Part shown: positions 1-64,000 of the stretch, piece by piece
Layout of the letters: each line of letters starts with the position of its first letter
How positions within the stretch are numbered: position 1 is the first letter of the stretch
From: a bacterium
GTDB taxonomy: Bacteria; Elusimicrobiota; Elusimicrobia; UBA1565; UBA9628
NCBI GenBank assembly: GCA_021799485.1
Contig: JAJZAK010000008.1
Location: forward strand, 5,569 to 69,568
DNA length: 64,000 nucleotides
Direction of reading: 5' to 3'
The notes under the pieces: generated by a model
Seen by the model: only the letters and a program-made list of their open reading frames with translations
Database searches by the model: none
Told to the model about the DNA's origin: nothing
Position numbers and translations under genes: made by a program

Positions 1-303
1 GTGATCGCGGGATGCGGTTGGAACGCGCCGGCGCCCGTGTGCTCGAAGCCCGCGGGGAACACGGCACAGGGGCTCTGCGACATGGCGGGAAACGTCTGGG
101 AATGGCTGGCGGATTGGTTCCACGATTCCTACAAGGGAGCTCCTCGCGACGGCGGCGCCTGGATCGAACCGGAGGGCTCCGCCCGGGTGTTCCGCGGCGG
201 CTCGTGGAATTCCGGCGCCGACGCGGCCCGAGCGGCGAACCGCTCAAGCTTTGATCCGGGATACCATGAAGGCAACCTCGGATTCCGGGTGGCGCGCTCG
301 TGA
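1..303 (+). CDS. C-terminal fragment of a formylglycine-generating-enzyme (FGE/sulfatase-modifying factor) domain protein. The 5' end lies outside the window
   Basis: Motifs GNVWEW, RVFRGGSW and GFRVAR are typical of the FGE-sulfatase domain. The ORF runs from the window edge. Confidence 0.55.
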   Translation: MIAGCGWNAPAPVCSKPAGNTAQGLCDMAGNVWEWLADWFHDSYKGAPRDGGAWIEPEGSARVFRGGSWNSGADAARAANRSSFDPGYHEGNLGFRVARS

Positions 304-1562
304 ACGCTTGGGCCTTGCTTCTGATGGCTCTAGGGGGAATTCCGGCGCATGCCGCCGTCTCGTCCGGGACGGGCGCGAATTTCGACGCCGCGGCCTGGAG
401 CCTCTCCGACAAGGGCTTTCGCGAGCTGTATTCGCTGGACTATGAGAAGGCCCGGCAAACCTTCGCCCTACTCGAGAGAACCGAGCCCGACCGGGCCTTC
501 AGCTATCTATTCGACGCGGGAGCCCTTTGGTGGCAAGCCTCCAATGAAAGAGGGCTCTTCAAAATCCGACCCGATTTGCGTCGGCGCTTCGAAAACGACG
601 TTCGCGAGGCTATCAAGAAAGCCTCCGCTCTCGTCTCCTCGGCCGATCCGCGCGCCCAGGCGGACGGCCACTTCATCCTGGGCCTGTCCTACGGCGCCAG
701 CGCCCAGTCGGACCTCCTTTCGAGGCATTGGTTCCGGGCTTATCGGGCCGGCAAAAACGTCGTCTACCATCTCAAAAAATGCCTCGACATCGACCCGGAT
801 TATGTCGATGCCAAGTTCGGCCTGGGCTGGTTTGAATGCGATCTCGCGCGCTATTCCGGCTTCCTGGGATTTTTAGCGCGCCACTTGATGGGCGTCGGCG
901 GCAGCGAGGCGGAGGGGATCGCGCTCCTCACGGAGGCCTCCCGGAACGCCGTCTACGTCAGGCACCAGGCGGCGATCGTCCTGTCCTCCTTCTACATCGG
1001 ATTCAAGCATGACTACGCGAAGGCTCTCCCGATCATCCAGGCCTTGCGGCGGGATTATCCCGCCAGCCCCTACTTTCAATTTGTCGATATCGCCCTCCTC
1101 TTTAAAACCGGAGACCCCGCCGGCTCATCCTCCGCCGCCCGCGATTTTTTCGCCGCCTTTTCCCGCGACCAAACGACCGCGCAACCCAAGCTCATGACCC
1201 TCCTCTGCTCCTTCTCCAGCAAAGCCTGCCCCGACCGCTCCCTGGCCGAGGAGTCGCTCGATTGGTTCGGCAAGGCGATCCCAGCCGAGAGCGCGCTCGG
1301 CCCCGGCCATTTCCCGCCGGACTGGAACGAACGCGATCACCTGGCTTGGCTCTCCACTCTTTATCTTTATCGCGGATACGCCGAAGAGGCTCTGGGCCTT
1401 TCGAGCCTGGCTCGAGAGGACTTCGATCGCGTGGAAAAAGACTACCCTGACTTCTGGGATAACCAGTTCAGGGCCGGCTATTGCCTGGAAAATCCCTGCG
1501 GCGGCAAGGAGCTCGGTCTTTATTTTCGGAACTTGGCGATGCCTCCCCTCCCGGCCCCATGA
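300..1562 (+). CDS. hypothetical secreted protein
   Basis: 420-aa ORF with an N-terminal signal-peptide-like hydrophobic segment (LLLMALGGIPAHA). No recognisable catalytic motif. Confidence 0.45.
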   Translation: MNAWALLLMALGGIPAHAAVSSGTGANFDAAAWSLSDKGFRELYSLDYEKARQTFALLERTEPDRAFSYLFDAGALWWQASNERGLFKIRPDLRRRFENDVREAIKKASALVSSADPRAQADGHFILGLSYGASAQSDLLSRHWFRAYRAGKNVVYHLKKCLDIDPDYVDAKFGLGWFECDLARYSGFLGFLARHLMGVGGSEAEGIALLTEASRNAVYVRHQAAIVLSSFYIGFKHDYAKALPIIQALRRDYPASPYFQFVDIALLFKTGDPAGSSSAARDFFAAFSRDQTTAQPKLMTLLCSFSSKACPDRSLAEESLDWFGKAIPAESALGPGHFPPDWNERDHLAWLSTLYLYRGYAEEALGLSSLAREDFDRVEKDYPDFWDNQFRAGYCLENPCGGKELGLYFRNLAMPPLPAP

Positions 1563-2461
1563 ACGCGGCCGTCAAAAGAGCGCGCTCCCTCCTCTTGCTT
1601 GGGGCCGCGGCGTTTTCTGGCTGCGCGGCGTGGAACGCGCACGGCGTGGCGGTCCGTCCGCCAAGGAAGCTGCGCGTCGCCATCCTGCCCATCACCCAGG
1701 ACTTCAAGTTGTCGAAACTCTCCAGCATCGAGACGATCCCCAAGGGTCTCGATCCGAGCACGACGTCCCAAGAGGAGCAAAAAAAGATGGCGGAGAAGGC
1801 CATGGCCGCCGATCTGATCTGGCTTCGCCGCAGCCTTGGCGAAAGATTTTCCCGCACCTACGCTTACGAGGTGGTCCCGGACTCGGAAGCGCTGACGGCT
1901 CTCCAACGGGAAGGCCTCTCGCCGGAAAGCGCTCTGTGGGAACTGAAGCCCGCGAAGATGAAAAGCCTGGCTCAAAGGATGAAGGCGGACGTGATCCTGA
2001 AAAGTCGGCTTGACGGCTACGGCAAGCTCAAGTCTCTTTGGCTGGCCGGCGTGATGACCGCGGATTACGCGGAGAACGGCGTGACGGGCTTCGCGGTAGC
2101 CGCGGCCTCAGGGAACCCCTGGGCCGGAATTGGAACAGGCGTTCTTGAGACGGTGTTGGACACCGTTAAATGGATAGGCGCCTTGTGGTTCACGAATCGT
2201 CTTTTCGTTCCCGTGATCCTCAAGGGAGAGCTCGTGAGCGGCGCCGACGGCCGCGGCTTGGCGTCCAACATGGAGACGGAGATGAGTTTCGAGATTTTCG
2301 GCCACGATAAGGCGTTCGACAAATATCCCTTGGAGCAGAGAAAGCTCAAACAGGTCCGCCTGAAAGCCGTCGCGGAGAAGGCCATCGACGACATGGCCGT
2401 CTATTTCGACGGCCAAGCCCTGAAGAACGAGGGCGGTTTTGAAGAGCCTCCCCGCTCATGA
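1559..2461 (+). CDS. hypothetical lipoprotein
   Basis: ATG at 1559 precedes a signal peptide with a lipobox-like LLLGAAAFSGC. Coding-like composition. Confidence 0.45.
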   Translation: MNAAVKRARSLLLLGAAAFSGCAAWNAHGVAVRPPRKLRVAILPITQDFKLSKLSSIETIPKGLDPSTTSQEEQKKMAEKAMAADLIWLRRSLGERFSRTYAYEVVPDSEALTALQREGLSPESALWELKPAKMKSLAQRMKADVILKSRLDGYGKLKSLWLAGVMTADYAENGVTGFAVAAASGNPWAGIGTGVLETVLDTVKWIGALWFTNRLFVPVILKGELVSGADGRGLASNMETEMSFEIFGHDKAFDKYPLEQRKLKQVRLKAVAEKAIDDMAVYFDGQALKNEGGFEEPPRS

Positions 2462-3483
2462 CGATTTTCAGGAATTTTTTCGCGGCAGGCCTTGTTCCCA
2501 CCGCGCTGACGGCCATGGCCATCTCAGGCTGCGCCGGCTTGCCCATGGGAACGCCGGTCCCCTTGGATGGGATCCGCGGCCAAGCGATCGGCTTCGACGA
2601 CTTGGGCATCGACGCATTCCTTGGCAAGATTCTTATACCATGCGGGCGCACCGGCGCCGTCTATTTATTGGACCCCAAGAGCGGCGGAGGCTATCCGCTT
2701 CAGGCCTTTCCATCCGTCTCCGGCGGCGAGCATGGGCACGACGCGGGCGTGACTTCCGCGGATTCCGGCTTGGGACTCGTCTTCGCGTCCGACCGAGACA
2801 CCCGGTCGCTTGAGGCCCTTGACCCCCGCAGCGGGCGGGTCAAGGCCGCTGTCGCTTTAAAAGGAAAACCCGACTACGTCCGTTATGTCGGCCCGACCCA
2901 TGAAATCTGGGTCACGGAACCGACGTTGCAACAAATCGAGATCTTCTCCATCGAGCGCATGGGAAAAGCCATAAGCCTCATGCGTTCGGGCGTTGTCCGA
3001 GTCCCCGGAGGGCCCGAGTCTTTGGTCGTTGACTCCAAGAGAGGGACCGCCTTCACGAATTCATGGAAGGGATCGAGTTTCGAGATTTCCTTAAGCGGCC
3101 GCGGAATCAGTGCCCGCTGGAGGAACGGCTGCGCGGGATCGCGGGGACTCGCGTTGGATGAGGCCGACGGCTTCCTCTTCGTCGGCTGTGAAGAGGGCAA
3201 GGCGTCCGCCCTGGATGCCTTGCACGGCGGCAAGCCGCTTTCAAGCATGGACTCGGGCCGGGGAGTCGACATCATCGCCTACGACCCCGGCTTGCGCCAT
3301 CTCTACGTGCCGGGCGCCGAAGACGCCACGCTGACGGTCGCGTCCGTGGGCCGTCGGGGAAAGCTGACTCCTCTGCGGATGTTCCAGACGGCGCCGGGAG
3401 CCCATTGCGTCGTCGCCAACGGCCGCCGGTTCTGGGTCTGCGACCCGCGACGCGGCCGACTCCTTCGCTTCGACGATCACTGA
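2458..3483 (+). CDS. hypothetical lipoprotein, probable beta-propeller repeat protein
   Basis: Signal peptide with Cys (AISGCAG). Repeated Gly/Asp-rich strand-like segments. 4-bp overlap with the upstream gene. Confidence 0.45.
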   Translation: MTIFRNFFAAGLVPTALTAMAISGCAGLPMGTPVPLDGIRGQAIGFDDLGIDAFLGKILIPCGRTGAVYLLDPKSGGGYPLQAFPSVSGGEHGHDAGVTSADSGLGLVFASDRDTRSLEALDPRSGRVKAAVALKGKPDYVRYVGPTHEIWVTEPTLQQIEIFSIERMGKAISLMRSGVVRVPGGPESLVVDSKRGTAFTNSWKGSSFEISLSGRGISARWRNGCAGSRGLALDEADGFLFVGCEEGKASALDALHGGKPLSSMDSGRGVDIIAYDPGLRHLYVPGAEDATLTVASVGRRGKLTPLRMFQTAPGAHCVVANGRRFWVCDPRRGRLLRFDDH

Positions 3484-3541
3484 AGCTTCCTCATAAAGTT
3501 TCCGCTGAACTCCATAGGCGGGTGTCCAAGTCGCGGCTGAC

Positions 3542-3575
3542 TTGACCTTGATCTTTGGCCGTTGGGTGCTATAAT
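3542..3575 (+). promoter_or_regulatory. sigma70-like promoter upstream of the glycoside hydrolase gene
   Basis: TTGACC/TTGATC -35 candidates, a 16-nt spacer and a perfect TATAAT at 3570-3575, about 8 nt upstream of the ATG at 3584. Confidence 0.4.
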
Positions 3576-3583
3576 CCTAAGCC

Positions 3584-5056
3584 ATGGGACGATGTCGTCT
3601 GATCGCGTGGGCTGTTCCGGCTTTTCTCATGCCCCCCCTCGCTCATCAGACCTCCTGGGCGGACCAAACACCTAGCGGCAGTCTCGAGGCGGCGCTCAGC
3701 CCTGATTCGACACCGCGCGTCTTCGACGGCGGAGGCGCCCGAGCGGCGGTCACGGCGGTTCCCGGATCGCCTTTCGGTCGGCTGCCCGCCGCCGCCCAAC
3801 CTCGGGCTTCCAGCGCCATGCCGGCGGCGCCGCGGCTCAACGAAGCCCGAACCCTCGCCCAGGCGGCGGCGCTTGCCCGCGAGGCGATCCGCAAGGACAG
3901 CTACGCCGTATCGATGCCGGGCCAGCCGGGGCTGCGGCTGATCACGACGGCCGGAAGCCGCCAATACAAGAGTTTCTGGACCAGGGATGCGAGCTTCGCC
4001 GGCTTCGGGATTTTAGCCGAGCCGGGCGGCGACAAAACGGTCCATGACGTTCTCAGCTCCCTCTTTGATCGCGCCAACTCCAAAGGCCAGCTGCCGCGGC
4101 GTCAAGGATCGGAGTCGAACGCCAAGATATTCCTGCGCGCCTTCCTGGGCATGAAGGTCCCGGGCCCCCGTTCGCTCAAATCCGCCGATTATAACGGCAC
4201 GCTGGGAGTCCCGCAGCTCGACGCGACGGCGCTGCCGATCATCCTTGCGGCAGCCTATGTCGAGTCCACCGGAGACTCGACATTCCTCTCCCGCTACTAC
4301 CCCGCGATGAGGAAAAGCTTGAACTTCCTCTCGCGCCGGGCCGGCGCCGACGGCCTCATCCGCCAGAAGGGCGGCTCCGATTGGAAGGACATGACGCATC
4401 GTCAAGGCCGCGTCGCCTACACCAACGCTCTCTATTACAAAGCCCAGGAATCCTTGGCTGAGCTCGCGCGCGGGATGGGCGACGCCGGCGAGGCGGCCCG
4501 TGATGCCGCGGGCGCGGCCAAAACGAAAGCGGCGATCAACTCCCTCCTTTGGGACGATCACCGCGGCTTCTATAAGGACAGCGACCTCTTTCCGGGGCTC
4601 TCCCCGGACGGGAATCTTTTGTCCGTCATCTTCGGCGTCGCGGACCGGCGTCAAGCAGGCAGGATTCTGGACAATCTTCAAGCCATGATGCGCCGCTCCG
4701 GTCTTCCGCTCCAGGCCCTGGACGGCAGCTACCCCAAAGGATCCGCCTCGATCTGGACCAAGATGAGCGGCCTTGAGCACTATCAAGACGAGGACATCTG
4801 GCCCTGGCAAGGGAATCTCCTCGCCGTCGCGGCGGCCCAAGAGGGACGGCCGGATCTCGCCCGCGAGGCCCTGGATCGCGTCGCGGCCCAGGCGGTCCGG
4901 GACGGAACGTTCCGGGAAGTCTACCAGCCCGGCGCCGTCCGGGCGCCTGTTGAGACCTGGGACTACCATGCCGAGCCGGACTTCCTCTGGAGCGCCGGCA
5001 CCTACCTGTGGGCCTACCGGCTGACGGAAAATCCAGGCTCCTCGCAGCATCCCTAA
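3584..5056 (+). CDS. glycoside hydrolase, GH15-like (glucoamylase/glucodextranase-type six-hairpin fold)
   Basis: FWTRDASFAGFG matches the conserved (Y/F)WTRD motif of GH15-type (alpha/alpha)6 hydrolases. 490 aa. Confidence 0.55.
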   Translation: MGRCRLIAWAVPAFLMPPLAHQTSWADQTPSGSLEAALSPDSTPRVFDGGGARAAVTAVPGSPFGRLPAAAQPRASSAMPAAPRLNEARTLAQAAALAREAIRKDSYAVSMPGQPGLRLITTAGSRQYKSFWTRDASFAGFGILAEPGGDKTVHDVLSSLFDRANSKGQLPRRQGSESNAKIFLRAFLGMKVPGPRSLKSADYNGTLGVPQLDATALPIILAAAYVESTGDSTFLSRYYPAMRKSLNFLSRRAGADGLIRQKGGSDWKDMTHRQGRVAYTNALYYKAQESLAELARGMGDAGEAARDAAGAAKTKAAINSLLWDDHRGFYKDSDLFPGLSPDGNLLSVIFGVADRRQAGRILDNLQAMMRRSGLPLQALDGSYPKGSASIWTKMSGLEHYQDEDIWPWQGNLLAVAAAQEGRPDLAREALDRVAAQAVRDGTFREVYQPGAVRAPVETWDYHAEPDFLWSAGTYLWAYRLTENPGSSQHP

Positions 5057-6544
5057 TTGCCGGCAAACAACCTCCTCGCGATCGATCAAGGGACGACCGG
5101 GACGACCGTCCTGGTCGTCGGGCCGCGGGGCGATATCCGCGGAAAAGCCACCAGGGAATTCCCCCAAATATTCCCAGAGCCCGGCTGGGTGGAGCACCGC
5201 CCCGACGACATTTGGAGCTCCGTCCTCTCCGCCGTCCGGGAGGCGCTCAAGTCCGCGGGGCTGCGCCGCGAGCGAATAACCGCGATCGGCGTCGCCAATC
5301 AAAGGGAGACGACTCTCCTCTGGGAACGCCGCACGGGAAAACCGCTCGGCAACGCCATCGTATGGCAGGACCGCCGAACAGCCGGGCTCTGCGGCGCGCT
5401 CAAACGCCGCGGCCTCGATCCCGTCGTCAGGATCCGATCGGGTCTGCGGCTCGACCCCTATTTCTCAGGAACCAAGATCCGCTGGCTTCTCGACCAATCG
5501 AGAAGCCTGCGGCGCCGCGCCGAGTCGGGGGATATCGCCTTCGGGACCATGGACTCCGTCCTCCTCCACCGCCTGACAGGAGGCGCCGTTCACGCGACCG
5601 ACGCGACCAACGCCTCCCGGACCCTCCTGATGAACCTTCGCAGCCTCCGGTGGGATCCCGTTCTCTGCCGAGCCCTCCGCGTCCCGGAGGCGATGCTTCC
5701 CGATATTCGGCCGACGATCGGGATCTTCGGCCGCACGCGCGGGGTCTCGTTCGTCCCGGACGGCGTCCCGATCACGGCCATGGCCGGGGACCAACAGGCG
5801 GCGCTTTTCGGACAGGCGTGCTTCAGGCCGGGCGAGGCCAAATGCACGTTCGGGACGGGGAGTTTTCTCCTGATCAACACGGGCCGCCGTCCGCTCATCA
5901 GCCGCTCCGGCTGCCTTCCGACGGTCGCATGGAGCTGGAACGGAGGCGTCCATTATGCCCTCGAAGGCTCGGCCTTCGTCTGCGGTGCGGCGGTCCAATG
6001 GCTGCGGGACGGCCTCGGGATCCTACGCCGGTCCTCCGACGTCGAGGCTCTCGCGAGCGCCGTCCCCGACGCGGCCGGAGTGGAGTTTGTCCCGGCTTTC
6101 GCGGGCATGGGAGCGCCGCGCTGGAAGCCTCTCGCGCGAGGGCTTCTTTGCGGGCTGACTCGAGGCACCACCAAGGCCCATATCGCCAGGTCCGTCCTCG
6201 AGGGCCTGGCGCTCCAGAACGTCGAGCTTCTGCGCGCCATGGAGCGCGACCTGGGACGGAGGGTCGTGGTCATGAAGGTCGATGGAGGCGCTTCGGCGAA
6301 CAATCTTTTGATGTCTCTCCAGGCGGACTACTCGGGCGCGCGCTGCGTGAGACCGCGCATCGTCGAAACCACGGCCATGGGAGCCGCCTTCATGGCCGGT
6401 CTCGGCGCCGGCGTGTGGAAAAATCTGGAGGATGTGCGAGCGTTATGGCGCAAGGACCGGGAGTTCCGGCCGGTCCTGTCGCGAAGACGGCGCGAGATGC
6501 GCCTCGAGAGATGGAAACGCGCCGCCCGGCGCGCGGAACCGTAA
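5057..6544 (+). CDS. glpK: glycerol kinase
   Basis: AIDQGTTGT and EFPQIFPEPGWVEHRPDDIW are hallmark FGGY/GlpK motifs. 495 aa. Confidence 0.9.
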   Translation: MPANNLLAIDQGTTGTTVLVVGPRGDIRGKATREFPQIFPEPGWVEHRPDDIWSSVLSAVREALKSAGLRRERITAIGVANQRETTLLWERRTGKPLGNAIVWQDRRTAGLCGALKRRGLDPVVRIRSGLRLDPYFSGTKIRWLLDQSRSLRRRAESGDIAFGTMDSVLLHRLTGGAVHATDATNASRTLLMNLRSLRWDPVLCRALRVPEAMLPDIRPTIGIFGRTRGVSFVPDGVPITAMAGDQQAALFGQACFRPGEAKCTFGTGSFLLINTGRRPLISRSGCLPTVAWSWNGGVHYALEGSAFVCGAAVQWLRDGLGILRRSSDVEALASAVPDAAGVEFVPAFAGMGAPRWKPLARGLLCGLTRGTTKAHIARSVLEGLALQNVELLRAMERDLGRRVVVMKVDGGASANNLLMSLQADYSGARCVRPRIVETTAMGAAFMAGLGAGVWKNLEDVRALWRKDREFRPVLSRRRREMRLERWKRAARRAEP

Positions 6545-6550
6545 GGCGCG

Positions 6551-8416
6551 CTACTCCGACTCTTCCTCGTCCCCCTTTTCGCGCTTCCTGGAGCTGGCCC
6601 TCAGGATCTTCTTGCGCAGGCGGAAGGACTTCGGCGTGACCTCCAGAAGCTCGTCCTCCGCGATGTATTCAAGCGCCTGTTCGAGCGTCATCTCGACCGG
6701 AGGCTCGAGCTGGATCGCCTCGTCGGAGGCCTTGGAGCGCATATTCGTGAGCGCCTTTGCCTTGCAAGGGTTGACGACCATGTCCCCCGCGCGGGAATTG
6801 GAGCCGATGATCATGCCCTCGTAGACCGGGATGCCAGGCCCCAAAAAGAGCCGGCCGCGGTTTTGGAGATTGTCGAGGGCGTAGCCCGTCGTCAAGCCTT
6901 CTTCCTTCGCGATCATGACTCCCTGAGGGCGCTTGGCGGGGTCGGGGCCCTTGGGCCCGTACCCGTGGAAACTGTGATGCATGAGACCCTGGCCCTTCGT
7001 CATCGCCATAAGCTCGGTCTTAAATCCCATGAGCCCGCGCGAGCTCACAACGTACTCGATCCGGACGCGCGTCGAACCCTCGGGAGTCATCCCCGTCATC
7101 TGGGCGGCGCGGCGGCCTAGGCTCTCGATGACGGCGCCCTGGAATTGGGTGGGCACGTCAACCACGAGATGCTCCATGGGCTCGAGCATCTTTCCGTTCT
7201 CTTCCTTATATACGACCTCGGGCCTCGAAAGGGCGAGTTCGAACCCCTCGCGGCGCATGGTCTCGATGAGAACCGACAAATGAAGCTCCCCGCGACCGGA
7301 AACCTTGAAATGCCCCTCGCCCGACAGCTGCTCGATGCGCAGCCCCACGTTCGTCATGCGCTCCTTCAGGAGCCGTTCCTTTAAGTGCCGGGCCGTGACG
7401 AAGCGGCCCTCGCGGCCCGCGAAGGGGCTGGCGTTGACGGTGAATTCGATCGAAAGCGTGGGCTCGTCGATCTCGAGCGGCGGAAGCGCCTGGGGGTTCT
7501 CGGCGGAGGACACGGTATCGCCGACGTTCAGGCCGTCGAGCCCCGCCAAGCACACGATGTCTCCCGCCCGGGCTTCCTCGACGTCCTGGCGCACGAGGCC
7601 GAAATGTTTTTGAAGGAGGGTGATCTTGCCCGGAAGGACGGTCCCTCCGGGCTTGACGAGCGCGGCGGGGGATGACTTCGCGATGCGCCCGTTCTGGATG
7701 CGGCCGATGCCGATCGTCCCCAAATAGCTGGAGTAATCGAGCATGGTGACCAGCATCTGGAAGGGCTTTCCCGGATCGGCCGCCGGGCCAGGCACGTGGG
7801 AGAGGATGGTGTCGAGAAGCGGCGTCATGTCGCGCCCGGGATGTTCAGCCTCGATGCTCGCCCATCCTTCCTTGCCGGCGGCATAGATGATCGGGAACTC
7901 GAGCTGCGGGTCCGTCGCGCCCAGGTCGACGAAGAGGTCGAACACCTTGGAGAGGGCGTCGTGGGGACGGGCGTTCGGCCGGTCCATCTTATTGACGACC
8001 ACGATGGGGCGCAGACCCAGGGCAAGAGCCTTGCGCAGAACAAAGCGCGTTTGCGGCATCGGCCCCTCGACCGCGTCGACCAAAAGGAGGGCTCCGTCCA
8101 CCATCTTGAGGACCCGCTCCACTTCGCTTCCGAAATCCGCGTGGCCCGGGGTGTCGACGATGTTGACGACGACGCCCTTATAGGGAACGGCGGTGTTCTT
8201 GGCGAGGATGGTGATCCCTCGCTCGCGCTCGAGCGGATTGGCGTCGAGGACCTGCTCCTGGGCTTCGTCGGCCTTGACCGTGAAGGTATGCGTCGTCTTG
8301 AGGAGCGAATCGATCAGCGTGGTCTTCCCGTGATCAACGTGCGCGATGATCGCGACGTTGCGGATGTCCTCGCGGCGGACGTTGGGCGTCGACGGCGACA
8401 TGGCTTCTTTCGGCAT
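6551..8416 (-). CDS. typA: translational GTPase TypA/BipA
   Basis: [16 protein letters not shown]1 motif and EF-G-like architecture. Likely start is at MPKEAM or MSPST. The listed 668-aa ORF carries an N-terminal over-extension. Confidence 0.9.
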
Positions 8417-8451
8417 CCGGTTATTGTAGCAAGTCGACCGGAGGAGCTTTT

Positions 8452-9177
8452 TTAAAACGTATACGCCAGAGCGGCCGTGGCGCCGAAGCCGACATAGCCC
8501 ACCCCGCCGGGGCTTGTGATGGAATGGAGCCCGTCCAAGGCGATGTTCATGCGCCAATGGGTGTCGGGAATCTGCCGCTCCCAGCCCAAGGCGACGTCCC
8601 AGGCGGCCGACGGCCCCGTGAGGGGCGTGAGGAAGGAGCCGGCCGGAGCGCCCGTCATGTCCGCGGCCTCGACTCCCGCGCGAAGGATGACGTAGCGGGT
8701 CTGGGACGTCCCCAACGGGACGAGGGCGAACTCAAGGCCGACGGGAATCGCCCATCGAACGAGGTCCGCCGTGGCGCCGGAGCTTTCTTTCTCGTCCATG
8801 GGAACTCCTTCAAAACCCGCGTAACCCCTGACCCATGTGAAAAAATGCCGTTCGTAAAGCGCCCGCGCTCCCAAGAGCCCCCCCGCCGTCGATCCGTAGC
8901 CGTTCTTATCATAAGGGTAAATCGTCACGGTCGCCGGCGCCAATTCCAAAGCCCAGGCCGGCCGCTCCGCCGCGACGGTCCCCCGAGGGAGAGCGATGTC
9001 GCGAGCCTCGCCTTTCGGCATGGGCTGATTCGACCGAAGGTAATCCAAGAACTCCCGCTTGTCCTGATCGGTCCAGTCCTTCTGGTCGCCGAGGGGCGGG
9101 ACCTGTTGGGCGGCGACCCGCGCGGCGGGCAGCGCGACAAGGCCGGCCCATAGAAGAAAGTAGCCTTGAAATCGCAC
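8452..9177 (-). CDS. hypothetical outer-membrane beta-barrel protein
   Basis: Signal peptide, alternating hydrophobic beta-strand pattern and a C-terminal ...ALAYTF ending in an aromatic residue, as in OMPs. Confidence 0.4.
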   Translation of the reverse strand: MRFQGYFLLWAGLVALPAARVAAQQVPPLGDQKDWTDQDKREFLDYLRSNQPMPKGEARDIALPRGTVAAERPAWALELAPATVTIYPYDKNGYGSTAGGLLGARALYERHFFTWVRGYAGFEGVPMDEKESSGATADLVRWAIPVGLEFALVPLGTSQTRYVILRAGVEAADMTGAPAGSFLTPLTGPSAAWDVALGWERQIPDTHWRMNIALDGLHSITSPGGVGYVGFGATAALAYTF

Positions 9178-9201
9178 GGAGGATGCATTATACCTTTCCC
9201 G

Positions 9202-9666
9202 ATGTTTTCGACGGCCCGGCTCTTCCTGACGGCGCTGGCGCTGGCGGCGTTTCCATCAAGCAGCCAGGCCATGACGATCGCGCGGGCGCGCGACCGCGTC
9301 GTCGCCCTGACGATGCCCTATCTCAACATCCCCTACCTTTGGGGAGGCACAAGCCCGCGCACGGGGCTCGACTGCTCGGCCTTCGTCCAGCTCGTCTACC
9401 GGAAAGCGGGGTTTAATCTTCCTCGGGTGTCGCGCCAGCAATTCGCCGCGACGCGCTATCTCCCGCCGCGCCGGGTTCTCCCGGGCGACCTGATTTTTTT
9501 CTCGATGCATCATCCCCAAAGGCGCGTCGTCGACCATGTGGGAATCTACCTCGGCAAGGGCTACTTCATTCATGCCTCGGTGAGCGAGGGCGTCCATATC
9601 CAGTCGATCCTGGATCCTTATTACATTAAGAGGCTCGTTTCGATCCGCAAATACGCCGGATTTTAA
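9202..9666 (+). CDS. NlpC/P60 (C40) family peptidoglycan peptidase
   Basis: Signal peptide, then the YLWGGTSP.GLDCSAFVQLVY (catalytic Cys) and HVGIYLG (His) motifs of the C40 family. Confidence 0.8.
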   Translation: MFSTARLFLTALALAAFPSSSQAMTIARARDRVVALTMPYLNIPYLWGGTSPRTGLDCSAFVQLVYRKAGFNLPRVSRQQFAATRYLPPRRVLPGDLIFFSMHHPQRRVVDHVGIYLGKGYFIHASVSEGVHIQSILDPYYIKRLVSIRKYAGF

Positions 9667-9843
9667 ATGGATCAACCCTCGCGGCGACGGACCCGATGCC
9701 CCCGTTGCGGAAAGGGTTTCATCTGCGGGCCGGAGGAAGGCCGGGAGCTTTGCTGGTGCGCCGATCTTCCCGCCCCCGACCCGCCGACCAAGGAGGATTG
9801 CCTATGCCGCGATTGCCTCATCAAGGCCGCCGCCAAAAAATGA
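9667..9843 (+). CDS. small cysteine-rich protein (CWC-type zinc-ribbon-like), 58 aa
   Basis: MDQPSRRRTRCPRCGKGFICG...LCWCADLP...CLCRDCL has eight Cys including a CWC motif. Below the ORF-track length cutoff; read directly from the sequence. Confidence 0.4.
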   Translation: MDQPSRRRTRCPRCGKGFICGPEEGRELCWCADLPAPDPPTKEDCLCRDCLIKAAAKK

Positions 9844-9886
9844 GTTGAAGCCGCCGAAGAAGATTTAGTATCGTTTTGCGCTCGTT

Positions 9887-10321
9887 ATGACCGCCACCTT
9901 GACGCCGAAGCGATCGTTTCAGAAGACTCCTCTCCCCGAGGTCGCGAGCCTTCCCAACCAGAGGCGCCGGCACCGCCTTGACGCCGCGGGCCAAGTCCTG
10001 GGCCGCCTCTCCACCCGCGCCGCGACGCTGCTGCGCGGCAAGCACAAGCCCGTCTATACCCCGTCCCTCGACTGCGGCGATTTCGTCGTCATCACGAACG
10101 CGAAGGACGTCAAGCTCACCGGGCGCAAGATGGAGCAGAAGTTCTATTTCAGCCATTCGGGATACGCCTCGGGCGCCAAGACGACGCCCGTCGCCCGGGT
10201 CATGGAGAAAAACCCGGCCAAGGTCGTCTACTTGAGCGTCAAGCGCATGATCCCGGCGAACCGCCTGCGCAGCCGCCAACTCAAGCGCCTGCGGATCTAT
10301 CCGGGAGCGGAGCGCCCCTAG
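9887..10321 (+). CDS. rplM: 50S ribosomal protein L13
   Basis: GRLSTRAATLLRGKHKPVYTP matches the L13 signature. Confidence 0.9.
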   Translation: MTATLTPKRSFQKTPLPEVASLPNQRRRHRLDAAGQVLGRLSTRAATLLRGKHKPVYTPSLDCGDFVVITNAKDVKLTGRKMEQKFYFSHSGYASGAKTTPVARVMEKNPAKVVYLSVKRMIPANRLRSRQLKRLRIYPGAERP

Positions 10322-10338
10322 CCAACCAAAGGAATAAC

Positions 10339-10743
10339 ATGCCCCAGATTTTCAGTCATTTGATGGCCACCGGGCGGCGCAAGACCTCCATCGCCCAAGT
10401 GCGTCTCGTGTCCGGAGGCAAGGGCCAGGTCACGGTGAACAAGAAGTCTCTCGATGAATTCTTCGGAGGCCAGGACCGTCAAAAGGCCTCCGTGACCGAG
10501 CCGCTCAAGCTCGTCGAGGGCTCGCAGAAGTTCGATTTCATTCTCAAGATCGTCGGCGGCGGGATCACCGGCCAAGCGGAAGCCGCGCGTCTCGCCATCG
10601 CCAAGGCCATGGTCAAGCTGGACTCCAAGAACCGCAAGATCATGCGGGCGCACGGCTTTCTCACGCGCGACCCGCGCATGGTCGAGCGCAAAAAGAGCGG
10701 CCAGCCCAAGGCGCGCAAGCGCTTCCAATACTCGAAGCGCTGA
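10339..10743 (+). CDS. rpsI: 30S ribosomal protein S9
   Basis: GGGITGQAEAARLAIAKA and a C-terminal ...KRFQYSKR typical of S9. Immediately follows rplM. Confidence 0.9.
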   Translation: MPQIFSHLMATGRRKTSIAQVRLVSGGKGQVTVNKKSLDEFFGGQDRQKASVTEPLKLVEGSQKFDFILKIVGGGITGQAEAARLAIAKAMVKLDSKNRKIMRAHGFLTRDPRMVERKKSGQPKARKRFQYSKR

Positions 10744-10761
10744 TTCTCGCCGGAGCGCCCC

Positions 10762-11061
10762 GTGGAAAAGATCAAGATCCGGGGCTTGGCTCTTCTCCTG
10801 GCGAACCTCTTTATCGCCTGGGGCGTCCTCGTCGGGGCCAAGTCGCTCTACGATCTTTTCGCGGGAGAGCCGGAGGCGAACGCCTATTCGGTCAAGCCTT
10901 GGACCTTCGTCACGCGCGATCAATGGATGCGCTACGGGGGCTTCGAGCTCGCCTACGCCCTTTCCTGCCTGGGTCTGGGCGCCGCCTGCCGCCGCTACTC
11001 CCGCTTTCTCCCCGAAACGATCGAGCGGCCCAAGCCCCCGGCGCCTGATTTCTTCCGTTGA
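10762..11061 (+). CDS. hypothetical small membrane protein
   Basis: 99 aa with two hydrophobic helices. Confidence 0.35.
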   Translation: MEKIKIRGLALLLANLFIAWGVLVGAKSLYDLFAGEPEANAYSVKPWTFVTRDQWMRYGGFELAYALSCLGLGAACRRYSRFLPETIERPKPPAPDFFR

Positions 11062-11657
11062 AAGCCCTTCTCTTTTTAGACAGAAAATCTTCGAGGCGCG
11101 GCGGAGCCCTGCTGCGCGCGGTCGAGGAGGAACTGGGCGGCGCCGCCGAGGAACTGCGCGCCTATTTCGCCAGTTCCTCCCCCGACAGGGCCCTGAAGGC
11201 GGCCGGCCGCCTCGAGACGGCTCAAAGGAGGCTTGAAAGCGCCTCGAAATCGGCCGGGGATTCCATCGGACCCTCGGGCCTTCTCGCCCTGGAGCGCCTC
11301 CGCTCCGCATTCGATTCCTTGCGCTGGGCGGTCAAGGAGAACTCCTACTGGCGGCTGCCCCACGACCGCTCCGCGGGACGCGCGGCGTCCCATCTCGATG
11401 ACGCTCTGGGCAAACTGCGCCGAGCTCTCGCGGCCAGCTCGGCCGCCAAGCGCGAGCCCCTGCTTCTCGAGTCGCGCCGCTCGGTCCGGGCTCTGGCGCG
11501 CGTGCTGCGGGAGGGGCAGGAAAGGCTTTGGAAAGGGGACGCCCCCTTCATCCAGGGTCTTGAGCGGGGCGAGGTGCTGCGCCTGCTTCTTGAGGCGGCG
11601 GCGGCCCTCGACGAGGCCGTCGAGGGCTTTCTCCTTGAATCGGAGGGCTTGCGGTGA
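11058..11657 (+). CDS. hypothetical protein (Ala/Leu/Arg-rich, helical)
   Basis: 199-aa ORF that overlaps its neighbours by 4 bp in an operon-like arrangement. Confidence 0.35.
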   Translation: MKALLFLDRKSSRRGGALLRAVEEELGGAAEELRAYFASSSPDRALKAAGRLETAQRRLESASKSAGDSIGPSGLLALERLRSAFDSLRWAVKENSYWRLPHDRSAGRAASHLDDALGKLRRALAASSAAKREPLLLESRRSVRALARVLREGQERLWKGDAPFIQGLERGEVLRLLLEAAAALDEAVEGFLLESEGLR

Positions 11658-12250
11658 GCTCCAAGGGATTCATCGGCAAAATGACCGGGCGAATCAAGAA
11701 GTCCCTCATCCTTCTCGCCGCCTGGGCGGCGTTTTTCAGCTTCGCGACGCTTGCGAGGCTCTCGGTGGGTTTCGGCTTCGACGGAACCCTCGTGCAATCC
11801 GCGGCGGCCTTCTCCAAAGCCGCCGCGGTCGCGCCCGCGTGCTCAAGCGGTTTCTGGGCCGAGGTCAACCGCTCCTACGACCTCGAGCGCGTGAAAATAG
11901 TCCCTTACGCCCTCGCCTGGCTTTTCCGGCTCATGGGCTTTCGCGTCGAGGTCGTAAGCCCCCGTCCCGAACAGGGTTCGGAGCACCTCGTCAAGGACTG
12001 GCGCTATCTGCTTGCTCCGGGGCGCTTTGTCCTGGCCGGTTCCCTCGCGGGGCTTCTCGACAAGCTTAAAATGGGGCGCTTCGTCCTTTTCTTTTCCAGC
12101 TCGGCGTGGGAATTGAGCGCCGCCCGGGAAGCCGGCGTGCGCCCCCTGCGCATTCTACGGGATGGCGGCCCGCCGCCATGCCCCGAAGGCTCCGGACCGG
12201 AGCCGAACATCGCGGCGGAAACCTTGTGGGTTCCCTTGTCTCAATATTGA
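11654..12250 (+). CDS. hypothetical membrane-anchored protein with a degenerate HAD-like motif
   Basis: N-terminal TM helix. GFGFDGTL resembles HAD motif I (DxDGT) but the first Asp is replaced. Confidence 0.35.
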   Translation: MSSKGFIGKMTGRIKKSLILLAAWAAFFSFATLARLSVGFGFDGTLVQSAAAFSKAAAVAPACSSGFWAEVNRSYDLERVKIVPYALAWLFRLMGFRVEVVSPRPEQGSEHLVKDWRYLLAPGRFVLAGSLAGLLDKLKMGRFVLFFSSSAWELSAAREAGVRPLRILRDGGPPPCPEGSGPEPNIAAETLWVPLSQY

Positions 12251-12352
12251 CCCGTTTCCCCGCCATTCGCTAAAATCGACCGCATCGGCCATGTGCAAGA
12301 GGGCAGCCCGTCGTCGGAACGAACGGATGTGGCCAATTTGGCCATCGCCACG

Positions 12353-13141
12353 ATGAACCCTCAACGCCTCCCCCTCATCGCCGCCAACTGGAAAATGCAT
12401 TTGGGATTGGCCGACGCGGCCAAACTCGCGCGCGAGATTCGAGAGGGCGTGGGCGCGGGGGATGCCGAGGCCGCTCTCTGCGTTCCCTTTACGGCCCTGG
12501 CCGTCGTGGCCGAGATTCTCAAGGGAAGCCCCGTCAGGCTCGGGGCGCAAAATCTTCATTGGGAGCCCCAAGGAGCCTTTACGGGAGAGATTTCGGCCGC
12601 CCAACTGGCCGACGCGGGGTGCCGCTACGTGATCGTGGGGCATAGCGAACGGCGCCGTCTTTTCGGCGAGACGAACGCCATCGTCGCGAAAAAGCTCGCC
12701 GCGGCGCTTGCCGCGGGCCTTCTGCCGATCCTCTGCGTGGGAGAAACCCTGGAGGAGCGCGAAAGCCAGAGGACGTGGGGGGTGCTCGCCGAGCAATTCC
12801 GCGCCGCCCTCAAGGACCTGCCGCCGGTCGAGGCGGCCGAGATCACGCTGGCCTACGAGCCCGTCTGGGCGATCGGGACCGGCAAAACCGCCTCCCCCTC
12901 CCAGGCCGAGGAAGCCCATGCTTTCATCCGCAAGCTTGCCTCCCAGGCCCACGGCGAGGGCTTCGCGTCGGCCCTGCGCATCCTTTATGGCGGCTCGGTC
13001 AAGGCCGACAACATCGACGCCCTCATGGCCCAGCCGGATGTCGACGGCGCCCTGGTCGGCGGGGAGAGCCTCAAGCCGATCTCTTTCCTCCGCATTGTCC
13101 ATTACAAGACCCTCGCGGACGCCGGAACACGGAGGCCCTGA
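12353..13141 (+). CDS. tpiA: triosephosphate isomerase. First gene of the BMC cluster
   Basis: NWKM (Lys), GHSERR (His) and AYEPVWAIGTG (Glu) catalytic motifs. Confidence 0.9.
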   Translation: MNPQRLPLIAANWKMHLGLADAAKLAREIREGVGAGDAEAALCVPFTALAVVAEILKGSPVRLGAQNLHWEPQGAFTGEISAAQLADAGCRYVIVGHSERRRLFGETNAIVAKKLAAALAAGLLPILCVGETLEERESQRTWGVLAEQFRAALKDLPPVEAAEITLAYEPVWAIGTGKTASPSQAEEAHAFIRKLASQAHGEGFASALRILYGGSVKADNIDALMAQPDVDGALVGGESLKPISFLRIVHYKTLADAGTRRP

Positions 13142-13779
13142 TGGACCAGGACCCCGAACTCGCCAGGCGCATCACCGCGGAAATCGTCTCGCGCATGGAG
13201 CGCTCGAAGACCGCGATCCCCGTCGGGGTTTCGAACCGCCACGTCCACTTCCGGCAGGAGGACTTCGACGTCCTCTTCGGCAAGGGCGCGGCGGTGCGTA
13301 AATTCAAGCAGGTCAAGCAGCCCGGCTTCTACGCCTGCTACGAGACCGTGGACATCGAGGGGCCCAAAGGCGCCATTAAAAACGTCCGCCTCGTGGCGCC
13401 CCACCGCTCCAAGACACAAATTGAGATTTCGCAGACCGACGCCCAGGCCCTGGGCCTGCGGCCTCCGATCCGCGACTCGGGGGATCTCGCGGGCTCCTCC
13501 CGCGTGCGCGTGATCGGCCCCAAGGGCTCTCTTGAGATCAAGGAAGGCCTCATCGTCGCGCGGCGCCACATCCATTTCCACCCGCTCGAGGCCAAGGCCA
13601 TGGGCATCCATGACGGCGAGAGCGTTCGCGTGCGCGCCGGGACGAAGGGGCCGCGCGAACTCGTCTTCGAGCAGGTGCTCTGCCGCGTCTCGGACAAGTT
13701 CAGCCTTGAGTTCCACGTCGACACCGACGAGGCCAACGCCGCCTGGATCCGGAGCGGCGACGAGGTCCGCATCGTCTGA
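13141..13779 (+). CDS. pduL: phosphate acyltransferase PduL (BMC-associated phosphotransacylase)
   Basis: Two PduL repeats with PVGVSNRHVHF and RRHIHFHP metal-site motifs. N-terminal amphipathic helix (ELARRITAEIVSRM). Confidence 0.85.
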   Translation: MDQDPELARRITAEIVSRMERSKTAIPVGVSNRHVHFRQEDFDVLFGKGAAVRKFKQVKQPGFYACYETVDIEGPKGAIKNVRLVAPHRSKTQIEISQTDAQALGLRPPIRDSGDLAGSSRVRVIGPKGSLEIKEGLIVARRHIHFHPLEAKAMGIHDGESVRVRAGTKGPRELVFEQVLCRVSDKFSLEFHVDTDEANAAWIRSGDEVRIV

Positions 13780-13816
13780 TTTCCATGTCGCAACAAGCTA
13801 AGCCAAGGAGATAACC

Positions 13817-14116
13817 ATGTACGCACTCGGCATGATCGAAACAAGAGGCCTCGTCGCCTGCGTCGAGGCCGCGGACGCCGCCGTCAAGGCCGCGGACGTG
13901 AGGCTTGTCGGCTACGAGAAGGTCGGAACGGGCCTCGTGACCATCCTCTTCCGGGGCGAGGTCGCGGCCTGCAAGGCTTCCTGCGACGCCGGCGCCGCCG
14001 CCGCGCAGAAAGTGGGAGAGCTCATCGCCGTCCATGTGATCCCGCAGCCTCACCCGGACCTCGAGGGGAAGATGCCCATTTCCCTTCCCGAGACCTTAAG
14101 CCGCAACAAGAGATAA
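13817..14116 (+). CDS. BMC shell protein, hexamer-forming (BMC-H, PduA/EutM family)
   Basis: [26 protein letters not shown]...VGYEKVG.GLVT...GEVAACKAS is the canonical BMC domain. Confidence 0.9.
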
Positions 14117-14147
14117 CGGAACCGGCAACGGACCGTTTCTTCCTGCA

Positions 14148-14468
14148 ATGATCTTCGCGCGCGTGACGGGAACAGTCGTCTGCACCCTGAAAGACGAGAA
14201 GCTCGTGGGCTTCAAGCTTCTTCTCGTCCAGCCCGTCGACCTCAAAAATGAGCCCCGGGGCAACCCTCTGGTGGCGGTCGACACGGTGGGCGCGGGGGAG
14301 GGGGAACTCGTCCTCGTCGTCCAGGGCTCCTCCGCGCGCCAGACCGTCCGGACGCAGGAACGCCCCGTGGACGCCTCCATCTTCGCCATCATCGACTCGG
14401 TCGAGGAGGGAGGCCGGCGGGTCTTTGAGAAGGCCTCCGACGCCCAGCCGGCAAGGAACTCCCGTTGA
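14148..14468 (+). CDS. BMC vertex protein (BMC-P, EutN/PduN/CcmL family)
   Basis: MIFARVTGTVVCT...LLLVQP...VAVDTVGAG.GELVLVVQGSSAR matches the EutN/CcmL fold. Confidence 0.85.
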   Translation: MIFARVTGTVVCTLKDEKLVGFKLLLVQPVDLKNEPRGNPLVAVDTVGAGEGELVLVVQGSSARQTVRTQERPVDASIFAIIDSVEEGGRRVFEKASDAQPARNSR

Positions 14469-15910
14469 GCATGGCCCCGGAGGATCTGGCGAACGTCGTC
14501 GCGCAAGTCCTTGATCGCCTCAAGGCCCAGGGCACGATGAACCCCTCCTGGGGCGCGGCGGGGAACGCGGCTCGCGACTCCGACGTCGTCTTTCCAAGCG
14601 TCAATGACGCCGTCAAGGCCGCCCGCGCCGCCCAGGAGGAGTTCCAGCGCCTGGGCCTTGAGGCGCGGCGCAAGATTATCGACGCCATGCGAAAGGCCGC
14701 GATCGCCAACGCCGAGCGCCTGGCGCGTATGGCCGCCGAGGAGACGGGGATGGGACGCGCGGAGGACAAGGCCCAGAAAAACCTTCTCTGCGCCCTAAGG
14801 ACGCCCGGCGTCGAGGACCTGGAGTCCCGCGCTTACACGGGAGACAAGGGCCTCACCTTGGTCGAATACGCCCCCTTCGGGGTCGTCGCGGCCGTCACCC
14901 CCTCGACGAACCCCGGCGCGACCGTCATCAACAACTCGATTTCGATCCTCTCGGCTGGAAACGCCGTCGTCTTCTCGCCGCATCCGGCCGCGGCGAAATG
15001 CTCGACCGAGGCGATGCGGATCCTGAGCGCGGCCGCCGTCCAGGCCGGCGCGCCGCCCGACCTCATGGTCACGGTCTCCCCCGCGTCCCAGGAGACGACG
15101 AAGGCCCTTTTGGCCCACCCGGACGTGCGCGTGAATCTCGTGACCGGCGGCCCCGCCATCGTCAAGGTCGCGATGACGGTCGGCAAAACCTGCAAAACGA
15201 TCGCGGCGGGGCCGGGCAACCCCCCGGCGGTGGTGGACGAAACCGCGAATTTCCCGCAATGCGCCTCGGACATCATCTTCGGCGCCTCTTTCGACAACAA
15301 CGTCCTGTGCACCGCGGAGAAGGAGACGATCGTCGTCGAGCCCGCCTGGAGCCGGTTTCTGGAATGCATGCGCCGGGACGCGCGCGCCTTCGAGCTCTCC
15401 TCCGCCCAGCTTGACGCCTTGACGAAGCTTGTCATCGTCGAAGGGGGCCGCGGCTGCAAGGACCCCCGGCTCAACCGGGAGTACGTCGGCAAGGACGCCG
15501 CCTACATCGCGAAAGGAATAGGCCTTGCGGTCCCGCCGCAGACCAAGCTCCTCTGGGCCCAGGTCCCCAACGATCACCCGCTCGTCTGGACCGAGCAATT
15601 GATGCCGGTCATGCCCGTGACCAGGGTTCCCGACGTCGATTCCGCGATCGAACTCGCCTACGCGGCCGAGGGGGAGAACCACCACACGGCCTCCATGCAC
15701 TCGACCCATGTCGGCAATCTGACCCGCATGGGCCGGCGCATGCAGTGCTCGATTTACGTCAAGAACGCGCCGAACCTCTACGGGCTCGGCATGGGCGAGG
15801 GCTACGCCTCCATGTCGATCGGGACTCCGACGGGGGACGGGCTCACGAAAGCCATGCACTTCGCCCGGCCGCTCCACTGCAGCCTGGTCGGCTACTTCAG
15901 GATCGCCTAA
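14465..15910 (+). CDS. CoA-acylating aldehyde dehydrogenase (PduP/EutE type)
   Basis: Active-site region SFDNNVLCTAEKE matches the PduP catalytic-Cys motif. N-terminal helix NVVAQVLDRLKAQ resembles an encapsulation peptide. Confidence 0.9.
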   Translation: MSMAPEDLANVVAQVLDRLKAQGTMNPSWGAAGNAARDSDVVFPSVNDAVKAARAAQEEFQRLGLEARRKIIDAMRKAAIANAERLARMAAEETGMGRAEDKAQKNLLCALRTPGVEDLESRAYTGDKGLTLVEYAPFGVVAAVTPSTNPGATVINNSISILSAGNAVVFSPHPAAAKCSTEAMRILSAAAVQAGAPPDLMVTVSPASQETTKALLAHPDVRVNLVTGGPAIVKVAMTVGKTCKTIAAGPGNPPAVVDETANFPQCASDIIFGASFDNNVLCTAEKETIVVEPAWSRFLECMRRDARAFELSSAQLDALTKLVIVEGGRGCKDPRLNREYVGKDAAYIAKGIGLAVPPQTKLLWAQVPNDHPLVWTEQLMPVMPVTRVPDVDSAIELAYAAEGENHHTASMHSTHVGNLTRMGRRMQCSIYVKNAPNLYGLGMGEGYASMSIGTPTGDGLTKAMHFARPLHCSLVGYFRIA

Positions 15911-15930
15911 TCAATCACAAGGAACTTCCC

Positions 15931-16482
15931 ATGCAAGCTCAACTCGCCGTCGGACTTCTGGAGACCTCCTCGATCGCCAAGGGGATCGAGGCGTCGGACG
16001 CCATGTGCAAGATGGCCTCGGTGTCCCTCGTCAAGACAGCCGTCATCGCCCGCGGGAAATACACGATTCTCATCTCGGGTCCCGTGGGGGAAGTCGAAAG
16101 CTCGCTTCGCGCCGGCCGCGAAATCGCGGGCAAAACGAAGATCGACGAAGTCATCATCCGCAACGTCCATTCCCAGGTCCTGGAGGCCTTGGAGAAGCGC
16201 CGTCCCGTCGAAAGCCTCGGCGCCGTCGGGATCATCGAGACCAAGGAGGCGATCTCGACCGTCATGGCCGCGGACGCCGCCGCGAAGGCCGCGCGCGTCC
16301 ATCTCTTGGAGGTCAAGACCGTCGTGGGCGGCGGCAAGGGCTACGTCACGATGACGGCCGACGTGGGCGCCGTCCGGTCCGCCGTCGCGGCCGGGATTTC
16401 GATTTTGCCCGAGGGGATGCTCGTCTCCCACGTCGTCATCCCCCAGGCCCACGAGCAGCTGTTGAAGACCATCGCCCGATGA
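15931..16482 (+). CDS. tandem-BMC-domain shell protein (BMC-T, PduT-like)
   Basis: About 184 aa holding two BMC domains (LAVGLLETSSIAKGIEASDAM... and LGAVGIIETKEAISTVMAADAAAKAA...). Confidence 0.85.
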   Translation: MQAQLAVGLLETSSIAKGIEASDAMCKMASVSLVKTAVIARGKYTILISGPVGEVESSLRAGREIAGKTKIDEVIIRNVHSQVLEALEKRRPVESLGAVGIIETKEAISTVMAADAAAKAARVHLLEVKTVVGGGKGYVTMTADVGAVRSAVAAGISILPEGMLVSHVVIPQAHEQLLKTIAR

Positions 16483-16961
16483 AGATTGTCGTCGGGTCGG
16501 ACCACGGGGGTTTCGCCGCCAAGGAATTCGCCAAGAAGAGGCTCCAGGCCGCGGGCCACGAAGTGGCGGATTTCGGGTGCCACTCGCCCGAGGCCGTCGA
16601 CTTCCCCGACGTGGCCCTTTTGGTCGGAGAGGCCGTGGCCTCGGGCGAATTCGAGAAGGGAGTCCTTTTAGACGGATTCGGCGGGGCCGTGGCTCTCGCG
16701 GCCAATAAGGTTCCCGGCGTCCGGGCCGTCGCGGCCTATAACTCCGTCTCCGCGCGCTTCGCGGCGGCCCACGACAACGCGAACATCCTCTGTCTCGGCG
16801 GGAAGACCCACGGCGAGGCGGCCTGGGACGAGATGCTGGAGGTCTTTTTCAAGACGCCGTTCGAAGGCGGCCGCCATGAGCGCCGGATCGCCAAGATCTC
16901 CCAGATCGAGCATAAATATTCGCCGCTCGCGGCCGACTGCGGCTGCCGGGGAGGCGCATAA
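16479..16961 (+). CDS. rpiB: ribose-5-phosphate isomerase B family (RpiB/LacAB)
   Basis: MKIVVGSDHGGF, ANKVPGVRAV, AHDNANIL and FEGGRHERRI align with RpiB throughout. The position of the E. coli catalytic Cys (CGTG) reads DGFG here. Confidence 0.8.
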   Translation: MKIVVGSDHGGFAAKEFAKKRLQAAGHEVADFGCHSPEAVDFPDVALLVGEAVASGEFEKGVLLDGFGGAVALAANKVPGVRAVAAYNSVSARFAAAHDNANILCLGGKTHGEAAWDEMLEVFFKTPFEGGRHERRIAKISQIEHKYSPLAADCGCRGGA

Positions 16962-16962
16962 C

Positions 16963-17256
16963 GTGCGTCTCGCGCGGATTTTAGGACGAGTCTTCTGCAC
17001 GAGGCAGGAGCCGTCGATCGAGGGGAAAAAGCTCCTCCTGATCCAGCCTCTAAATTGGGAGGACGAGTCGCCGGCGGGCCCCGCCATCGTCGCCGCGGAC
17101 GCCGTCGGCGCCGGAGCGGCGGAAAAGGTCTTCTGGGTGGCCGCGCGCGAGGCGGCCGTCGCCTTCGAGGACGTTCCTCCCGTCGACGCGGCCGTCGTCG
17201 GGATCGTGGACGGCCGCCGCGTCAAGAATTTCAGGACCGCCGGAGGCGCGGGATAG
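16963..17256 (+). CDS. BMC vertex protein (BMC-P) paralog 2
   Basis: GTG start 1 nt after the rpiB stop, with GGAGG 9 nt upstream. VRLARILGRVFCT...LLLIQP...VAADAVGAG fits the EutN/CcmL pattern. Confidence 0.75.
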   Translation: MRLARILGRVFCTRQEPSIEGKKLLLIQPLNWEDESPAGPAIVAADAVGAGAAEKVFWVAAREAAVAFEDVPPVDAAVVGIVDGRRVKNFRTAGGAG

Positions 17257-17258
17257 CC

Positions 17259-17555
17259 GTGTTCATCGCGAGCGTCGTGGGAAACGTCTGGGGAACGCGC
17301 AAGCATCCTTCGATGGAAAAACGCCGGCTGCTTCTCGTCCAACCAATCGACCCCTTGACGGAAAAGCCGCTGGGCGCCGCCGTCATGGCGATCGACGGCG
17401 GCGTCGAATCGGGTCCCGGAAGCGTCGTCTTGGTCATGGACGAGGGCAACGGCGCACGGCAGATTTTGGGCGACCGGAGGGCTCCGGTCCGCACCGTCGT
17501 CTGCGGCATCGTCGACAGAGTCGTGTCGGGGGGGACAGCCAAGCGCTATGAGTGA
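17259..17555 (+). CDS. BMC vertex protein (BMC-P) paralog 3
   Basis: GTG start 2 nt after the previous stop. [13 protein letters not shown]...LLLVQP...[10 protein letters not shown] fits the EutN/CcmL pattern. Confidence 0.7.
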
Positions 17556-18594
17556 GCCTGATATCAGAAAAATCGTCGAGGAGATCGTGGGCGTCCTCCA
17601 CAAGAGGGGCTATCTCGCCGGCCCAGATTCGGCATCCTCATCGAAGACCGATTGGCGAGACGGCGAGGGGTCGCTCAAGCCGCTGGAGAACGGCGCCCGG
17701 GCCACCGTCGGGACCGCCGGCAAGGTCTTCTCGGGCGATTGGCGCAAGACCCCGGCGGCGCCGTCGAGGGCCGTCTCTCCAACGGCCTCGTCGCCTTCCG
17801 GCGACGAGGATCACTCCGGATCCGACGCCTCCTGCCCTCACTGCGACAAAGTGTCGAGCTTGAGCGAAAAGGATTTGAAGGAATTGGGCCTCGACCGCAT
17901 CGCCGTCTGCAAGCCGGCGAAAAGCCGCTCTCCCATCGCGCGGCTCGTCGACCACACTCTCTTGAAGCCCAACGCGACCCAGGAGGAGATCGCGAAGCTC
18001 TGCGAGGAGGCCAAGACCTACTGCTTCGCCTCCGTCTGCATTCCTCCGAGCTATGTTCCGCTTTCCGCAAGGCTCCTGACGGGCAGCGGCGTCAAGGTCT
18101 GCACGGTGATCGGCTTTCCGCTCGGCTCCACCACCTCGACCGTCAAGGCCGTCGAGGCGCGCGACGCGATCGCGGGAGGCGCCGAGGAAATCGACATGGT
18201 GCTCAATATCGGCGCCTTGAAGTCCGGCAACGACGCCTTGGTCCTCTCCGATATCCGGGCCGTTCGGGAAGCGACGCGCGGACGCGTGCTCAAGGTGATT
18301 CTTGAAACCTCGCTTTTGTCCCAGGACGAGAAGGTTCGCGCCTGTCTCCTCTCGAAAAAGGCCGGCGCCGACTTCGTCAAGACCTCGACGGGCTTTGGCG
18401 GGGGCGGAGCGACCGTCGAGGATATCCGGCTCATGCGCGAGACCGTCGGCCCCTTGATGGGGGTCAAGGCCTCGGGCGGCATCCGGTCGGCCGACGCGGC
18501 CGAGGCCATGGTGCGCGCCGGGGCGACAAGGCTCGGAACCTCGGCAAGCGTCGCCATCGTCACCGGTTCGGAGCCGGCCTCGGGGAAATATTAG
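17548..18594 (+). CDS. deoC: deoxyribose-phosphate aldolase (DERA/DeoC, class I) with a 120-aa N-terminal extension
   Basis: DERA core [16 protein letters not shown]...CIPPSYV...[10 protein letters not shown]...KVILET...DFVKTSTGF (Schiff-base Lys). Preceded by an amphipathic helix ([18 protein letters not shown]) and a Ser/Pro/Gly-rich linker. Confidence 0.85.
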
Positions 18595-18616
18595 GGCTTG
18601 CGCCACGATCATATGA

Positions 18617-18943
18617 GTGATCACGATCATGTCCAAAAATAAGCCCGCCAAATTCAAGCTCACGATCGACTTCCAATGCGGCTCCTGCGGCGCCCTCATC
18701 CACCAGGCGCCTGGAACCTCGCCGGAAAAAACGGTCGCCCCCAAATTCTGCCCTCGATGCGGGGCGGGCATGGAGCGCTTCTGCCTCGCCTGCCGCAAGA
18801 AGGCGGACATGTTTTTCGAGGAGTGGTGGCCGGAGGACGATGAATGCGTGCGGACCTACAGCCCCGCCAAGCGCTGCGGCTCGTGCGGGGCGATCCTCGA
18901 GCAGGAGAAAAAGATGGACGAGGGCGATTGGAGCGAGGCATAA
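18617..18943 (+). CDS. small four-CxxC zinc-ribbon protein of unknown function inside the BMC locus
   Basis: CGSC, CPRC, CLAC and CGSC motifs; about 105 aa. The start may instead be at MSKNKP (18629). Confidence 0.5.
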
Positions 18944-18957
18944 AAAAGGAGGCTCTT

Positions 18958-19263
18958 ATGGCGGAAGTTTCCGTTCGTGAGGCCCTGGGGCTCGTCGAGA
19001 CCAAGGGCTTCGTCGGGATGATTGAGGCGTCGGACGCGATGGCCAAGGCGGCCAAGGTCCGGCTCCTGGGATACGAGAAGATCGGCTCGGGGCTCGTCAC
19101 CACCCTGTGCCGCGGAGAAGTCGGAGCGGTGCGGGCAGCCATCGACGCGGCCGCGGCCGCGGCCCAGAAAGTGGGCGAACTCGTCAGCGTCCATGTGATT
19201 CCTCGCCCGCACGACGATTTGGAGAAGTATCTCGACCAAATCTCGATCAAGATCGCGCGCTAA
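18958..19263 (+). CDS. BMC shell protein, hexamer-forming (BMC-H) paralog 2
   Basis: [25 protein letters not shown]...[11 protein letters not shown]...[13 protein letters not shown] is the canonical BMC domain. AAGGAGG RBS upstream. Confidence 0.9.
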
Positions 19264-19299
19264 GACGTCGTTGAGCGCAGGCGCCGCCCATTCATCGCG

Positions 19300-19596
19300 A
19301 TGCTGACCCGCGACGATCTTATCGATCTGATCGTCTCCCAGCTCACGCCGCTCAAGGCCGGGAATTCCGCGCCCGCCCCGTCCACGCCCGGCGATAGGAG
19401 GACGGCGGACATGGGCAAGCAAAAAGCGGGAAAAACCTCCGACGGCCCCGCCGGGAGGATCTTCGTTTCGGAATATGAGATCAAGAAGCTGCTCAAGCCG
19501 GGCGCCAAGGAGATTCGACTGCCGGCTGGAGCCATCGTGAGCCCCCTGGCCGCGGACTGGCTGACCCTCCAGGGCGTTCGCATCGTGCGCCCATGA
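19300..19596 (+). CDS. small BMC-locus protein with an N-terminal encapsulation-peptide-like helix, a linker and a conserved C-terminal mini-domain
   Basis: MLTRDDLIDLIVSQLTPLKAG amphipathic helix, low-complexity linker, then RIFVSEYEIKKLLKPGAKEIRLPAGAIVSPLAADWL. Confidence 0.45.
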   Translation: MLTRDDLIDLIVSQLTPLKAGNSAPAPSTPGDRRTADMGKQKAGKTSDGPAGRIFVSEYEIKKLLKPGAKEIRLPAGAIVSPLAADWLTLQGVRIVRP

Positions 19597-20105
19597 GCTC
19601 CTTGCCGCCGGAAAAAGCCCTGGGCATCTGGACCGACCTCGAAGCCGTTTTCAGCGTTATCTCCGATTCAGCCCTCAAACCGCCCGAGCGCGCCTGTCTC
19701 CCGACAGCGCCGGAGTCGTCGCCCCCCGCCGCGAAATCCGCCTCCCGAAGCCCGGGAACATCCCTGCTCGCCTTCATTCGAACCGCCAAGAGCGCGGCCG
19801 CGAAAGAGCGCTTGGCTTCTCTTCTCAAGACTCTCTCCTCCGGCGCGACCAAGAGCCCCCTCGCGATCGAGGAATGCCTTGATCGGACGGTGATGGAGGG
19901 AGAGGACCCCTTCGCCGTCGCGGCGGAAGCGAAGGCGGCCGGCGCGGATCTCGCCGTCGTCATTCCAGACGGCCTCAACGCCGATTGGCTCAAGGTTCTC
20001 GCGGCGGCCTTGCGCGCCACGGGCATCGCCCGGCACCAGATCGACGCCTTCTCCGCGGGACGCAAGGCCGCCGTCATCGAAATCATCTTTAAGCTTCAAT
20101 TCTAA
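19593..20105 (+). CDS. hypothetical protein
   Basis: 170-aa ORF overlapping the upstream gene by 4 bp. Confidence 0.35.
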   Translation: MSSLPPEKALGIWTDLEAVFSVISDSALKPPERACLPTAPESSPPAAKSASRSPGTSLLAFIRTAKSAAAKERLASLLKTLSSGATKSPLAIEECLDRTVMEGEDPFAVAAEAKAAGADLAVVIPDGLNADWLKVLAAALRATGIARHQIDAFSAGRKAAVIEIIFKLQF

Positions 20106-20107
20106 TT

Positions 20108-21592
20108 TTGCCAAGCCCAAAGTCGAGCGCTCCCGTGACTTCGCCGAGCTGGCTTCTCAAGCCCGCGCCGTCAAGCCGCGATCCTCTCCGCCATCTGCTT
20201 TTCATCAAGGGAAGCCTCAAGGACATCTCCGCTCTCGTGGCGAAGATGGGCGCCCTCTGCGGCAGGCCCGACTCCTCGTCCTGCCCGGAGGGCTTCGATT
20301 ACAAGCTCTACCTCCATCAGCTCGACGAACGCGCGCGCCGGATGATCCTCGCGGCCCTGGAGGACATCTCTCCGGCGCCTCGAAAAAGCCCTCGGCCCTC
20401 TCGCGCCGATCCGGACATCCCCGCCGGGCCTGGTCCCAGGCGCTTCGACTCGGGCCAGACCTTCGACGCCTTTTGCGTGGGCCCCTCCAACCGCTTGGCT
20501 TTCGCCGCGGCCCGAGAGGCGGCCGCCTCTCCGGGAATGCTGCACAACCCCCTCGTCATCCGGGGACCGTCCTCCTCCGGCAAGACCCATCTTCTCAACG
20601 CCATCATGGGGGAAGTCGAGCGCCGCTGGGGGCCCGGAAGCGCGATGTTCGTCGGCGCCCTCGATCTCGAGCTCGGTGCGGCAGGGGCCTTGCGCGCGGG
20701 AAAAGCAGAGGCCTTCGGCGCGGCCTTCCGTTCGCGGCGCGCTCTTCTCATCGACGACGCCCATCTCCTGGGGCCTGGAACGGGCGCGCGGCTTGCGGCG
20801 GGAATCGCCGCCGACTACTGCCGCCGCGGCCTCCAGGTCGCCGTCGCGGCGGATTCGGATCTCATGGGCCGGCAAGCCAATGAGTTGACGGCGCCCTCCG
20901 GAGATCTGGCGCGGGAAGTCGCGGCCTCCCCGCCTTCGGGAAAGCTCCTCTTCGCGGCCGCGGACCGTTTTTTCAGCCGCAACGGACTCCTTGTCGAGCC
21001 CGAGGCGCTTGAGGCCATGCTCTCGGAGCTCCCGGATGATGGAGGATTCCCCGTCCTTTATCCCTGGCTCAGAAGGATCGGGGCCTTGCGGCGAATCGGC
21101 TTCTCGAGCGCTTTCGATTTATCCCTGGAACCGCTCAAGGCGGCGGGCCTTCTCGACGCGGGAGCCGCGCGCGACAGCGGAAAGCCGCGACGCCTCGCCT
21201 TCTTCTATCCCGAAAGCCTAAAGGCCGGCGCCGGGGCGTCCTTGGACCGGTTTTTGGCGGAGGGCCGCCGACGGCCCCAGTTGCCCCGCTACGAGCCCGT
21301 CTTGGCGCGCCCGTATCCCGAGATGAACGCTCCGGGAAAAGACGGCCTCCTCGCCGCGACCGCCCGCGCGCGCTTCTCCTGCGACGCCGCCGTCGTCGCG
21401 GACGGCGACGCCGACGACTGGATCGCCGCGGCGAGAAGCCCCCGCGCGCGCCGCCTCCTCTCGGCTATCGCCGGCCAGGGCCTGGCCTGCGCGGCGCTCC
21501 CGGCGAACCAAGAGTCGGAGCCGGACGCCTATCTCGCGGCTCACGCGGATCTTCTCCACGCCTTTTTTCATCATTATGACGCAAACCCTTAA
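20108..21592 (+). CDS. DnaA/Hda-like AAA+ ATPase domain protein (DnaA paralog lacking domain IV)
   Basis: TFDAFCVGPSNRLAFAAAREAA...NPLVIRGPSSSGKTHLLNAI and LLIDDAHLL match the DnaA/Hda Walker A and B regions. Much longer than Hda. Confidence 0.55.
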   Translation: MPSPKSSAPVTSPSWLLKPAPSSRDPLRHLLFIKGSLKDISALVAKMGALCGRPDSSSCPEGFDYKLYLHQLDERARRMILAALEDISPAPRKSPRPSRADPDIPAGPGPRRFDSGQTFDAFCVGPSNRLAFAAAREAAASPGMLHNPLVIRGPSSSGKTHLLNAIMGEVERRWGPGSAMFVGALDLELGAAGALRAGKAEAFGAAFRSRRALLIDDAHLLGPGTGARLAAGIAADYCRRGLQVAVAADSDLMGRQANELTAPSGDLAREVAASPPSGKLLFAAADRFFSRNGLLVEPEALEAMLSELPDDGGFPVLYPWLRRIGALRRIGFSSAFDLSLEPLKAAGLLDAGAARDSGKPRRLAFFYPESLKAGAGASLDRFLAEGRRRPQLPRYEPVLARPYPEMNAPGKDGLLAATARARFSCDAAVVADGDADDWIAAARSPRARRLLSAIAGQGLACAALPANQESEPDAYLAAHADLLHAFFHHYDANP

Positions 21593-22994
21593 TCTCACGT
21601 TATGCGCCGCGGCGCTCTCGGCTCTGGCTCTCGCCGCTTGGGCGCTCGCCGTCAACCGGAGGCTGCGCCGCGAACTCGCGGACTCCCGATCCGAATCCCA
21701 GGAAGCCCTGGCCGCGGCGCGGGAAAAGTCCCTCCACCGCCGCCGGGAGGTCAAGACCCTGCGGGTGGTGGCCGCGGCGCTGACCGCCCAAGCCGAGCAG
21801 GCGAGACCGGCGTTCAGCGCGGTGGTCACGATCGTCGCCAAATACCTCAAGGCGGACCTCGCGGCCCTCATGGCGCTCGACGAGGAGACGATGGATCTCG
21901 TCACCCAACCGGGCGCCTTCGGCTTGGACAGCGAGGACCAGTTCTACCGCATCCCCATTTCCGCGGAGAATTCCTCATCGGTCCGGGTCTTCAAATCCGG
22001 GGAGCCGTTCATGACCGGCGACGCCCAGAGCGACCCCTCCGTCGCCGCCGGATACGCCAAGCTCTGGAACATCCGATCTCTCATGGTGGTTCCCTTGAAA
22101 ACCAAGTCCCACTCCCTCGGCGTCCTGCGGGTGGGAAGCATCCGCCCTCATTCCTTCACGCCGAACGACCTGCGCTTCGCCCGACTCATCGCCGACGAGG
22201 TCGCCATCCTCGTCGAAACGGCCATGCTCAACAGGAAGTTGTCCTGGGCGACGGAACAATTGGAGGCCCTCAACCGTATTAAAGATGAGTTCGTGTCGAC
22301 GGCAAGCCATGAGTTCCGCACTCCCTTGACGACGCTGGGTGGGTTTTTAACCATCCTCATGGAGGGCGAGGCGGGGCCGCTGACCGAGAAACAGACGGGT
22401 TTTTTGAACATGGCCTTGAAATCGGTGCGGCGCCTGGAGGCGATCGTTTTGGAGCTCTTGGATCTGACGAGGCTCGAGGGGGGAGTTCCCATGGAGATGC
22501 GCCCTCTCCGAATCGCGGAGATCGTCGAATCGAGCGTCGACTCTCACGCCCCGCAGGCCTTAAACGCCCAGAAGGTCGTCTCCATGGACCTTCCCGGCGA
22601 TCTCCCCCTCGTCATGGGGGACCCTAAATGGCTTTCCCTCGTCGTGGACAATATCCTGTCGAACGCCTTGAAATTCACGCGGCCGGGGGGGCAGGTGAGG
22701 ATTTCGGCGCGCGACAAGGGAGAATTCATCGTCGTCTCCATCCAGGATAACGGCATCGGCATCCCCCCCTCGGAGCATCACCGCATCTTCGAGAAATTTT
22801 TCCGCGCCTCCAACCATACCGAGGTCAAGGCCCCGGGGACGGGACTAGGGCTGGCGCTCTGCCGGGAGGTCATCTCCAAGCACGGCGGGCGGATCTGGTT
22901 CGACTCCCAGCCCGGCCTCGGGACCACCTTCCATTTCCTGCTCGTCCGACAGAGGGAGCCCGGAGGCGCCGACGGGGAAGGGACGCCGCCATGA
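21576..22994 (+). CDS. sensor histidine kinase with a GAF-like sensor domain
   Basis: N-terminal TM helix. H-box ASHEFRTPLTTL, then N/G1/G2 HATPase_c motifs (NALKFT, DNGIGIP, GTGLGL). Confidence 0.8.
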   Translation: MTQTLNLTLCAAALSALALAAWALAVNRRLRRELADSRSESQEALAAAREKSLHRRREVKTLRVVAAALTAQAEQARPAFSAVVTIVAKYLKADLAALMALDEETMDLVTQPGAFGLDSEDQFYRIPISAENSSSVRVFKSGEPFMTGDAQSDPSVAAGYAKLWNIRSLMVVPLKTKSHSLGVLRVGSIRPHSFTPNDLRFARLIADEVAILVETAMLNRKLSWATEQLEALNRIKDEFVSTASHEFRTPLTTLGGFLTILMEGEAGPLTEKQTGFLNMALKSVRRLEAIVLELLDLTRLEGGVPMEMRPLRIAEIVESSVDSHAPQALNAQKVVSMDLPGDLPLVMGDPKWLSLVVDNILSNALKFTRPGGQVRISARDKGEFIVVSIQDNGIGIPPSEHHRIFEKFFRASNHTEVKAPGTGLGLALCREVISKHGGRIWFDSQPGLGTTFHFLLVRQREPGGADGEGTPP

Positions 22995-24565
22995 TCGCCC
23001 GGACGCACTCCCTCGCTCTGCGGGGCTTGGAGGGCTACTGCGTCGCCGTCGAGGCGGACGTCGCCAACGGCCTCCCGGCCTACGCGGTGGTCGGGCTCCC
23101 CGACGCGGCCGTCCGGGAGTCCAAGGAAAGGCTCACGGGCGCCTTGCGCAACTCGGGCTTTTTCCTCGCGCCCAAACGGATCACCGTCAATTTGTCGCCC
23201 GCCCGGGCCCGCAAGGAAGGCTCCCATTTCGACCTGGCGATCGCCGTCGCCCTCCTCAAGGCCACGGGCCAAATCCCGAAAGGCATCTCCGGAGCCCGGC
23301 TCTGCCTGCTGGGAGAACTCGCCTTGGACGGGACGGTCGTGAGAATCGAATCGACGCTGCCGTTGGCCTTGGAGGCGAAGCGTCTCGGCTTCGCGGCGCT
23401 GGCGGTTCCCGCGGCGAACGCCGAGGAAGCCGCGGCGGCCGGCCTTCCCGTCTATCCCGTCAATTCCCTTCGCGAGGCGGCCGGCCTTCTCGGAGCCTCC
23501 GACGATGAAAAACCGCGGCCCTACGCCGCCGCCGGAGGCGCCACGAGCGACGAGCCGGGGGCCGGAGGCTCCGAGGACCTTTCCGACATCAAGGGACAGG
23601 CCTTCGCCAAGCGCGCCATGATCGTCGCCGCGGCCGGCGCGCACAACATCCTCCTCATCGGCCCTCCCGGCACGGGGAAATCCCTTCTCGCCAGGCGCCT
23701 TCCGGGCCTCCTCCCCCCGCTCGGAACCCAGGAGATGATCGAGATCACGCGCATCCACGCCCTCTCGGGGCGCGGCGGCCCGGCGCGCTCGGGTCTCATC
23801 CGGGAGAGACCTTTCCGCGCTCCCCATCATTCGGCCTCCGCCGTCGCGCTCGTGGGCGGGGGGCCCTGGGCCAAGCCCGGGGAAGTCGCGCTGGCGCACC
23901 ACGGCGTCCTTTTTCTCGACGAACTCGCCGAATTTTCCCGCCAGGCGCTCGAGGCGCTCCGGGAGCCCATCGAGGAGGGCCGCATCACGGTCGCCCGCGC
24001 GCGAGAGTCCGTCGAGTACCCGGCCCGCTTCATGCTCGTCGCGGCGACGAACCCCTGCCCTTGCGGCTTCCGGGGCCATCCCCGCCGCGAATGTCTCTGC
24101 ACCCCCTTGATGCTGGGGCGCTATGCCCAGCGGCTCTCGGGCCCGCTCCTCGACCGCATCGACATCCTGGCCGAGATGAACCCCCTCGCCTTCGACGAAT
24201 GGTCCGGAGAGGCGCGCGAGACCGCCGCGCCCTCCTCGGCGACCGCGCGGCAGGCCGTTCTCGGGGCCCGGAAGTCGCAGGAAGATCGCTTCCAAGGAAT
24301 GGATTTCGCCGTCAACGCCCGCATTCCTCCGAGGGAGCTGCCCCGTTTCTGCCGCTTGGACGGCGACGGGCTCAAGCTCCTCGAAGCCGCCTCTCGGAGA
24401 TGGTCCGTTTCCGCGAGAAGCCTGGATCGCACGCTCAGGCTGGCGAGAACGATCGCGGATCTTGGAGACAGCTCCGACATCCGGCGCGAACACGTGGCCG
24501 AGGCCCTCGATTTCAACCGCCTGGAGCGGCTCTGGGCCGAGCCCGCGGCCCCGGCGGCGCCATGA
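22991..24565 (+). CDS. YifB/ComM family Mg-chelatase-like AAA+ ATPase
   Basis: N-terminal Lon-like domain, Walker A LLIGPPGTGKS, and the ChlI-type ordering with HHSAS and VLFLDELAEF. Confidence 0.85.
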   Translation: MIARTHSLALRGLEGYCVAVEADVANGLPAYAVVGLPDAAVRESKERLTGALRNSGFFLAPKRITVNLSPARARKEGSHFDLAIAVALLKATGQIPKGISGARLCLLGELALDGTVVRIESTLPLALEAKRLGFAALAVPAANAEEAAAAGLPVYPVNSLREAAGLLGASDDEKPRPYAAAGGATSDEPGAGGSEDLSDIKGQAFAKRAMIVAAAGAHNILLIGPPGTGKSLLARRLPGLLPPLGTQEMIEITRIHALSGRGGPARSGLIRERPFRAPHHSASAVALVGGGPWAKPGEVALAHHGVLFLDELAEFSRQALEALREPIEEGRITVARARESVEYPARFMLVAATNPCPCGFRGHPRRECLCTPLMLGRYAQRLSGPLLDRIDILAEMNPLAFDEWSGEARETAAPSSATARQAVLGARKSQEDRFQGMDFAVNARIPPRELPRFCRLDGDGLKLLEAASRRWSVSARSLDRTLRLARTIADLGDSSDIRREHVAEALDFNRLERLWAEPAAPAAP

Positions 24566-25236
24566 CAAAGCCGGAGGCAAAAACCGTGAAGACCGTCAAC
24601 CGGGCATTGCATCTCGTCTGTCTCGTTCTCATCCCCGCCGCGTCGGCGGCGGGAGCGATCAAGCATCAGGTCAAACGCGGAGAGGATCTCTGGGATTTGT
24701 CCCAGCGCTATTACGGCGATCCATGGCTGTGGAAGCGCCTCTACGCCGCCAACCATGCCGTCATCCGCGACCCCCACTGGATTTATCCGGGGCAAACCCT
24801 CATGATCCCCTCCATCTCGACGGCGGCGCCCGCCAAGCCCCCGCTTCCCCCTCGAGAAGGGCTTTCCGAGACGGCTCCCCAGTCGCAGCCGGGATACTCT
24901 CCCTCGGAGGTGCGTCTGCGGGTCGGCCGGTCTTGGAAGCCGGACGGCAAGGTCGGCTCACCCATGACGGAGGAATCGCCGGCTCTAGTCGAGAAGGGCG
25001 CTGATTTCGTCGCGATCCTCAGGCGCGGGCTCGGACCCTCCGCGGGCCAACGATTCAGGCTCCTGCGCATGGACAGCGTGAAATCCGGCGACGCCCCGGG
25101 TTCGCGCCACGCCATGTGGTTCGCGACCGCCGTCGTCAAGAAAAAAATCGGCCCGGGGCGATACGAGATGACCCTCCTCAAGGCCGTAGACGCCGCGACG
25201 GAGGGGGACCTGCTGGAAAAGGATCCCTCTCCATGA
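24562..25236 (+). CDS. LysM domain-containing secreted protein
   Basis: Signal peptide, then the LysM motif HQVKRGEDLWDLSQRYYGDPWLWKRLYAANHAVIRDPHWIYPGQTLMIP. Confidence 0.6.
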   Translation: MTKPEAKTVKTVNRALHLVCLVLIPAASAAGAIKHQVKRGEDLWDLSQRYYGDPWLWKRLYAANHAVIRDPHWIYPGQTLMIPSISTAAPAKPPLPPREGLSETAPQSQPGYSPSEVRLRVGRSWKPDGKVGSPMTEESPALVEKGADFVAILRRGLGPSAGQRFRLLRMDSVKSGDAPGSRHAMWFATAVVKKKIGPGRYEMTLLKAVDAATEGDLLEKDPSP

Positions 25237-25712
25237 AGGAGAGCCGGACGGCGGACGCCGGTCGGAAAAGCTCCCGCGCCGCCCATCCCTTCGCCCTCGA
25301 GATCCTGGCGAGCATGCGCCGGCAGGGGATGTCCCTCAGGGAACTCTGCCGCCTCTCCGGCCTTGATCCGTCGTTTTTCTCGAAGGTCCTCTGCGGCAAG
25401 AGAAACCCTCCCTCCGACGAGGGCGCCTTGCGCCGCCTCGCCCGGGCTCTCTCCCTCGACGCGCGCTGGCTCATCGTCTGCGCCGGACGCATCCCCGCCG
25501 AATGGGAGAGCTTGAGCCGCGACAAGCTCGTCTTCGGCCGCGTCGCGAACGTCGTCGCAGGCAACCGGCCGGCCCGGCTGCCGCCCCCGCGGCTTCAGGC
25601 GGCCCTCATGCGGCTCCCGGCACGACCGGCGTCCTCGGGACTCAAGGCTTCCGGACTTCCGGCGCCGCAGCGATCTCGGGTTGGAAGCTCCCTCTCCGAG
25701 GAGCTTTTATGA
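25233..25712 (+). CDS. XRE-like helix-turn-helix DNA-binding protein
   Basis: MSLRELCRLSGLDPSFFSKVLCGKRNP has an HTH_XRE pattern. Confidence 0.4.
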   Translation: MKESRTADAGRKSSRAAHPFALEILASMRRQGMSLRELCRLSGLDPSFFSKVLCGKRNPPSDEGALRRLARALSLDARWLIVCAGRIPAEWESLSRDKLVFGRVANVVAGNRPARLPPPRLQAALMRLPARPASSGLKASGLPAPQRSRVGSSLSEELL

Positions 25713-26611
25713 GCGATGGGCTTTGCGTCCTGCGGCGCGGGGAGAAGGGCTTTCCTCCCCTCCTAGAAGAGATCCCCGACGCCCCCGACATCCTTTATGT
25801 CCGAGGACGGCTCGATCCGGCGATCCCCGCCGTCGCGATCGTCGGCTCGCGGCGCCCGAGCCCCTACGGTCTTCGCGCCGCCGCGGCGCTCGCTCGCGGC
25901 ATGGCTTCGAAGGGGATCGCCGTCGTCAGCGGCCTGGCGCGGGGCATCGACGGCATGGCCCATCGAGCGGCGCTCGACGCGGGAGGCGCCACGTGGGCGG
26001 TGTTGGGATGCGGCCTGGGCCAGGTTTACCCGCCGGAGCACCGGGATCTCGCCGAACGGATCGTCGCCGCGGGCGGTTGCCTGATGAGCGAACTGCCCCT
26101 GGACGCCGCGCCGCTGGCGGGCCACTTCCCGCGCCGCAACCGGATCATTTCCGGCCTGAGCATGGGCTGCGTGGTGGTCGAAGGCCGTCTCAAGTCGGGC
26201 TCTCTCATCACCGCGAAGCTCGCCGCCGAGCAGGGGCGCGAAGTCTTCGCCGTGCCGGGCCCCGTCTCGTCGCCCTTGAGCCAAGCCCCCCACTGGCTCC
26301 TCGAAAACGGCGCCGACCTTTTGACGAGCGCCGAGGACATTCTCTGGAAAATCCCGGGGCTTGCGGAAAGGCTCGCGGCGCGCGGTCGCCCGGACGTTCC
26401 ACCGGCGCCGGTGGAACGTCCGGGCGACCGCCTAGTTTCCCAAGGTTGGTCCAAAATTCTAGAATCCTTGGGCTCCGAGGCCCTGACGCTCGACGAGCTT
26501 CAAGAGGCCGTGGGCTCCGACGCGCAGCCCTTGGTTCAACATCTAGTCGACATGGAACTCTCCGATCTCATCATCTCCCTTCCCGGACGACGCTATGCCC
26601 GCAAAACCTAA
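25709..26611 (+). CDS. dprA: DNA processing protein DprA (Smf)
   Basis: VAIVGSRRPSPYG, GIAVVSGLARGIDGMAHRAAL and VFAVPGPV are Rossmann-like DprA motifs. C-terminal winged-helix-like tail. Confidence 0.85.
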   Translation: MSDGLCVLRRGEKGFPPLLEEIPDAPDILYVRGRLDPAIPAVAIVGSRRPSPYGLRAAAALARGMASKGIAVVSGLARGIDGMAHRAALDAGGATWAVLGCGLGQVYPPEHRDLAERIVAAGGCLMSELPLDAAPLAGHFPRRNRIISGLSMGCVVVEGRLKSGSLITAKLAAEQGREVFAVPGPVSSPLSQAPHWLLENGADLLTSAEDILWKIPGLAERLAARGRPDVPPAPVERPGDRLVSQGWSKILESLGSEALTLDELQEAVGSDAQPLVQHLVDMELSDLIISLPGRRYARKT

Positions 26612-28958
26612 AGCGAAGACGGCTCCCAAGCCGCGGGAGGCCGCATCCAAGAAGCCCTCCCAGGATTCCGCCAAGGCGCTTCTCATCGTCGAGTCGCCCG
26701 CCAAGGAAAAGACCATCGCCCGCTACATTGGCTCCAAGGGCTACGTCGTGCGCAGCTCCTACGGCCACATCCGGGACCTCCCGGAGAGGCGCTTGGGAGT
26801 CGACGAAAAGAAGGACTTCGCGCCCGATTATGTGATTCTGCCGAAGGCTAAAAAGATCCTCTCCGAGATCGGGACGTTGGTCGGCAAGTCCTCGCGCGTC
26901 TACCTCGCGACCGACCAGGACCGGGAAGGAGAATCCATCGCCTGGCATCTCGTCGAGGCCCTGGGCATCCCGCCGGAAAAAACCGCCCGCATCACCTTCC
27001 ACGAGATCACGCCCCAGGCCATCGCCGATGCCCTCCAGCACCCGCGCTCGATCGACGAGAGGCTCGTCCAGGCTCAGCAGGCCCGTCGCGTTCTCGACCG
27101 CCTGGTGGGCTACAAGCTGTCCCCGCTCCTATGGAAGAAGATCAGCCGCGGCCTCTCCGCGGGGCGCGTCCAGTCGGCGGCGCTCGCGCTCCTCGTCGAG
27201 CGCGAAAGAGAGATCAAGGATTTCAAGCCTGAAAACTACTGGGCCGTCAAGGCGCTTCTTGAAAAGCCGGGCCATCCCCCCTTCGAGGCGGAGCTCTCGC
27301 GCTGGAAAGGGCAGAAGGTGGAGTCATCGAGGACCTTCGACCTTTTCGCGGAGCCCTACCGCGTCCGGGTCACCATCCTGAGGACCGCCGAGAGCGTCTC
27401 GGATCTCAAGAAGGAGATCGCGGGCAAGGACGTCTTAGTCGCGGCGACCGAGCGCAAGGAGACGCGCCGCTTCCCGTCGCCTCCCTTCGCGACGAGCGGG
27501 CTCCAGCAGGCCGCCTCGCAGAGGCTTGGTTTCACCGCCAAGAGGACGATGATGGTCGCGCAGTCGCTCTACGAGGGCGTCGAGCTGGGCGGGGAAGAGG
27601 CCGTCGGCCTCATCACCTACATGCGCACGGACTCCTTCTCCGTCGCCGCGAGCGCCGCGCAGGAGGCGTCCCAATATCTCGCGCGGCGCTTCGGGCCCGC
27701 CTACGTCCCCAACAAGCCTCCCGTCTACCAGCAGAAATCCTCCCTCGCGCAGGAGGCCCACGAAGCCATAAGGCCGACCAGCATCCTGCGCGAACCCGGC
27801 CAGGTCAAGAAGCATCTGACGCCCGACCAAGCGCGGCTCTACGAGCTTATTTGGAACCGCTTCGCCGCGAGCCAAATGACTCCGGCGGTCTACGATTCCC
27901 TGTCGGCCGACATCGCCTGCGGCGAAGCCGTTTTCCGCGCCTCGGGAAGGACCCTCAAATTCGACGGATTCCTCAAGGCCGCCGAGGCCTCCCAGGAGGG
28001 GGACGCCGAGATCGACGCCGAGCCGGCTTCCGCCGCCGAGGCGCCCATCCCGCCGCTTGCCGACGGCGAGCGGCTCAAGCTCGACGATCTCAAGGCCCAG
28101 GAGATCTCGACGAGCCCCCCGCCCCATTACAACGAGGCAAGCCTCATTAAGACGATGGAGAAGCACGGCATCGGCCGTCCCTCGACCTACGCCCCGACGA
28201 TCTCGACCCTATTCGACCGCCGTTACGCCGAACGCCAGCCCAAGGACCGGCGCATCATTCCGACGGAACTGGGGGGGCTCGTCATCGACAAGCTCAAGGA
28301 GCATTTCCCCGACGTCGTGAGCCTCGCCTACACCGCCAAGATGGAGGATCGGCTCGACTCGATCGCCGAGGGGAAAGAACCCTGGTCGCGGGTCGTGAAG
28401 GACTTTTATGATCCCTTTTCCCGGGCTCTTGCCGAAGCGGCGCGCGTCATGAGCGACGAGCGCGTCAAGCCCGCGCCCACCAATGATCGATGCCCCCTCT
28501 GCGGCAAGCCCATGCTCCTGCGGCAAAGCCGCTTCGGCAAATACTTGGGCTGCTCCGATTTTCCAAAATGCAAGGGGAAAATCGCCCTCGACGCCCAAGG
28601 CAAGAAGCTCGTGGCCGAGGAGACGGGGGAGCTCTGCGATCTCTGCGGGAAACCCCTCGTCTACCGCACGGGCCGGCGCGGGCGCTTCATCGCCTGCTCG
28701 GGCTACCCCGCCTGCAAGAATTCCTACACCTTGGACTCCGAGGGCAAAAAAATCGAGTCCTCGCGCCCCATCCCGACCAGCCGGCGCTGCGAAAAATGCC
28801 AAAGCCCCTTCTTGCTGCGCCTGGGCAAGCGCGGCTATTTCATCGCCTGCTCGGGCTATCCCAAGTGCCGCAACCTCAAGCGCCTCGGCCGGGAGGAGGG
28901 CGAAGCCCTGAAGGCCGAGTTCGAAGCGAAGCGTCCCAAGACCACGCCGGTCTCGTGA
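26595..28958 (+). CDS. topA: DNA topoisomerase I with C-terminal zinc ribbons
   Basis: LLIVESPAKEKTIARYIG Toprim start, then TYMRTDS. Three C-terminal CxxC...CxxC Zn ribbons. Confidence 0.9.
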   Translation: MPAKPKAKTAPKPREAASKKPSQDSAKALLIVESPAKEKTIARYIGSKGYVVRSSYGHIRDLPERRLGVDEKKDFAPDYVILPKAKKILSEIGTLVGKSSRVYLATDQDREGESIAWHLVEALGIPPEKTARITFHEITPQAIADALQHPRSIDERLVQAQQARRVLDRLVGYKLSPLLWKKISRGLSAGRVQSAALALLVEREREIKDFKPENYWAVKALLEKPGHPPFEAELSRWKGQKVESSRTFDLFAEPYRVRVTILRTAESVSDLKKEIAGKDVLVAATERKETRRFPSPPFATSGLQQAASQRLGFTAKRTMMVAQSLYEGVELGGEEAVGLITYMRTDSFSVAASAAQEASQYLARRFGPAYVPNKPPVYQQKSSLAQEAHEAIRPTSILREPGQVKKHLTPDQARLYELIWNRFAASQMTPAVYDSLSADIACGEAVFRASGRTLKFDGFLKAAEASQEGDAEIDAEPASAAEAPIPPLADGERLKLDDLKAQEISTSPPPHYNEASLIKTMEKHGIGRPSTYAPTISTLFDRRYAERQPKDRRIIPTELGGLVIDKLKEHFPDVVSLAYTAKMEDRLDSIAEGKEPWSRVVKDFYDPFSRALAEAARVMSDERVKPAPTNDRCPLCGKPMLLRQSRFGKYLGCSDFPKCKGKIALDAQGKKLVAEETGELCDLCGKPLVYRTGRRGRFIACSGYPACKNSYTLDSEGKKIESSRPIPTSRRCEKCQSPFLLRLGKRGYFIACSGYPKCRNLKRLGREEGEALKAEFEAKRPKTTPVS

Positions 28959-29875
28959 ACTCCTGGCTTGACCGCTTCCTGCGGCACATGAAGTGGTCTC
29001 TGCGTTGCTCGGAGCATACCCTGCGCGCCTACGAGAAGGATCTACGGGACTTCCTGCGCGCGGAAAATCCCTCCGGACCGGGCGACATCCGGCGTCCTCT
29101 GTTGAGGAGCTATTTGGCGCGTCTGGGCGCGGGGCGGCGATCGAGCCCCAACACCGTCCTCAGGCGCATCTCGGCCCTTCGCTCCTTTCTGCGTTTCCTG
29201 CGCCAGGAAGGCGCCCTGCGGGAGGATCCATTCGTAGGCCTTCCTCTTCCCAAAAAGGAAAGACGCCTGCCCCGGTTCCTCACGGCCAAGGAAACGGAGG
29301 AGTTCCTGGGATCGGCCCCGGAGCGCTCCAAGGAGCTCGCGGCGCGCAACAACGCCATCGCGGAGATTCTCTATTCGAGCGGCCTGCGCCGCGCGGAGCT
29401 TTGCGCCCTCAACGTCGGGGACGTGGACTGGATCTCCGGCGTCCTGCGCGTCTGGGGGAAAGGCCGGCGCGAGCGCGTCGTCCCCGTCGGGAAAAGGGCC
29501 TTGGGACGTTTGCGGGACTACCTGGACACGCGGCCCCATCTCGACGCCGCCCAGCCGCTCTTTCTCAGCTCGCGAGGGCTTCGAATTTCGGCCGAGACCG
29601 CCGCATGGCTGATCAGGCGCCGGGCGCTTGCCTCGCCTATCGCCAAGCCGGTCTCTCCCCACTCCCTGCGCCACAGCTTCGCGACCCATCTCCTCGACAA
29701 CGGCTGCGATTTGCGCTCGGTCCAGGAGATGCTGGGGCACAAGAATCTCGACACGACCCAGATCTACACCCACATCTCCCTTGAAAGGCTGCGGAAAGCC
29801 TACGGAGACGCTCATCCGCTGGCGAGGAGCCGCTCGACGCGGCGGGACGGGAAGACGCCCCCTGATGGACGATAA
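28955..29875 (+). CDS. xerC: tyrosine site-specific recombinase XerC/XerD
   Basis: Phage-integrase N-terminal SAM-like domain (RAYEKDLRDFL). Catalytic R...HSLRHSFATHLL...Y (HxxR and Tyr). GTG start overlaps the topA stop; ATG at 28988 is an alternative. Confidence 0.85.
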   Translation: MNSWLDRFLRHMKWSLRCSEHTLRAYEKDLRDFLRAENPSGPGDIRRPLLRSYLARLGAGRRSSPNTVLRRISALRSFLRFLRQEGALREDPFVGLPLPKKERRLPRFLTAKETEEFLGSAPERSKELAARNNAIAEILYSSGLRRAELCALNVGDVDWISGVLRVWGKGRRERVVPVGKRALGRLRDYLDTRPHLDAAQPLFLSSRGLRISAETAAWLIRRRALASPIAKPVSPHSLRHSFATHLLDNGCDLRSVQEMLGHKNLDTTQIYTHISLERLRKAYGDAHPLARSRSTRRDGKTPPDGR

Positions 29876-30800
29876 GATCGCGCTCCTCATCGAGGAAACA
29901 GGCTGCGAGCCGAGCGAGGCCGAACTGGCGCTCAGCCTCTCGGGCTTCGACGTCCCGCGGGCCGTGCGCCTCTTGGAGCGCATGCTCAAGAACATCCTGG
30001 TCCTCTCCGGGAAGTTCCGCGACCCGGCGCGCGGGGTCTTTGGTCTTTTCCTCGCCGTTCTCGACGTCAAGACGGCGTCTCCGCTGCGGACCCGGGCGCT
30101 CCTTTCCCTCGACCCCGCCGTCCACGCGGAGGATCTCGCGCAAGACTGGTTCGATTTCGAGCGCCAAATCTACGGCCTGCGTCTGGGAGAGGGAAGCCTG
30201 CTCGAGGAAAGCCTCTCTCTCGAGCACGGCCTTCTTGAGCGGCTTCGCGTCCTGCCGCGCCGGAAGAAAAGAGTGATCGAGGAGGGCCCCTTGGAGGCCG
30301 CTTCAAGGGAAGCGGCCTCCATCCTGCGCGCCCTCCTCGACGCTCCCGACGCCCCCGTCATCCTCATGCGCAAGCTCATCAGCCTCAGCCATTACCGGGA
30401 ACTCAAGGGCCGCAAAACCCAGGCCGCCAAGCGGCGCCCTTCCTCCGCCGCGGCGCGAGAGTCGGAGATCCTCGTCCTCGACGTCCGCATGACGGAGAAT
30501 TCCCAGGGCGTGCCGGCGCGAGAGCTGCGCTCGGGCGACATCGTGTGGGTTTCCATCACGGATCATCGCGACGTCGCCCAATACCTCGCGAGGCTCCTGG
30601 GAGCGGTCCGCGACGGAGCCCCTTCTCCCATCGAAGCCGCCGTCGAGGCGGTCGAGGCGGTCAGCCGCGGCGTTCTCGTCCGCGTGCGCCTTTCCGGAGA
30701 GGTCTGCGGCGATGCGATGCTCTCGTCATCGGCGAGAATCCATTGCCTGCGCCAAACGCGATTTTACAGCGGAGACGGTTTGACGATGGATGAGAAATAA
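29865..30800 (+). CDS. hypothetical protein upstream of dnaA
   Basis: 311-aa ORF. ATG overlaps the xerC stop (ATGGACGATAA). No recognised motifs. Confidence 0.45.
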   Translation: MDDKIALLIEETGCEPSEAELALSLSGFDVPRAVRLLERMLKNILVLSGKFRDPARGVFGLFLAVLDVKTASPLRTRALLSLDPAVHAEDLAQDWFDFERQIYGLRLGEGSLLEESLSLEHGLLERLRVLPRRKKRVIEEGPLEAASREAASILRALLDAPDAPVILMRKLISLSHYRELKGRKTQAAKRRPSSAAARESEILVLDVRMTENSQGVPARELRSGDIVWVSITDHRDVAQYLARLLGAVRDGAPSPIEAAVEAVEAVSRGVLVRVRLSGEVCGDAMLSSSARIHCLRQTRFYSGDGLTMDEK

Positions 30801-30937
30801 GATAAAATGATGTTTATCGGAAAGGGGTTTTCTTCAAGTTTCAAGGTACTTTGTGGGCGACGGCCGCGTCCAAATATTTCTTTTAATTTACTTCATTATT
30901 TCTATTTTGAGCCGTTGTCAACACCTGTTGATAAGCT
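30801..30937. promoter_or_regulatory. AT-rich dnaA upstream region with DnaA-box-like sites (candidate oriC part or dnaA promoter)
   Basis: Local GC drops sharply. TGTTGATAA (30927-30935) and TGTGAATAA (30937-30945) are each 1 mismatch from TGTGGATAA. AT-tract ttttaatttacttcattatttctatttt. Confidence 0.45.
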
Positions 30938-32287
30938 GTGAATAACCCCCACGCCGAACTCTGGGGCGGAGCCCTTGAAAAGCTTCAGCAGGAGGTCGGC
31001 GCGGAGTCCGTTGATTTATGGCTCCATCCGGTCGAGGCTTTCAAGCTTGAAAACCATATTTTGACTCTGAAGGTCCCGAACAAGTTTTTCCTCAACGGCA
31101 TCCGAGACGGGTACCAGAAACGCCTTGAGGCGATCCTCAAGGATCTGGCCGGAGAACCCATCCTCATCGACTATCAGATATCCCAAGGCCTTGCCTCGCT
31201 GCCAACGGCGGCCGACCCCATCCCCACGCCGACTCCGCAATCGGATTTCGCCTCGACGGAGTTCAACCCGCGCTACACCTTCGATTCCTTTGTGGTCGGC
31301 GACTCCAATCGTCTCGCTCACGCGACGGCCGAGGCCATCGCGAAGAAGCCGGGAACCCAATACAACCCCTTCTTCCTCTACGGCGGCGTCGGTCTCGGAA
31401 AGACCCATCTCCTCCACGCGATCGGCAACCACATCCGGCGCGCTTCTCCGCGCGCGGGGCTCCTCTACACGACGGCGGAGCAGTTCGTCAACGACTATAT
31501 CAACGCCATCCGGCTCGGCACGACCGACGCCTTCCGATCCAAATACCGGAGCCTCGACTGCCTCCTTATCGACGACATCCAGTTTCTCATCTCCAAGGAC
31601 AAGAGCGAGGAGGAATTCTTTCACACCTTCAACGCCCTCCATGGAGCGCGTCGTCAAGTCGTCATCGCCTCCGACCGCTCCCCGCAAGACATGTCCCAGA
31701 TCGAGAAAAGGCTCCTGTCGCGGCTCGAGTGGGGGGTCGTGGCGGACATCAAGAGCCCGGATCTTGAGACCCGCATCGCCATCCTCAGGAAGAAAGCGGA
31801 CGTCGAGCGCTTCTATGTCCCGGATGACGTCCTCGTCTATGTCGCCTCATCGATCAAAAACAGCATCCGCACCCTCGAAGGCGCGCTCATCCGCCTCAGG
31901 GCCTTCACGTCCATGACCGGAAGCGCCCTGACCGTCGATGAAGCCAAGGAAATCCTCAAGGACAGCGTGTCCCCGGAGGATATGGGCCCCGTGCGCGTCG
32001 ACACCATCCAGCGCATGGTCGCCCAAAAGTATTCGATCGAGACCAAGGATCTGAAAGGGCAGAAACGCACATCCTCGGTTTCGATGCCGCGGCAGCTCGC
32101 GATGTATCTGGCCTGCGAAATGACGGAGCTTTCCCTGAAGGAGATCGGGGAATTCTTCGGCGGCCGCGATCATTCGACCGTCCTCCACGCCCGCAATAAA
32201 ATCAAAGAGAAACTCTCGGATCCTTTTTTCCTGGAGCTGGTCAATAAGCTCCAGTCCGACATCCGAACGGCCGTGGAAACCGGTTGA
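30938..32287 (+). CDS. dnaA: chromosomal replication initiator DnaA
   Basis: YNPFFLYGGVGLGKTHLLHAIG (Walker A), LLIDDIQF and domain IV ...PRQLAMYL...GGRDHSTVLHA. GTG start. Confidence 0.9.
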   Translation: MNNPHAELWGGALEKLQQEVGAESVDLWLHPVEAFKLENHILTLKVPNKFFLNGIRDGYQKRLEAILKDLAGEPILIDYQISQGLASLPTAADPIPTPTPQSDFASTEFNPRYTFDSFVVGDSNRLAHATAEAIAKKPGTQYNPFFLYGGVGLGKTHLLHAIGNHIRRASPRAGLLYTTAEQFVNDYINAIRLGTTDAFRSKYRSLDCLLIDDIQFLISKDKSEEEFFHTFNALHGARRQVVIASDRSPQDMSQIEKRLLSRLEWGVVADIKSPDLETRIAILRKKADVERFYVPDDVLVYVASSIKNSIRTLEGALIRLRAFTSMTGSALTVDEAKEILKDSVSPEDMGPVRVDTIQRMVAQKYSIETKDLKGQKRTSSVSMPRQLAMYLACEMTELSLKEIGEFFGGRDHSTVLHARNKIKEKLSDPFFLELVNKLQSDIRTAVETG

Positions 32288-32431
32288 CAAACGGTGGATG
32301 AATGGCATTCTCGGCATTGCCCGTGGACGGCGTGGATAATTCCAAGGTTTTTCTCCTCCGTTTTTCCCCATGGGTTTTCCCTCCATGTTTCAGGCTTTTC
32401 CACACAATCCCCAGCATGAATAGAGACTAGG
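32288..32431. promoter_or_regulatory. dnaA-dnaN intergenic region with DnaA-box-like sites (candidate oriC)
   Basis: CGTGGATAA and TTTTCCACA are 1 mismatch from consensus; GGTGGATGA is 2 mismatches. Confidence 0.4.
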
Positions 32432-33558
32432 ATGATTATGAAAATTCACTGTCAGAAATCGGAACTTGTGGACGGAGTTCAAACCGTGCAGTCGGGGTTG
32501 TCCGCCCGCACGACGCTTCCGATCCTGCTCAACTTCATGATGGAAACGGAAAAATCGAAGCTTAAGGTGGTCTCAACGGACCTTGAGATGGGTGTCAAGC
32601 ATTATATTCCCGTCGAAATAGAGTCCGAGGGGAGCATCACGATCCCGGCCAGGAAGTTCGCCGACATCCTCCATAGCCTTCCGGAAAACCAGGACATCGA
32701 GCTTGCCGCCGACGCGGCCGGCAAGATTCAGCTTAAGTGCGGACGGACTCGATTTGATATTTTGGGTGCGCCGAAGTCGGAATATCCCTTGATTCCGGAG
32801 TTCAGCCGCGACGAAGCCTTCACGATTTCGGCGGTCGCCGTGGGCGAGATGATCGGGCGGACGATCTTTTCCGCGGCCAGCGACGAGACGCGGCACGCTT
32901 TAAACGGAGTCTGCTGGACGGCGAAGGGAGGGGTTCTTGAGCTCGCGGCCACCGACGGCCGCCGTCTCGCCGTGGCGAGTCGCGATGTCCTTCCGAAAGA
33001 CAAGGAATTCCAAATCATCGTTCCGACTAAAATTTTAAACGAACTGATGAGGCTTCTGGGAGCCTGGGATCTTCCCGCGGACTCCAAGGAAAGCGCCTGG
33101 GTCGCGGTCTCCGAGAATCAGATCGCGTTCCAGATCAGGGAAACGACTTTGTTGTCTCGGCTAGTGGGGGGGCCGTATCCGCGCTATGACCAGCTTATTC
33201 CGTCCAAGGCCCAAAAGGACCAGTCGGCCGTGATGAAGACGGCGGATTTTTTGGCGGTGACCAGGCGCGCCGCCCTGTGCGCGGCGGAGAGGGGAAGCTC
33301 GGTTAAATTCGTTCTCAAGCCGGGGAGCCTCCAGGTCTCGGCGTCGAGCCCCTATCTTGAATTCGAGGACGAGATGCCGGCGAGCTACCAGGGCTCGGAG
33401 ATGGTCGTCGCCTTTAATCCTCAGTTTGTCATCGACGCCTTGAAGCGAGTGGATTCCCCGGAGACGTCCTTCACCCTCACGAGTTCGCTCAATCCCGCTC
33501 TCATCGAGCCCGCGGGAGGAGCCGATTACCGCTTTGTCGTCATGCCCATGAGGATTTA

Positions 33559-33559
<1 letters not shown>
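32432..33559 (+). CDS. dnaN: DNA polymerase III beta subunit (sliding clamp)
   Basis: 375-aa three-domain clamp with a typical N-terminal MKI.C.K.EL. Directly downstream of dnaA. Confidence 0.9.
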
Positions 33560-36401
<2,842 letters not shown>

Positions 36402-36425
36402 CAGAGGAGATCGAGGAAAAAGAAC

Positions 36426-38942
<2,517 letters not shown>

Positions 38943-38955
38943 CGGCGCCCCTGCG

Positions 38956-39504
38956 ATGGCAATGAAGTCGGCGGCGGCCGCTCTTTTTCTCGCCGTCGCG
39001 GCGGCCGCTTCGCGGCCCGCTTGGTCCCAGGAGCCCCGGTCGTCGCGCGGGGTCCGGCTCGAGGCGGTCTCGTGGCAGCTCTTCGCCAGCTCTGCAAGCC
39101 GCCAAGGGGCGTGGGAAGACGCCCGAAGCGTCGTCGTGCGGGGATCGAAGCTGCCGGGACGGCTTCGGGCCGTGGCGACGCTCGACAACGCCGCGTCCCG
39201 CGCCATGCTCGGCCTGGTTCTGCGCTACGTCGTCTCCATGCGGTACGATGCGCCGGCGGCAGGAACCGAAAACATCCCGTTTTTTATGGATGAGCGGCGC
39301 GTTCCGATGGTCAAAGCCGGGGAGTCGCTGCGGCTTTCCCTGGAGGTTCCCAACCTAGCCTCCAATCTCAGGGAATCCCTGGGATCGAATCTCCCGCTCC
39401 CGATTTCCGTGCGCATCAAGGTCGTTCTCAAGCCGCGCGGAGACCTCGTCGAGACGCTGCAGGCGGTCTCCGGGGACCTGCGCCTTCGCTACGAGAACCG
39501 ATGA
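38956..39504 (+). CDS. hypothetical secreted protein
   Basis: Signal peptide (AAALFLAVAAAASRPAWSQ). Confidence 0.4.
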   Translation: MAMKSAAAALFLAVAAAASRPAWSQEPRSSRGVRLEAVSWQLFASSASRQGAWEDARSVVVRGSKLPGRLRAVATLDNAASRAMLGLVLRYVVSMRYDAPAAGTENIPFFMDERRVPMVKAGESLRLSLEVPNLASNLRESLGSNLPLPISVRIKVVLKPRGDLVETLQAVSGDLRLRYENR

Positions 39505-40808
39505 TCGATCTGGCCCTGGCGAGGAAAAATCCGGACGCGCTGCGAGCGGCCTTCAAGTCGCGCGGCGGACGCTTTAACGAGCCCTTCGAGGGCCTTTTGG
39601 CGCTTTCGGCGCGCGAGAAGGCCGTCCGCGCGGAAGTCGATGAGATGCGCGCGGCGAGGAACGCCTATTCCAAGCGCATGGCGGAGATGAAGTTCAGGGG
39701 CGGGGCCGCCGCTCCGGTGGGGGGCGGTGCGGAGACGGCCGGCTTCGACAAGGCGGCGCTAGCGAGGAAAGAAGAAGAACTGGCCGGCCTCGAGAGGGAG
39801 CTCAAGGATTCGGCCCTCGGCCTGCCCAACCCCCCGCACGAGTCCGTGCCGCCGGGCCTGTCCCCCGAGGACAACAAGGTCGTGCGGGAATCCGCGGGGA
39901 GCGCGCCGGCGGCGGGATTCAAGCAGCGTGACCACCAGGAGATCGGCGAGCGGCTCGGCCTCCTGGATTTCGCCGCGGCGGCGAAGCTCGCCGGATCCAG
40001 GTTTTGCCTGTGGCGGGGCGTCGGCGCCAAGCTCGTCCGCGCGATCATCCGTTATCAGCTCGAACGTCATATCGCCGCGGGCTACGAGGAGATATGGCCT
40101 CCGGCTCTCGTTCGCTCCGAGATTCTGGAGGGAACGGGGCAACTCCCTAAATTCGAGGACCAGCTCTATAAGACGGGATCGACGGAGGAGCAGGAGGGAG
40201 GAGCGCTGTACCTCATCCCGACGGCCGAAGTGCCGCTGACGAACCTCGTGCGCGAGAGCGTGCTCGAGGGGAAGGATATGCCCCGCAAGTGGTGCGCCTA
40301 CACGCCGTGCTTCCGCCAGGAAGCGGGCTCCTACGGCAAGGACGTCCGCGGCCTGATCCGAAACCACCAATTCGACAAGGTGGAGCTCGTCTGGGTGACG
40401 AAGCCGGAGGATTCTCTTGCCGCCCTGGAGTCCCTGACCGCGGACGCCGAGGGAGTTTTAAAGAGCTTGGGGCTGCGCTACCGGGTGATCGAGCTCTGCG
40501 CGGGGGACCTGGGCTTCGCCTCCCGCAAGACGTACGACATCGAGGTCTGGATGCCGGGGGAGGGAAAATTCCGGGAGATATCCTCCTGCTCCGACTGCGG
40601 CGACTTCCAGGCCCGAAGGATGAACGCGAGGTTTCGGAGGGCGCCCCGGCAGCCTCTCGAATGGGTTCACACCTTGAACGGCAGCGGCGTCGCCGTGGGG
40701 CGGCTTTTCGCGGCGATTCTGGAGAACTGCCAGGAAGCGGACGGCGGCGTGCGCATCCCCGGCCCCCTCATCCCCTACTTCGGCGCCGAGCGGATCGATT
40801 CGAAGTAG
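39501..40808 (+). CDS. serS: seryl-tRNA synthetase
   Basis: N-terminal coiled-coil arm, then class II motifs (YTPCFRQEAGSYGKDVRGLIRNHQFDKVE). Confidence 0.9.
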   Translation: MIDLALARKNPDALRAAFKSRGGRFNEPFEGLLALSAREKAVRAEVDEMRAARNAYSKRMAEMKFRGGAAAPVGGGAETAGFDKAALARKEEELAGLERELKDSALGLPNPPHESVPPGLSPEDNKVVRESAGSAPAAGFKQRDHQEIGERLGLLDFAAAAKLAGSRFCLWRGVGAKLVRAIIRYQLERHIAAGYEEIWPPALVRSEILEGTGQLPKFEDQLYKTGSTEEQEGGALYLIPTAEVPLTNLVRESVLEGKDMPRKWCAYTPCFRQEAGSYGKDVRGLIRNHQFDKVELVWVTKPEDSLAALESLTADAEGVLKSLGLRYRVIELCAGDLGFASRKTYDIEVWMPGEGKFREISSCSDCGDFQARRMNARFRRAPRQPLEWVHTLNGSGVAVGRLFAAILENCQEADGGVRIPGPLIPYFGAERIDSK

Positions 40809-40883
40809 CGCCGTCGGCATCAGCCGCCAATTTGCTAACATGCGCGAATGCCGTCCACGATTCTCGTTGGGGGAGGTTTTTCC

Positions 40884-42179
40884 ATGATTCGAAGATTTAA
40901 ATCCGCCGTCATCTCCGCGCTGGCGCTTTCCCTCGCCGCGTGGCTTCCGGCCGCACCGGCGTTCGCCGCCTCATCGGCGGCCTTGCCGCCGGGCGTCGTT
41001 CGGCACATCGTGGTTTTTAAGTCCGGAATTGAACGCGGGGCGAGGCTCTCGATCGTCCAGGGCGAGGGAGGCCAAGTCGTCAGGGAGCTCCCGCTCATCA
41101 ACGCGGTCGTGATCCAAGGCGACTCCAGCCGAATTTTGGACGCCAAGGCCGGCCTCTCGCGGCATTCCGAGGTGCTGCGCGTCGATCCGGATCCGGTCGT
41201 CAACTGGCTTGTTTCCGTCGACCGGGGAATGGGAGAGTTCGCCGCTCCTTCGGCCTCCGAGATCCTGGGCGCCGCGGCCTCGGCCCTCAAGACGCTCAAG
41301 ACCGCGCCCCAGCCCGCCAAGCCCGCCGGCCAGAAGACCCCCTGGGGGGTGAGCCGCGTCCACGCCCCCGAGGCGTGGGCGAAGACGGCCGGACAGGGCG
41401 TCAAGGTTTGCGTCGTCGACACCGGCATCGACATGACGCATCCGGATTTGAAGGGCAATATCGCCGGAGGCTGGAACGCTCTCGATAACAGCTCGAACTT
41501 CAAGGACGACAACGGCCATGGCACCCACGTCTCCGGCACGATCGCGGCCGTCAATAACGCGATCGGCGTGGTGGGAGTCGCCCCCAAGGCGTCTCTCTAT
41601 GGCGTGAAGGTCCTTGACGCCTCGGGCTCGGGAAGCTTCGACGCCGTGATCGCCGGCATGCAGTGGTGCGTGCAGAACCATATGCAGGTCGCGAGCATGT
41701 CCTTGGGCGCGGATCAAGGAAACGATTCGCTCAAGGAAACGGTGGCCGCCATGGCGAAAGGAGGCGTGACCCTCATCGCCGCCGCCGGCAACTCCGGCCC
41801 GGGCGCCGGCACCGTGGGCTATCCCGCGGGCTATCCGGGGGCGATCGCGATCGCGGCGATGGACAGCTCGGACAAGACGGCCGATTTCTCGAGCCGCGGC
41901 CCCCAGGTCGCCTTCATCGCTCCCGGCGTCAACGTGCTTTCGACCTATATGGGAGGAGGCTACCGGAGTCTTTCGGGAACCTCGATGGCGACCCCCCATA
42001 TGACCGGATTGGCGGCTCTCGCGATCGCCGCCCGAGGCGTCTCGGGCTACCAATCGGTGCTCGCGGCCCTGAAGTCCGCCGCCACGCCGATCTCCGGCGT
42101 GGACGCGGCGGAGCAGGGCAACGGCGTCGTCGACGCCCGCGTCCTGGCCGGCGGTTCCCACGCGCCGCGCCGTCGCTGA
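40884..42179 (+). CDS. secreted subtilisin-like serine protease (S8 family)
   Basis: Catalytic triad motifs VVDTGID (Asp), HGTHVSGTIAA (His) and GTSMATPHMTG (Ser). Signal peptide. GGGAGG RBS. Confidence 0.85.
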   Translation: MIRRFKSAVISALALSLAAWLPAAPAFAASSAALPPGVVRHIVVFKSGIERGARLSIVQGEGGQVVRELPLINAVVIQGDSSRILDAKAGLSRHSEVLRVDPDPVVNWLVSVDRGMGEFAAPSASEILGAAASALKTLKTAPQPAKPAGQKTPWGVSRVHAPEAWAKTAGQGVKVCVVDTGIDMTHPDLKGNIAGGWNALDNSSNFKDDNGHGTHVSGTIAAVNNAIGVVGVAPKASLYGVKVLDASGSGSFDAVIAGMQWCVQNHMQVASMSLGADQGNDSLKETVAAMAKGGVTLIAAAGNSGPGAGTVGYPAGYPGAIAIAAMDSSDKTADFSSRGPQVAFIAPGVNVLSTYMGGGYRSLSGTSMATPHMTGLAALAIAARGVSGYQSVLAALKSAATPISGVDAAEQGNGVVDARVLAGGSHAPRRR

Positions 42180-42203
42180 TCGCCGCCCGTAGCTTTTATC
42201 GCG

Positions 42204-42851
42204 GTGAACCGAGCTCTTAAACGCAGGCTTGGGGGGCTCCTCCTCGCCGTCGCGGCGTCGGTCGCCTCCGCTTACGGGGCCCGTGGCTTCACGGGGCGCG
42301 TCGAGATGAGGATTCCAGCGCCCGCTTTTCGCGTGATGGGCAGCGCCTCGGCGCCGATCGAGATCGTCGAGTACTCCGACTTTCAATGTCCGGCCTGCCG
42401 CGCGGCCGAGGCGCCTCTGCGGGGGGCCTTGGGCCTCTATGGATACAAGGTGAGGCTTGTGTTCCGGGACGATCCCCTGACCACGATTCATCCTTGGGCC
42501 TTCGAGGCGGCCGTGGCGGCGGAATGTGCCGGACGGATGGGGAAGTTCTGGCCTTATCACGACATGCTCTACGACAACCAGGGCGAGTGGGTATCCTCCA
42601 AGGATCCGAAGGTCTTTTTCCGTTCCTACGCCCAAAAGCTGGGACTGAAGAGAAAGGCCTTTGACTCATGCCTATCGAGCCCCGAGGCCGCCTCCTCCGT
42701 GCGCTCGGACATGCAGCAGGCAAGAAACAGGTGGATCAGCGGCACCCCCACCTTTTTTATCAACGGCCGCCGCTTCGTCGGGGGCAATCAATTCGCATCG
42801 TTAGGAATTCATTGGATCGATCAAATCTTGAAAAAGAGGAACACGCCGTGA
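42204..42851 (+). CDS. DsbA-like thiol:disulfide oxidoreductase
   Basis: Signal peptide and a thioredoxin-fold CPAC active site (YSDFQCPACRAA). Confidence 0.75.
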   Translation: MNRALKRRLGGLLLAVAASVASAYGARGFTGRVEMRIPAPAFRVMGSASAPIEIVEYSDFQCPACRAAEAPLRGALGLYGYKVRLVFRDDPLTTIHPWAFEAAVAAECAGRMGKFWPYHDMLYDNQGEWVSSKDPKVFFRSYAQKLGLKRKAFDSCLSSPEAASSVRSDMQQARNRWISGTPTFFINGRRFVGGNQFASLGIHWIDQILKKRNTP

Positions 42852-43321
42852 GCGGCTCGCTGGGAGACTGGCTTGGCTTCCTTGGCCGCCTGGCGGTCGG
42901 GGGGGCGCTCGTGGCGGCCGGAGCCCTGAAGGCTTCGGCGCCCTCTCAGGAATTCGCGGTCGTGATCGACGCCTACCGGATCGTCTCGCCGGGGGCAAGC
43001 CTCGCGATCGCCGCCGTCCTGCCCTGGGCCGAGCTTGTCGTCGGTTTTTGCCTGCTGTTGGGCGATTTTACGAGGCCCGCGGCGGCCGCCGCGGGCGGGC
43101 TCGTGGCCTCCTTCGTCGCGGCTCTCCTGTCGGTGAAGATGCGGCATATGGAACTACCCAATTGCGGCTGTTTTGGCGCCGCCTTCCACCCGAGCCTGGG
43201 CCACGCCCTGGCGATGGACGCGGTCCTCTTCATCCTGGCCTACGCGGCGTATTCGAGAGGAGCGCGCCTGTGGAGCTGGGACCGATGGGCCAGCGGCCCC
43301 GCGAGGGAGCGGCATGGCTAG
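42848..43321 (+). CDS. DoxX/MauE-like membrane protein
   Basis: Four predicted TM helices. GTG start overlaps the DsbA-like stop. Confidence 0.45.
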   Translation: MSGSLGDWLGFLGRLAVGGALVAAGALKASAPSQEFAVVIDAYRIVSPGASLAIAAVLPWAELVVGFCLLLGDFTRPAAAAAGGLVASFVAALLSVKMRHMELPNCGCFGAAFHPSLGHALAMDAVLFILAYAAYSRGARLWSWDRWASGPARERHG

Positions 43322-43712
43322 GAAATTGATCCTGGCCGTCGACGACGACGCCTCGATTTGCGAGTTTTACTCCGAAGGGCTTCCGGCCCTGGGCTACGAC
43401 GTGGCCTGCGCGACGTCGGCGCAAAAAGCCAAGGAATGGCTCAAGAAGGAGAAGCCCGACCTGATCCTCATGGACATCATGATGCCGGGCGAGGACGGCA
43501 TATCGCTGACCCGCGATATCCGCCGGACTCTCGATATTCCCGTCATCGTGGTGAGCGGCCTCGCGGACGCCGGCACCTTAAACGACGCCCTTCTCTTCGG
43601 CGCGGCCGATTATCTTGTCAAGCCCATCGAACTCGACACGCTCAAGGCCAAGATCGAGAGGGTCTTCCAGGCCGTGGAGCGCCGCCGCTCCCAGGCGAAA
43701 GGAGAATCATGA
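43314..43712 (+). CDS. single-domain response regulator (CheY-like receiver)
   Basis: LAVDDD, DLILMDIMMPGEDG (phospho-acceptor Asp) and ...YLVKP. Confidence 0.8.
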   Translation: MARKLILAVDDDASICEFYSEGLPALGYDVACATSAQKAKEWLKKEKPDLILMDIMMPGEDGISLTRDIRRTLDIPVIVVSGLADAGTLNDALLFGAADYLVKPIELDTLKAKIERVFQAVERRRSQAKGES

Positions 43713-43894
43713 AACGAAGGGAGCTGATCAAGCATTTGACGGACAACGGCTGCGTCCTGTTGCGGGAAGGGGGGAAATACTCCGTTTATCGCAACGAGGC
43801 GACCGGGACCGAGGTCGCGGTGACGCGGCATCCGGAGCTCGAGGACTACGCCGCGCGCAAGATCTGCAAGCAGCTTGGCATCCCCGAGATTTAA
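43709..43894 (+). CDS. HicA-like mRNA interferase toxin (YcfA family), orphan
   Basis: MKRRELIKHLTDNGCVLLREGGKYSVYRN...VAVTRHPELEDYAARKICKQLGI aligns to HicA. ATGA overlap with the response regulator. Confidence 0.55.
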   Translation: MKRRELIKHLTDNGCVLLREGGKYSVYRNEATGTEVAVTRHPELEDYAARKICKQLGIPEI

Positions 43895-44513
43895 GCGGGG
43901 GCTTTTCGTCGTCCTGGACGGCCCCGACCGCTCCGGGAAATCGACGTTGGCCGGGCTTCTGTGTGAACGGCTTCGCCGCCGCGGCGTTTCCTGCCTGCGG
44001 ACGCGCGAGCCGGGCGGCGTTCCCCTGGCCGAGGCGCTCCGCCGCGTTCTCCTCGACAAGTCCAGGGCCATCGCGCCCTTCGCGGAGCTTCTTCTCTACG
44101 AGGCGGCCAGGACCCAGCATGCCCAGGATCTCATCCTTCCGGCTTTGTCGAAATACAGGGTGGTTCTCTGCGACCGCTTTAGCCCCGCGACTTACGCCTA
44201 CCAGGGCGCCGCGCGGGGGATCTCGCGCCGGTTGATCGATCTCATCGACGGCGTGGCGACGAAAGGGCTCCAACCCGACTTGACCGCCGTCATCGACCTG
44301 CCGGAGTCGGAATTCCAGAAGCGGGGGAGCCGATCGCGCGAGGACCGCTTGGAAAGGGAAGGAGAGCGATTTCGGCGGCTGGTCCGGGCGGGCTTCCGGG
44401 GCTACGTGCGCCGCCGCCGCGGGGCTTTCCTGATCGACGGCCGTAAAAACTCCGGGGAGATCGTGGGCGAGATTTTGAAGCGGCTCGATCCGTTGCTCAA
44501 GAGGCGGACGTGA
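43875..44513 (+). CDS. tmk: thymidylate kinase
   Basis: FVVLDGPDRSGKST P-loop, TREPGG and DRF. Start uncertain (TTG at 43875 or downstream). Confidence 0.8.
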   Translation: MASPRFKRGLFVVLDGPDRSGKSTLAGLLCERLRRRGVSCLRTREPGGVPLAEALRRVLLDKSRAIAPFAELLLYEAARTQHAQDLILPALSKYRVVLCDRFSPATYAYQGAARGISRRLIDLIDGVATKGLQPDLTAVIDLPESEFQKRGSRSREDRLEREGERFRRLVRAGFRGYVRRRRGAFLIDGRKNSGEIVGEILKRLDPLLKRRT

Positions 44514-45442
44514 AAGGCCAGGAACGGGCCCTCAAGATCCTCTCCGGCTTCCGATGCTCGGGGAAGATCCCGTCGGCGCTCTTGTTTCACGGCCCCCCGG
44601 GAGTCGGCAAGAGGACTCTCGCCCTCGAGTGGGCCGCGGCGATCGTCTGCGAACGCCCTGGCGAAGAGGGCGCCGCCTGCGGGGCATGCCGCGGCTGCGA
44701 GGCCGCCGGCCGAGGGGCGCATCCGGACTTGCGGCTCGTCGGCGCCGCCTACCAGGCGGCTCTCCTCGGCGAGGAGCCCGAGACGCAGCGCGCCCTCAAG
44801 GTGGACACCATCCGGCACCTGCGCCGGGAGATGGAGACGACGTCCCTGTGGGGCGGTTGGAAGATCTCCATTCTGGAGGATGCGCAGACGCTCGAGTCCG
44901 CCTCGGCGAACGCCCTCCTCAAGATCTTGGAGGAGCCCAAGCCCCGCACGCTTTGGATTCTTCTCGCCGTGTCGCCGGAGTCCCTCCCCAAAACGATCGT
45001 CTCCCGCTGCGCCCGCGTGCCCTTCAGCGCCCTGCGCGCGGGCGACGTCGAGGAGATTCTGGCCGCGAGGGGAGTCCCGGCCCCGAAGGCGCGGGCGATC
45101 GCGCGGCTCTCTGGCGGCTCGGCGGGCCGGGCGGTCGAGATGTGGGAGGAGGCCGCCGACGGCGAGGAGGAGGCTCCGGCGAAGGGAGATCCCCTCGCTC
45201 CTTTCTCGCTGGCGGAATCTTTGCCGCGGGAATTGCCGCTCGCGCGCAGGAAGGCGGAGCGGATCATCGCCTTGGAGATCGAGAAGCTGCGGCTGGATGT
45301 GATCGAAAGACGGGTTCCCTTCTCGAAAGCCGGCCCAGCGCTCCGGGAGCTGCGGGATCTCCTGCGAGCCGTCGGATCCAACGCCGATCCCCGAGCGGCC
45401 GTCGTCCTCTCGCGGATCGCCCTCGAGGTCCTTTCATCATGA
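44510..45442 (+). CDS. holB: DNA polymerase III delta-prime subunit
   Basis: ALLFHGPPGVGKRT, Zn module CGACRGC and SRC motif TIVSRCARVPF. Confidence 0.85.
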   Translation: MKGQERALKILSGFRCSGKIPSALLFHGPPGVGKRTLALEWAAAIVCERPGEEGAACGACRGCEAAGRGAHPDLRLVGAAYQAALLGEEPETQRALKVDTIRHLRREMETTSLWGGWKISILEDAQTLESASANALLKILEEPKPRTLWILLAVSPESLPKTIVSRCARVPFSALRAGDVEEILAARGVPAPKARAIARLSGGSAGRAVEMWEEAADGEEEAPAKGDPLAPFSLAESLPRELPLARRKAERIIALEIEKLRLDVIERRVPFSKAGPALRELRDLLRAVGSNADPRAAVVLSRIALEVLSS

Positions 45443-45448
45443 AAGTGG

Positions 45449-45516
45449 AAAACCGGTGACACCATACCTATTTCTTATTCATAACGCGGGGAATGCGTAT
45501 GGTGTCACCGGTTTTT
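45449..45516. terminator. long perfect hairpin: 19-bp stem, 30-nt AT-rich loop, then a T-run. holB terminator and/or metG leader structure
   Basis: AAAACCGGTGACACCATAC ... GTATGGTGTCACCGGTTTT followed by TTTC, ending 4 nt before the metG ATG. Confidence 0.5.
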
Positions 45517-45520
45517 CTAT

Positions 45521-47029
45521 ATGAAGCCCTTCTATATCACGACGCCGATCTACTACATCAACGCGGCGCCGCATATCGGGCACGCCTACACGACGATCGC
45601 GGCGGATGTCCTCGCGCGGACGCTGAGGCTCCAGGGCCGCCCGGTTCACCTCCTGACCGGCACCGACGAGCACGGGCTCAAGATCGAGAAGGCCGCGTCG
45701 GCGGCGAAGCTATCCCCGAGGGAATACGCGGACGGCGTCTCCGCCAAGTTCCGAGAACTATGGAAGGCTCTCGACGTCCTGCCGGACGATTTCATCCGCA
45801 CGACCGAGCCGAGGCACGAGGAGACCGTGCGGCGCGCCTTCGCCGCGATGATCGAGTCGGGGGACATCTACAAGGGCCGCTACAGCGGATTCTATTGCGT
45901 CTCGGACGAGACTTTTTGGACGGAGAAGGAGACTCTGTCGGGCCCCGGCGGGGGCAAACTTTGCCCGAATCCCGACTGCAAGAGGCCGCTTGAACGCGTG
46001 GAGGAGGAAAGCTATTTTTTCAGGCTCTCCACCTACGGCGGCAAGCTCCTGAGCCACTACGAGTCCCATCCGGAGTTCCTCGCGCCCTCATCGCGCTCCT
46101 CGGAGATGAAGAACTTCGTCAAGGCGGGGCTTCAGGACATCTCTGTCTCGCGCACGAAGGTTCGATGGGGCCTTCCCGTTCCCGGGGACGAGGCTCACAC
46201 GGTCTATGTCTGGTTCGACGCTCTTTTGAATTATCTCGCCGCGGCGGAGTCGAAAGACGCCTCTCTTTGGCCCCCCGACGTCCACGTCGTCGGGAAGGAA
46301 ATCTACCGCTTCCACGCGGTCGTCTGGCCCGCGATGCTCATGGCTCTGGGGCGGGAGCTTCCTGGTAAGGTCTTCGCCCACGGCTGGTGGACGGTCGAGG
46401 GGGAGAAAATGTCGAAGTCCAAGGGCAATTTTGTCGATCCCTTGGCGGTCACGGGGGAATTCGGAGTGGACGCGTTTCGTTTTTTTCTCTTCCGCGAGAT
46501 GCCCTTCGGCCAGGACGGGGATTTCTCGCTTGCCTCCATGAAGCGCCGCTACAACGCCGATCTGGCCAACGACCTCGGCAATCTCGTCAATCGCGGCTGC
46601 GACATGGCGGCGCGTTATCTCGGCGGGGCGATCCCGGAGGCTCTGCCGGACGGGCCCTTGCTCGACCGCGCGAAATTCATGGCCGCGGGCGCCGCGGCCT
46701 CCGCGGCGATCGAGAGGCTCGAATTCGGGGCGGCGCTCCATGATTTGTGGACCGCGATCGGAGGCTTGAACGGCTGGTTGAACGAGAAGGCGCCCTGGAC
46801 CGTCGCGAAGACCGATCCCCCCAAGGCCGCCGCCGTGATCTCGGAGCTTTTATGGGCGCTGCGGGCGATCGGCTGCTGGATCGCGCCCTTCATGCCCGGC
46901 ACGTCCGCGCGAATCCATGAGAGGATCGGCGTCCCGAAGGCGCCATGGCCGAGGACCCCGGACGAGGCCCGGCCCGTTTCCGCCGGCGCGGTCAAGAAAG
47001 GCGAGCCGCTCTTTCCTCGGAAAGCCTAA
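45521..47029 (+). CDS. metG: methionyl-tRNA synthetase (short form, no C-terminal tRNA-binding domain)
   Basis: PIYYINAAPHIGHAYT (HIGH), four-Cys knuckle CPNPDCKRP, and KMSKSKGN (KMSKS). Confidence 0.9.
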   Translation: MKPFYITTPIYYINAAPHIGHAYTTIAADVLARTLRLQGRPVHLLTGTDEHGLKIEKAASAAKLSPREYADGVSAKFRELWKALDVLPDDFIRTTEPRHEETVRRAFAAMIESGDIYKGRYSGFYCVSDETFWTEKETLSGPGGGKLCPNPDCKRPLERVEEESYFFRLSTYGGKLLSHYESHPEFLAPSSRSSEMKNFVKAGLQDISVSRTKVRWGLPVPGDEAHTVYVWFDALLNYLAAAESKDASLWPPDVHVVGKEIYRFHAVVWPAMLMALGRELPGKVFAHGWWTVEGEKMSKSKGNFVDPLAVTGEFGVDAFRFFLFREMPFGQDGDFSLASMKRRYNADLANDLGNLVNRGCDMAARYLGGAIPEALPDGPLLDRAKFMAAGAAASAAIERLEFGAALHDLWTAIGGLNGWLNEKAPWTVAKTDPPKAAAVISELLWALRAIGCWIAPFMPGTSARIHERIGVPKAPWPRTPDEARPVSAGAVKKGEPLFPRKA

Positions 47030-47067
47030 CCCTGGTTTCTTGGTCCGTCAAGGGGGCGGGACGAGTT

Positions 47068-47862
47068 TTACCGAAGATTTGCCGTGCCGGGACGGGGTCT
47101 GAAAAGTTGCCGAGCCTTCCTTAATAAGGAGCCCAGGGGGCCGGCCAGGGCATAGCCGGCGAAGACGGCGAAAACCGCGTTTTGGGGGTAGAGCACCAAG
47201 GTCGCGGCCAGGAGCGCGTAGAAGAGAATCATCAAGGGAGACTTGGGGCGGAGTTTGCCCGGGTCCTTGAACGCGGGGTAGGGGATGGTCGAGATCATGA
47301 GGAAGGCGAGGCCCAAGGTGGCGACGGGGATGAGCCCGTAGAGGGAGGGGACCTCGGACATGAGGAATTTCCAGGTCCGGGCGGGACGCCCCTCCTCGAT
47401 GATTTGGTAGAGCCAGACGAAGGAGGCCAGCACCCCGGCCGCGGCCGGGATGGGCAGGCCCGTGAAGTGGGTCTTGCTCGACCCCGCGCCGTGGGCGACG
47501 GCGTTGAATCGCGCCAAGCGCAGGCCCCCGCAGAGCGCATAGAGGAAGGCGAGCAGATAGCCCCAGGCGCCGTAGTCTTTCAGGATGAAGGAGAACATCA
47601 TCCACGCGGGGGCCACGCCGAAGCTGAGGAAGTCGGAGAGGGAGTCGAACTCGATGCCGAAAGTGGATTCCGCCCGAACAAGCCGCGCCACGCGCCCGTC
47701 CAAGGAATCGAAAACCATGCCGAGGAGGATCGCCACGGCCGCGGGTCCGTACTCGTCTCGTCCGACGGCGACCAAGGAGTAAAATCCGCATGCCATGTTG
47801 CCGAGTGTGAAAAGGGACGGCGCCAAGACGCGGCTTGCGCGGCCGAATTCAATCAGCGCCAT
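47068..47862 (-). CDS. pssA: CDP-diacylglycerol--serine O-phosphatidyltransferase (CDP-alcohol phosphatidyltransferase family)
   Basis: DSLDGRVAR...G...D motif of the CDP-OH phosphatidyltransferase family; multiple TM segments. Start at MALIEF. Confidence 0.75.
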   Translation of the reverse strand: MALIEFGRASRVLAPSLFTLGNMACGFYSLVAVGRDEYGPAAVAILLGMVFDSLDGRVARLVRAESTFGIEFDSLSDFLSFGVAPAWMMFSFILKDYGAWGYLLAFLYALCGGLRLARFNAVAHGAGSSKTHFTGLPIPAAAGVLASFVWLYQIIEEGRPARTWKFLMSEVPSLYGLIPVATLGLAFLMISTIPYPAFKDPGKLRPKSPLMILFYALLAATLVLYPQNAVFAVFAGYALAGPLGSLLRKARQLFRPRPGTANLR

Positions 47863-48515
47863 TGGGCGATGGGCGTGACGCCGGCCGCGACTCGCACGCC
47901 GGGGATGACGATCGGCGCGGCCGATGGGGGAAGGTGGACCGCGACCTGGGAGCCGAAATGAATGATGCCGTAGCGGTCTCCCGCCTGGCCGCTGGCGCCC
48001 TCCCTCATCCAACATTCGATGCGGCGCGCGAGCAGCCCCGCGATCTGCTCGACGACGACCGGCTCCGGGCGGCCGTCGGGGACGAGCGTCAGCGCAAGCC
48101 GCTCGTTTTGGCGCGCGGCGGCGGCCATCGCGGCCTGGAAGGCGCCTTTATGGTATTCGATCGCTTGGACGCGCCCCGAACAGGGCAGGCGCTGGACGTG
48201 CACGTCGAAGACGGAGAGGAAGATGCGCACCGTCTTGCCGCCGCCGTCGCGCTCCTGCTCGACGCTCAAGACCCGGCCGTCCCCCGGGGCGTAGATCTTG
48301 GAGGGGTCGTCCGGCGACGGCCGATCAGGGTCGCGATAGAAATAGAGGAGGAGCCCCGACGCGACGAGGGCCAGCAGGGCGAGGACGCCGGCCAGTGCCG
48401 TCGCCCGGTTCGCGGCGCCTCCGATGGAGAGCAGGGCAAGGAAGAAGACGACGATCGTCCCGGCGGCGATGAAGGAGAGAAGGACGGGTTTTTCCCCGGG
48501 CTGGGCGATTTTCAT
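47853..48515 (-). CDS. psd: phosphatidylserine decarboxylase proenzyme (short form)
   Basis: N-terminal TM region. C-terminal ...IIHFGSQV resembles the Psd self-cleavage (GS[TQ]) region. Overlaps pssA. Confidence 0.65.
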   Translation of the reverse strand: MKIAQPGEKPVLLSFIAAGTIVVFFLALLSIGGAANRATALAGVLALLALVASGLLLYFYRDPDRPSPDDPSKIYAPGDGRVLSVEQERDGGGKTVRIFLSVFDVHVQRLPCSGRVQAIEYHKGAFQAAMAAAARQNERLALTLVPDGRPEPVVVEQIAGLLARRIECWMREGASGQAGDRYGIIHFGSQVAVHLPPSAAPIVIPGVRVAAGVTPIAQWR

Positions 48516-48529
48516 GGATCCGTTTTTTC

Positions 48530-48613
48530 TGGGCAGGGCGGGAATCGAACCCGCACGGCCTTGCGGCCGAGGGATTTTAAGTCCCTTGCGTCTGCCAGTT
48601 CCGCCACCTGCCC
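48530..48613 (-). tRNA. tRNA-Leu (anticodon UAA), type II with a long variable arm
   Basis: Reverse complement GGGCAGGTGGCGGAACTGGCAGACGCAAGGGACTTAAAATCCCTCGGCCGCAAGGCCGTGCGGGTTCGATTCCCGCCCTGCCCA folds with a 7-bp acceptor stem, U8, a CTTAAAA anticodon loop, a long variable arm and a GTTCGATTC T-loop. Confidence 0.8.
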
Positions 48614-48702
48614 GTGTAGGAAATTCAAGGATTTTTTTGAGCGCGGGGTCTAAAAGTTACACGGATGTGGCCAAAATGCGGCCAAATCCGGGAATGCGTG
48701 TT

Positions 48703-48784
48703 CATGCGTGTAAAGGATTTTACCCTTTTTTACACGCATGGGCCTGGATGCGTGTCAGCGGGGGGCGAGTAGTCCCTTGCGTCT
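48703..48784. repeat. 12-bp inverted repeat (CATGCGTGTAAA...TTTACACGCATG) plus a GGCGAGTAGTCCCTTGCGTC repeat copy next to the tRNA
   Basis: Perfect 12-bp arms at 48703-48714 and 48729-48740. A 19-20-nt element shared with 59204-59223 includes a 12-14-nt match to the tRNA-Leu D/anticodon-arm sequence. Confidence 0.45.
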
Positions 48785-48840
48785 TGGTGGTGGAGCTCCT
48801 TCTTGGTAGGGAGTTGGGGGCATAAGATGCTTAACGAAGC

Positions 48841-49134
48841 CTATCGTTGTAATTTGGGATCGTTGGGTAATCGCCCATGAGTTTCAAGGTGTGCGAGCCA
48901 TTGGTAGTAGCTCTCAGCCATTATGATTGCGTCCTCTAAGTGCACGCCATGTCCGCTTTTATCGGCCGCACGCATGAGGAACTCGATTCGCATCTTGGCC
49001 AACTCGATGGCTTTGTTGACCAAGAGTTCGCGCCTTCGTGCCTTCCGGTCAAAATACTGTCCCACCAGGGCGACTATTCCCGAGACGATTGCGCCGGTCA
49101 AGGAGGCCGTCAGGATCGTTTGGATCACAGTCAT
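48841..49134 (-). CDS. hypothetical small membrane-anchored protein
   Basis: MTVIQTILTASLTGAIVSGIVALV TM helix followed by a charged helix. Lower-GC codon usage. Confidence 0.3.
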   Translation of the reverse strand: MTVIQTILTASLTGAIVSGIVALVGQYFDRKARRRELLVNKAIELAKMRIEFLMRAADKSGHGVHLEDAIIMAESYYQWLAHLETHGRLPNDPKLQR

Positions 49135-49145
49135 TATGCGCCTTC

Positions 49146-50054
49146 CTATGTCGGCTCGGAGGATGGCTCTGGGGGTGCGATAGCCGAAGGGATATCTTGC
49201 TTGCTGAGGAAGGCCAGGAACTGCTGGCACATGGATAAGCTGGCGAGTGCCTCGGAGCGCGTGGCGGGATGGCCCGAATGAGGTCCTATGGAAGCGAACC
49301 CCTTCAGTGCGTCATAGAGTTTCTTCGTGTTGTCGCGTCGGAGCGATTGATCCTTGTCGCCATCCAAGGTTTTGATATATCCCCTGAATGGCTCTCCTAG
49401 GCCCTCAACGGCCTTTCTGGCCTCCATGAGGGTGCCGGGATAGTCGCCACCCAGGAAGCGACGCTTGGCGTCGTTGATATGGGCCCAGGAGGAGGCGAAT
49501 ATCTTCCTGTTGACGTCGTCTTTCGGGAGGACAACCTCAATTGGCAATATCTCAGCGTAGTTCCATCGACCCAGGACCTCTATCCACTCAGCTTGCGAAA
49601 CTTGGAAGTCGCTTCTACCATCTCGAACGAGATCGGCCTGCAACCAGAAGATGGATTGGACCTCGCTCTTCTCCTTGGCCACTTCCGCACACATGAATTG
49701 GAGACCAGCGGAGAATCCTACTCCACCACCATCCCGATACTTCTCGATTTCATGCACGGTTTCCCAGTCGAGGGATAGGACCAATTGGTCCTGCCACTTG
49801 TTGTGTGGATGGAACTCCATGGGGTAGGGAGGGGATTGCAGGCAAAGGCGGGAGAGCGGTCCCAGGTAGCGATCTCCTTGCGAAGTTCGTAATAACATTG
49901 TGCCCTCGATCCCCAAGACGGCGATTACGAAGGGATGCGTGCTCGTGGCGGTAACCCGGAAGACGATAGTCGGCCTGGCGGCATTGGGGAGGCCGTATAC
50001 GCCGGCCACTTCGACCTCAAATCGCGAATTGAGCCTGCTCTTATATGTTGCCAC
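49146..50054 (-). CDS. hypothetical protein (302 aa) in the lower-GC patch
   Basis: Long ORF with atypical composition for this genome. No motifs recognised. Confidence 0.4.
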   Translation of the reverse strand: MATYKSRLNSRFEVEVAGVYGLPNAARPTIVFRVTATSTHPFVIAVLGIEGTMLLRTSQGDRYLGPLSRLCLQSPPYPMEFHPHNKWQDQLVLSLDWETVHEIEKYRDGGGVGFSAGLQFMCAEVAKEKSEVQSIFWLQADLVRDGRSDFQVSQAEWIEVLGRWNYAEILPIEVVLPKDDVNRKIFASSWAHINDAKRRFLGGDYPGTLMEARKAVEGLGEPFRGYIKTLDGDKDQSLRRDNTKKLYDALKGFASIGPHSGHPATRSEALASLSMCQQFLAFLSKQDIPSAIAPPEPSSEPT

Positions 50055-50063
50055 CCCGATCCT

Positions 50064-50140
50064 CGTTTGGCGATTCTAGTAAATCATCCCCAGATGACGT
50101 GTCCGCGCAAGGAGAAAAGTCCTTTACGTCCTCAACGCGG
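50064..50140. repeat. about 80-nt repeated element, copy 1, with a palindromic core GATTCTAGTAAATC, upstream of the 302-aa minus-strand gene
   Basis: About 75% identical to 59165-59240. Lies 10-85 nt upstream of the start codon at 50054. Confidence 0.5.
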
Positions 50141-50851
50141 GACTGGGCGCCGCATCTGGATCGGGAGCCCATAGGCGTCCCGTTCCTCGCCCGCGGCCTT
50201 GATCGTGGCCTCCGGCCGCCATGTCGCGGCCGTGACGCAGGCCACGACCGCGTCCAATACGTCGTCCTCCTGCAACTTGTTGCGGGGCCACGAGCCCGAC
50301 GCCTTGGTCACGGCCACGTCTAGGCCCGGCACAAAGCATCTCAGAAGCGCCCGCCGGGCCCGCAGGCCATCTTTCTTCTTCTTGCCGATCATCAGGGGAA
50401 CGCCGCCATTCAGGGCCGCAAAGCAGGTCTCGGGATGCACCTCCCAGATGCGGCCGGCGCTCCCAGGTTGGGTCATCAGATAACGGTCTACCTCGTCAAT
50501 CTTCGGCATGATCGCGAATGCCTGTCGCGACAGCCCCTTCCCGCAGAGTTCCCAGTGTAGGCGGTTGGCCTTCTCGTAGGTCTTGGCGGCAAGAACGGGC
50601 CTGGGAGGCGCCGGGAACACGCACATCCAGCGCGCGCCCAGGGCTTTGCGGGCGAGTAGGTCAACCGCCCTACCGTCACGCTCGCCAAGGCCGATCGGGA
50701 TGTCCACGGCGACGTGGGCGGCATCCTTGGCGGCGTCGATCGCGTCCGCGAACGTCGAGTGAACGCCGACCTTGACCGTCAACGCGCGCGCCGAGCCCGT
50801 ACCCATGGCTAGGCACCATCCGCCCCGGCAACCGTCGATTCCGGCGACCAT
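50132..50851 (-). CDS. DUF429 family protein (predicted RNase H-like nuclease fold)
   Basis: N-terminal MVAGIDGCRGGW matches the DUF429 signature (GIDGC.GGW). Confidence 0.55.
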   Translation of the reverse strand: MVAGIDGCRGGWCLAMGTGSARALTVKVGVHSTFADAIDAAKDAAHVAVDIPIGLGERDGRAVDLLARKALGARWMCVFPAPPRPVLAAKTYEKANRLHWELCGKGLSRQAFAIMPKIDEVDRYLMTQPGSAGRIWEVHPETCFAALNGGVPLMIGKKKKDGLRARRALLRCFVPGLDVAVTKASGSWPRNKLQEDDVLDAVVACVTAATWRPEATIKAAGEERDAYGLPIQMRRPVPR

Positions 50852-50893
50852 CTTGTGCGTGGAGGTGCTGCCTGTCGAGGGGATATGTTGCCT

Positions 50894-53800
50894 TCAGCTA
50901 CGAGCTAAAAAATCAGCGGTTGTATTCCGAACGAGCTTTTCGTGGTAGGCTTGATTGGAGTAGGTCTTCAAGCAATCATAACAGGCCATTTCGCAGGTGC
51001 ACTGAGAGCAGATTTCTGCGCTTTGCGTCACGACCGACGCCCAAGCGTCCATCGCTTGCTTTACAAACCCCGCGCCGCCGGGCGTAAGGTCAAAGAAGAT
51101 TAGTTCGGGACGTGGTCGTGATATTTTCTGACCGAGCCATCGCCAGGACACTCCGATGTCTTGAGACTCGACGTCCAATACCCTGCAAATGCCTCGCTGA
51201 AGCGCATATGCGAGGGACTCGACAGACGGAGGCGGGGCTATTGGACGAGCTATCAAACAATAGCTTTGGAACACATGCCCATATGATATTTGCCGCCATA
51301 GCGGGTGGCCGCAACTGGCAGTGCCAGAGAACACACGAAGCCGTTTGTGTTTGCGTTCGGTTCGCGAGCTAATCTCCGGCTCGCTGGATCCACATGTCGG
51401 ACAGAGACTAAACCCACGCGCTTGCGGTCCGAGGTTGTATCTAAAGAGACTGCCCTCTTCTTTCATAGCCAATCGGAACAGGCCGTTGTCTTTGAACTCA
51501 GGATCCTCTACTGCGTCAATAAACTGCGTGACAGTTTGGCGCTGCCGCAACAAAGTTCCACGTCGAAATCGTTCGGCTCCGCCACCCTTGGAATCCAGAC
51601 GGACACTAAAGGCGGCCGGCTGGATATATGGCTTGATATCCTGTATGGTGATCGCGCGCCCGCACACACTGCACGAGACCTTGAGCGCGTCCTGCGTTGG
51701 AGCCGTGCGTATTTGCTCACAACTCCTGCATCGAGAGAACCAGCGACGGACCGGGACATCCGAATTGCCCATAATGTAAAGTCCTGCGCTCGTGAAAACC
51801 TTCTTATGCGCAATAACCTGTGCCCCTGGCGCAAATTCAGCAATTGCCAACCCACGTTCACGACTCAGTTCTACGTCGGAGTCTCTCGACCATCGAGTCT
51901 TTCCTGTTTCAAGACTAACAACGTCGAGCGGGAATGCGTATCGTGGCAAGAAACCTTCTCTCGCCATGATGTCAATAACGTTGCTTCCAAGCAACTCTTT
52001 GATAGAACGCTCGATGTCGGCAAGATGTTCGCCAAGCGCAACAAGTCGACCTCGTTCGGCGACTAACGCGGCAAGCTCTTCACCAAGCCGATTTATAACA
52101 TCACGGTATGATGATATTGCTCCTTCGCGCGCCTCGACGAATCCGCCGGCCGACGTAGCCACGGCTTTCCCAACTTCGGTATGAAATATCTGGACTTCAT
52201 TTTGCGCTGCCAGCCAAGCAATGAAGTCGAGAAATGTATCTGTGGGGCGTGCTTGAATCCACCCCGTTGGAATATTGCGGCGGGAATCAATAGGAAGGAA
52301 AACCTCGAGACGGATTTTTTGTTTGATTGTATCGCCGAGCACGCGCTCATCGCGGATTTTGATCCGCAAGAAATCCGCAAATGCGACTGCATTGAAATGA
52401 CGTTGCGCGATAATGCGATTGTCTACGAACACGGATGGGGTGCGGACTTCGCCTGACATCAGGAGTTGTGGCTTACTCCAAGCGTCAGAGTCATACTTCG
52501 TTCTCCGACACATGGTGACGCATACGGCGTTTTTATCCTTGCCTCTTCCCGCGCGACCAACTCGCTGGATATAACTCGCGCTGCTCGGGGGGGCATTTCG
52601 CAGGAGGACCTTTTGGAGGTCTCCAATATTGATGCCCATCTCGAAGGTGGTTGTACTACTTAGCAGGTTTAGTCCCTGCGCCCGGAAATCATCCTCGATC
52701 GTTTTAGCAAGGTCCTTGTTTATTTGTGCCGTGTGTTCCTCTGACCGTAGAGTGCTGAATGTCACTGAGCGATCGCCTGCTACCCACCTAGCGATAAGGT
52801 TGGCGTCGTCGGGATTAAACGTCGCTGCCCCTAATCTGCCAAGACAGCCCTTCTTCGGGCAGCAGCCTCGCGCGGAAAACGTGGTCACGATACCACAGCG
52901 ATCACATACGAATCGCGCCGTAGCCTTCCTCACAAAAATGCGTTCATGGTCGAGTTTCCATTCACCGCGGGACGGAATCAAAAGGACTTGCGTGATTAAG
53001 AATTGCCAGATCGCTTCCGCGATAGCGAGGATGTCCGTCGGCGATTTGCCAGTGAGCCGTCGAATGTAATCCGTGAAGTAGTTGTCGCGGTAAGAGCCGT
53101 CCACATTCTTTTGCGGCGTCCAGCCTACCGCGTTCCGACGACCTTGTCGTTCATGTAGCAGGGCGATATCAGCTGTAATTCGCCCAAAGGCTGGCGCATC
53201 AGGCAAGACGCGTCCCCTTGGCAGAGTGAATATCTTTCTCTGGCGAACGTACGCCAGAAGTGATTGAAGAGCCGCCGCCGAGTCTTCATGTGTTAAATGG
53301 CTGGGCTGAAGTAACGCATGGAACTTGTCACGTTCCGCCGCGGTCGTCTCGTACTCGACGGTCAGTAAACCGAAGTCTTCGGCTGATTCTCGCGCGGAGT
53401 CGGGGACGCCGAAGTATGCAAAAACCTCCGCTACCCACAAGTCCCGCTCGCGTTTTTTATCAAGCTGCTCCTCCGGCTTTCGCGAGGCCGGTAGAAATAG
53501 ATTCGGATCAAACGTGCTGGAAGCAGGGTCTGTGGATTCCGCGAGCCGCTCTCCCAGCGATATAAAGTCAATATGCTCGCCATCTTTAATGAGCGATACT
53601 ATTTTGCGGCCGAGATCATAACCGAAAGTCTCCTCCTCAAGGAGGGACGGAAACGCTGCGGCGCGCTGGCGGTTATCGGTAAAGCAAAGGAGCTTCCGGG
53701 CACGCCTCTCCGCCGATGAGGACGAAATATTGAAATGCGCCAGCGGAATCGCCATCGCGAGGCCAACTTCATCATCTGATTCTTGGAATCGTCTTACTGG

Positions 53801-55774
53801 CTCGAGGCCCGAAGCGTTGCGGCCGCCACAATTCGGACAGCAAGGCAAAAGCTCCTTATCACCACCATAAAGTTTTGTTTGGTCCTTGGACCGCTTGGAG
53901 TGCGGACATTGCCTGTGGAACACTAGCAACTCCCGAATCAGCGGCGGCGCACACTGACAATCGTCTCCGGCGTCGTTGTACTTCCGCTTCCCGCATATGG
54001 TGCACCACGGCACCCTTTCCGGCCTGTCAATGAGGTCTGCATCCTCCTCTTCATCCGTGGCGGCCTGTGACGGGAAAGGAAGCTCGTCCTGGATGCTGAA
54101 GTAGGTCCAGAACGAGTCGGCGGCCCAGCCGAGTTCAGTCGAGAAGGCATCAAAGCATGGCTTCGGCTCATCAACACCAGCCTCTTGATTGCGAGCACGG
54201 CGCGGCCCGAGGTCCTGCAGCGCGCCATAAAGATAACCACACTTTCTACACGAAACGAGTTCGACGAGCTGTGACCGCATCCCCACGGCATGGCAGTCAG
54301 GACAGTAACCTATTGGAGCGTCGGGCAGATGGTTCCGAGTAACGAACAGGCTTGGTTTACCCTCTCGTCGCGCAGGGCAGCGCGGCGATAAGCAGATGTG
54401 GAGCCCATCTTCGGCCTTCACAAAGTAGTGGAGGCGCGTTGGCAGTAAATCCTCAGTCGCTCCAAGTTCCTTTGCGGAAGCCACAACTTCGAGTAGCGCG
54501 TTAAGTGCTTCTTCGGCCTTTGGACTTTTTGGCCACAATTCGGCCGCAACGGACGCCAAGGGTTTCGGTACCGTCAGGATATCTTTCCTGAGTTTGTGAA
54601 GGTTTTCATCCCGAAGAAGTCCATCGAGGAGGTTCGTCCCTGGCGGCAAGCCAAGACTCTGCCCGGGGTCCTTCTTTGCTCGAACGTCTGTGGCGGCGCG
54701 GATGTACTGATCGGGGGACGGGCGAATAACCGGATTGGTGATCACCGGTGTGGCGATAGTCCCGTATATTGGGCTGCGCTGGTCAAATCCTGCGCCGAAC
54801 AACGCTGATGCAAATTCTCTAACCTTTTGAATACTCCGTGGATCATCCTTCTTGCCCAAAGTTGCGGACGTAGCGATACAACACACCTTATTCGCGTTCA
54901 GCCGATCCCTGAGGCGCCTTAGGAGAAATCCGATCTCCGTTGCCTGAACGCCGCGGTAGGCGTGAACTTCATCTAGCACAATGAACTTCAATCGTGCGTT
55001 TTCAAAGATGGGCGCATCAACGGGCCGCTCGAGGAGGTACTCCAACATCGAAAAGTTCGTTATTAGGATATGCGGCGGCGCAAGACGAATCTGGTCTCGG
55101 TGATTGAGACGATTTGAAATCTCTTCGCGGTCGCGGCGAAGTTGCTCGCGGAGTTGTCGCGATACTTCCCGTTGAAGCTCCTGTTGGCCGTGCATTTCCA
55201 CTTCGAGCCTTCTGCGAAGTGCATCTTCAAGCCGATTCTGATAATCCCCCTGCGTGCCTGGTGTCTGCCCTGAAAAGCGCGCGAATCGGATCGACGGATA
55301 CTCTCGAAGAATTTCTTCCCATTCGCCGAGTTGATCGTTTACCAGCGCGTTAAGGGGGTAGATAATGATCGCACGAAGCCCCGGCGTGCAGTCCCGGATG
55401 AGATCATCGAGAATCGGGATCTGATAGCAGAGCGTTTTACCACTACTCGTTCCAGTGGCTACTACTACGTTGCCGCCACTCAAGACAGCTTCCAGGGCTT
55501 CGGTTTGATGCTTATAGAGCGTGCGGTTGGACAATCGTCGTTCAACGGTTTGTATCGTCTTCTTATGAAGGTCAAGGGACGTTAAGGGCGCCCCAGGCGC
55601 ATACGCTTGGGAGCGTTCCATGTAGGGGCCGCGGACGAGCGCCTCGACATTGAGTTTCTCTTCCCAAACGCTTTTCGCGTGGCTGAACGCAGGATGAAAG
55701 CGATAGCGCGCCTTGAGCAGGTCAAGGTAAGGGACAAACACATCTGATCTGAAACGGGAAGTTAGGGATTCCAT
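50894..55774 (-). CDS. large SF2 DEAD/DEAH-box helicase with multiple zinc ribbons and a DUF1998/MZB-like C-terminus (DruE-like)
   Basis: YKHQTEALEAVLSGGNVVVATGTSSGKT (motifs I/Ia), FIVLDEVH (DEVH), TTTFEMGINIGDL and YIQRVGRAGR (motifs V/VI). At least 6 CxxC pairs. Terminal CSQCTCEMACYDC cluster. Confidence 0.7.
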   Translation of the reverse strand: MESLTSRFRSDVFVPYLDLLKARYRFHPAFSHAKSVWEEKLNVEALVRGPYMERSQAYAPGAPLTSLDLHKKTIQTVERRLSNRTLYKHQTEALEAVLSGGNVVVATGTSSGKTLCYQIPILDDLIRDCTPGLRAIIIYPLNALVNDQLGEWEEILREYPSIRFARFSGQTPGTQGDYQNRLEDALRRRLEVEMHGQQELQREVSRQLREQLRRDREEISNRLNHRDQIRLAPPHILITNFSMLEYLLERPVDAPIFENARLKFIVLDEVHAYRGVQATEIGFLLRRLRDRLNANKVCCIATSATLGKKDDPRSIQKVREFASALFGAGFDQRSPIYGTIATPVITNPVIRPSPDQYIRAATDVRAKKDPGQSLGLPPGTNLLDGLLRDENLHKLRKDILTVPKPLASVAAELWPKSPKAEEALNALLEVVASAKELGATEDLLPTRLHYFVKAEDGLHICLSPRCPARREGKPSLFVTRNHLPDAPIGYCPDCHAVGMRSQLVELVSCRKCGYLYGALQDLGPRRARNQEAGVDEPKPCFDAFSTELGWAADSFWTYFSIQDELPFPSQAATDEEEDADLIDRPERVPWCTICGKRKYNDAGDDCQCAPPLIRELLVFHRQCPHSKRSKDQTKLYGGDKELLPCCPNCGGRNASGLEPVRRFQESDDEVGLAMAIPLAHFNISSSSAERRARKLLCFTDNRQRAAAFPSLLEEETFGYDLGRKIVSLIKDGEHIDFISLGERLAESTDPASSTFDPNLFLPASRKPEEQLDKKRERDLWVAEVFAYFGVPDSARESAEDFGLLTVEYETTAAERDKFHALLQPSHLTHEDSAAALQSLLAYVRQRKIFTLPRGRVLPDAPAFGRITADIALLHERQGRRNAVGWTPQKNVDGSYRDNYFTDYIRRLTGKSPTDILAIAEAIWQFLITQVLLIPSRGEWKLDHERIFVRKATARFVCDRCGIVTTFSARGCCPKKGCLGRLGAATFNPDDANLIARWVAGDRSVTFSTLRSEEHTAQINKDLAKTIEDDFRAQGLNLLSSTTTFEMGINIGDLQKVLLRNAPPSSASYIQRVGRAGRGKDKNAVCVTMCRRTKYDSDAWSKPQLLMSGEVRTPSVFVDNRIIAQRHFNAVAFADFLRIKIRDERVLGDTIKQKIRLEVFLPIDSRRNIPTGWIQARPTDTFLDFIAWLAAQNEVQIFHTEVGKAVATSAGGFVEAREGAISSYRDVINRLGEELAALVAERGRLVALGEHLADIERSIKELLGSNVIDIMAREGFLPRYAFPLDVVSLETGKTRWSRDSDVELSRERGLAIAEFAPGAQVIAHKKVFTSAGLYIMGNSDVPVRRWFSRCRSCEQIRTAPTQDALKVSCSVCGRAITIQDIKPYIQPAAFSVRLDSKGGGAERFRRGTLLRQRQTVTQFIDAVEDPEFKDNGLFRLAMKEEGSLFRYNLGPQARGFSLCPTCGSSEPEISSRTERKHKRLRVFSGTASCGHPLWRQISYGHVFQSYCLIARPIAPPPSVESLAYALQRGICRVLDVESQDIGVSWRWLGQKISRPRPELIFFDLTPGGAGFVKQAMDAWASVVTQSAEICSQCTCEMACYDCLKTYSNQAYHEKLVRNTTADFLARS

Positions 55775-57885
55775 AGGTCATTCACCACTCGCGCACCGCG
55801 CGACTTCAGGTATCGATAGATTTCTCCGTTCGCTTCCGCGGGCCACTCAATTTGGACGAAGGGGGGCTCTCCCCGTTGGTCAACGATGGAAACTGGCGGC
55901 AATTTGTCCTTCATGAGGTGGTACATCTTCCGATAGAGGCCCCACAAGATCGATGGGTCACCACAAAACCTCATCGTTAGCCAAGGTGAATGAGCTTTCA
56001 ATATGGCGCGCGATTCAGCGATCGCCCAGCATCGTCCGCGTTGAATAATCAGGCGAACATCCAAGTACTTTTTAAGCAGGTAATACGAAACCTTCGTATC
56101 CGGAGCTATCACATGACTCGCAAGCGCAAGCTCATCCCACTTGAGTCCTTCGCGTGATTGAGCGAGAAGGAACCAAAGCAAGTAGTTCCCGGGGAGGGCT
56201 CGCCAGCACCGCTCAATCTCAATCCTTGGGTTCTCGAACCAAAGATCATATGCGAATCTGATTCCGAGCCGTGTCGCTTCAATCGTTAAAATTCGGTGAC
56301 CTTGGAGATCCATCGGCTCGAAGAACTTTCCCAACTCCCTGAGATTTGTGGCCTTCCCGGTGCGCACCTTCTCTAGAAGCGGACGTTTTGACCAGCTCCA
56401 AAAGAACAATTCGTAGTCCTCGAGGGCTTCTCCCCGTCTTTCCCACGAGCCGCCAGCTCTATGGCCGTCGATTTGGACAATGAAGTTTTCCTGGACGGTC
56501 TGCTCGCTGTTCGCGAAGTAGCCAAGCGGGACGAGTACGCACACCAAAGGAAATTTCTCAATGTTCAGCGAGTCGCCTTCCCGCCGGAATCGGGCAGAGT
56601 GCCAACCCTGTCCGACAAATAGTCGCGCCTGAACGCGCTTCCGAGTTCGGAACCGCAGCTCAGTAGTTTTAGCCCCATCGGCTATCGAGGCAGCCGCGAA
56701 CCTATCCTTGGGCCAAAGCCGCGTGAGATAGCAAGAAGTTCCGTCCGGCAGTTCATATCGATCATTCGCCGGGCAGTCCGCCTCTTCAAATCCCCGTCTG
56801 ACGAGCTGCACGGGCTTCGTGGCGATGAGCACGTAGCTCCGGAGCGGCAACTCCTCACGATTGGTATTTATCCAATAGCCGCCACGTTCCATATCGAAGA
56901 GGCCCCAGGGGTTGAGCCCTGGGAGCCGCACAGCTTGTGAGTCTGATTGAGCTGTTATGGTCGCTGGTATCGCGGGTGCGAACGCGGCCGAATCGATCGC
57001 TATTTCTGCAGGTGTCGCATTTGCCGCGAGAGGCCGCCCGGCAATGTTCCATGTCGCTGGGAGACGTTGGCGGTCCAAGCCGGGCAGGTGCAGCACTAGA
57101 GAACAGTTCTGGTCCTTCCAGACCAGGCGGGGCCGATCTCGGAACAGCGATTCAGGGTCATTCGGTTTAAGAAACTCGGCCGTCTCCGGCACTTCATCGA
57201 AGTACTCGACTCGGAGCAAACACGCCTGCTTCAATTGATCAACCGTCAGGGCCGGATCGCTTGCTAGACAACGCCTCGCATCGAGCATTTCACGGATAAT
57301 TTCAGTGCCGCCCTGTCTGTTGGAGAGCAGGAATGATCGCAGCCGCCGACGGCTTCCCGATAACCGTGTTACGGTGGTCTCCCATTCGTCGCCGGACAAC
57401 GACTGCCAATCTTCACGTGCGGCAGCCCACTCACAGAGATCGAGGAAGCCGTCCCATAGGGAAATTGGTATCCCAATATGGTGGACTGCTGAACCGACGT
57501 AGGACATTCGGGCATCGTTGCCAAGCAGCTTAAGGCCCCATCGCTGGACGGCGGAGCTATAGACTCTGTTAAGTCGATTGTACGCTGCAAGAGGAAGAGT
57601 CTTCTGGGGACATCCGACAGCTTCGGCAAACCGGGGCCAAAACGTGGCGTCTTCGTACTCGAAGAATGCATGTCCCCCATACAAGACCACCAAGCACGCT
57701 GGGAACGTGTCGGGCTTCGTGCGCCATAGGTCCCATGCTTGGCGAGTAACGCCGATAAATCTGTCCCATTCATTACGGTTCGGAATCAGTGGTAGAAGAT
57801 ATCCCGAGCGTTCTCGGACCGTGGCTTCCTGAGAATCGAGAAATTTACGGAAGGTGGACTCAAATGCGATGAGCTGCGTTGTCAT
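55762..57885 (-). CDS. 707-aa protein of unknown function, translationally coupled to the helicase (DruH-like candidate)
   Basis: 13-nt overlap with the downstream helicase gene. No recognised domains. Confidence 0.45.
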   Translation of the reverse strand: MTTQLIAFESTFRKFLDSQEATVRERSGYLLPLIPNRNEWDRFIGVTRQAWDLWRTKPDTFPACLVVLYGGHAFFEYEDATFWPRFAEAVGCPQKTLPLAAYNRLNRVYSSAVQRWGLKLLGNDARMSYVGSAVHHIGIPISLWDGFLDLCEWAAAREDWQSLSGDEWETTVTRLSGSRRRLRSFLLSNRQGGTEIIREMLDARRCLASDPALTVDQLKQACLLRVEYFDEVPETAEFLKPNDPESLFRDRPRLVWKDQNCSLVLHLPGLDRQRLPATWNIAGRPLAANATPAEIAIDSAAFAPAIPATITAQSDSQAVRLPGLNPWGLFDMERGGYWINTNREELPLRSYVLIATKPVQLVRRGFEEADCPANDRYELPDGTSCYLTRLWPKDRFAAASIADGAKTTELRFRTRKRVQARLFVGQGWHSARFRREGDSLNIEKFPLVCVLVPLGYFANSEQTVQENFIVQIDGHRAGGSWERRGEALEDYELFFWSWSKRPLLEKVRTGKATNLRELGKFFEPMDLQGHRILTIEATRLGIRFAYDLWFENPRIEIERCWRALPGNYLLWFLLAQSREGLKWDELALASHVIAPDTKVSYYLLKKYLDVRLIIQRGRCWAIAESRAILKAHSPWLTMRFCGDPSILWGLYRKMYHLMKDKLPPVSIVDQRGEPPFVQIEWPAEANGEIYRYLKSRGARVVNDLWNP

Positions 57886-58157
57886 ATCACCAACTTGATG
57901 GATGGGCGTGAACGTCAGTCCCCTTTGGGCCCATGGATGAGAGCCTCGATGGGAACCACCACGGCAGGTATCCGATCATTCCGTCAGACAGCATTTCGAT
58001 ACGCCGCACATTTTACCGCTTCTATGTGTGAATCGGGTGTCGAAATGTCAGCCTGCCGGCAGGCGTGTTGCCGCGATGCAAGTGGCCCTTCACGGCTTGC
58101 TACCCGAATTTTATGCGGCTCAAGGGTGACGTGGCGCCCCTTCTGAGTAATAGTCGG

Positions 58158-59132
58158 TCAGCGATCAAGGTACCAAAGGGTTTTAATGTCCTCTGAGTCC
58201 ACGCCTTTGGGCGCTGCCGCGGGGGGTTCCAATCGAACCATGCGTGCCGAGTCGCAAAGTTTACCGCCCAGTAATTCCTTCACGGGCTCGGAGAAAATCA
58301 AAGGAGTCTCCGGACTGACTTCTAGTAGACGCGAAGCGAGATTGACGGGGTATCCAATGTAATCGAGACGGAAACGATTGGGATTCTTCGGATTATAAAC
58401 GCGCAGCCTACAAACTTCACCGAGTGTGATTCGTGCGCGGAAGCCACCGGGGCGAGGTGATGGCCATTGAAGGATAAGAGATCTCATTCTCTTGATCAGC
58501 TCAAGTGTGTCGCGCAGAAATATTTCAGCGACCTCGGGAGCTGTCGCGTCGTCGGAAAGTTCCTTTACGAACATGACGCCATCGCCAAGCAATTTAGCGA
58601 AATATGATTTATCCAGACGCAATGTGGAAAACTCTGCATAGATATCCGTCATTGCGTTGCGTAAGGCAGTCTGGGTGAGCGTGGGGCGCTTCAGCCACGT
58701 AGAGAAAGAGATAATATCTCCGAACGCCACGATAATTTTTTTACGGGCCGCTTTGACTCTGGGTTTCGGAACGGCAAAAGAAGATAGCTCAATTGGCTCG
58801 TTTGGCCCTCCAACTTCTTCGGTGCCGTCCCAGCGCACGCCGCAACCCGGACAATCCAGCTCTAGTTTTCTGGCAACTTCAAGGACCTCATCAGAACGAA
58901 GGTGTTGTTTGCGCTTGATCTTTCCCCAACTCTCGAGCGCGCTTTGAATGATGTATTGCAAGGGGTGGGGAGTCGTGAGCCAAACGGCTTCTCCGTCTTC
59001 CCAGGGCATGCATGTGGCGCAACATTGCGCTTCCTCGAAGATTTTCTCGCGCAGTGCGTCAGCATCGCGCTCGATTAATTCGTTTTCGGACCTAGAGAGG
59101 GCCATTAATTCCTTTGCTCCGTCACCATTCAC
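58158..59132 (-). CDS. class III nucleotidyl cyclase with a Cys-rich N-terminal domain
   Basis: IIVAFGDIISFST (metal-binding Asp of the F.D..GFT motif), LLGDGVMFV (second Asp) and GYPVNLASRLLE (VN.ASRL motif). N-terminal CCATC...CPGCG. Confidence 0.7.
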   Translation of the reverse strand: MNGDGAKELMALSRSENELIERDADALREKIFEEAQCCATCMPWEDGEAVWLTTPHPLQYIIQSALESWGKIKRKQHLRSDEVLEVARKLELDCPGCGVRWDGTEEVGGPNEPIELSSFAVPKPRVKAARKKIIVAFGDIISFSTWLKRPTLTQTALRNAMTDIYAEFSTLRLDKSYFAKLLGDGVMFVKELSDDATAPEVAEIFLRDTLELIKRMRSLILQWPSPRPGGFRARITLGEVCRLRVYNPKNPNRFRLDYIGYPVNLASRLLEVSPETPLIFSEPVKELLGGKLCDSARMVRLEPPAAAPKGVDSEDIKTLWYLDR

Positions 59133-59164
59133 GACCTTATTGGTCGCGCCTCGCGTCGTTTGAT

Positions 59165-59240
59165 GATTCTAGTAAATCATCGCCAGAGGGCGTCTTGGCG
59201 CGAGGCGAGTAGTCCCTTGCGTGCAATGCGTCCGCCTCCT
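59165..59240. repeat. about 80-nt repeated element, copy 2, with a perfect palindrome GATGATTCTAGTAAATCATC, upstream of the cyclase gene
   Basis: 7-bp inverted arms with a 6-bp spacer at 59171-59190, followed by GGCGAGTAGTCCCTTGCGT, which is also found at 48764-48784. Confidence 0.5.
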
Positions 59241-59356
59241 TAAGCCGTGGAGACGGCACTGCCAAGGCCCCAGCCAGGGCGTGGGAGGGGTGTCCCAGGT
59301 TCTAGCCCAAGTGCTTTAATCTGTGCGGGTCGGAAGGTTGGTAAAATCGAACTACA

Positions 59357-60508
59357 ATGATGCGCGTTGACATCAAGCCCGAGCTTCTAAACTGGGCCTG
59401 TCAGCGGGCGGGACTCACCGCCGAAGCGATCAGCCATCGCTTCCCGCAGTACATGGCCTGGGTGAGTAAGGAAACCCAGCCAACCTTTAGGCAGATTGAG
59501 CAGTTCGCCAAGGCGACCTACACCCCGGTTGGTTTTCTATTCCTTCCCGCGCCTCCCGTCGAGCAAGTTCCGATCCCTGATTTTCGCACGGTTGCAAACA
59601 AGAAGGTTCATCGACCCAGCCCAGACCTGCTGGATACGATCTATATCTGCCAGCAACGACAAGAGTGGTACCGCGATTATGCCCGATTGTTGGGTGAGCC
59701 GTCGCAGTCGTTCGTAGGATCGGCACGCATCGGTGCCAGCGTTGTCCAAACTGCCAAGGCTATCCGGGATAAACTCGGCCTCAACATCCAAGAGCGTCAA
59801 CAGATTGCGACGTTCGTCGATGCGCTGCGCCGCCTAATCGAGCAGGCCGATTCGATGGGGATCATGGTCATGTGCAGTGGCGTTGTTTCGAGTAACAACA
59901 GGCGTCGCTTGAACCCGGAGGAGTTCCGGGGCTTTGCCATGAGCGATCCCTTGGCGCCACTCATTTTCATAAATGGTTCCGACACCAAGTCGGCACAGAT
60001 GTTCACGCTTGCCCATGAGTTGGCGCACATCTGGGCCGGGAAGTCTGGGGTTGACGACGCCCAGGCATCCTCCATCTCCGGCAACGAGGTCGAGAGGTGG
60101 TGCAACCAGGTAGCGGCCGAACTGCTCGTGCCGATGGCTTCTTTCCGGCCCGAATACGACAAGCACGCGGACCTCGACACCGAACTTCCGCGCCTTTCGC
60201 GGCGTTTTAAGGTGAGCACTCTCGTGATCCTCCGCCGGATGTTAGATGCGGGAGGGATTGCGCAGAAACAATTTTGGGATGCCTACCACGTTGAACTCGA
60301 ACGCTTATCTTCGCTACCTAAGCCCGATGGTGGCGGCAACTTTTACCTGACGACCGCAACCCGCGTCAGTAAACGGTTCGCCCGCGCAATCATCACGAAC
60401 ACCTTGGAGGGCCAGACTTTGCATCGCGATGCCTTCCGCATGTTGGGCTTCTCCAAGCTGGAGACCTTTCGGGAACTCGGGCGCGGACTTGGGGTGATCG
60501 TGAAGTGA
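59357..60508 (+). CDS. XRE-type HTH fused to an ImmA/IrrE-family zinc metallopeptidase (COG2856-like)
   Basis: N-terminal HTH region. HEXXH motif LAHELAHIW with a downstream Glu. Confidence 0.7.
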   Translation: MMRVDIKPELLNWACQRAGLTAEAISHRFPQYMAWVSKETQPTFRQIEQFAKATYTPVGFLFLPAPPVEQVPIPDFRTVANKKVHRPSPDLLDTIYICQQRQEWYRDYARLLGEPSQSFVGSARIGASVVQTAKAIRDKLGLNIQERQQIATFVDALRRLIEQADSMGIMVMCSGVVSSNNRRRLNPEEFRGFAMSDPLAPLIFINGSDTKSAQMFTLAHELAHIWAGKSGVDDAQASSISGNEVERWCNQVAAELLVPMASFRPEYDKHADLDTELPRLSRRFKVSTLVILRRMLDAGGIAQKQFWDAYHVELERLSSLPKPDGGGNFYLTTATRVSKRFARAIITNTLEGQTLHRDAFRMLGFSKLETFRELGRGLGVIVK

Positions 60509-61029
60509 CCTCGGCCGCGACCTATCTGCTCGATGCAAACGTTTTTATGCAGGCCAAGAACCTGCATTACGGACTCGATTTTTGCCCGGCTTTCTGGGAA
60601 TGGTTGATTAAGAACAACGCAGCTGGCCGCGTATTCAGTATCGAGAAAGTCAACGACGAGATTCAGGCTGGCAATGACGAATTATCGACCTGGGCGGCTC
60701 AACGTGGAGCCGGATTCTTCTTGCCGCCGGACCAGTCCTTGTTGTCGGTCTTGGCTCAAGTCAGTACCTGGGCAACGAACCATACTTGGGGGAACCAGCA
60801 ACGGTACTCCCAAGCCGCGATCAGCGCATTTCTTCAGGTAGCGGACTATTATATTGTTGCCCAGGCCCTCGCACATAAGCATGTCTTGGTTACGCACGAG
60901 GTTGCTGCTGCGACGATCAATAAAATCAAAATTCCCAACGCCTGCATCGCGCTCGGCATAAAGTGCATGACGCCCTATGAGATGCTTAGGCGAGAACGAG
61001 CGCGCTTCGTCCTTGGGACACATCCATAG
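60505..61029 (+). CDS. DUF4411-like (PIN-like) protein, 4-bp overlap with the ImmA-like gene
   Basis: N-terminal YLLDANVFMQAK acidic PIN-like motif. 174 aa. ATGA overlap. Confidence 0.5.
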   Translation: MTSAATYLLDANVFMQAKNLHYGLDFCPAFWEWLIKNNAAGRVFSIEKVNDEIQAGNDELSTWAAQRGAGFFLPPDQSLLSVLAQVSTWATNHTWGNQQRYSQAAISAFLQVADYYIVAQALAHKHVLVTHEVAAATINKIKIPNACIALGIKCMTPYEMLRRERARFVLGTHP

Positions 61030-62232
61030 TCAGGCCGCCATCTCCGCCACCCGCAGCGCGATGGGCCTCTCGACGGGGACAACGGTCCCGTTGACCGTGC
61101 CGTCCGACTTGCCGATCAGGCGCTCGAGGTGCTTGCCGTAGAGCACCGCGCTCGCTTCCTTGTGCCGCGGCGACAAGTGCCCGTAAACTTTTTCGACCAT
61201 CGACGGGCTCGTATGTCCGACGAGTGCCGCGATCGTCGCGAAGTCCATGCCACTCATCACCATGATGCTTATCGCCGTATGACGCAGGTCGTGCAACTTG
61301 AAGTTCGCGAGGCCCGCGCGCGCGACGACGTTCTTAAACGCCGTCCTCACGTCTCTGGAGGGGCCTGTCCCTTTGGGATTCGGGAAAAGCCAGGGGCATC
61401 CCATCTCCTTGGCGCGGTCGGCGGCCGCGTCGAGGATCTCGCAGGCGAGACGCGGAATCGGGATCCAATCAGGCGAGCCTTCCTTCGTTTTCTCAAAGAA
61501 CACGTATCCGTTCCTGCGGTCGTAGTTCTCCACGCGTAAACTCAAGACCTCGGTCCGCCGACGACCGATGAAAAGGAGAAGGCGTAGTGCGAGGCGTGAG
61601 CCCTCGAGCTTGAGCGTCTTGAGCGCGTCGAGGAAGTGGTGGAGCTCGTCGTCGATGAGGTGGCGTTTGCGTGTGCGTGCCTTTTCGCTCCTGCGTTTGA
61701 AGCGCGGGGCAGGGTGGAGTGGCAGGATGCCCCACTCGACGGCGCACGCGAGCATGCAGCGGATAACTGAAATTTCACGGTTCACGGAAGAACTCTGGAC
61801 CGTCCGCGCTGTGTTCTTCCGCCACTCCGTGGCGCGCTTCGAGTTGGCCAGCTCGCCGCGGAAGGGAGAGAGAATCTTCTCGCTTTCGCGCATCCCTCGG
61901 TAGCGGGAAAGCAAGCCGTTCGTGATCTGCGTCAGGCGCACGTTGCCTGACCACGCCCGGAACCGCTTCAGGTATCGCTCGACGTGACCGCGATAGGCGA
62001 GCGGATTGACATGCTCCCTCATGAATCTAGGCGTGAACTCGTCCAGGGTTGGGGCCTTGGTCGCGATGCCCAACTTGCCCAAGTTAAGCTCGGTCCGAAT
62101 TTGCGCCGCGAGAGCATCGGCATGCCGCCTCGTGCCAGCCTTCTTCTTGATTTTGACCTTTCGTGCGGGGTCCCAAACGTTCGCGTACCATGTCGTTGTT
62201 CCCGGCCTCTTCCAGATATCCGATTTTGCCAT
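61030..62232 (-). CDS. int: tyrosine-type phage integrase
   Basis: C-terminal catalytic region LHDLRHTAISIMV...GHTSPSMVEKVYGHL (R-H-R-Y family). Confidence 0.85.
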   Translation of the reverse strand: MAKSDIWKRPGTTTWYANVWDPARKVKIKKKAGTRRHADALAAQIRTELNLGKLGIATKAPTLDEFTPRFMREHVNPLAYRGHVERYLKRFRAWSGNVRLTQITNGLLSRYRGMRESEKILSPFRGELANSKRATEWRKNTARTVQSSSVNREISVIRCMLACAVEWGILPLHPAPRFKRRSEKARTRKRHLIDDELHHFLDALKTLKLEGSRLALRLLLFIGRRRTEVLSLRVENYDRRNGYVFFEKTKEGSPDWIPIPRLACEILDAAADRAKEMGCPWLFPNPKGTGPSRDVRTAFKNVVARAGLANFKLHDLRHTAISIMVMSGMDFATIAALVGHTSPSMVEKVYGHLSPRHKEASAVLYGKHLERLIGKSDGTVNGTVVPVERPIALRVAEMAA

Positions 62233-62311
62233 CGCATCCTCCTGTTATCGTCTCGTTTTGATACGCATGACACGCAAGGTTGGCCAGTCCACCAGATCCC
62301 GCCTTGCGTGG

Positions 62312-62524
62312 TCAAGCCTCATCCCGTGTCGTCCCACGGCGACGTTCGACCGTCTCGACGTTGAACTGGTCGAGCCACGACGCCATCTTTCCCTCGTCGA
62401 ACAGCAGTCTTCCTCCAACCTTCATGTGAGGAACCTTCTTCCTGGAGGCCCAGTTGTATAGCGTGCGGGGTGACAGACGCGTCATCTCGGCCGCCTCAGC
62501 CACGGTCAGAAGTTTTCGTGCCAT
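62312..62524 (-). CDS. xis: AlpA/excisionase-like HTH DNA-binding protein
   Basis: LLTVAEAAEMTRLSPRTLYNWASRKKVPHMKVGGRLLF is a typical phage Xis/AlpA HTH. The start is probably MARKLL. Confidence 0.5.
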   Translation of the reverse strand: MARKLLTVAEAAEMTRLSPRTLYNWASRKKVPHMKVGGRLLFDEGKMASWLDQFNVETVERRRGTTRDEA

Positions 62525-63614
62525 CGCTTTTCCTCCTATCGTTGTGCGTGCGGAAACGGCAGGCGTCGGAACAGAACGAGGCCCACGGTTTCTTCGGCGT
62601 GAAAACGGCACCGCAGCGGTGACACGCCCGGGGACGCACGATCGCGCGGGCGGACGTCTTGGGCGCGTGTCCTGGTCGGGTCATGTCCTGGTCGACGGGC
62701 GTGGACGCGGTGTTCGTGGGTGACGGTGTCGACGTGGACGTGGACGATGTCGTCATGTGCTGGCCGAACTCGACATTCGCGAGAGCGGCGCGTGCCTGCT
62801 CGACGTACTCGTGGTTGAGGTCCGAGCCCACGAAATGACGTCCGAGGGTCTTGGCGGCGATGAGTGTCGTCCCCGATCCACAAAACGTGTCCATGACGAC
62901 GTCACCTTCTTTTGTCGCGTACGAAACCAACCACTCGGCGACGAGCGATGACATGCGCGCGGGGTGCGTCGAAACTTGGTCCTGCGTTTTGTGGATGACG
63001 AGTACGTCGGCGTCCTGACCCAGGAGCAGGGACATCGCGTCCTTCGCGGACATGCGGCGAAGACGCTCGAGGGCTGGTGCGATCACGTCACCAGGGTCCG
63101 CGCCGTTGACCGCGTACTTCGGCCTCTTGTCGATGCCCGACCAGTAACTCGGCCTGCGCACACCGTCCTTGTTCACGATGTACGCCCTCGGGTCCAGGAC
63201 CGCGTGCCAGACCGTCTCCGTCATGCGTCGGAGGGTCTTGTCGTCGTTCTGCGGATGCGCATTCGATTTCAGGATCGTGAGTTGCTGGACGATGTGGAAG
63301 CCACGTTCGACGAGGGTCTGTGGGAGGAGCCACGCCGTCGGCGATAGGGCGCCGTCGATCGTCTGCGGCATGAAATTCAGGAAGATGTGGCCCGTCGGCT
63401 TCTTCAACACGCGTTTCCACTCGTCGATCACAGGGATCATGTGCTTGATGAAATCTGCGCCCGCGAATTGTCCGAGGTCCACGGGGTCGTCCGAATACTT
63501 GCGCATTCGCTCGAACGGCGGGCTCGTGATGATCGCGTCGATGCTCGCGTCCGGCACGCGGGGGAGGTGCGCGGCGTCGGCCACTACGACTTGGTTGAGC
63601 CAGTTCGTCGTCAC
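62496..63614 (-). CDS. DNA methyltransferase (N6-adenine/N4-cytosine, beta class) with a C-terminal Thr/Ser-rich linker and zinc ribbon
   Basis: IDAIITSPPF (motif IV) upstream of THPARMSS...DVVMDTFCGSGTT (motif I), i.e. PF01555-like order. C-terminal CHRCG...CSDAC. Confidence 0.8.
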   Translation of the reverse strand: MTTNWLNQVVVADAAHLPRVPDASIDAIITSPPFERMRKYSDDPVDLGQFAGADFIKHMIPVIDEWKRVLKKPTGHIFLNFMPQTIDGALSPTAWLLPQTLVERGFHIVQQLTILKSNAHPQNDDKTLRRMTETVWHAVLDPRAYIVNKDGVRRPSYWSGIDKRPKYAVNGADPGDVIAPALERLRRMSAKDAMSLLLGQDADVLVIHKTQDQVSTHPARMSSLVAEWLVSYATKEGDVVMDTFCGSGTTLIAAKTLGRHFVGSDLNHEYVEQARAALANVEFGQHMTTSSTSTSTPSPTNTASTPVDQDMTRPGHAPKTSARAIVRPRACHRCGAVFTPKKPWASFCSDACRFRTHNDRRKSDGTKTSDRG

Positions 63615-64000
63615 GCGTGCGCAACCCCCAGTGTCGACGCGACTGTGCGTATGCGCTCCGTTGCCTTGGCGGCATAGTCAGGCGAGAGTTCGCTGCCGAT
63701 CCATCGGCGGCCAAGACGTTCGCAGACGACGGGGATCGTCCCGCTGCCCGTGAACGGGTCGTATACTCGTTCCCCTGGGAAGGTGAGCAACCGCACGAGG
63801 CGGCCTGCGAGTTCTTCGGGAAAGGGCGCCGGGTGCCACGGGATCGCGGTTTCGGGCTTGATCTGCCAGACCGAGCTCGTCGCGGCCATGAACTCGTCGC
63901 GCGAGATGTCGGACTTGCCGCGTCTGTCGCCGTCCTTGCGAAAGATGAGCACGTACTCGTGCCGGACGCGAACGCGCGGCTTGTTCGCCGAGCACCAGCT
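63611..64000 (-). CDS. second DNA methyltransferase (N6/N4 type), 5' end outside the window
   Basis: HEYVLIFRK...WHPAPFPEEL...RVYDPFTGSGT is the C-terminal catalytic half of the same family. The reading frame is open to the window edge. 4-bp overlap with the downstream methyltransferase. Confidence 0.6.
   Translation of the reverse strand, partial: SWCSANKPRVRVRHEYVLIFRKDGDRRGKSDISRDEFMAATSSVWQIKPETAIPWHPAPFPEELAGRLVRLLTFPGERVYDPFTGSGTIPVVCERLGRRWIGSELSPDYAAKATERIRTVASTLGVAHA

Follow-up and report, generated by a model that had tools for sequence, protein, structure and literature searches.

A probable SPU1-type sugar-phosphate-utilising microcompartment operon in an uncultivated member of the Elusimicrobia

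The SPU1 subtype of sugar-phosphate-utilising (SPU) bacterial microcompartments (BMCs) comprises 62 catalogued loci, all of them from Elusimicrobia (Sutter 2021; PMC8217296 Supplementary Data 2). An earlier sequence-only reading of the DNA described here called the SPU class experimentally uncharacterised, which is outdated, since SPU6 enzymology appeared in 2024 (PMC11585597) and a 2025 preprint reported the reconstitution of SPU-like shells from Asgard archaea (PMC12747264). Dwyer, Sutter and Kerfeld purified DERA and RPI of the SPU6 system of Chloroflexi bacterium GWB2_54_36, the only SPU with enzymology, and found that DERA, in an assay that measured cleavage, is active on deoxyribose-5-phosphate, that RPI has negligible R5P isomerase activity and that the two proteins form a 1:1 complex (PMC11585597). 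An N-terminal extension was reported for all SPU DERAs, and a Cys-to-Asp change for all SPU RPIs (PMC11585597).

The locus studied here (12353-19596 of the window, which is the whole 64-kb stretch of DNA that was analysed) is probably an SPU1-subtype BMC operon of an uncultivated Elusimicrobia member, serving deoxyribose-phosphate breakdown. According to the ORF listing it holds 13 tightly packed genes on the + strand in the order TIM, PduL, BMC-H, BMC-P, AldDH, BMC-T, RpiB, BMC-P, BMC-P, DERA, zinc-ribbon protein, BMC-H and a 98-aa protein, with gaps of -8 to +37 bp that leave no space for an extra gene. The sequence-only reading was right about strand and close packing and wrong in counting 14 genes, as the fourteenth (19593..20105, + strand; 170 aa, without Pfam or NCBIfam match) lies beyond 19596 and overlaps the 98-aa gene by 4 bp. 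It is poorly conserved, with an orthologue only in L011, the closest relative (56% identity), and is probably not a core component. Close packing goes on 3' of the locus, where genes for a DnaA-like ATPase, a GAF histidine kinase and comM follow with gaps of -17 to +29 bp, and the 3' boundary is therefore a functional guess, with no visible operon end. The 5' boundary is well marked by a gap of 102 bp ahead of TIM, the one sizeable space between genes. A candidate sigma-70-like promoter in this gap (TTGACC-18-TAAAAT at 12247..12276, + strand), a consensus match only with 10/12 positions, is the best such match in 15.5 kb, where three sites were found against 0.9 expected, and the only one on the + strand. 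Gene identities were assigned by Pfam and NCBIfam profile searches of the translated ORFs; the genes are real, and the domain calls are far beyond chance and all pass the Pfam or NCBIfam cut-offs.

Comparison with the catalogue (PMC8217296) found every testable SPU1 feature in place and no defining feature that differs. The enzyme set (DERA, RPI, AldDH, PTAC and TIM), the BMC-P triplet, the two BMC-P genes flanked by RPI and DERA (here RpiB-P2-P3-DERA), BMC-Ts without pore cysteine and the Elusimicrobia host are all shared, BMC-Tdp is lacking in both, and the BMC-H motifs KAAK/PRPH and KAA(N/D)/PQPH of SPU1 recur here as KAAK/PRPH and KAAD/PQPH (PMC8217296). The P2-P3 adjacency is the arrangement described for all SPU loci (PMC8217296). 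The proposed SPU class, apart from PDU, EUT and GRM, is supported, and the catalogue features narrow the subtype to SPU1. The homologous loci are not EUT or PDU systems, they are Elusimicrobia SPU1 loci: the named close DERA homologues all come from Elusimicrobia MAGs, the gene order is common to ten independent Elusimicrobia loci and the same DERA-centred layout is seen in all syntenic relatives. The closest species-representative genome, MAG DBS1-2.bin105, has 57-98% identity per locus protein (84-98% for shell proteins and enzymes); it is fragmented at the locus, of which the window holds a contiguous copy.

The two BMC-H, one tandem BMC-T and three BMC-P proteins noted earlier all pass the BMC profiles (PF00936, PF03319). 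BMC-H paralogue 1 (13817..14116, + strand; 99 aa; PF00936, 8.5e-28) carries the motifs KAAD and PQPH, while paralogue 2 (18958..19263, + strand; 101 aa; PF00936, 6.9e-28) carries KAAK and PRPH; they are 68% identical and charge-complementary. The pentamer proteins are encoded by a stand-alone gene, P1 (14148..14468, + strand; 106 aa; PF03319, 1.6e-33), and by the adjoining P2 (16963..17256, + strand; 97 aa; PF03319, 7.8e-22) and P3 (17259..17555, + strand; 98 aa; PF03319, 1.1e-21), with identities of 48% (P1 and P2), 40% (P1 and P3) and 36% (P2 and P3). The PduT-like tandem-domain trimer protein, BMC-Ts (15931..16482, + strand; 183 aa; 2 x PF00936, 1.4e-38), has 3nwg and PduT 3pac/3n79 as closest solved structures, and its match to TIGR02526 eut_PduT (9.5e-33, 113 bits) lies under the 250.3-bit cut-off and marks family resemblance only. 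Its pore has ARGKY at the position of PduT's CPGK(F/Y), so that the Fe-S pore cysteine is absent. BMC-Tdp is absent from the locus and from the rest of the window.

The earlier identification of a PduP-type aldehyde dehydrogenase, PduL, DERA, an RpiB-family protein and TIM agrees with Pfam and NCBIfam matches above cut-offs. The CoA-acylating aldehyde dehydrogenase (14471..15910, + strand; 479 aa; PF00171, 8.4e-35; NF011927, EutE/PduP type, 574 bits, cut-off 403) has its catalytic Cys within FDNNVLCTAEKE, and among solved structures it comes closest to 5jfl (401 bits), a BMC-associated PduP-type aldehyde dehydrogenase from Rhodopseudomonas palustris. Ahead of the Aldedh domain, which begins at residue 43, the N-terminal EDLANVVAQVLDRL has a hydrophobic moment of 0.63 and appears encapsulation-peptide-like, and encapsulation of the enzyme is predicted. 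The PduL-type phosphotransacylase (13141..13779, + strand; 212 aa; PF06130, 6.4e-70, residues 27-202; NF011652, 246 bits, cut-off 209) carries RHVH and RHIH motifs, and its residues 1-25, ahead of the domain, hold the amphipathic peptide ARRITAEIVSRMER (moment 0.61). Triosephosphate isomerase (12353..13141, + strand; 262 aa from ATG 12353; PF00121, 1.8e-91; TIGR00419) has an ambiguous start (GTG 12293, GTG 12329 or ATG 12353). Its homologues match the ATG version from residue 1-5 onwards, and the enzyme therefore has no conserved N-terminal extension. By its catalytic motifs NWKMH, GHSERR and YEPVWAIGTG the enzyme is intact.

DERA (17548..18594, + strand; 348 aa; DeoC PF01791, 1.1e-17; TIGR00126 deoC equivalog, 292 bits, cut-off 117) consists of a helix (3-19), a linker with conserved GTAGKVF and CxxC...C, a catalytic barrel (129-340) and a conserved C-terminal Tyr. 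The best solved match is 8qps (283.6 bits across residues 129-341). Residues D216, K278 and K307 correspond in the alignment to D102, K167 and K201 of the E. coli enzyme and are invariant in 23 homologues, and on these residues the enzyme is catalytically intact. The aldolase does not lack a BMC-associated extension: 128 conserved residues precede the barrel and begin with an amphipathic helix (moment 0.67). In the AF2 model pLDDT is about 88 for helix 3-19, less than 50 for residues 28-93 and over 90 for most of the barrel; the model does not show the two beta-strands that were reported to follow the helix, in a region where its pLDDT is below 50. The catalogue states that SPU1 DERA extensions "do not resemble EPs" (PMC8217296), whereas the first 19 residues here are modelled as a confident amphipathic helix, which fits the extension reported for all SPU DERAs and agrees with the 2024 revision (PMC11585597). 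DERA, AldDH and PduL thus each have an N-terminal amphipathic helix before the catalytic domain, and all three are predicted to be encapsulated. SPU6 shares with the present locus the DERA catalytic residues and N-terminal helix extension, the Cys-to-Asp change in RPI, AldDH and the BMC-P triplet, but it has BMC-Tdp and no PTAC, whereas here PTAC and TIM are present and Tdp is not; the AldDH EP is C-terminal in SPU6 and N-terminal here, and SPU6 has the shorter DERA extension, of about 70 aa as against 128 aa (PMC11585597).

If the locus follows the published SPU model, 2-deoxyribose-5-phosphate from DNA or deoxynucleoside breakdown would enter the shell, where DERA would cleave it to glyceraldehyde-3-P and acetaldehyde. 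The shell would hold the volatile, toxic acetaldehyde while AldDH converts it to acetyl-CoA, NAD+ being reduced to NADH, and PduL would regenerate CoA within the shell and release acetyl-phosphate, which may leave via small pores; such an exit fits with the absence of the large-pore BMC-Tdp. This route from acetaldehyde by way of acetyl-CoA to acetyl-phosphate, as first proposed from the letters, is backed by sequence and literature. Glyceraldehyde-3-P would pass to glycolysis; its equilibration with DHAP by TIM, an enzyme devoid of a targeting peptide, most likely takes place at the shell or outside it. The Hodarchaeales (Asgard) SPU-like loci share the DERA and AldDH core, PTAC, RPI, the H/P/Ts shell proteins and deoxyribose-5-P as proposed entry metabolite, but for recycling NAD+ they have MNdh (PduS) together with a CPGK Fe-S BMC-Ts. 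Their DERA is fused to a flavoprotein domain, they encode citrate synthase, and one of their pentamers bears a DNA-binding K/R-rich tail; all these features are absent here (PMC12747264). The absence of alcohol dehydrogenase and acetate kinase from the locus, seen in the first reading, holds across all called genes of the window, among which PduS/MNdh was not found either, nor were phosphopentomutase, nucleoside phosphorylase or a deoxyribose/nucleoside transporter; these absences count against the proposed breakdown route. The cofactor question raised there is real, with no candidate for NAD+ regeneration in the locus or the window, and the same gap is recognised as an unsolved problem of BMC loci that lack both AlcDH and MNdh/PduS (PMC11626177).

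We infer the direction of flux; DERA and AldDH are both reversible. The same organelle could be run in the reductive, condensing direction as a NADH sink and aldehyde store, with PduL making acetyl-CoA from acetyl-P, AldDH and NADH making acetaldehyde, and DERA joining this to glyceraldehyde-3-P (supplied from DHAP by TIM) to form deoxyribose-5-P, as proposed by Nobu et al. 2016 for Atribacteria BMCs and described for DERA/RPI-bearing BMC loci (PMC6281690). All enzymes involved are reversible, and TIM beside PduL at the operon head would suit glyceraldehyde-3-P supply. The DERA equilibrium, moreover, favours condensation. We nevertheless consider this direction unlikely, because the locus has no enzyme for further use of deoxyribose-5-P, the cofactor problem persists in reverse, the only available enzymology measured cleavage (PMC11585597) and the genes that adjoin the locus in relatives suggest removal of phosphate from nucleotides and its uptake, that is, a catabolic deoxyribose supply. 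An AphA-like (class B acid phosphatase) gene lies directly upstream of TIM (11654..12250, + strand), and orthologues lie upstream of TIM in L009, L010, L014, L015, L089 and L090 as well. The product aligns over its full length, though weakly, with solved structures of AphA (E ~0.1), and the L090 orthologue a faint match to PF03767. In five orthologues the motifs VGFDYDDT and GDSDSD are as in E. coli AphA, and this active-looking nucleotidase gene directly upstream was counted for a nucleotide-derived substrate; two of these five relatives also have a UshA-type 5'-nucleotidase, PhoU and a PHO4 phosphate transporter upstream. The gene in the window and in L009 has VGFGFDGT and SSSAWE instead, with all catalytic aspartates lost, so the protein would be catalytically dead in this lineage and the local link to nucleotide scavenging is weaker. 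Its membership of the operon is uncertain.

Aligned with C. thermocellum RpiB (3he8), the RpiB-family protein (16479..16961, + strand; 160 aa; PF02502, 1.1e-45) has LDGFG in place of ICGTG, that is, Asp for the catalytic Cys and, beside it, Phe for Thr; the orthologues in L014 and L015 likewise have LDGFG or IDGFG. By analogy with SPU6 it probably does not function as an R5P isomerase, and most likely it would serve as a DERA-binding packaging partner. The first reading had placed both RpiB and TIM on the sugar-phosphate side, where TIM stands and the role of RpiB is doubtful, given LDGFG and the inactive SPU6 RPI. The latter bears an EP at its N-terminus as well as a linker of some 75 residues (PMC11585597), and RpiB here has neither; an N-terminal extension is impossible because its gene shares its first 4 bp with the end of the BMC-T gene. 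An Asp-type RpiB could instead be an active isomerase acting before or after an aldolase reaction on a sugar phosphate other than deoxyribose-5-P. RpiB/LacAB enzymes have broad, varied specificity, the NCBIfam scan found similarity also to LacA, LacB and erythrulose-4-P isomerase models, a carboxylate serves as the base in M. tuberculosis RpiB (see PMC11585597) and RPI is kept beside DERA in nearly all SPU subtypes, which suggests importance (PMC11585597, PMC8217296). Dwyer et al., however, found no pathway role for RPI activity and a SPU6 DERA active on deoxyribose-5-P (PMC11585597). The DERA here is also a deoC equivalog well above cut-off with all catalytic residues present, and the Thr-to-Phe change adjoins the Asp. 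Since 2-deoxyribose-5-P has no C2 hydroxyl, its aldose-ketose isomerisation is chemically impossible. Another substrate is on these grounds quite improbable.

With classical EUT and PDU systems the locus shares aldehyde trapping, an acylating AldDH with N-terminal EP, PduL, a PduT-like trimer, BMC-H and BMC-P, but in place of a B12-dependent lyase or dehydratase it has a cofactor-free class I aldolase as signature enzyme, it has neither alcohol dehydrogenase nor PduS, and it has three pentamer paralogues and a sugar phosphate substrate. An ordinary metabolosome for ethanolamine or propanediol, or one of the glycyl-radical type, with its signature enzyme just beyond the locus is hardly credible, although AldDH, PduL and PduT-like proteins are common to EUT and PDU, because EutBC, PduCDE, glycyl-radical enzyme and B12-related genes were not found among the called genes of the window, DERA with its targeting-type extension sits among the shell genes and all syntenic relatives are DERA-centred too; this identity was rejected as far as the window reaches.

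Two genes of the locus itself lie outside the known enzyme and shell set. The double zinc-ribbon protein (18629..18943, + strand; 104 aa), with zinc-ribbon matches below threshold only, has four invariant CxxC pairs, C73, H25 and an 11-residue motif, and belongs to a very narrow family (53 clusters at 90% identity; 15 representatives among 1.84 billion), whose gene is directly 3' of DERA in L010-L015, L019, L089, L090 and the P0154 contig. The small conserved 98-aa protein (19300..19596, + strand), without Pfam match, consists of an N-terminal helix (MLTRDDLIDL), an Ala/Pro linker and a 45-aa C-terminal domain; in an alignment of 28 sequences M1-D6 and D9 are invariant and L7 and I8 are present in at least 90%, and the AF2 model has a helix (4-13) and a domain (54-96) with pLDDT 79-90. 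Its N-terminus appears encapsulation-peptide-like, its C-terminus resembles weakly that of TIGR02536 ('eut hypothetical'; E 7.3e-5, below cut-off), and orthologues lie 3' of the second BMC-H in L010-L012, L014-L016 and L021. The zinc-ribbon, 98-aa and upstream AphA-like genes go unmentioned in the SPU1 catalogue text (PMC8217296) and are added here to that description; the operon itself is a further example of a catalogued type and no new kind of system.

The locus consists of 13 genes on the + strand (12353-19596), separated by -8 to +37 bp in a region with a GC content of about 65%, in the order TIM, PduL, BMC-H, BMC-P, aldehyde dehydrogenase (AldDH), tandem-domain BMC-T, RpiB, BMC-P, BMC-P, a 348-aa DERA, a 104-aa cysteine-rich protein, BMC-H and a 98-aa protein. 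The eleven domains assigned in the sequence-only reading all passed the Pfam gathering thresholds (E 1e-17 to 1e-91), and the tightly packed same-strand cluster that it described is there, but its count of fourteen genes has to be reduced to 13 in this interval; the fourteenth ORF (170 aa, 19593-20105) overlaps the last gene of the locus and extends past its end. The 5' edge is clear, with a 102-bp gap and the best sigma-70-like match of the region (12247-12276) as a candidate promoter. The 3' edge is not clear, as the genes beyond it, for a DnaA-like ATPase, a GAF histidine kinase and comM, are just as closely spaced, and a terminator scan gave 16 sites vs 14.5 expected, none of which marks an operon end past 19596 or 20105. 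The sole Rfam match in the whole window was a tRNA (48530-48613, -), with no riboswitch or leader RNA before the operon.

The sugar-phosphate-utilising (SPU) class of microcompartments was first defined by Axen et al. 2014, had reached over 280 loci and seven subtypes by the catalogue of Sutter et al. 2021 (PMC8217296), and was re-curated as 206 loci by Dwyer, Sutter and Kerfeld 2024 (PMC11585597). In the catalogue, SPU1 comprises 62 loci, all from Elusimicrobia, in which DERA and the RpiB-family protein (RPI) are encoded next to two BMC-P genes, AldDH, PduL (PTAC) and TIM are present, the two BMC-H carry KAAK/PRPH and KAA(N/D)/PQPH, and a PduT-related BMC-Ts is without the pore cysteine (PMC8217296). 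The locus studied here has the same layout, with DERA and RPI adjoining two BMC-P genes and with AldDH, PTAC and TIM in the same cluster. Its shell set comprises two BMC-H, one tandem BMC-T and three BMC-P, the latter mutually 36-48% identical and the second and third of them adjacent. The interface motifs are KAAD/PQPH in the first BMC-H and KAAK/PRPH in the second, a charge-complementary pair of the kind described for SPU1. The BMC-Ts is PduT-like, and its ARGKY aligns to CPGKY/CPGKF of 3nwg and PduT, so that the Fe-S-ligating Cys is missing and the protein is predicted to be unable to ligate an Fe-S cluster. The named DERA homologues at 61-80% identity and the syntenic loci, all from Elusimicrobia MAGs, indicate that the host also belongs to the Elusimicrobia. 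Among the called genes of the 64-kb window there is no further PF00936 gene that could encode a BMC-Tdp, and in having PTAC and no BMC-Tdp the locus is like SPU1, 4 and 7, the PTAC-bearing subtypes, which are without BMC-Tdp (Dwyer 2024, PMC11585597). By its sequence features the locus is thus assigned to subtype SPU1, all points of the catalogue text being matched, and the earlier placement in SPU was right for the same reason. The SPU-like metabolosome that was proposed is borne out by the gene content, by DERA together with a shell, and by the SPU1 features; the finding is real and its interpretation essentially correct. Its description of the class as experimentally uncharacterised is outdated, since enzymology of the SPU6 DERA and RPI has been reported (Dwyer 2024, PMC11585597).

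DERA (DeoC-type, PF01791) is assigned to the deoC equivalog TIGR00126 (292 bits, cut-off 117), and among solved bacterial DERAs its catalytic domain (residues 129-341) matches 8qps best, at 283.6 bits. D216, K278 and K307 correspond by alignment to D102, K167 and K201 of the E. coli enzyme, and neither these three residues nor the C-terminal tyrosine vary among 23 homologues. The barrel is preceded by a conserved N-terminal extension of 128 aa (window 17548-17931). N-terminal helix extensions, an amphipathic helix followed by two beta-strands that housekeeping DERAs do not have, were reported on all SPU DERAs (Dwyer 2024, PMC11585597). AlphaFold2, run on the homologue alignment, gave a confident barrel and a helix at residues 3-19 (pLDDT ~88), which is strongly amphipathic (hydrophobic moment 0.67), while the two post-helix strands were not predicted, because residues 28-93 are modelled as disordered with pLDDT <50. 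The linker is more than a spacer and contains islands conserved in the SPU1 family, GTAGKVF at 53-61 and C96-x2-C99 followed by C121; of its conserved segments, GTAGKVF and RIAVC could correspond to the two strands. A distant SPU1-like DERA (contig L021, 3-857) carries a ferredoxin-like CxxCxxC in the same region of the extension, and together with the linker cysteines this suggests possible metal binding.

The aldehyde dehydrogenase (PF00171) scores 574 bits for NF011927, a subfamily of the EutE/PduP type, and its alignment with 5jfl, an aldehyde dehydrogenase of Rhodopseudomonas palustris (401 bits), spans the whole protein, with the catalytic cysteine kept; PduL is placed in NF011652. Both have an N-terminal amphipathic helix before the domain, EDLANVVAQVLDRL in the dehydrogenase (moment 0.63), where an encapsulation peptide (EP) is predicted, and ARRITAEIVSRMER in PduL (moment 0.61), so that targeting-type helices are predicted on three enzymes, DERA, AldDH and PduL. 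TIM has intact catalytic motifs and no conserved extension, and a hidden N-terminal EP on this protein was rejected as its homologues align from residue 1-5. RpiB (PF02502) has no space for such a peptide, since its start and the stop of the BMC-T gene overlap, and the upstream frame, taken by the BMC-T gene, reads as Arg-rich off-frame sequence. The RpiB active site has LDGFG vs ICGTG in the C. thermocellum enzyme (3he8), and the catalytic Cys is thereby replaced by Asp, as in all SPU RPIs (Dwyer 2024, PMC11585597). With ribose-5-P the SPU6 RPI showed essentially no activity, but it forms a 1:1 complex with DERA (Dwyer 2024, PMC11585597). The proposal that RpiB processes sugar phosphates should therefore be revised, and we infer that it is a partner of DERA.

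The mechanism published for SPU most likely fits the locus best. The gene content, the intact catalytic residues, the three targeting-type helices and the subtype identity are all read from the DNA itself. Deoxyribose-5-P, which the SPU6 DERA cleaves (Dwyer 2024, PMC11585597), would be the substrate, and we infer both the direction of the flux and the set of proteins in the lumen. Encapsulated DERA would cleave the sugar phosphate, the acetaldehyde would be trapped in the shell, where AldDH and PduL would turn it into acetyl-phosphate and CoA would be recycled internally, and glyceraldehyde-3-P would be exported. It had been pointed out that the locus has no alcohol dehydrogenase (AlcDH) or acetate kinase and that cofactor recycling is unexplained, and this holds for the genes of the whole 64-kb window, in which PduS/MNdh and deoA/B/D are absent as well. 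Neither PF00465 and PF01512 nor SLBB genes were found in the window, which thus does not encode NAD+ regeneration of the PDU/EUT type. For BMC loci that have neither AlcDH nor MNdh/PduS, Sutter and colleagues describe the NAD+ route as undetermined and suggest slow cofactor exchange through BMC-T pores as one option (PMC11626177). A satellite PduS/T-type locus is present in 5 of the 62 SPU1 genomes (PMC8217296). NAD+ may be recycled by such a satellite locus elsewhere in the genome, by exchange across the shell, or by an unrecognised component.

The catalogue text on SPU1 (PMC8217296) is silent on three genes of this region, encoding the 104-aa cysteine-rich protein, the 98-aa protein and an upstream AphA-like phosphatase. 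The 104-aa protein is a double zinc-ribbon protein with four CxxC pairs and a ninth Cys, all invariant, as is an 11-residue-motif-like insert; in Pfam and NCBIfam it gave generic zinc-ribbon matches only, all sub-threshold. A word-based search returned 53 clusters, all of about 100 aa and from Elusimicrobia wherever named, and a full profile search found 15 relatives among 1.84 billion representatives, one of them an apparent read-through fragment of DERA and the zinc-ribbon protein. The gene lies immediately 3' of DERA in every context examined. On a 4.1-kb Elusimicrobia contig (L019, 1874-3794) a DERA that is without the extension stands between TIM and the zinc-ribbon gene, and a gene for a PilT-like ATPase comes next. 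Shell genes are absent from this contig, which may be an SPU1 remnant that retained the DERA-zinc-ribbon pair. Both this contig, albeit a single short one, and the read-through fragment tie the protein to DERA and not to the shell. The 98-aa protein begins with a near-invariant MLTRDDLIDL, in which M1-D6 and D9 are invariant and L7 and I8 are present in at least 90% of sequences, and has a predicted N-terminal helix, a variable Ala/Pro-rich linker and a conserved C-terminal domain of 45 residues. An EP followed by a small cargo or adaptor domain is the architecture predicted from these features. The protein has no Pfam match, a Foldseek search of its model against the PDB gave nothing below E = 0.5, and at its C-terminus there is a weak similarity to the final part of TIGR02536, a family of hypothetical proteins named after ethanolamine utilisation (E 7e-5, below cut-off).

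That the zinc-ribbon protein, the CxxC...C of the DERA linker and the 98-aa protein are undescribed working parts of the SPU1 organelle is in our view unlikely. In a weaker version the cysteine-rich protein and the 98-aa protein may be new cargo-packing or scaffold proteins, and in a stronger one the cysteine-rich elements may bind iron, not zinc, and make up a small DERA-bound module with a redox or adaptor function, which if true could replace the missing MNdh/PduS-PduT in moving electrons out of the lumen. The retention of the zinc-ribbon gene with DERA on the shell-gene-free contig is compatible with either version. An iron or redox module is in line with rubredoxin-like matches, sub-threshold, in 5 of 20 zinc-ribbon family members (the knuckles CGxCG...CPxCG being indistinguishable from rubredoxin knuckles by sequence), with the ferredoxin-like motif in the distant DERA extension on L021, and with the fusion of Asgard SPU-like DERAs to a flavoprotein domain (PMC12747264), but the locus itself has no NADH-binding or flavin protein.

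Directly upstream of the operon lies the AphA-like gene (11654-12250, +), encoding a relative of the class B acid phosphatase AphA with an N-terminal membrane or signal segment. Orthologues occupy the same position upstream of the SPU1 operon in the related Elusimicrobia loci L009, L010, L014, L015, L089 and L090, and the DxDxT and GDSDxD motifs are kept in five of them. All four aspartates are lost in the window and in its closest relative (VGFGFDGT, SSSAWE), and the gene in the window therefore looks like that of a dead enzyme. In L089 (1-2765) and L090 (1-2915) a PHO4 phosphate transporter, PhoU and a UshA-type 5'-nucleotidase (Metallophos and 5_nucleotid_C) are encoded upstream of the AphA-like gene. 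Such a gene set would fit extracellular nucleotide scavenging that feeds the organelle, and these neighbours provide independent genomic support for a nucleotide-derived SPU1 substrate. None of the three was found in the window; at 300-6544 a TPR protein, two unknowns, a glycoside hydrolase and an FGGY kinase are encoded instead of a 5'-nucleotidase, and the local nucleotide link has decayed in this lineage. The glycoside hydrolase (six-hairpin, MGH1-like) and the FGGY-family sugar kinase (3584-6544, +, with a 490-aa ORF at 3584-5056) are some 6-9 kb away from the operon on its upstream side, and a link of this pair to the BMC is not evident. The main rival to the published SPU mechanism, a reverse, reductive operation as proposed for the BMCs of Atribacteria (PMC6281690), we rate as quite improbable, since breakdown of nucleotides is what the conserved neighbours suggest.

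Downstream, a DnaA paralogue of 485 aa (20135-21592, +) keeps Walker A and B and part of the DnaA ATPase domain and is without DNA-binding domain IV, and it is directly followed by the GAF histidine kinase (21576-22994, +). Seven Elusimicrobia loci, the window included, reach far enough downstream, and each has a DnaA paralogue a few kb 3' of the second BMC-H, with the kinase behind it in six. The genuine dnaA-dnaN-gyrB-gyrA genes map to about 30.9-38.9 kb of the window, and the position of the paralogue may reflect either a relation to the organelle or merely conserved gene order near the origin. The kinase is followed by comM (Mg-chelatase-like), a LysM protein, an HTH protein, dprA and topA (22991-28958, +), and that the competence-associated comM and dprA adjoin a putative DNA-sugar catabolic organelle we regard as coincidence, nothing more. 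Farther away, beside the tRNA, a stretch of lower GC (about 49000-62300, 54-59% vs ~65%) has the look of an integrated element. It encodes a 1626-aa DruE-like helicase (PADLOC DruE3, 5.4e-166) next to a 707-aa protein without match, and also DUF429, an M78 peptidase with DUF4411, an integrase, an HTH protein and two N6/N4 DNA methyltransferases, and may be a Druantia-type defence island.

An identical DERA protein was found on 15 metagenome contigs, and the nearest non-identical homologues share 58-74% identity with it, measure 320-360 aa in most cases and come, as far as they are named, from Elusimicrobia MAGs. In a scan of species-representative genomes full-length DERA matches were confined to Elusimicrobia MAGs, the closest genome being MAG DBS1-2.bin105, in which the locus is split over two contigs. 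The same scan gave an Asgard archaeal DERA (Candidatus Heimdallarchaeota bin272, CP070760.1, L025 10001-10660) with a catalytic domain 64% identical, which is consistent with a 2025 preprint on SPU-like archaeal microcompartments (PMC12747264). By tblastn of the window proteins a common gene order was found in L009 and L011 taken together, L010, L012-L016, L089 and L090, namely AphA-like, TIM, PduL, BMC-H, BMC-P, AldDH, BMC-Ts, RpiB, BMC-P, BMC-P, DERA, zinc-ribbon protein, BMC-H and 98-aa protein. Three of these otherwise related operons carry insertions, a DNA methyltransferase and a probable restriction enzyme between RpiB and BMC-P in L015 (7316-9377), a methyltransferase between two adjacent BMC-P genes in L016 (5181-6116), and a 194-aa ORF in the otherwise syntenic L014 (8576-9160), of all of which the window operon is free.

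The locus is a further example of a catalogued subtype with 62 published loci, and leaves the understanding of this type of system unchanged. The newer elements, the DERA-linked zinc-ribbon family, the EP-like small protein and the conserved phosphatase neighbourhood, are testable leads and not yet a new mechanism. The first SPU enzymology came from SPU6, and SPU1 loci are known from genes alone. In the window the SPU1 operon is a contiguous 7.3 kb with well-defined gene starts and free of the inserts carried by relatives, and therefore a convenient template for synthesis and for reconstitution of shell and cargo. SPU is among the most widespread BMC types and presumably serves to recycle deoxyribose from DNA across many anoxic habitats, and for this system the locus sharpens two known questions, how NAD+ is regenerated without AlcDH or MNdh, and what role the Asp-variant RPI has.

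Follow-up and report, generated by a model that had tools for sequence, protein, structure and literature searches.

A 64,000-nucleotide stretch of DNA from an Elusimicrobia genome (hereafter the window) carries what is probably a bacterial microcompartment (BMC) operon of the sugar-phosphate-utilizing (SPU) type, with deoxyribose phosphate as the sugar phosphate, in which the N-terminal amphipathic helices of the acylating aldehyde dehydrogenase (AldDH), the aldolase DERA and the phosphotransacylase (PTAC) PduL would serve as encapsulation peptides (EPs); judging from the sequences, we put the probability of this reading at about 0.8. The genes, whose identities were assigned using Pfam and NCBIfam, run in the order triosephosphate isomerase (TPI), PduL, BMC-H, BMC-P, AldDH, BMC-T, RpiB, BMC-P, BMC-P, DERA, a zinc-ribbon protein, BMC-H and a 98-aa protein (Table 1), and this order is shared by 65 syntenic loci of Elusimicrobia. 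SPU microcompartments have been described previously (Axen 2014, PMC4207490; Sutter 2021, PMC8217296; Dwyer, Sutter & Kerfeld 2024, PMC11585597). As in these, DERA (PF01791/TIGR00126) is the signature enzyme and is accompanied by an acylating AldDH (PF00171), and the shell set comprises two BMC-H proteins, one tandem BMC-T protein and three EutN_CcmL proteins, i.e. a BMC-P triplet that is completed by the two adjacent genes upstream of DERA. No PduS homologue was found in the window. The zinc-ribbon protein, which most of the 65 loci encode between DERA and BMC-H, has no helix extension.

Table 1. Features of the microcompartment operon, in coordinates of the window
Feature	Position	Strand	Evidence
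Triosephosphate isomerase (TPI), first operon gene	12353..13141	+	Pfam TIM, residues 27-271 of the long ORF
PduL N-terminal extension (residues 1-25), amphipathic helix at about residues 6-21 (ELARRITAEIVSRMER)	13141..13215	+	Domain boundaries, moments
PduL phosphotransacylase catalytic domain	13216..13779	+	PF06130, E=6e-70; 5CUO, E=1e-50
BMC-H shell protein 1	13817..14116	+	PF00936, E=8.5e-28
BMC-P pentamer protein 1	14148..14468	+	PF03319, E=1.6e-33
AldDH putative encapsulation-peptide helix, residues 1-18 (MAPEDLANVVAQVLDRLK)	14471..14524	+	Moment, consensus, EutE alignment
AldDH variable linker, residues 19-38	14525..14584	+	Conservation falls, gaps appear
Acylating aldehyde dehydrogenase catalytic body	14585..15910	+	PF00171, E=8e-35
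BMC-T (tandem BMC domain) shell protein	15931..16482	+	PF00936, two stretches
RpiB-type isomerase	16479..16961	+	PF02502, residues 3-140
Two more BMC-P genes	16963..17555 (~16963-17256, ~17259-17555)	+	PF03319 in both; positions by tblastn
DERA N-terminal amphipathic helix, residues 3-19	17554..17604	+	AlphaFold2, moment, conservation
DERA extension island G55-T-A-G-K-V-F-x-x-x-W65	17710..17742	+	Conservation
DERA extension, proximal part (residues 88-123): H..CPHC cluster, two short helices	17809..17916	+	Conservation, AlphaFold2
DERA TIM-barrel catalytic domain, residues 129-348	17932..18594	+	TIGR00126, E=1.4e-87, residues 130-338
108-aa double zinc-ribbon protein, four CxxC pairs	18617..18943	+	Zinc-ribbon matches, all weak
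BMC-H shell protein 2	18958..19263	+	PF00936, E=1.6e-27
98-aa protein, conserved N-terminal segment (MLTRDDLIDLIVSQL; helix residues 4-13)	19300..19344	+	Conservation, AlphaFold2
98-aa protein, disordered Ala/Pro/Gly-rich linker, residues 16-52	19345..19455	+	pLDDT <50
98-aa protein, C-terminal 45-aa beta-alpha-beta-beta-alpha-beta domain (TIGR02536-C / EutQ-N-like)	19456..19596	+	AlphaFold2 pLDDT 78-88

The sequence-only reading had ascribed amphipathic N-terminal helices, and with them targeting as cargo, to four proteins, and the peptides it quoted do lie at residues 6-19 of PduL, in AldDH, at residues 6-23 of DERA and at residues 7-21 of the 98-aa ORF (19300-19596). Amphipathicity was measured as the best hydrophobic moment of a 14-residue segment set against shuffled versions of the N-terminal 32 residues, for each protein's own sequence as well as for the family profile over the orthologous loci. 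AldDH (0.63, p=0.002-0.004; profile 0.70, p<0.0002) and DERA (0.67, p=0.019; profile 0.65, p=0.0016) stand out on both counts, and PduL (0.61, p=0.15) at the level of the family (0.56, p=0.036), its median 11-residue moment being 0.69; the helix claimed for the 98-aa protein, however, is only weakly amphipathic (0.44, p=0.22; profile 0.40, p=0.055). The helices of all four proteins are conserved in 38-64 full-length orthologues from the 65 loci, and AlphaFold2 models such an N-terminal helix in both DERA (3-19) and the 98-aa protein (4-13). In DERA, AldDH and the 98-aa protein the helix is followed by a variable linker, recognizable by low pLDDT and/or gaps and by its range of lengths.

The helix of AldDH has the consensus MqxeEIAxIVxEVLKRLe in 39 loci and shares with that of DERA the pattern (D/E)(D/E)(I/L)xxIVxEV(L/V)xxL. 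The gene (14471-15910) begins at an ATG two codons inside a TTG ORF, and its product shares 46% identity with E. coli EutE along the entire length, the helix aligning residue for residue with EutE 1-20 (the part annotated in our gene matching EutE 1-18). In Salmonella the EutE 1-20 peptide has been shown to bind EutQ, and deletion of EutE residues 2-21 abolished encapsulation (PMC12487888). Alignment among the AldDH orthologues places both helix and linker before the conserved body, with 33-71 aa ahead of a (V/L)(D/N)xAV motif in 38 of them. In PduL, the PTAC domain begins at residue 27 and the solved PduL structure 5CUO aligns from residue 26, so that the extension falls outside this non-BMC homologue, as that of DERA falls outside 31 solved structures; the PduL helix (consensus ..L..Ia.eI..RmeRSk in 39 loci) abuts the PTAC domain almost directly, with no real linker. 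The helices are thus present and conserved in AldDH, DERA and PduL and, judged against solved homologues of DERA and PduL, specific to the microcompartment versions, and by homology to tested peptides, notably EutE 1-20, we infer that they target these enzymes to the microcompartment. For these three the claim of cargo targeting holds in the sequence-level tests, whereas the term cargo suits the 98-aa protein poorly, as it has no enzyme domain.

The gene of the 98-aa protein always closes the operon as a neighbour of the second BMC-H gene, which it follows directly in 63 of the 65 loci. Its family is narrow (118 clusters among 1.84 billion representatives) and has no non-BMC homologue, and all members are small and have the same three-part build; a Pfam search found neither a Pfam domain nor an enzyme domain in the protein. 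In the AlphaFold2 model, the short helix (pLDDT ~75) is followed by disorder at residues 14-50 and by a folded domain at residues 54-96. M1-D6 and D9 do not vary among 29 homologues, and D9 is kept in 54 of 55 genome loci while synonymous variation is free. The Ser/Pro/Gly-rich linker that had been noted here is confirmed by an S+P+G+A+T fraction of 0.65 at residues 16-52, compared with 0.43 in the DERA barrel, and it varies in length, 33-70 aa preceding an FxSE motif. The C-terminal domain is related by sequence to the C-terminus of TIGR02536 (positions 161-205, E=7e-5), which is matched by 82 of the 111 family members with a best E of 2e-10. The protein itself is not a TIGR02536 member and has only this domain in common with it, because it scores 22.5 bits against a cut-off of 152.6, over positions 161-205 only. 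In another BMC locus (L069), a PduL carries the same domain as a C-terminal fusion.

Tentatively, the domain may also be related to the shell-binding H1/H2 domain of EutQ. An hhalign comparison with the EutQ N-domain (residues 2-51) gave a score of 22.8, a probability of 45-56% and P ~1-2e-4 over 44-49 columns, and none of 200 shuffled controls reached this score. A search of 11,368 locus ORFs with an HMM of the EutQ N-domain retrieved no 98-aa protein (E>1 throughout), and the EutQ model was matched by only one of the 111 family members; as the HMM searches were nearly empty, one profile-profile comparison is the sole basis of this link. Foldseek found no solved structure resembling the domain. 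The cupin (PF06249) acetate-kinase domain of EutQ is absent, the sequence of the 98-aa protein stopping behind its 45-aa domain.

Because it has no enzyme domain, marginal amphipathicity and a C-terminal domain shared with structural or accessory BMC proteins, the 98-aa protein is possibly a shell-cargo adaptor (tether) rather than cargo, although we hold this view with some reserve. In such a role the C-terminal domain would bind the shell, and the flexible linker and N-terminal helix would slot in among the peptides of the cargo. About equally likely, it is a further encapsulated accessory or cargo protein, whose helix targets it to the inside and whose C-terminal domain works in the lumen as a regulator or chaperone of an enzyme. 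A helix, a disordered linker and a folded domain make up the classic build of an EP-bearing protein, the N-terminal D-D-L-I-D-L-I-V-x-x-L lines up in register with the peptide of AldDH, the fusion to the enzyme PduL in L069 suggests that the domain could be a lumenal interaction module, and the homology to EutQ is weak. However, the domain has 45 residues only and no catalytic signature, its relatives in EutQ fall exactly on the part, residues 9-41, that binds the shell experimentally (PMC12487888), and a published AlphaFold screen predicted a complex of TIGR02536 with the shell protein EutL (PMC13181095). More speculatively, the adaptor reading might be extended to the whole family, whose members would then be minimal shell-cargo tethers of the Elusimicrobia SPU microcompartment, in which a flexible linker joins an EP-like helix to a 45-aa module for shell binding; this module would recur at the N-terminus of EutQ, at the C-terminus of TIGR02536 and, in some PduL proteins, as a C-terminal tag. 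In that case it would serve BMC systems generally as a portable domain for docking to the shell, and the mechanism recently shown for EutQ would extend to unrelated microcompartment types.

The extension of DERA (gene 17548-18594) is more than a helix followed by a low-complexity linker. As the DeoC/TIGR00126 match begins at residues 130-133 and all 31 solved DERAs (chains of 204-288 aa) align from about residues 107-140, mostly 126-132, its length is ~128 aa; the extension proposed earlier is therefore real, though longer than the 120 aa then given. The helix, modelled at pLDDT 92-94, was found in 47 of 53 full-length orthologues, V10, V14, L17 and G21 being retained by at least 90% of 108 sequences, and it is followed by residues 25-95 at pLDDT <50. 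Residues 24-96 are indeed compositionally biased (S+P+G+A+T 0.60, compared with 0.43 in the barrel), and 111-160 aa precede the first domain motif in the orthologues, but the description as low-complexity is incomplete, since near-invariant islands lie inside: GTAGKVF..W, a Cys/His cluster and LK.LG.DRIAVC.P. In the 108 sequences G55 and K59 are invariant and A57, G58 and F61 are conserved in at least 90%, as is W65 in a 25-sequence subset; this island lies at pLDDT <50, and its G[ST][AS]GK motif occurs in 52 of 53 loci. R117 and C121 are likewise invariant in the 108 sequences, as are the catalytic residues D216, K249 and K278, and G114 and P123 reach at least 90%; a CxxC is present in 38 of 53 loci, and the proximal part is modelled with helices at residues 97-103 and 107-112 (pLDDT 62-77). 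Because six of the 53 orthologues lack the N-terminal helix and retain the GTAGK motif, the helix may not be the sole targeting element of DERA.

It is conceivable, although unlikely in our estimation, that the long extension is chiefly an arm for docking or regulation, involving RpiB, a metal or oligomerization, and that targeting by the first helix is secondary or shared. The three islands are conserved as well as the helix or better, they persist, the GTAGKVF island included, in the 490-aa DERA of another locus (L070), and the pLDDT of the helix is unusually high. On the other hand, the helix follows the sequence pattern seen in the AldDH peptide, ~30 disordered residues of variable length stand between it and the rest, and the published analysis (PMC11585597) treats it as an EP; moreover, the two roles can coexist. 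The conclusion of the sequence-only reading that the aldolase itself is encapsulated is probably correct yet to be expected, DERA being the enzyme that defines SPU microcompartments, and it has already been published (PMC11585597). Indeed, the encapsulation-peptide reading of all three enzymes is already published for SPU, and the islands in the DERA extension are a refinement of it.

TPI, RpiB and the shell proteins, which served as negative controls, have no conserved extension. Orthologues of TPI (n=36) begin a few residues ahead of RxPLIAGNWKMH with nothing conserved upstream of the protein start, so that translation probably starts at ATG 12353 rather than at GTG 12293; the family-profile moment is 0.30 (p=0.71). 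All 50 RpiB orthologues begin with MK(I/L)V(I/V)GSDHGGF, and in 37 of 41 the catalytic Cys (Cys66-equivalent) is replaced by Asp, as it is in the RpiB of this operon. That the helices of the three enzymes are ordinary structural or oligomerization elements or chance amphipathic stretches is very improbable: amphipathic helices are common, the first internal helix of RpiB reaches a similar moment (median 0.58), and PduL and the 98-aa protein are individually non-significant, but this explanation is largely refuted by conservation across 39-65 loci beside unconserved linkers and by extensions that fall outside the domains of solved homologues, that occur only on non-shell proteins of the operon and that, in AldDH, include a helix homologous to the tested EP of EutE.

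Under the encapsulation-peptide reading, an N-terminal amphipathic helix of ~15-18 residues would act as the EP of AldDH, DERA and PduL, and these helices would bring the enzymes together in a shared cargo core and fasten it to the shell. There AldDH would convert acetaldehyde to acetyl-CoA, and PduL would recycle CoA. RpiB and TPI have no peptide and would hence enter by piggy-back, if they are encapsulated at all; in the SPU6 subtype a DERA-RPI complex has been shown.

The operon resembles SPU systems in combining DERA, AldDH and an RpiB-type isomerase with a BMC-P triplet, BMC-H and BMC-T, and further in the helix extension of DERA, the N-terminal peptides of AldDH and PTAC, and an RPI without the catalytic Cys. 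According to PMC11585597, all SPU DERAs have an N-terminal amphipathic-helix extension, and EPs are predicted at the N-terminus of SPU AldDH and on all SPU PTACs. The presence of PTAC and TPI and the absence of BMC-T(dp) form a pattern compatible with SPU1/4/7 as tabulated in that text; TPI here lacks the peptide that is given there for SPU4, which argues against SPU4. In SPU6, by the same text, RPI has an N-terminal peptide with a ~75-aa linker and the DERA extension is 70 aa long, whereas here RpiB has no peptide and the DERA extension has ~128 aa with conserved islands. Neither the 98-aa nor the zinc-ribbon protein is mentioned in the main text of the published SPU description, in the form available to us. 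Peptides of the Eut (EutE/EutC) and Pdu (PduP/PduD/PduL) systems are likewise N-terminal amphipathic helices, of ~18-20 residues, on an aldehyde dehydrogenase, a signature enzyme and a phosphotransacylase. Where those systems have a B12 enzyme as signature enzyme, this operon has a class I aldolase of a single chain, whose peptide leads into a long, multi-part extension. The 98-aa protein is built from parts of the same three types as residues 1-99 of Salmonella EutQ, a shell-cargo linker (PMC12487888) composed of the shell-binding H1/H2 domain (residues 9-41), a flexible region and amphipathic helices engaging cargo peptides, but in reversed order, the helix coming first. It is homologous over its C-terminal 45 residues to the uncharacterized eut protein TIGR02536 (~207 aa), whose relatives also begin with an EP-like helix (e.g. 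MDQEQLIEKVTRELVRRLG), and lacks the central ~120-aa domain of that protein. By its proposed role, and with no sequence similarity expected, it can further be likened to PduM and the N-terminus of PduB (PMC12108088), the latter itself a shell protein; these are non-enzymatic and of low abundance, and their N-terminal signal sequence is needed for the coupling of core and shell.

A densely packed operon occupies 12.3-19.6 kb of the window on the + strand. As deoxyribose-phosphate aldolase (DERA), acylating aldehyde dehydrogenase (AldDH), RpiB and a BMC-P triplet co-occur in it, which is the signature of the sugar-phosphate-utilising (SPU) bacterial microcompartments (BMCs) (PMC4207490; PMC8217296; PMC11585597), we assign it to the SPU type. 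The nearest homologues of its proteins are all found in Elusimicrobia MAGs, and a pattern search with the family of the terminal 98-aa protein in species-representative genomes, from which the proteins were then extracted, recovered 65 loci, all from Elusimicrobia and with a nearly invariant gene order.

Features of the operon and its downstream flank, with consensus N-termini in orthologous loci
Feature	Window position	Strand	Remark
Triosephosphate isomerase (TPI)	12353-13141	+	
PduL-type phosphotransacylase (PTAC)	13141-13779	+	..L..Ia.eI..RmeRSk, leading straight into the PTAC domain
BMC-H (first)	13817-14116	+	
BMC-P (first)	14148-14468	+	
Acylating AldDH	14471-15910	+	MqxeEIAxIVxEVLKRLe, then linker; 33-71 residues ahead of first body motif
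Tandem BMC-T	15931-16482	+	
RpiB-type isomerase	16479-16961	+	
BMC-P, two further genes	about 16963-17555	+	
DERA	17548-18594	+	MrExeLrkiVEEVVrxLaxKGxLk; 111-160 residues ahead of barrel
DERA island GTAGKVF..W	17710-17742 (residues 55-65)		conservation
DERA H..CPxC + C121 + LK.LG.DRIAVC.P	17809-17916 (residues 88-123)		conservation
Double zinc-ribbon protein, 108 aa	18617-18943	+	
BMC-H (second)	18958-19263	+	
98-aa ORF	19300-19596	+	MLTrDDLiDxI.e.L; 33-70 residues ahead of C-terminal domain
170-aa ORF	19593-20105		
DnaA-like AAA+ ATPase	20108-21592		

The sequence-only reading had taken PduL, AldDH, DERA and the 98-aa protein for cargo with N-terminal amphipathic helices resembling encapsulation peptides (EPs). 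The four peptides it quoted were all found in place, and the domain boundaries put them outside the catalytic domains. In PduL, the PTAC domain starts at residue 27 and the alignment with the solved structure 5CUO at residue 26. Because the deoC model and 31 solved DERAs (chains of 204-288 aa) align only from about residue 107-140 of the window aldolase, mostly from 126-132, its extension comprises about 128 residues; the extension proposed earlier is therefore present, but it is longer than the 120 aa given and contains conserved islands besides low-complexity linker. Amphipathicity was scored as the highest hydrophobic moment of any 14-residue stretch within the first 32 residues, relative to shuffles of those residues. 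For the single sequences, the moment was 0.63 in AldDH (p=0.002), 0.67 in DERA (p=0.019), 0.61 in PduL (p=0.15) and 0.44 in the 98-aa protein (p=0.22), while TPI, RpiB, the zinc-ribbon protein and the shell proteins gave 0.17-0.53, none of them significant. Family profiles from the orthologous loci yielded 0.70 for AldDH (p<0.0002), 0.65 for DERA (p=0.0016), 0.56 for PduL (p=0.036) and 0.40 for the 98-aa protein (p=0.055), with no signal for TPI (0.30, p=0.71); median 11-residue moments were 0.73, 0.73, 0.69 and 0.54, respectively, for the four proteins and 0.38-0.56 for shell proteins. The amphipathic character claimed for all four is thus solid for AldDH, DERA and PduL (profile p<=0.036) but marginal for the 98-aa protein. 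In the AlphaFold2 model of DERA (108 homologues), residues 3-19 form a helix (pLDDT 92-94), residues 25-95 fall below 50, two short helices (97-112) reach 62-77, and the barrel begins at 129. The model of the 98-aa protein has a helix at 4-13, disorder at 14-50 and, from 54 to 96, a compact beta-alpha-beta-beta-alpha-beta domain (pLDDT 78-88). The Ser/Pro/Gly-rich linker described for the aldolase and the small protein is borne out by Ser/Pro/Gly/Ala/Thr fractions of 0.60 and 0.65, against 0.43 in the DERA barrel.

These extensions are conserved in the orthologous loci, the consensus N-termini being kept across the syntenic Elusimicrobia loci. The conserved residues of the 98-aa protein are specified by a wide range of synonymous codons (for example, position 2 by six Leu codons and Asp9 by GAT and GAC in a ratio of 22:32), which shows that selection acts on the protein. 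TPI orthologues begin a few residues ahead of the conserved RxPLIAGNWKMH, with no conserved extension. Mechanical calling starts the window TPI at GTG 12293, about 20 codons ahead of where its orthologues begin; judged from these, ATG 12353 (MNPQRLPLIAANWKMH) is probably the real start and the longer ORF an over-call, hence a TPI peptide was rejected and the window TPI is taken to carry none. A peptide on RpiB was likewise rejected, as none of 50 orthologues carries one and all start with MK(I/L)V(I/V)GSDHGGF. Since TPI and RpiB are devoid of such extensions, the helices are specific, conserved features of four non-shell proteins.

PduL, AldDH and DERA show every sequence-level attribute of an EP, except that PduL has no real linker. 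AldDH and E. coli EutE share 46% identity over the full length, and the N-termini of the two proteins align (MAPEDLANVVAQVLDRLKAQ vs MNQQDIEQVVKAVL--LKMQ). EutE 1-20 is an experimentally tested peptide that binds EutQ, and EutE without residues 2-21 stays cytosolic (PMC12487888). According to Dwyer, Sutter and Kerfeld 2024 (PMC11585597), all SPU DERAs carry an N-terminal amphipathic-helix extension that is absent in non-BMC DERAs, and EPs are predictable for every SPU PTAC and, at the N-terminus in each subtype except SPU6, for the SPU AldDHs. The EP reading of the three enzymes, supported here by their sequences and by the match to the tested EutE peptide, is therefore already published at the family level, and our data add little beyond the same picture in another lineage. 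Encapsulation of the aldolase is what the metabolosome model requires of its signature enzyme.

The DERA extension itself is modular, with more than a helix and a linker. G55 and K59 show no variation among 108 DERA homologues, in which A57, G58 and F61 are at least 90% conserved; W65, at least 90% conserved in a subset of 25 sequences, completes with G55-F61 the motif GTAGKVF...W. Further downstream, R117 and C121 of LK.LG.DRIAVC.P are invariant in the 108 homologues, and an H...CPxC cluster precedes them in most sequences. G[ST][AS]GK occurs in 52 of 53 full-length DERA orthologues, more than the N-terminal helix (47 of 53). These near-invariant islands are conserved to the same degree as the targeting helix, or higher. 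In L070, an SPU-like locus of a different lineage, the DERA (244-1716, 490 aa) has an EP-like start followed by an inserted domain of about 170 aa, beyond which it shares a VTIGTAGKVF motif, a Cys cluster and a GADRIG motif with the window DERA. The GTAGKVF island is modelled with low AlphaFold2 confidence. The islands may represent a docking interface between DERA and the RpiB-type isomerase (RPI), or a metal site. Homology of the proximal extension to the C-terminal domain of the 98-aa protein was rejected (hhalign probability below 2%), a short G(R/K)xFxx(E/D)(Y/W) resemblance between the two being not significant. In the three most divergent loci (L055, L057 and L059), the DERAs are shorter (235-258 aa) and seemingly have no N-terminal helix, those of L055 and L057 starting just ahead of the GTAGKVF motif; this is either genuine loss or a wrongly chosen start.

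Several neighbouring genes were also inspected. RpiB, in its motif VLLDGFGG, has Asp at the position of the catalytic Cys66 of E. coli RpiB; among 41 orthologues, 37 have Asp and 4 Cys. This agrees with a published remark that SPU RPI is possibly catalytically inactive. In most of the 65 loci, DERA and the second BMC-H are separated by the zinc-ribbon protein, which has four CxxC pairs, belongs to no known family and bears no targeting helix. Most Elusimicrobia loci have the DnaA-like ATPase, which matches only the Bac_DnaA ATPase domain, downstream of the operon, typically 1.5-2.4 kb past the 98-aa gene; in L070 it (3573-5579) follows a 98-aa-like gene with a T2SSE-type ATPase between. This ATPase could act in regulation or in positioning. 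Homologues of the 170-aa ORF, which belongs to no family and overlaps the 98-aa gene at its stop codon, occur solely in the three closest loci (L001, L002 and L028); the ORF may be evolving fast, or be no gene.

Searches with the 98-aa protein returned few relatives. Pfam identified no domain in it or in the 170-aa ORF, a sequence profile had no match in the PDB, and Foldseek with its model found no PDB entry below E=0.6. Among 1.84 billion representative proteins, the family profile found 118 clusters only, nearly all of them proteins of 51-160 aa with a shared build. Furthermore, the final 45 positions of the uncharacterised eut-operon protein TIGR02536 are matched by 82 of 111 family members (best E=2e-10). 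With 22.5 bits, the window protein stays under the cut-off of 152.6 and so shares the domain without being a member. TIGR02536-like proteins of about 220 aa (P0264, P0265 and P0269) start with an EP-like amphipathic helix (MDQEQLIEKVTRELVRRLG) and end with the 45-aa domain, and a PduL (P0270; 629-1570 of L069, a PduS/adenosyltransferase BMC locus) combines an N-terminal peptide with a fused C-terminal copy. The domain looks like a portable BMC-association module. In a divergent 98-aa subgroup (P0205, P0225, P0231, P0234 and P0249; loci L055, L061, L064 and L065), the linker has an additional conserved motif, GKWGF(H/F)V..P(F/Y)N.P.T(S/T)L.

A single family member also matches the N-terminus of the EutQ model (positions 4-47), and the start of E. 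coli EutQ, MKKLITANDIREAHARGEQAMSVVLRASIITPEAREVADLLGFTITE, follows the same pattern as RIFVSEYEIKKLLKPGAKEIRLPAGAIVSPLAADWLTLQGVRIV. Profile-profile comparison with the EutQ N-domain aligned 44-49 columns with a probability of 45-56% (P about 1-2e-4), and its score of 22.8 was reached by none of 200 column-shuffled controls (mean 8.8, maximum 17.8). As a search of all 11,368 ORFs in the 65 loci with an HMM of the enterobacterial EutQ N-domain missed the 98-aa proteins, homology of the C-terminal domain to the EutQ N-domain is proposed only tentatively.

[quoted passage not shown] A published AlphaFold screen has also predicted a complex between a TIGR02536 protein and EutL in Listeria (PMC13181095). 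The 98-aa gene always ends the operon, beside the second BMC-H, and directly follows BMC-H in 63 of 65 loci; on a short metagenome contig outside the Elusimicrobia set (L068), a relative likewise follows a BMC-H gene. Given the EutQ-like set of parts without an enzyme domain, the predicted TIGR02536-EutL complex and the position beside BMC-H, we favour the reading that the 98-aa protein would be a shell-cargo adaptor, at a probability of about 40%. It could instead be plain cargo, for which its conserved N-terminal helix and linker would speak; we regard this as about equally probable. The claim that all four proteins are targeted cargo is consequently supported for PduL, AldDH and DERA. For the 98-aa protein the support is only partial, and candidate adaptor is the better description. 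The 45-aa domain seems to recur across microcompartment types and may hold cargo to the shell; if the adaptor reading is confirmed, it would provide a compact docking tag for engineered compartments, and the EutQ mechanism would be widespread. This domain and the conserved islands of the DERA extension are worth following.

Compared with known SPU subtypes, the presence of PTAC and TPI without BMC-T(dp) is compatible with SPU1/4/7, and the peptide-less TPI speaks against SPU4. Unlike most SPU loci, the 64-kb window holds no PduS homologue. Additional BMC genes are likewise absent from the rest of the window. PduM and PduB offer a precedent for structural proteins with signal sequences (PMC12108088). 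The three kinds of part seen in EutQ are all represented in the 98-aa protein, in reversed order and without the enzyme domain.

Follow-up and report, generated by a model that had tools for sequence, protein, structure and literature searches.

A short partner protein and a compact DruE helicase encoded as a putative variant of Druantia type III in an Elusimicrobia contig

The closest described relatives of the locus are the Druantia type III systems. Druantia III-A is represented by the DruH-DruE pairs of E. coli and P. aeruginosa (PDB 9tu7-9tuc for DruE and 9tud for DruH). The helical C-domain of DruH contacts the DruE stalk and, together with Ig5, forms an ssDNA/ATP site. The properties by which DruH is defined are ssDNA binding and/or 3'-5' exonuclease activity and a requirement, jointly with DruE, for defence. 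Published accounts of DruH conflict, the protein being described as an exonuclease, as an ATP-inhibited ssDNA binder without nuclease activity, and as a dimer-dependent nickase. The PLD domains of DruE were reported to be dispensable in E. coli, and a nuclease-less mycobacterial system was reported to block phage DNA replication or circularisation. The original prediction on this DNA called such systems mechanistically unresolved, which is out of date, several papers of 2025-2026 having described type III mechanisms.

Two overlapping genes in the window, that is, the whole 64,000-nucleotide stretch analyzed, probably represent a previously undescribed form of Druantia type III, near the III-B kind as published. 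As in III-A, there are two genes, the first of which encodes the partner and overlaps the second in a stop/start arrangement. The helicases can be aligned colinearly up to and including DUF1998 and have their motifs and zinc modules in common, both partners open with a helical N-domain to which Ig-like domains are joined, and the islands of both systems adjoin tRNA-Leu and a tyrosine integrase gene. However, helicase identity is only 24-29%, and the two C-terminal PLD-like nuclease domains of III-A DruE are absent here. The partner is of 707 aa rather than 1119 aa, with approximately three Ig-like domains instead of six and a winged-helix/ACT-like C-domain in place of a helical one. Druantia III-B (mycobacterial DruH-DruE) is, by its description, also a two-gene operon with overlapping genes and a compact DruE of ~1600-1670 aa ending just past DUF1998, but its published partner is a DruH of ~1130 aa, whereas the 707-aa protein has no DruH model match.

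Two further pairs resemble the locus, namely that of the metagenomic protein P0423 and that of Clostridium butyricum plasmid pNPD4_2, in both of which a 4-nt overlap joins the partner gene to that of a DruE-like protein. Like the 707-aa protein (hereafter P707), neither partner is called DruH by PADLOC. These partners are longer (1069-1120 aa vs 707 aa). The C. butyricum helicase is also nuclease-less (1559 aa), and its partner showed no similarity to P707. P0423 has the N-domain and first Ig-like domain in common with P707, and its adjacent helicase is incomplete, ending at a contig edge.

The gene pair and its helicase

The features of the locus are as follows:

50132..50851, minus strand, DUF429 gene, 42 nt downstream of druE (Pfam PF04250, 2.9e-53)
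50894..55774, minus strand, DruE helicase gene (ORF of 1626 aa; compact, nuclease-less DruE)
50969..51214, minus strand, MZB/DUF1998 zinc-binding domain of DruE, residues 1521-1602, including CSQCTCEMACYDC (Pfam PF09369, 5.7e-13)
52541..52741, minus strand, RecA2 core of DruE, residues 1012-1078, motif VI (Pfam Helicase_C, 5.3e-11)
54845..55513, minus strand, RecA1 half of DruE, residues ~88-310, motifs I, II and III (Pfam DEAD, 2.2e-24)
55762..57885, minus strand, P707 gene (ORF; short DruH-like protein of a family annotated so far only as hypothetical)
55765..56223, minus strand, predicted winged helix followed by a small ACT-like alpha/beta domain of P707, residues 555-707 (predicted structure)
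56236..57129, minus strand, approximately three predicted beta-sandwich (Ig-like) domains of P707, residues 253-550 (strand pattern, Foldseek)
57136..57885, minus strand, predicted all-helical N-domain of P707, residues 1-250 (AF2 secondary structure)
57886..58157, minus strand, intergenic region 5' of the pair (272 nt), presumed to hold the operon promoter

The two ORFs have 13 nt in common (ATGGAATCCCTAA), in agreement with the coupled 707-aa and 1626-aa ORFs originally predicted. They represent real genes, not chance ORFs, since many full-length homologues of both were found and they lie on a low-GC island. A consensus promoter scan of the region upstream of the pair gave nothing over background.

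The larger ORF (1626 aa) encodes an SF2 helicase of the DruE family that carries a fused DUF1998 domain and numerous zinc modules but no PLD tail. It matched the PADLOC profiles DruE3 (PDLC00037, 5.4e-166), DruE1 (3.6e-155), and DruE2 and DruE4 (both near 1e-100). The DruE3 and DruE1 scores were nearly equal, as against 2177 vs 573 bits for a genuine III-A DruE, and the protein is therefore placed outside the modelled DruE subclades. The SF2 motifs, claimed earlier to lie in two RecA-like halves, were located as motif I (GTSSGKT at 108), II (DEVH at 268), III (SAT at 303) and VI (QRVGRAGR at 1070). The Pfam DEAD match covers residues 88-170 and that of Helicase_C residues 1012-1078, so that the RecA halves are ~700 residues apart. 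Five CxxC pairs are located within this separating stretch, and the whole protein contains ten CxxC motifs, where at least six zinc ribbons had been proposed. Zinc-binding modules have been described in defence YprA-like helicases as a long insertion separating the RecA halves.

The MZB/DUF1998 match reached 49.8 bits against a Pfam cut-off of 24.2, and PF00270 and PF00271 were also over their cut-offs. The expected terminal four-cysteine cluster, CSQCTCEMACYDC, is found at residues 1589-1601 inside the PF09369 match. Beyond the MZB domain only 24 residues precede the stop. The PADLOC profile match ends at position 1673 of 2055, and the protein is colinear with residues 51-1712 of the 2104 of E. 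coli DruE, the C-terminal ~390 aa of which (the PLD nuclease region) have no counterpart in the aligned 1626-aa protein. Based on the absence of this region, it resembles the compact III-B form of the literature. The best PDB sequence match was the 2108-aa chain 9tu7_Y (9.2e-84). More than 120 homologues of 1612-1665 aa were found with 56-77% identity, and this clade is about equally distant from the E. coli III-A, Clostridium compact and Nostoc DruE proteins.

DISARM was considered as an alternative identity and rejected. In that system the DrmA helicase and the DrmB DUF1998 protein are products of separate genes, accompanied by a methyltransferase and often a PLD protein, whereas DUF1998 is fused here; DrmA models reached only 6e-14, and DISARM partner genes are not adjacent.

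The partner protein and its relation to DruH

P707 had no match in Pfam, NCBIfam or PADLOC (in PADLOC even at E<=10), consistent with its earlier description as a protein without recognisable domains. A word-indexed search gave 131 homologues, and an exhaustive HMMER search gave 178 representatives at E<=1e-3. The AF2 model (pLDDT 89, pTM 0.82) suggests a protein built like a cut-down DruH, with a helical N-domain, an Ig-like array, and a C-terminal winged helix with an ACT-like fold. The N-domain is the most conserved part, with motifs including G138-I-P140-x-S-L-W and E227-Y-F-D-E-V-P-E-T-A, while the third Ig-like domain is the least conserved of the three. Foldseek matches of the beta region were to tandem Ig arrays (titin, ICAM-like receptors, SbsC and phage Ig proteins). 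In variants from Binatia a CarD/TRCF RNA-polymerase-interacting domain replaces the C-terminal half. The N-domain of P707 is homologous to that of the 1120-aa P0423 (hhalign probability 97.7%, E 2e-12). Neither P707 nor its DruE has a recognisable nuclease domain.

The original prediction had assigned the pair to DruH plus DruE. The two-gene layout of type III was found, but P707 is not a recognisable DruH: it is ~400 aa shorter and was matched by none of the PADLOC DruH models at E<=10, while E. coli DruH matched ten DruH3 models. Of 43 DruH homologues, 41 carried both PF27205 and PF27201 and all but one at least PF27205; neither domain was present in any of the 120 P707 family members among the matches listed.

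Direct comparison of the two families gave a weak match. With full proteins the hhalign probability was 0.35% (E 0.17). With the N-domains only, the score was 25.7 (P 0.006), a value reached by one of 120 shuffles, and with bridging sequences the N-domain comparison gave a score of 28 (P 0.004) over 216 colinear columns. In this weak colinear alignment of the N-domains the conserved Y, W and GxP motifs of both families coincide. Helix patterns agreed by 69% at zero offset; elsewhere agreement was mostly ~55% and at best 66%. In the DruH model, helices make up residues 9-247 (N-domain) and 842-1118 (C-domain) and flank a beta region at 260-831; its helical-to-beta boundary at residue 260 compares with 253 in P707. 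The first two elements of the architectures thus correspond, while the C-domains differ, and the mode of coupling to DruE may therefore differ as well. Over all comparisons the hhalign probability spanned 0.35-9%; as it stays below 10%, functional equivalence to DruH is something that we infer.

Conservation of the pair and its island

In every related genome locus extending far enough downstream, a P707 homologue was followed by a full-length DruE, which bears out the predicted two-gene layout of coupled genes with the partner upstream. The identical 13-nt overlap was found in 23 of 43 loci, and in 41 of the 43 the spacing was from -13 to +12 nt. From locus to locus, DruE identity varies together with P707 identity (r = 0.91); the means are 57% for DruE and 39% for P707, the latter evolving faster. 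All members of the clade are from uncultured bacteria, with a patchy distribution over many phyla including Acidobacteriota, Nitrospirota, Binatia, Planctomycetota, Verrucomicrobiota and Elusimicrobia. The supplement text of the classification paper lists neither of two protein accessions recovered for the clade.

The region of the pair has ~54-56% GC vs ~65% in the rest of the window. Besides this drop, the setting of a defence island is indicated by tRNA-Leu, a tyrosine integrase, an ImmA-like peptidase with DUF4411 and a DNA methyltransferase. The neighbours of the pair are the DUF429 gene, which was found 42 bp downstream as predicted, a cyclase-like protein and ORFs of unknown function. 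All of these are cargo of the island and independent of the pair, which is probably an anti-phage module of Druantia type III, complete with its two genes, on this low-GC integrative island.

It had been suggested that DUF429 is a third component, and its RNase H-like product could in principle supply the nuclease which compact DruE does not have. The gene is on the same strand as the pair without a terminator-like site in the 42 nt between them, and within the same repeat-bounded 9.1-kb block. Against a three-gene system, a DUF429 homologue was absent near the pair at all 52 related genome loci and on four further contigs reached via three homologues, the DUF429 protein had no PADLOC match, and in clustering of flanking ORFs no family recurred in more than 3 of 42 loci. 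Such a system is accordingly considered very unlikely.

Alternative readings and possible mode of action

The pair might be read as a DNA-repair module without a role in defence, in which an MrfA/YprA- or Lhr-type helicase works with an accessory factor. MrfA/YprA, which acts with MrfB, has the SF2 core and the DUF1998/MZB zinc domain in common with DruE, and DruE indeed shows distant similarity to YprA/MrfA (PDB 6znp, 1.1e-26); other repair helicase models also matched, with scores far under their cut-offs. DruE models, however, which had been proposed beforehand as a check, scored 330-550 bits compared to ~130 bits or less for models of repair and housekeeping helicases. MrfA is about half the size of DruE (751 aa for YprA chain 6znp_A) and according to the literature is without the BrxA-like and zinc-module insertions and is paired with an exonuclease, whereas defence YprA-like helicases typically have the long zinc-module insertion that separates the RecA halves here. 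An MrfB-type exonuclease partner, named in advance as evidence for repair, was neither beside the pair nor recurrent in the 42 loci, where no neighbour family recurred more than three times. The integrative low-GC location, the patchy distribution over phyla and the variable neighbours also speak against a repair function, which is regarded as highly improbable.

A more serious question is whether P707 is related to DruH. It could have been recruited independently, the pair then forming a separate Druantia type with a mechanism unlike that of DruH-DruE, for instance one in which the winged-helix/Ig protein guides the helicase to RNA polymerase or to specific DNA. The missing model match, the low hhalign probabilities, the different C-domain and the CarD/TRCF domain of the Binatia variants all favour this, as do the near-equal distances of the DruE clade from the other DruE groups and the existence of other nuclease-less DruE proteins with partners which PADLOC does not call DruH. 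On the other hand, domain order is common to both proteins with nearly the same helical/beta boundary, the motifs best conserved in each family fall into register in the colinear alignment, at a score rarely reached by shuffles, helix patterns agree best at zero offset, and position and coupling to druE are alike in P707 and DruH loci. Independent recruitment is thus rather doubtful. Tentatively, and with only slightly better prospects, P707 and compact DruE may be an unnamed Druantia subtype of uncultured bacteria with a remodelled DruH, in which the N-domain was kept, half of the Ig array lost and the C-domain swapped (for the winged-helix/ACT-like module, or CarD/TRCF in Binatia), and which steers a nuclease-free helicase. 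If so, immunity would be achieved without a dedicated nuclease, e.g. by a helicase which disrupts replication intermediates or hands them to host enzymes.

On the reading of the pair as a Druantia type III module, and judging from published work on DruH-DruE, DruE would load on exposed ssDNA of the phage or on its forked replication or recombination intermediates and would translocate 3'->5'. By analogy with DruH, P707 would act upstream of DruE, both as a sensor and in the handling of DNA. A phage cue would be read by the Ig-like array, the N-domain would take the role of its DruH counterpart (for which 3'-5' end processing has been proposed), and DNA or the helicase would be held by the winged helix. 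Acting jointly, the two proteins would stop phage DNA from being replicated or circularised, with no dedicated nuclease domain in DruE, in line with the reports on the mycobacterial system and on the dispensable PLD domains in E. coli.

The naturally minimised partner (707 aa vs ~1100 aa), modelled with high confidence, and the nuclease-less helicase would offer a useful comparison in the disputes over whether DruH is a sensor, an ssDNA binder or an exonuclease, and whether PLD domains are needed. The motifs conserved in the N-domain and the exchangeable module at the C-terminus bear on how sensing, coupling to DruE and action on DNA are divided among the parts of the protein. Only the helicase of the pair is recognised by the PADLOC, Pfam and NCBIfam models tried, so that the system would be overlooked or scored as incomplete by a tool requiring a recognised partner. 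The P707-DruE family is widespread in environmental lineages with poorly charted defence repertoires.

The compact DruE helicase

The proposed defense locus comprises two overlapping genes, the products of which are a large helicase and a 707-aa partner (P707), followed by a third ORF. All three were recovered from the six-frame ORF list:

50132..50851, minus strand: DUF429 protein, 239 aa (Pfam DUF429, 2.9e-53)
50894..55774, minus strand: large protein (helicase), 1626 aa
55762..57885, minus strand: P707, 707 aa

Thirteen nucleotides, ATGGAATCCCTAA, are common to the helicase and P707 genes, and 42 nt lie between the helicase stop codon and the start of the DUF429 ORF. The sequence features described in the original prediction (ORFs, overlap, helicase motifs, zinc cluster and DUF429) were all present. 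Helicase motifs I (GTSSGKT), II (DEVH), III (SAT) and VI (QRVGRAGR) were located at residues 108, 268, 303 and 1070 of the large protein, respectively, together with ten CxxC motifs and the cysteine cluster CSQCTCEMACYDC at residues 1589-1601. Pfam matches to DEAD (2.2e-24), Helicase_C (5.3e-11) and MZB/DUF1998 (5.7e-13, residues 1521-1602) all exceeded the curated cut-offs, the last of these bearing out the predicted DUF1998/MZB-like C-terminus. Zinc ribbons in quantity are a known trait of defense YprA-like helicases.

Based on PADLOC profiles, the large protein is a member of the DruE family, as had been predicted, and is of the compact, III-B-like form. The best models were DruE3 (5.4e-166) and DruE1 (3.6e-155), followed by DruE2 and DruE4 near 1e-100, while the DpdJ, BrxH and DrmA models scored far lower and NCBIfam models of repair and housekeeping helicases fell far below their cut-offs. 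The top solved relative by sequence was the 2108-aa chain 9tu7_Y (9.2e-84), with the YprA/MrfA structure 6znp ranking behind it (1.1e-26). The reference type III-A locus was taken from the Zorya II-Druantia III-ARMADA II island of E. coli. Its DruE is colinear with the window's protein from residue 45 to the end of the latter, at 24-29% identity, but the alignment ends at E. coli residue 1712 of 2104, and the PADLOC profile match ends at position 1673 of 2055. The C-terminal region of approximately 390 residues, to which PLD-like nuclease domains have been assigned in E. coli DruE, is therefore missing here. These PLD domains were dispensable in one E. coli study.

The helicase belongs to a clade of more than 120 homologues of 1612-1665 aa which are 56-77% identical to the window's DruE. 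Summed scores within the clade were at least 1900 bits, against 330-450 bits for the E. coli III-A, compact Clostridium and Nostoc DruE proteins, which are about equally distant. Two clade accessions were sought in the supplement of the YprA classification paper, and neither was found there. Plasmid-borne DruE homologues were all at most 29% identical to the window's protein. Two of the plasmid matches were examined for a DruH; one (H30) proved to be an ARMADA II array, and the other (H1) a DruE locus with different partner genes resembling chromosome segregation ATPases.

The partner protein and its relation to DruH

P707 had been described as lacking recognizable domains, and this held: no match was obtained in Pfam, NCBIfam or PADLOC, the last even at E<=10. 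The public gene call on the source contig is shorter (581 aa; P0001, 82% coverage), but the longer 707-aa start is supported because homologues align from residues 1-5. The AlphaFold2 model of P707 was confident (pLDDT 89, pTM 0.82). It predicts an all-helical domain at residues 1-250 and a beta-rich region at residues 253-550, for which Foldseek returned tandem Ig-like arrays only. Conservation is highest in the N-domain, which has the near-invariant motifs GIPxSLW and EYFDEVPETAEF, and lowest in the third Ig-like domain. A search of PDB sequences with the P707 profile gave no match, and Foldseek searches of PDB and BFVD with the model gave generic tandem Ig-like matches of low TM-score. These structure searches did not recover the similarity to baseplate J that has been reported for DruH.

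The original prediction placed the two genes in the DruH plus DruE layout of Druantia type III. DruE and the gene order were upheld; the identification of P707 as DruH was not. E. coli DruH matches ten PADLOC DruH3 models. Of 43 DruH homologues, 41 have PF27205 together with PF27201, one has PF27205 only, and one truncated entry has neither. Both domains are absent from P707 and its relatives. P707 matched none of the PADLOC DruH models even at E<=10, and nothing was found by direct BLASTP or profile-versus-sequence comparison with E. coli DruH.

Signals of a remoter kind link the two N-domains; they are several and converging, and each is weak. In profile-profile comparison the domains are colinear (P707 57-233 with DruH 60-231), with the most conserved positions in register (Y69/Y72, W83/W88 and G138xP140/G137xP139). 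The N-domains alone scored 25.7 (P 0.006), a value reached in one of 120 column or block shuffles (mean 16, sd 3), and with bridging sequences the alignment extended to 216 columns with a score of 28 (P 0.004). Predicted helix and non-helix states agreed at 69% of positions at zero offset, compared with about 55% at most offsets and 66% at the next best, -40. In an AlphaFold2 model of E. coli DruH (pLDDT 81.5), the N-domain (9-247) and the C-domain (842-1118) are helical and are separated by a beta region (260-831), a layout with which published cryo-EM descriptions agree. In ground plan P707 and DruH are alike, each starting with a helical domain and continuing into an array of Ig-like domains, but in P707 the array is cut by half and another C-domain follows. 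Taken together, and with the match of the P707 profile to P0423 (below) counted among them, these signals make remote homology of the N-domains probable, although unproven. Since neither a match to the DruH models nor the full DruH architecture was found, P707 was not filed as a member of DruH and is referred to as a DruH-like partner.

Pairing with DruE and proposed action

A word-indexed search returned 131 homologues of P707, nearly all of about 700 aa and none annotated, and an exhaustive HMMER search with the family profile, run against 1.84 billion representatives, gave 178 matches at E<=1e-3. No description of this family was found in Pfam, NCBIfam, PADLOC or the literature searched. 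The pairing with DruE is obligate: among 52 genome loci, which come without exception from metagenome-assembled genomes (Elusimicrobia, Planctomycetota, Acidobacteriota, Nitrospirota, Binatia, Verrucomicrobiota and others), a full-length DruE of the clade directly follows the P707 homologue wherever the contig is long enough. The same 13-nt overlap occurs in 23 of 43 loci, and the spacing lies between -13 and +12 nt in 41 of the 43. Identities of the two proteins to the window copies co-vary across loci (r = 0.91), with the partner diverging faster (mean identity 39%, versus 57% for DruE). The two genes are passed on as a unit and presumably also function as one.

Variation was observed at both ends of the partner. 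P0323 (837 aa), P0329 (870 aa) and P0337 (857 aa) are family members with N-terminal extensions of about 120-290 residues, that of P0337 containing a SWIM-like CxC...CxH motif. In Binatia (L005 10001-11578 and L039; proteins P0113, P0114 and P0119) the partner keeps residues ~1-416, after which a terminal CarD/TRCF RNA-polymerase-interacting domain (PF02559, 1e-12 to 4e-14) takes the place of both the third Ig-like domain and the C-terminal winged-helix/ACT-like part; the gene is still directly upstream of a full-length compact DruE. These variants hint at an exchangeable C-terminal module, possibly one with a link to RNA polymerase.

The P707 profile also matched P0423 (E 3e-7), a 1120-aa protein from a metagenome contig (L061) which aligned with P707 over the N-domain and first Ig-like domain (hhalign probability 97.7%). 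Its gene (5599-8961) overlaps a DruE-like gene (8958-9584) by 4 nt, and neither PADLOC nor hhalign called it a DruH. Upstream of it are a UvrD-like helicase and a 1061-aa ORF weakly matching the C-terminal part of DruE; L061 may be another unclassified Druantia-like arrangement. On the Clostridium butyricum plasmid pNPD4_2 (L062 2747-10632) the gene for a 1069-aa hypothetical protein overlaps by 4 nt that of a 1559-aa nuclease-less DruE (PADLOC DruE1 589 bits, DruE3 562 bits). This partner showed no DruH match and no similarity to the 707-aa family, and the pair is a further unrecognized partner type, in a cultured organism. Partner diversity in the compact branch therefore looks general, in agreement with the published statement that DruE is "paired with variable subunits".

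DruE dimers are reported to load on exposed ssDNA or 3' overhangs and to unwind 3'->5'. DruH has been described variously as a 3'-5' exonuclease with an essential conserved N-domain cleft and a C-domain binding the DruE stalk on forked DNA, as an ssDNA binder that is inhibited by ATP and lacks detectable nuclease activity, and as a sensor of phage protein with dimer-dependent nicking. A nuclease-less mycobacterial pair, whose trigger is a minor tail protein, blocks the circularization and replication of phage DNA. By analogy, the window's pair most likely works in the same way as these systems: infection would be sensed by the partner, which would also engage or process DNA ends, and the helicase, acting on intermediates that contain ssDNA, would stop phage replication. 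The P707 winged helix would take the place of the helical DruH C-domain as the element contacting DNA or DruE. The pair is of moderate interest in annotating environmental genomes and as a minimal system for comparison, and does not represent a new principle.

Island setting and neighboring genes

Between roughly 48.6 and 61 kb of the window the GC content drops from about 65% to 54-56%. The following features lie in or beside this stretch:

48530-48613, minus strand: tRNA-Leu(TAA), adjoining the start of the low-GC stretch
48841-49230, minus strand: 129-aa ORF, overlapping the next
49146-50054, minus strand: 302-aa ORF; both are located in the interval from the tRNA to the 50063 repeat
58158-59132, minus strand: cyclase-like ORF, 324 aa, directly upstream of the pair, with N-terminal CxxC pairs
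59357-60508, plus strand: ImmA/IrrE-type M78 metallopeptidase (Pfam 4.6e-18; PADLOC capP and RmrA-like matches)
60505-61029, plus strand: DUF4411 gene (2e-53), overlapping the ImmA-like gene by 4 nt
61030-62232, minus strand: tyrosine integrase, within the low-GC stretch
62496-63614, minus strand: N4/N6 DNA methyltransferase (PF01555 7e-31; PADLOC type II MTase), just past the integrase

The cyclase-like ORF weakly resembles class III nucleotidyl cyclases (PF00211 3.6e-4, below cut-off; PADLOC Pycsar cyclase PycC 2.7e-5) and has no evident effector gene. No significant family match was found for the 129-aa and 302-aa ORFs, the former giving holin_lambda below cut-off (E 0.025). No restriction partner for the methyltransferase was found up to the window end.

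Homologues of the DUF429, 302-aa, 129-aa, cyclase-like, ImmA-like and DUF4411 proteins were absent from the 52 related loci by tblastn. When all ORFs within 5 kb were clustered for the 42 loci with complete pairs, no flanking family occurred in more than three; the few that recurred were syntenic housekeeping genes of related genomes, and neighbors differed completely between individual loci. DUF429, which had been suggested as a third component, therefore does not belong to the core. Also rejected as components were the cyclase-like protein, the 302-aa ORF and the ImmA/DUF4411 pair, which likewise never co-occur elsewhere. The DruE-P707 pair has no recognizable nuclease domain, and no third gene is conserved with it. 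DUF429 may be co-transcribed with the pair locally, the short intergenic gap having no terminator-like site in a promoter/terminator scan that was uninformative, performing no better than on shuffled sequence. The ImmA/DUF4411 genes, between the Druantia block and the integrase, look like a toxin-antitoxin-like or defense-regulator pair.

A 9.1-kb block holding the cyclase-like ORF, both genes of the pair and DUF429 is flanked by an imperfect direct repeat of 67 nt, with copies at 50063-50129 and 59156-59222 that are 79% identical. Based on the GC drop, tRNA, integrase and repeats, the pair is horizontally acquired island cargo. An exact copy of the 19-nt repeat core GCGAGTAGTCCCTTGCGT is present at 48764-48782, and a 14-nt portion of the core matches the tRNA-Leu body at 48580-48593, possibly by chance (E about 0.06). 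Several cargo modules may have accumulated in tandem at att-like sites next to the tRNA, with the single integrase serving all of them.

Follow-up and report, generated by a model that had tools for sequence, protein, structure and literature searches.

The known cyclase-based phage defences, Pycsar and Pucsar, are defined by a cyclase together with an adjacent cNMP-gated effector. CapRel is a single-protein sensor-enzyme defence, a RelA/SpoT toxSAS with a C-terminal sensor domain. Bacterial class III adenylyl cyclases are associated with membrane, HAMP, MASE or other known sensors and lie in housekeeping contexts. Here, we describe a class III nucleotidyl cyclase encoded in a 64,000-nt stretch of contig JAJZAK010000008.1 from an elusimicrobial genome, hereafter referred to as the window. 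We give about an even chance to the reading that this protein is an autonomous, sensor-gated class III cyclase, most likely an adenylyl cyclase, which is horizontally carried and island-borne. If an orphan sensor-fused cyclase of this kind recurs beside different defences, it would show either that unlinked receptors can read cNMP signals, or that a cyclase can itself be an effector.

The cyclase gene and its catalytic domain

The cyclase ORF is located at 58158..59132 on the minus strand and is intact. Counted from the GTG at 59132 it has 324 codons for amino acids, and its stop codon is at 58158-58160. The original prediction was right that this ORF is real and holds the motifs quoted for it, while its start has been moved. 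The true start is likely the ATG at 59103-59105, which yields a protein of 315 aa. This start is favoured because an AAGGA Shine-Dalgarno-like sequence is found upstream, the database copy of the window cyclase (P0001) has 315 aa, and all full-length homologues open with MAL or MSL. The product is a two-domain protein composed of an N-terminal Cys4 domain and a C-terminal class III nucleotidyl cyclase. Residues are numbered according to the 324-aa frame unless indicated otherwise.

The catalytic domain spans 58161..58745 on the minus strand (residues ~130-324). It contains the motifs FGDIISFST, LLGDGVMF, and PVNLASRLL. Hence, the predicted signatures GDG and VN.ASRL are present as quoted, and F.D..SFT is off by one residue. 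The suggested search with Pfam Guanylate_cyc (PF00211) scored the window protein alone at 20.6 bits (E 3.6e-4), just below the 21.9-bit cut-off, and the full-length relatives with the N-domain at 27.8-57.2 bits, above the cut-off. Among solved structures, the family profile finds class III cyclases with values ranging from 2.6e-9 to 1e-5, Pseudomonas aeruginosa CyaB being the best match. The AlphaFold (AF2) model of the cyclase has a pLDDT of 82.6, and its top 50 Foldseek matches in the PDB are exclusively class III adenylyl or guanylyl cyclase structures, the best one being CyaB (3r5g; TM 0.79 on target, probability 1.0). Profile, fold, and residues agree on a class III cyclase that stands alone and has its catalytic residues complete, an assignment that, as judged from sequence and predicted structure, goes beyond motif resemblance.

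We then inspected the catalytic residues across 52 relatives. The metal-binding Asp139 (58716-58718) is conserved in 51 and Asp184 (58581-58583) in all 52. The base-specifying Lys180 (58593-58595) is likewise found in 52 of 52, and its counterpart Asp257 (58362-58364) is Asp in 40, Glu in 11, and Thr in one. The transition-state residues Asn264 (58341-58343) and Arg268 (58329-58331) are retained in 50 and 46 relatives, respectively. Arg232 (58437-58439) is also listed among the key residues of this domain; all these codons are on the minus strand. Incomplete catalytic residues had been named as the mark of a pseudo-cyclase, and Asp139, Asp184, Asn264, and Arg268 are all present. A decayed or catalytically dead protein with a structural role only is consistent with the single-sequence Pfam score lying just under the threshold, but the conservation of the whole canonical set, the intact ORF, and the confidently predicted fold make it highly improbable. 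The encoded enzyme is apparently a real and catalytically active class III cyclase.

The specificity-determining residues, which the original prediction proposed to inspect, are of the adenine type found in canonical cyclases. In the profile alignment, Lys180 and Asp257 match the Lys and Asp of mycobacterial Cya/Rv1625c-type adenylyl cyclases. The pair is probably of the adenine (purine) type, which would make adenylyl cyclase the preferred assignment, although a substrate call from the Lys/Asp pair is a rule of thumb only. PycC pockets vary, and some have Lys or Arg at the same base-specifying position (PMC11224242).

The N-terminal Cys4 domain

The N-domain comprises ca. 110 residues (58776..59105, minus strand). 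It had been described as Cys-rich with CCATC and CPGCG motifs, and both motifs are there, at residues 37-41 and 94-98, respectively. Four of their five cysteines are conserved, namely C38 (59019-59021), C41 (59010-59012), C94 (58851-58853), and C97 (58842-58844), all on the minus strand, whereas C37, the first cysteine of CCATC, varies. These four putative ligands form a CxxC...CxxC arrangement that presumably binds zinc, and the family motif reads C-x-x-C-M-P-[WFY]-x-x-G-E-x-V-W ... L-x-C-P-x-C-G. In the 315-aa numbering, C29, C85, P86, and C88 are invariant, and C32 is nearly so.

A search with the N-domain returned only 19 matches among 1.84 billion representatives, and a scan of viral contigs found none. 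The separate N-domain model has a moderate pLDDT of 69.6 and no significant Foldseek match in the PDB. A profile built from 18 N-domain sequences hit no family in the PDB and Pfam, giving only weak matches to CPxCG zinc-ribbon knuckles. By these searches, the N-domain is a previously undescribed and very rare domain. It is found N-terminal to cyclases, at least six of them, C-terminal to TIR_2 in P0178, and C-terminal to RelA_SpoT in P0179, a protein that also matches the PADLOC candidate PDC-S33. Besides, it is joined to undescribed domains (P0176, P0185) and exists as a free protein of ca. 100 residues. The Cys4 domain has thus been shuffled among several kinds of effector or signalling enzyme, as a modular sensor domain of conflict systems would, and its swapping among cyclase, TIR, and RelA/SpoT enzymes appears typical of such systems. 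Judged by its sequence pattern, the N-domain would serve as a sensor or regulatory input domain. This very rare domain, which TIR and RelA/SpoT enzymes also carry, is a concrete candidate, open to testing, for a new module that senses infection.

The defence island and the relatives of the cyclase

The predicted location of the cyclase in a defence island is confirmed. A low-GC region between a tRNA-Leu gene (48530-48613) and an integrase gene (61030-62232) carries a DruE helicase system and a pair made up of an RmrA-like M78 peptidase and a DUF4411 protein. The M78-peptidase gene is divergent to the cyclase gene, matches the PADLOC capP model (5.7e-15) as well as RmrA models, and may simply supply the antitoxin-like partner to DUF4411 in a RosmerTA-like pair. 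An N-terminal HTH in the M78-peptidase protein was recognised only by visual inspection and has no Pfam hit. The intergenic region common to the two divergent genes contains a 67-nt promoter-like element (59156..59222, minus strand), which lies 50 nt ahead of the ATG of the cyclase gene and bears the palindrome GATGATT-TACTAG-AATCATC. This element is a candidate operator or promoter of the cyclase gene; a sigma-70 scan gave no match. A second copy with 79% identity (50063..50129, minus strand) fills the space between the DUF429 gene and the 302-aa ORF (p302), directly upstream of the latter, and none of 100 shuffles reached two matches. A half copy (48750..48782, minus strand) lies between the 97-aa ORF (p97) and the tRNA-Leu gene, and its 19-mer ACGCAAGGGACTACTCGCC recurs without a mismatch in the copy that precedes the cyclase. 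Inspection by eye of the sequence of the 97-aa protein suggests a hydrophobic helix at its N-terminus.

On the other side, a spacer of 272 nt (57886..58157, minus strand) separates the cyclase stop codon from the start of the gene for the 707-aa protein (55762..57885, minus strand), which overlaps druE (50894..55774, minus strand) by 13 nt. The 707-aa protein occupies the position of DruH. DruE is a 1626-aa helicase of the DruE/YprA family with DEAD, Helicase_C, and MrfA Zn-binding domains (PADLOC DruE3 match, 5.4e-166), in which no PLD nuclease domain was detected. No intrinsic terminator is predicted in the spacer, which also lacks an Rfam match and folds with unremarkable stability (z = -1.85), and read-through from the cyclase into the 707 gene is possible. 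Since the cyclase is co-oriented with 707/DruE, with no terminator in between and a promoter-like repeat only upstream of the cyclase, it may have a local functional link to them. In an alternative reading, the cyclase would be co-transcribed with 707-DruE as a lineage-specific accessory of a compact Druantia III-like system, and might, for instance, lower ATP or modulate the DruH-like partner by cAMP. The common strand, the gap free of predicted terminators, and the similar low GC of the cyclase and 707/DruE genes (0.52-0.56) agree with such a role, as do the 67-nt repeats, which bracket cyclase-707-DruE-DUF429 as one block, and the reported inhibition of canonical DruH ssDNA binding by ATP (bioRxiv 10.64898/2026.05.12.722862).

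The other loci argue against this accessory role. None of the 32 other 707-family loci encodes a cyclase (tblastn; family HMM on six-frame ORFs), and both the 707 and DruE genes are present in 29 of them, the remaining three being cut or degraded. DNA similarity to the closest 707/DruE locus ends inside the 707 gene, and the homology spans only the two genes. Conversely, outside the window DruE never adjoins a cyclase homologue in the domain-only, phage, and long-form loci examined. The 707-aa protein has no detectable relationship to the available canonical DruH models, so transfer of the ATP effect is speculative, and the 707-family profile has no relative in the PDB. We consider the accessory role improbable, and the cyclase was rejected as a conserved component of Druantia type III. 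Judged from their sequences, the 707-aa protein and DruE are a self-contained compact Druantia III-like pair, which is context of the cyclase and not its component; experiments on the 707/DruE system need not include the cyclase.

The original prediction had also compared the cyclase with Pycsar and named the 707-aa protein as a possible receptor. In a broader version, the cyclase would generate the signal of a Pycsar/Pucsar-like two-part system, with either the 707-aa protein or the co-regulated pair of p302 and the 97-aa membrane protein as receptor-effector. The PADLOC PycC model indeed matches the cyclase (21.4 bits, E 2.7e-5, 150 residues), but this match is weak, partial, and no better than that of the generic Pfam model, and no PycC structure is among the PDB profile matches up to E = 10 or the top 50 fold matches. 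The defence-island setting and the 67-nt element upstream of both p302 and the cyclase fit a two-part system. So does the hydrophobic helix of the 97-aa protein, small membrane proteins being frequent among the effectors of Pycsar-type systems (bioRxiv 10.64898/2026.08.12.744502). However, none of the eight island proteins scanned, which include the 707-aa protein and p302 but not the 97-aa protein, has a cNMP_binding match, in line with the predicted lack of an adjacent cNMP-binding effector. A tblastn search of the window with E. coli CRP, a crude and weak test, gave HTH-region similarity only and no cNMP-binding domain. The cNMP_binding domain is also absent from all 19 members of the 707 family inspected, and the 29 genomes with 707/DruE pairs lack any cyclase at these loci; the 707-aa protein was rejected as receptor on these grounds. 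Homologues of p302, p97, and the DUF429 protein are missing from every other locus fetched. With the purine-type specificity pair and no effector at five long-form loci in addition, the cyclase does not look like a canonical Pycsar system, and a two-part system of this kind has little probability.

The five loci are those of the long forms, i.e., cyclases carrying the Cys4 domain, the window included. In the window, the long form adjoins the Druantia-like pair. In L001, it closes an operon whose first gene encodes a LexA-like repressor, with LexA-like, PDC-M30A, and PDC-M30B genes upstream and Gabija downstream, and in L012 it lies between a DUF5131 gene upstream and an NsnA/GmrSD-like gene downstream. 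Cellulose-synthesis genes are near the long form of L070, and a PAS protein is encoded near that of L072. Three of the five long forms are thus located beside known or candidate defence systems, and no neighbour or effector gene of the cyclase is conserved among the five loci. Clustering of the ORFs around 14 cyclase loci showed that only phage lysis-cassette genes recur, none of them common with the window. DUF5131/TcmP-like genes, which are upstream of the cyclase in L001 and L012, were rejected as a partner because the window lacks them.

Relatives that consist of the cyclase domain only share 34-40% identity. Some follow enolase/CrcB genes (L064-66) or are located between MFS and LysR genes (L061-62). 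Others are conserved in phage lysis cassettes, between endolysin and holin-like genes, in several uncultured phage lineages. A search of cultured phages and plasmids returned no homologue of the cyclase, its phage form P0004, or p302, and PHROGs has no family for any of the three. A literature search for class III cyclases encoded by phages, or for defences built on a stand-alone adenylyl cyclase, retrieved nothing pertinent. Homologues embedded in housekeeping signalling contexts had been expected to count against a defence role; such contexts do occur among the domain-only relatives, whereas three of the five long forms are in defence neighbourhoods.

These relatives raise the alternative that the protein is no immune protein but serves ordinary signalling, or the needs of its element, and travels as a passenger among defence genes; its Cys4 domain would sense zinc or redox state, and its activity would tune host cAMP regulation for the island or phage. 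Besides the enolase/CrcB, MFS/LysR, and lysis-cassette settings, this alternative is supported by the long forms P0177 and P0187, which lack defence neighbours and look ordinary in setting, by the Lys/Asp pair, which housekeeping adenylyl cyclases share, and by the absence of a linked effector. The alternative accounts less readily for the N-domain being fused both to TIR and to RelA/SpoT, the latter in a protein matching a PADLOC defence candidate, for the three long forms directly beside defence or candidate systems, and for the extreme rarity and patchiness of a family found mostly on mobile DNA. We hold the ordinary cyclase to be possible though somewhat unlikely. A defence role is, for its part, guilt by association from five contexts, of which two look ordinary. 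The autonomy of the sensor-gated cyclase is suggested by the finding that each long-form locus has neighbours of its own and no partner is conserved.

Proposed mechanism and comparison with known systems

As an autonomous enzyme, the cyclase would act as a head-to-tail homodimer. The Cys4 module would bind zinc and keep the cyclase off until a trigger arrives, which might be some component of a phage or a signal of stress or redox state. Once activated, the cyclase would turn ATP into 3',5'-cAMP, or another NTP into its cNMP. As no recognisable receptor gene is linked, the product might act in trans, on a cNMP-binding host protein whose gene lies elsewhere in the genome. Alternatively, the cyclase would itself be the effector and would work by draining NTP or by overloading the cell with cNMP, by analogy with the logic of single-protein sensor-enzyme defences such as CapRel. 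Its transcription would probably start from the palindrome-bearing element common to the p302 operon, and the divergently encoded RmrA/CapP-like M78-peptidase protein may control it.

A wider proposal is that the Cys4 domain marks a new family of single-protein sensor-enzyme immune modules with cyclase, TIR, or RelA/SpoT enzymes, in which the cyclase would either be an effector, one that rapidly drains ATP into cAMP or floods the cell with cNMP, or broadcast an alarm to unlinked receptors. We regard this proposal as speculative and rather unlikely. If it were true, the domain-only cyclases of phages would point to cyclic-nucleotide control of lysis or to counter-defence.

Among described proteins, the best profile and fold matches are bacterial class III adenylyl cyclases, namely CyaB (3r5g) and the mycobacterial Cya/Rv1625c type (5o5k, 4p2f). 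They have the same catalytic fold, two metal Asp residues, Asn/Arg pair, and Lys/Asp pair, and a homodimeric mechanism is expected. The window cyclase differs from them in its Cys4 N-domain and its mobile defence island, and shares only ~20-23% identity with them. Like the window cyclase, the enzymes of Pycsar (PycC with PycTM or PycTIR) and of its cGMP-based offshoot Pucsar have the class III cyclase fold and lie in defence islands, and the expected logic of cNMP synthesis triggered by infection is shared. In contrast to both, the window cyclase family has no adjacent cNMP-binding effector in any locus, and its base-specifying pair is probably of the purine type. In one clade of PycC, defence requires a zinc-binding element (PMC11224242), but the putative zinc site of the window cyclase is in a separate N-terminal domain instead of a C-terminal ribbon. 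The regulatory region resembles the repressor-peptidase switches of defence operons, of the CapH/CapP and ImmR/ImmA types, in its M78-peptidase neighbour and the palindrome in the shared intergenic region, though repressor-like control by the M78-peptidase protein of the window is putative.

CapRel-type single-gene defences are alike in fusing a small regulatory domain to a nucleotide-using enzyme, and in P0179 the Cys4 domain is itself fused C-terminally to a RelA/SpoT enzyme. No homology of the Cys4 domain to the CapRel sensor was detected: in the search with P0179, the CapRel-type chain 7ztb aligned with nothing outside the RelA/SpoT catalytic region, and the N-domain had no significant fold or profile match in the PDB. 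The enzyme in the window is a cyclase, the toxicity of which is putative. Its likeness to CapRel is hence one of design, not of membership.

The catalytic half of the cyclase

The cyclase ORF lies at 58158..59132, as originally predicted, on the minus strand, and in its longest form encodes 324 aa from a GTG; residue numbers follow this frame. Translation probably begins instead at the ATG at 59103-59105, for a product of 315 aa, because this codon is preceded by a Shine-Dalgarno-like AAGGA, the database entry for this protein (P0001) has the same length, and all full-length homologues start with MAL or MSL. The motifs quoted in the original prediction are present in the protein as QCCATCMPW, DCPGCGVRW, FGDIISFST, LLGDGVMF, and PVNLASRLL.

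With the cyclase sequence alone, the proposed Pfam Guanylate_cyc search was borderline (20.6 bits versus a cut-off of 21.9), and the PADLOC PycC model scored 21.4 bits. Three further results settled the class. The family profile, searched against solved structures, matched Pseudomonas aeruginosa CyaB (3r5g) at 2.6e-9 and mycobacterial Cya (5o5k) at 5e-8, followed by soluble guanylyl cyclases and photoactivated adenylyl cyclases. The AlphaFold model (pLDDT 82.6) has exclusively class III cyclases as its top 50 PDB fold matches, with CyaB aligned at a TM-score of 0.79 and a probability of 1.0. We then counted residue conservation over 52 relatives. The metal-binding aspartates D139 and D184 are kept in 51 and 52 of them, the base-specifying K180 in all 52, and the transition-state residues N264 and R268 in 50 and 46, respectively; the second specificity position, D257, is Asp in 40, Glu in 11, and Thr in one. 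Hence, the C-terminal half belongs to the class III cyclases, fold, motifs, and family profile agreeing with the stand-alone enzyme first proposed. The canonical residues being present and conserved, the protein does not fit a pseudo-cyclase with an incomplete catalytic set. With this full set and an intact ORF the catalytic half looks competent, and the protein is very probably an active cyclase.

The residues distinguishing purine from pyrimidine preference were inspected as well. In the HMM alignment, the Lys and Asp of Rv1625c-type adenylyl cyclase line up with K180 and D257, so the default prediction is conversion of ATP to cAMP. The substrate follows from this pair only as a prediction, with ATP somewhat favored. 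Pycsar cyclases have heterogeneous pockets (PMC11224242).

The Cys4 domain and the relatives of the cyclase

The Cys-rich N-terminal domain was recognized correctly in that both CCATC and CPGCG are present, but C37 of CCATC is not conserved; the conserved cysteines of the N-terminal ~110 residues are C38, C41, C94, and C97 only. This domain, referred to as Cys4, has the signature C-x-x-C-M-P-[WFY]-x-x-G-E-x-V-W ... L-x-C-P-x-C-G and is rare: among 1.84 billion representative proteins, only 19 were retrieved with its profile. Specifically, it precedes class III cyclases (P0148, P0170, P0172, P0177, P0182, and others) and two unknown domains (P0176 and P0185) at the N-terminus, follows a TIR domain (P0178) and a RelA/SpoT enzyme (P0179, also a match to PADLOC candidate PDC-S33) at the C-terminus, or stands alone in proteins of ~100 aa. 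The RelA/SpoT part of P0179 is small-alarmone-synthetase-like, and P0178 and P0179 are both on short contigs. Neither a Pfam family nor a solved relative in the PDB was found for Cys4; its sole database matches, all sub-threshold, are between the CPxCG knuckle and zinc ribbons. That one small domain recurs on cyclase, TIR, and RelA/SpoT enzymes suggests, from architecture, an input domain of conflict systems.

The cyclase family is small, with six clusters in a single-sequence search and 45 in a profile search out of 5.8 billion. The relatives are of three kinds: long forms carrying Cys4, domain-only forms of ~230 aa, and phage domain-only forms of ~200 aa. In a rough neighbor-joining tree, most long forms adjoin the chromosomal 230-aa clade, and the phage forms fall in separate clades. 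Three of the five long-form loci are defense neighborhoods. The window protein resides in a defense island; P0002 (locus L001) is the last gene of a LexA-like/PDC-M30A/PDC-M30B (DUF5131) operon with Gabija and an integrase alongside; P0003 (locus L012) has DUF5131 before it and an NsnA/GmrSD-like gene after it. The other two are beside cellulose-synthesis genes (P0177) and a PAS protein (P0187). Housekeeping contexts, which would speak against a defense link, thus hold for the ~230-aa domain-only relatives, which have ordinary chromosomal neighborhoods, but not for most long forms. The five long-form neighborhoods have no gene in common, and so the cyclase behaves as an autonomous module. In both L001 (54-3538) and L012 (2-1175), a DUF5131 (Gp37/Gp68; PADLOC PDC-M30B/M41B) gene comes before the cyclase, which is last in the row. 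Upstream of the DUF5131 gene in L001 are a PDC-M30A-like 384-aa protein and a LexA-like S24 repressor, which suggests SOS-type control of the operon.

The phage forms come directly after two genes, one encoding an endolysin (Peptidase_M15_3 or GH108) and the other a small coiled-coil/TM ORF; small membrane ORFs follow the cyclase in most loci. This lysis-cassette arrangement occurs in at least seven distinct uncultured phage contigs; neither PHROGs nor cultured phage genomes contain these forms. The loci are L004, L005, L013, L017/L058, L054, L055, and L067, with catalytic residues intact, and the membrane ORFs after the cyclase appear holin- or spanin-like by eye. Several phage forms (P0005, L053-L055, and L057 in alignment A4) have extra conserved Cys/His missing in the window protein, namely an N-terminal C, an 'HNC' motif, and, in the arm region, a C-x-x-x-C; these may point to another metal site, an internal one.

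The 707-aa protein, DruE, and the surrounding island

The adjacent 707-aa protein had been proposed as a possible receptor of the cyclase signal. Its gene (55762..57885, minus strand) overlaps by 13 nt that of a 1626-aa DruE/YprA-family helicase (50894..55774, minus strand; PADLOC DruE3 5.4e-166), which has DEAD, Helicase_C, and MrfA Zn-binding domains and no detected PLD nuclease domain. The 707-aa protein is matched by no PADLOC DruH model and no Pfam family; its own family has about 130 members. We fetched 32 loci with a relative (L018-L049) and three with a short fragment match only. In 29 of the 32 loci, which are spread over very different phyla, the two genes are adjacent; the remaining three are truncated at a contig end or retain just part of the 707 gene. 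No further gene is conserved around the pair in these loci, and no cyclase was found in any of them by tblastn or with the family HMM run against ORFs from all six frames. With L018, the closest locus, DNA similarity is confined to 57799..50905. None of the 19 family members scanned matches a cNMP-binding or other Pfam domain. From this conserved adjacency without cyclase or cNMP-binding match, the 707-aa protein is the DruE partner in a compact, two-gene, Druantia III-like pair, and is not plausible as a dedicated cNMP receptor. The cyclase was likewise rejected as a Druantia component, because it co-occurs with the 707 family in 0 of 32 loci; any functional tie to the pair is quite improbable. 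The pair is smaller than canonical Druantia III, in which DruH has about 1,100 aa and DruE, which carries PLD domains, about 2,000 aa (bioRxiv 10.64898/2026.05.12.722862). A type III-like Druantia branch is mostly without nucleases (PMC12458937).

The surroundings are mobile and defense-rich, in line with the island setting first noted. The stop codon of the cyclase and the start of the 707 gene are 272 nt apart; in this spacer no terminator was predicted, Rfam gave no match, and fold stability was not unusual. At 59156-59222, 50 nt before the cyclase ATG, lies a 67-nt element that contains the palindrome GATGATT-TACTAG-AATCATC (7-nt arms). A second full copy (79% identity) at 50063-50129 is directly upstream of a 302-aa ORF, and a half copy at 48750-48782, in which the first 19 nt of the element stand unchanged at 48764-48782, is near a tRNA-Leu. 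The cyclase-upstream copy matches the tRNA-proximal one in its left half and the 302-aa ORF copy in its right half. Together they bracket two blocks, cyclase-707-DruE-DUF429 and the 302-aa and 97-aa ORFs. The elements may be recombination scars bracketing cassettes, or duplicated promoter/operator sequences, possibly for the M78-peptidase protein encoded divergently from the cyclase. This 383-aa protein (PADLOC RmrA 1.9e-13, capP 5.7e-15) and an overlapping 174-aa DUF4411 protein (together 59357-61029, plus strand) resemble a RosmerTA-like toxin-antitoxin defense pair. The 302-aa protein, without family match, and the 97-aa protein, with an N-terminal hydrophobic helix (48841-50054, minus strand), have no homologue in any fetched locus or plasmid collection. 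The DUF429 gene just after druE (50132-50851, minus strand) has a host-backbone-like GC of 0.67 versus 0.52-0.58 for its island neighbors and is absent from all other 707/DruE loci; hence, it probably has another origin. The low-GC stretch (~48.6-61 kb) has the tRNA-Leu(TAA) (48530-48613, minus strand) near one end and a tyrosine integrase (61030-62232, minus strand) near the other. As these are 12 kb apart, with methyltransferases beyond the integrase and an MmeI-type enzyme following on the longer contig L006, the island looks composite.

Proposed mechanism and comparison with known systems

In the mechanism we propose, Cys4 would bind zinc and gate the homodimeric cyclase, activation would yield cAMP or another cNMP, and the product would act on an unlinked receptor, unless the enzyme is its own effector. 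No linked partner was found among the loci compared, and the chances of a role in defense or conflict are about even. Two leads are concrete and testable, namely the modular putative sensor domain and the relatives in phage lysis cassettes.

The Pycsar-type system considered at the outset was rejected, as was Pucsar, because the defining adjacent effector was looked for, among eight scanned island proteins and at the five long-form loci, and not found. The enzyme class itself is familiar; what is new is the pairing of an orphan cyclase with an undescribed domain, Cys4, that TIR and RelA/SpoT enzymes also carry. In joining this domain to a cyclase, the protein resembles CapRel-type fused sensor-enzyme proteins, in design only.
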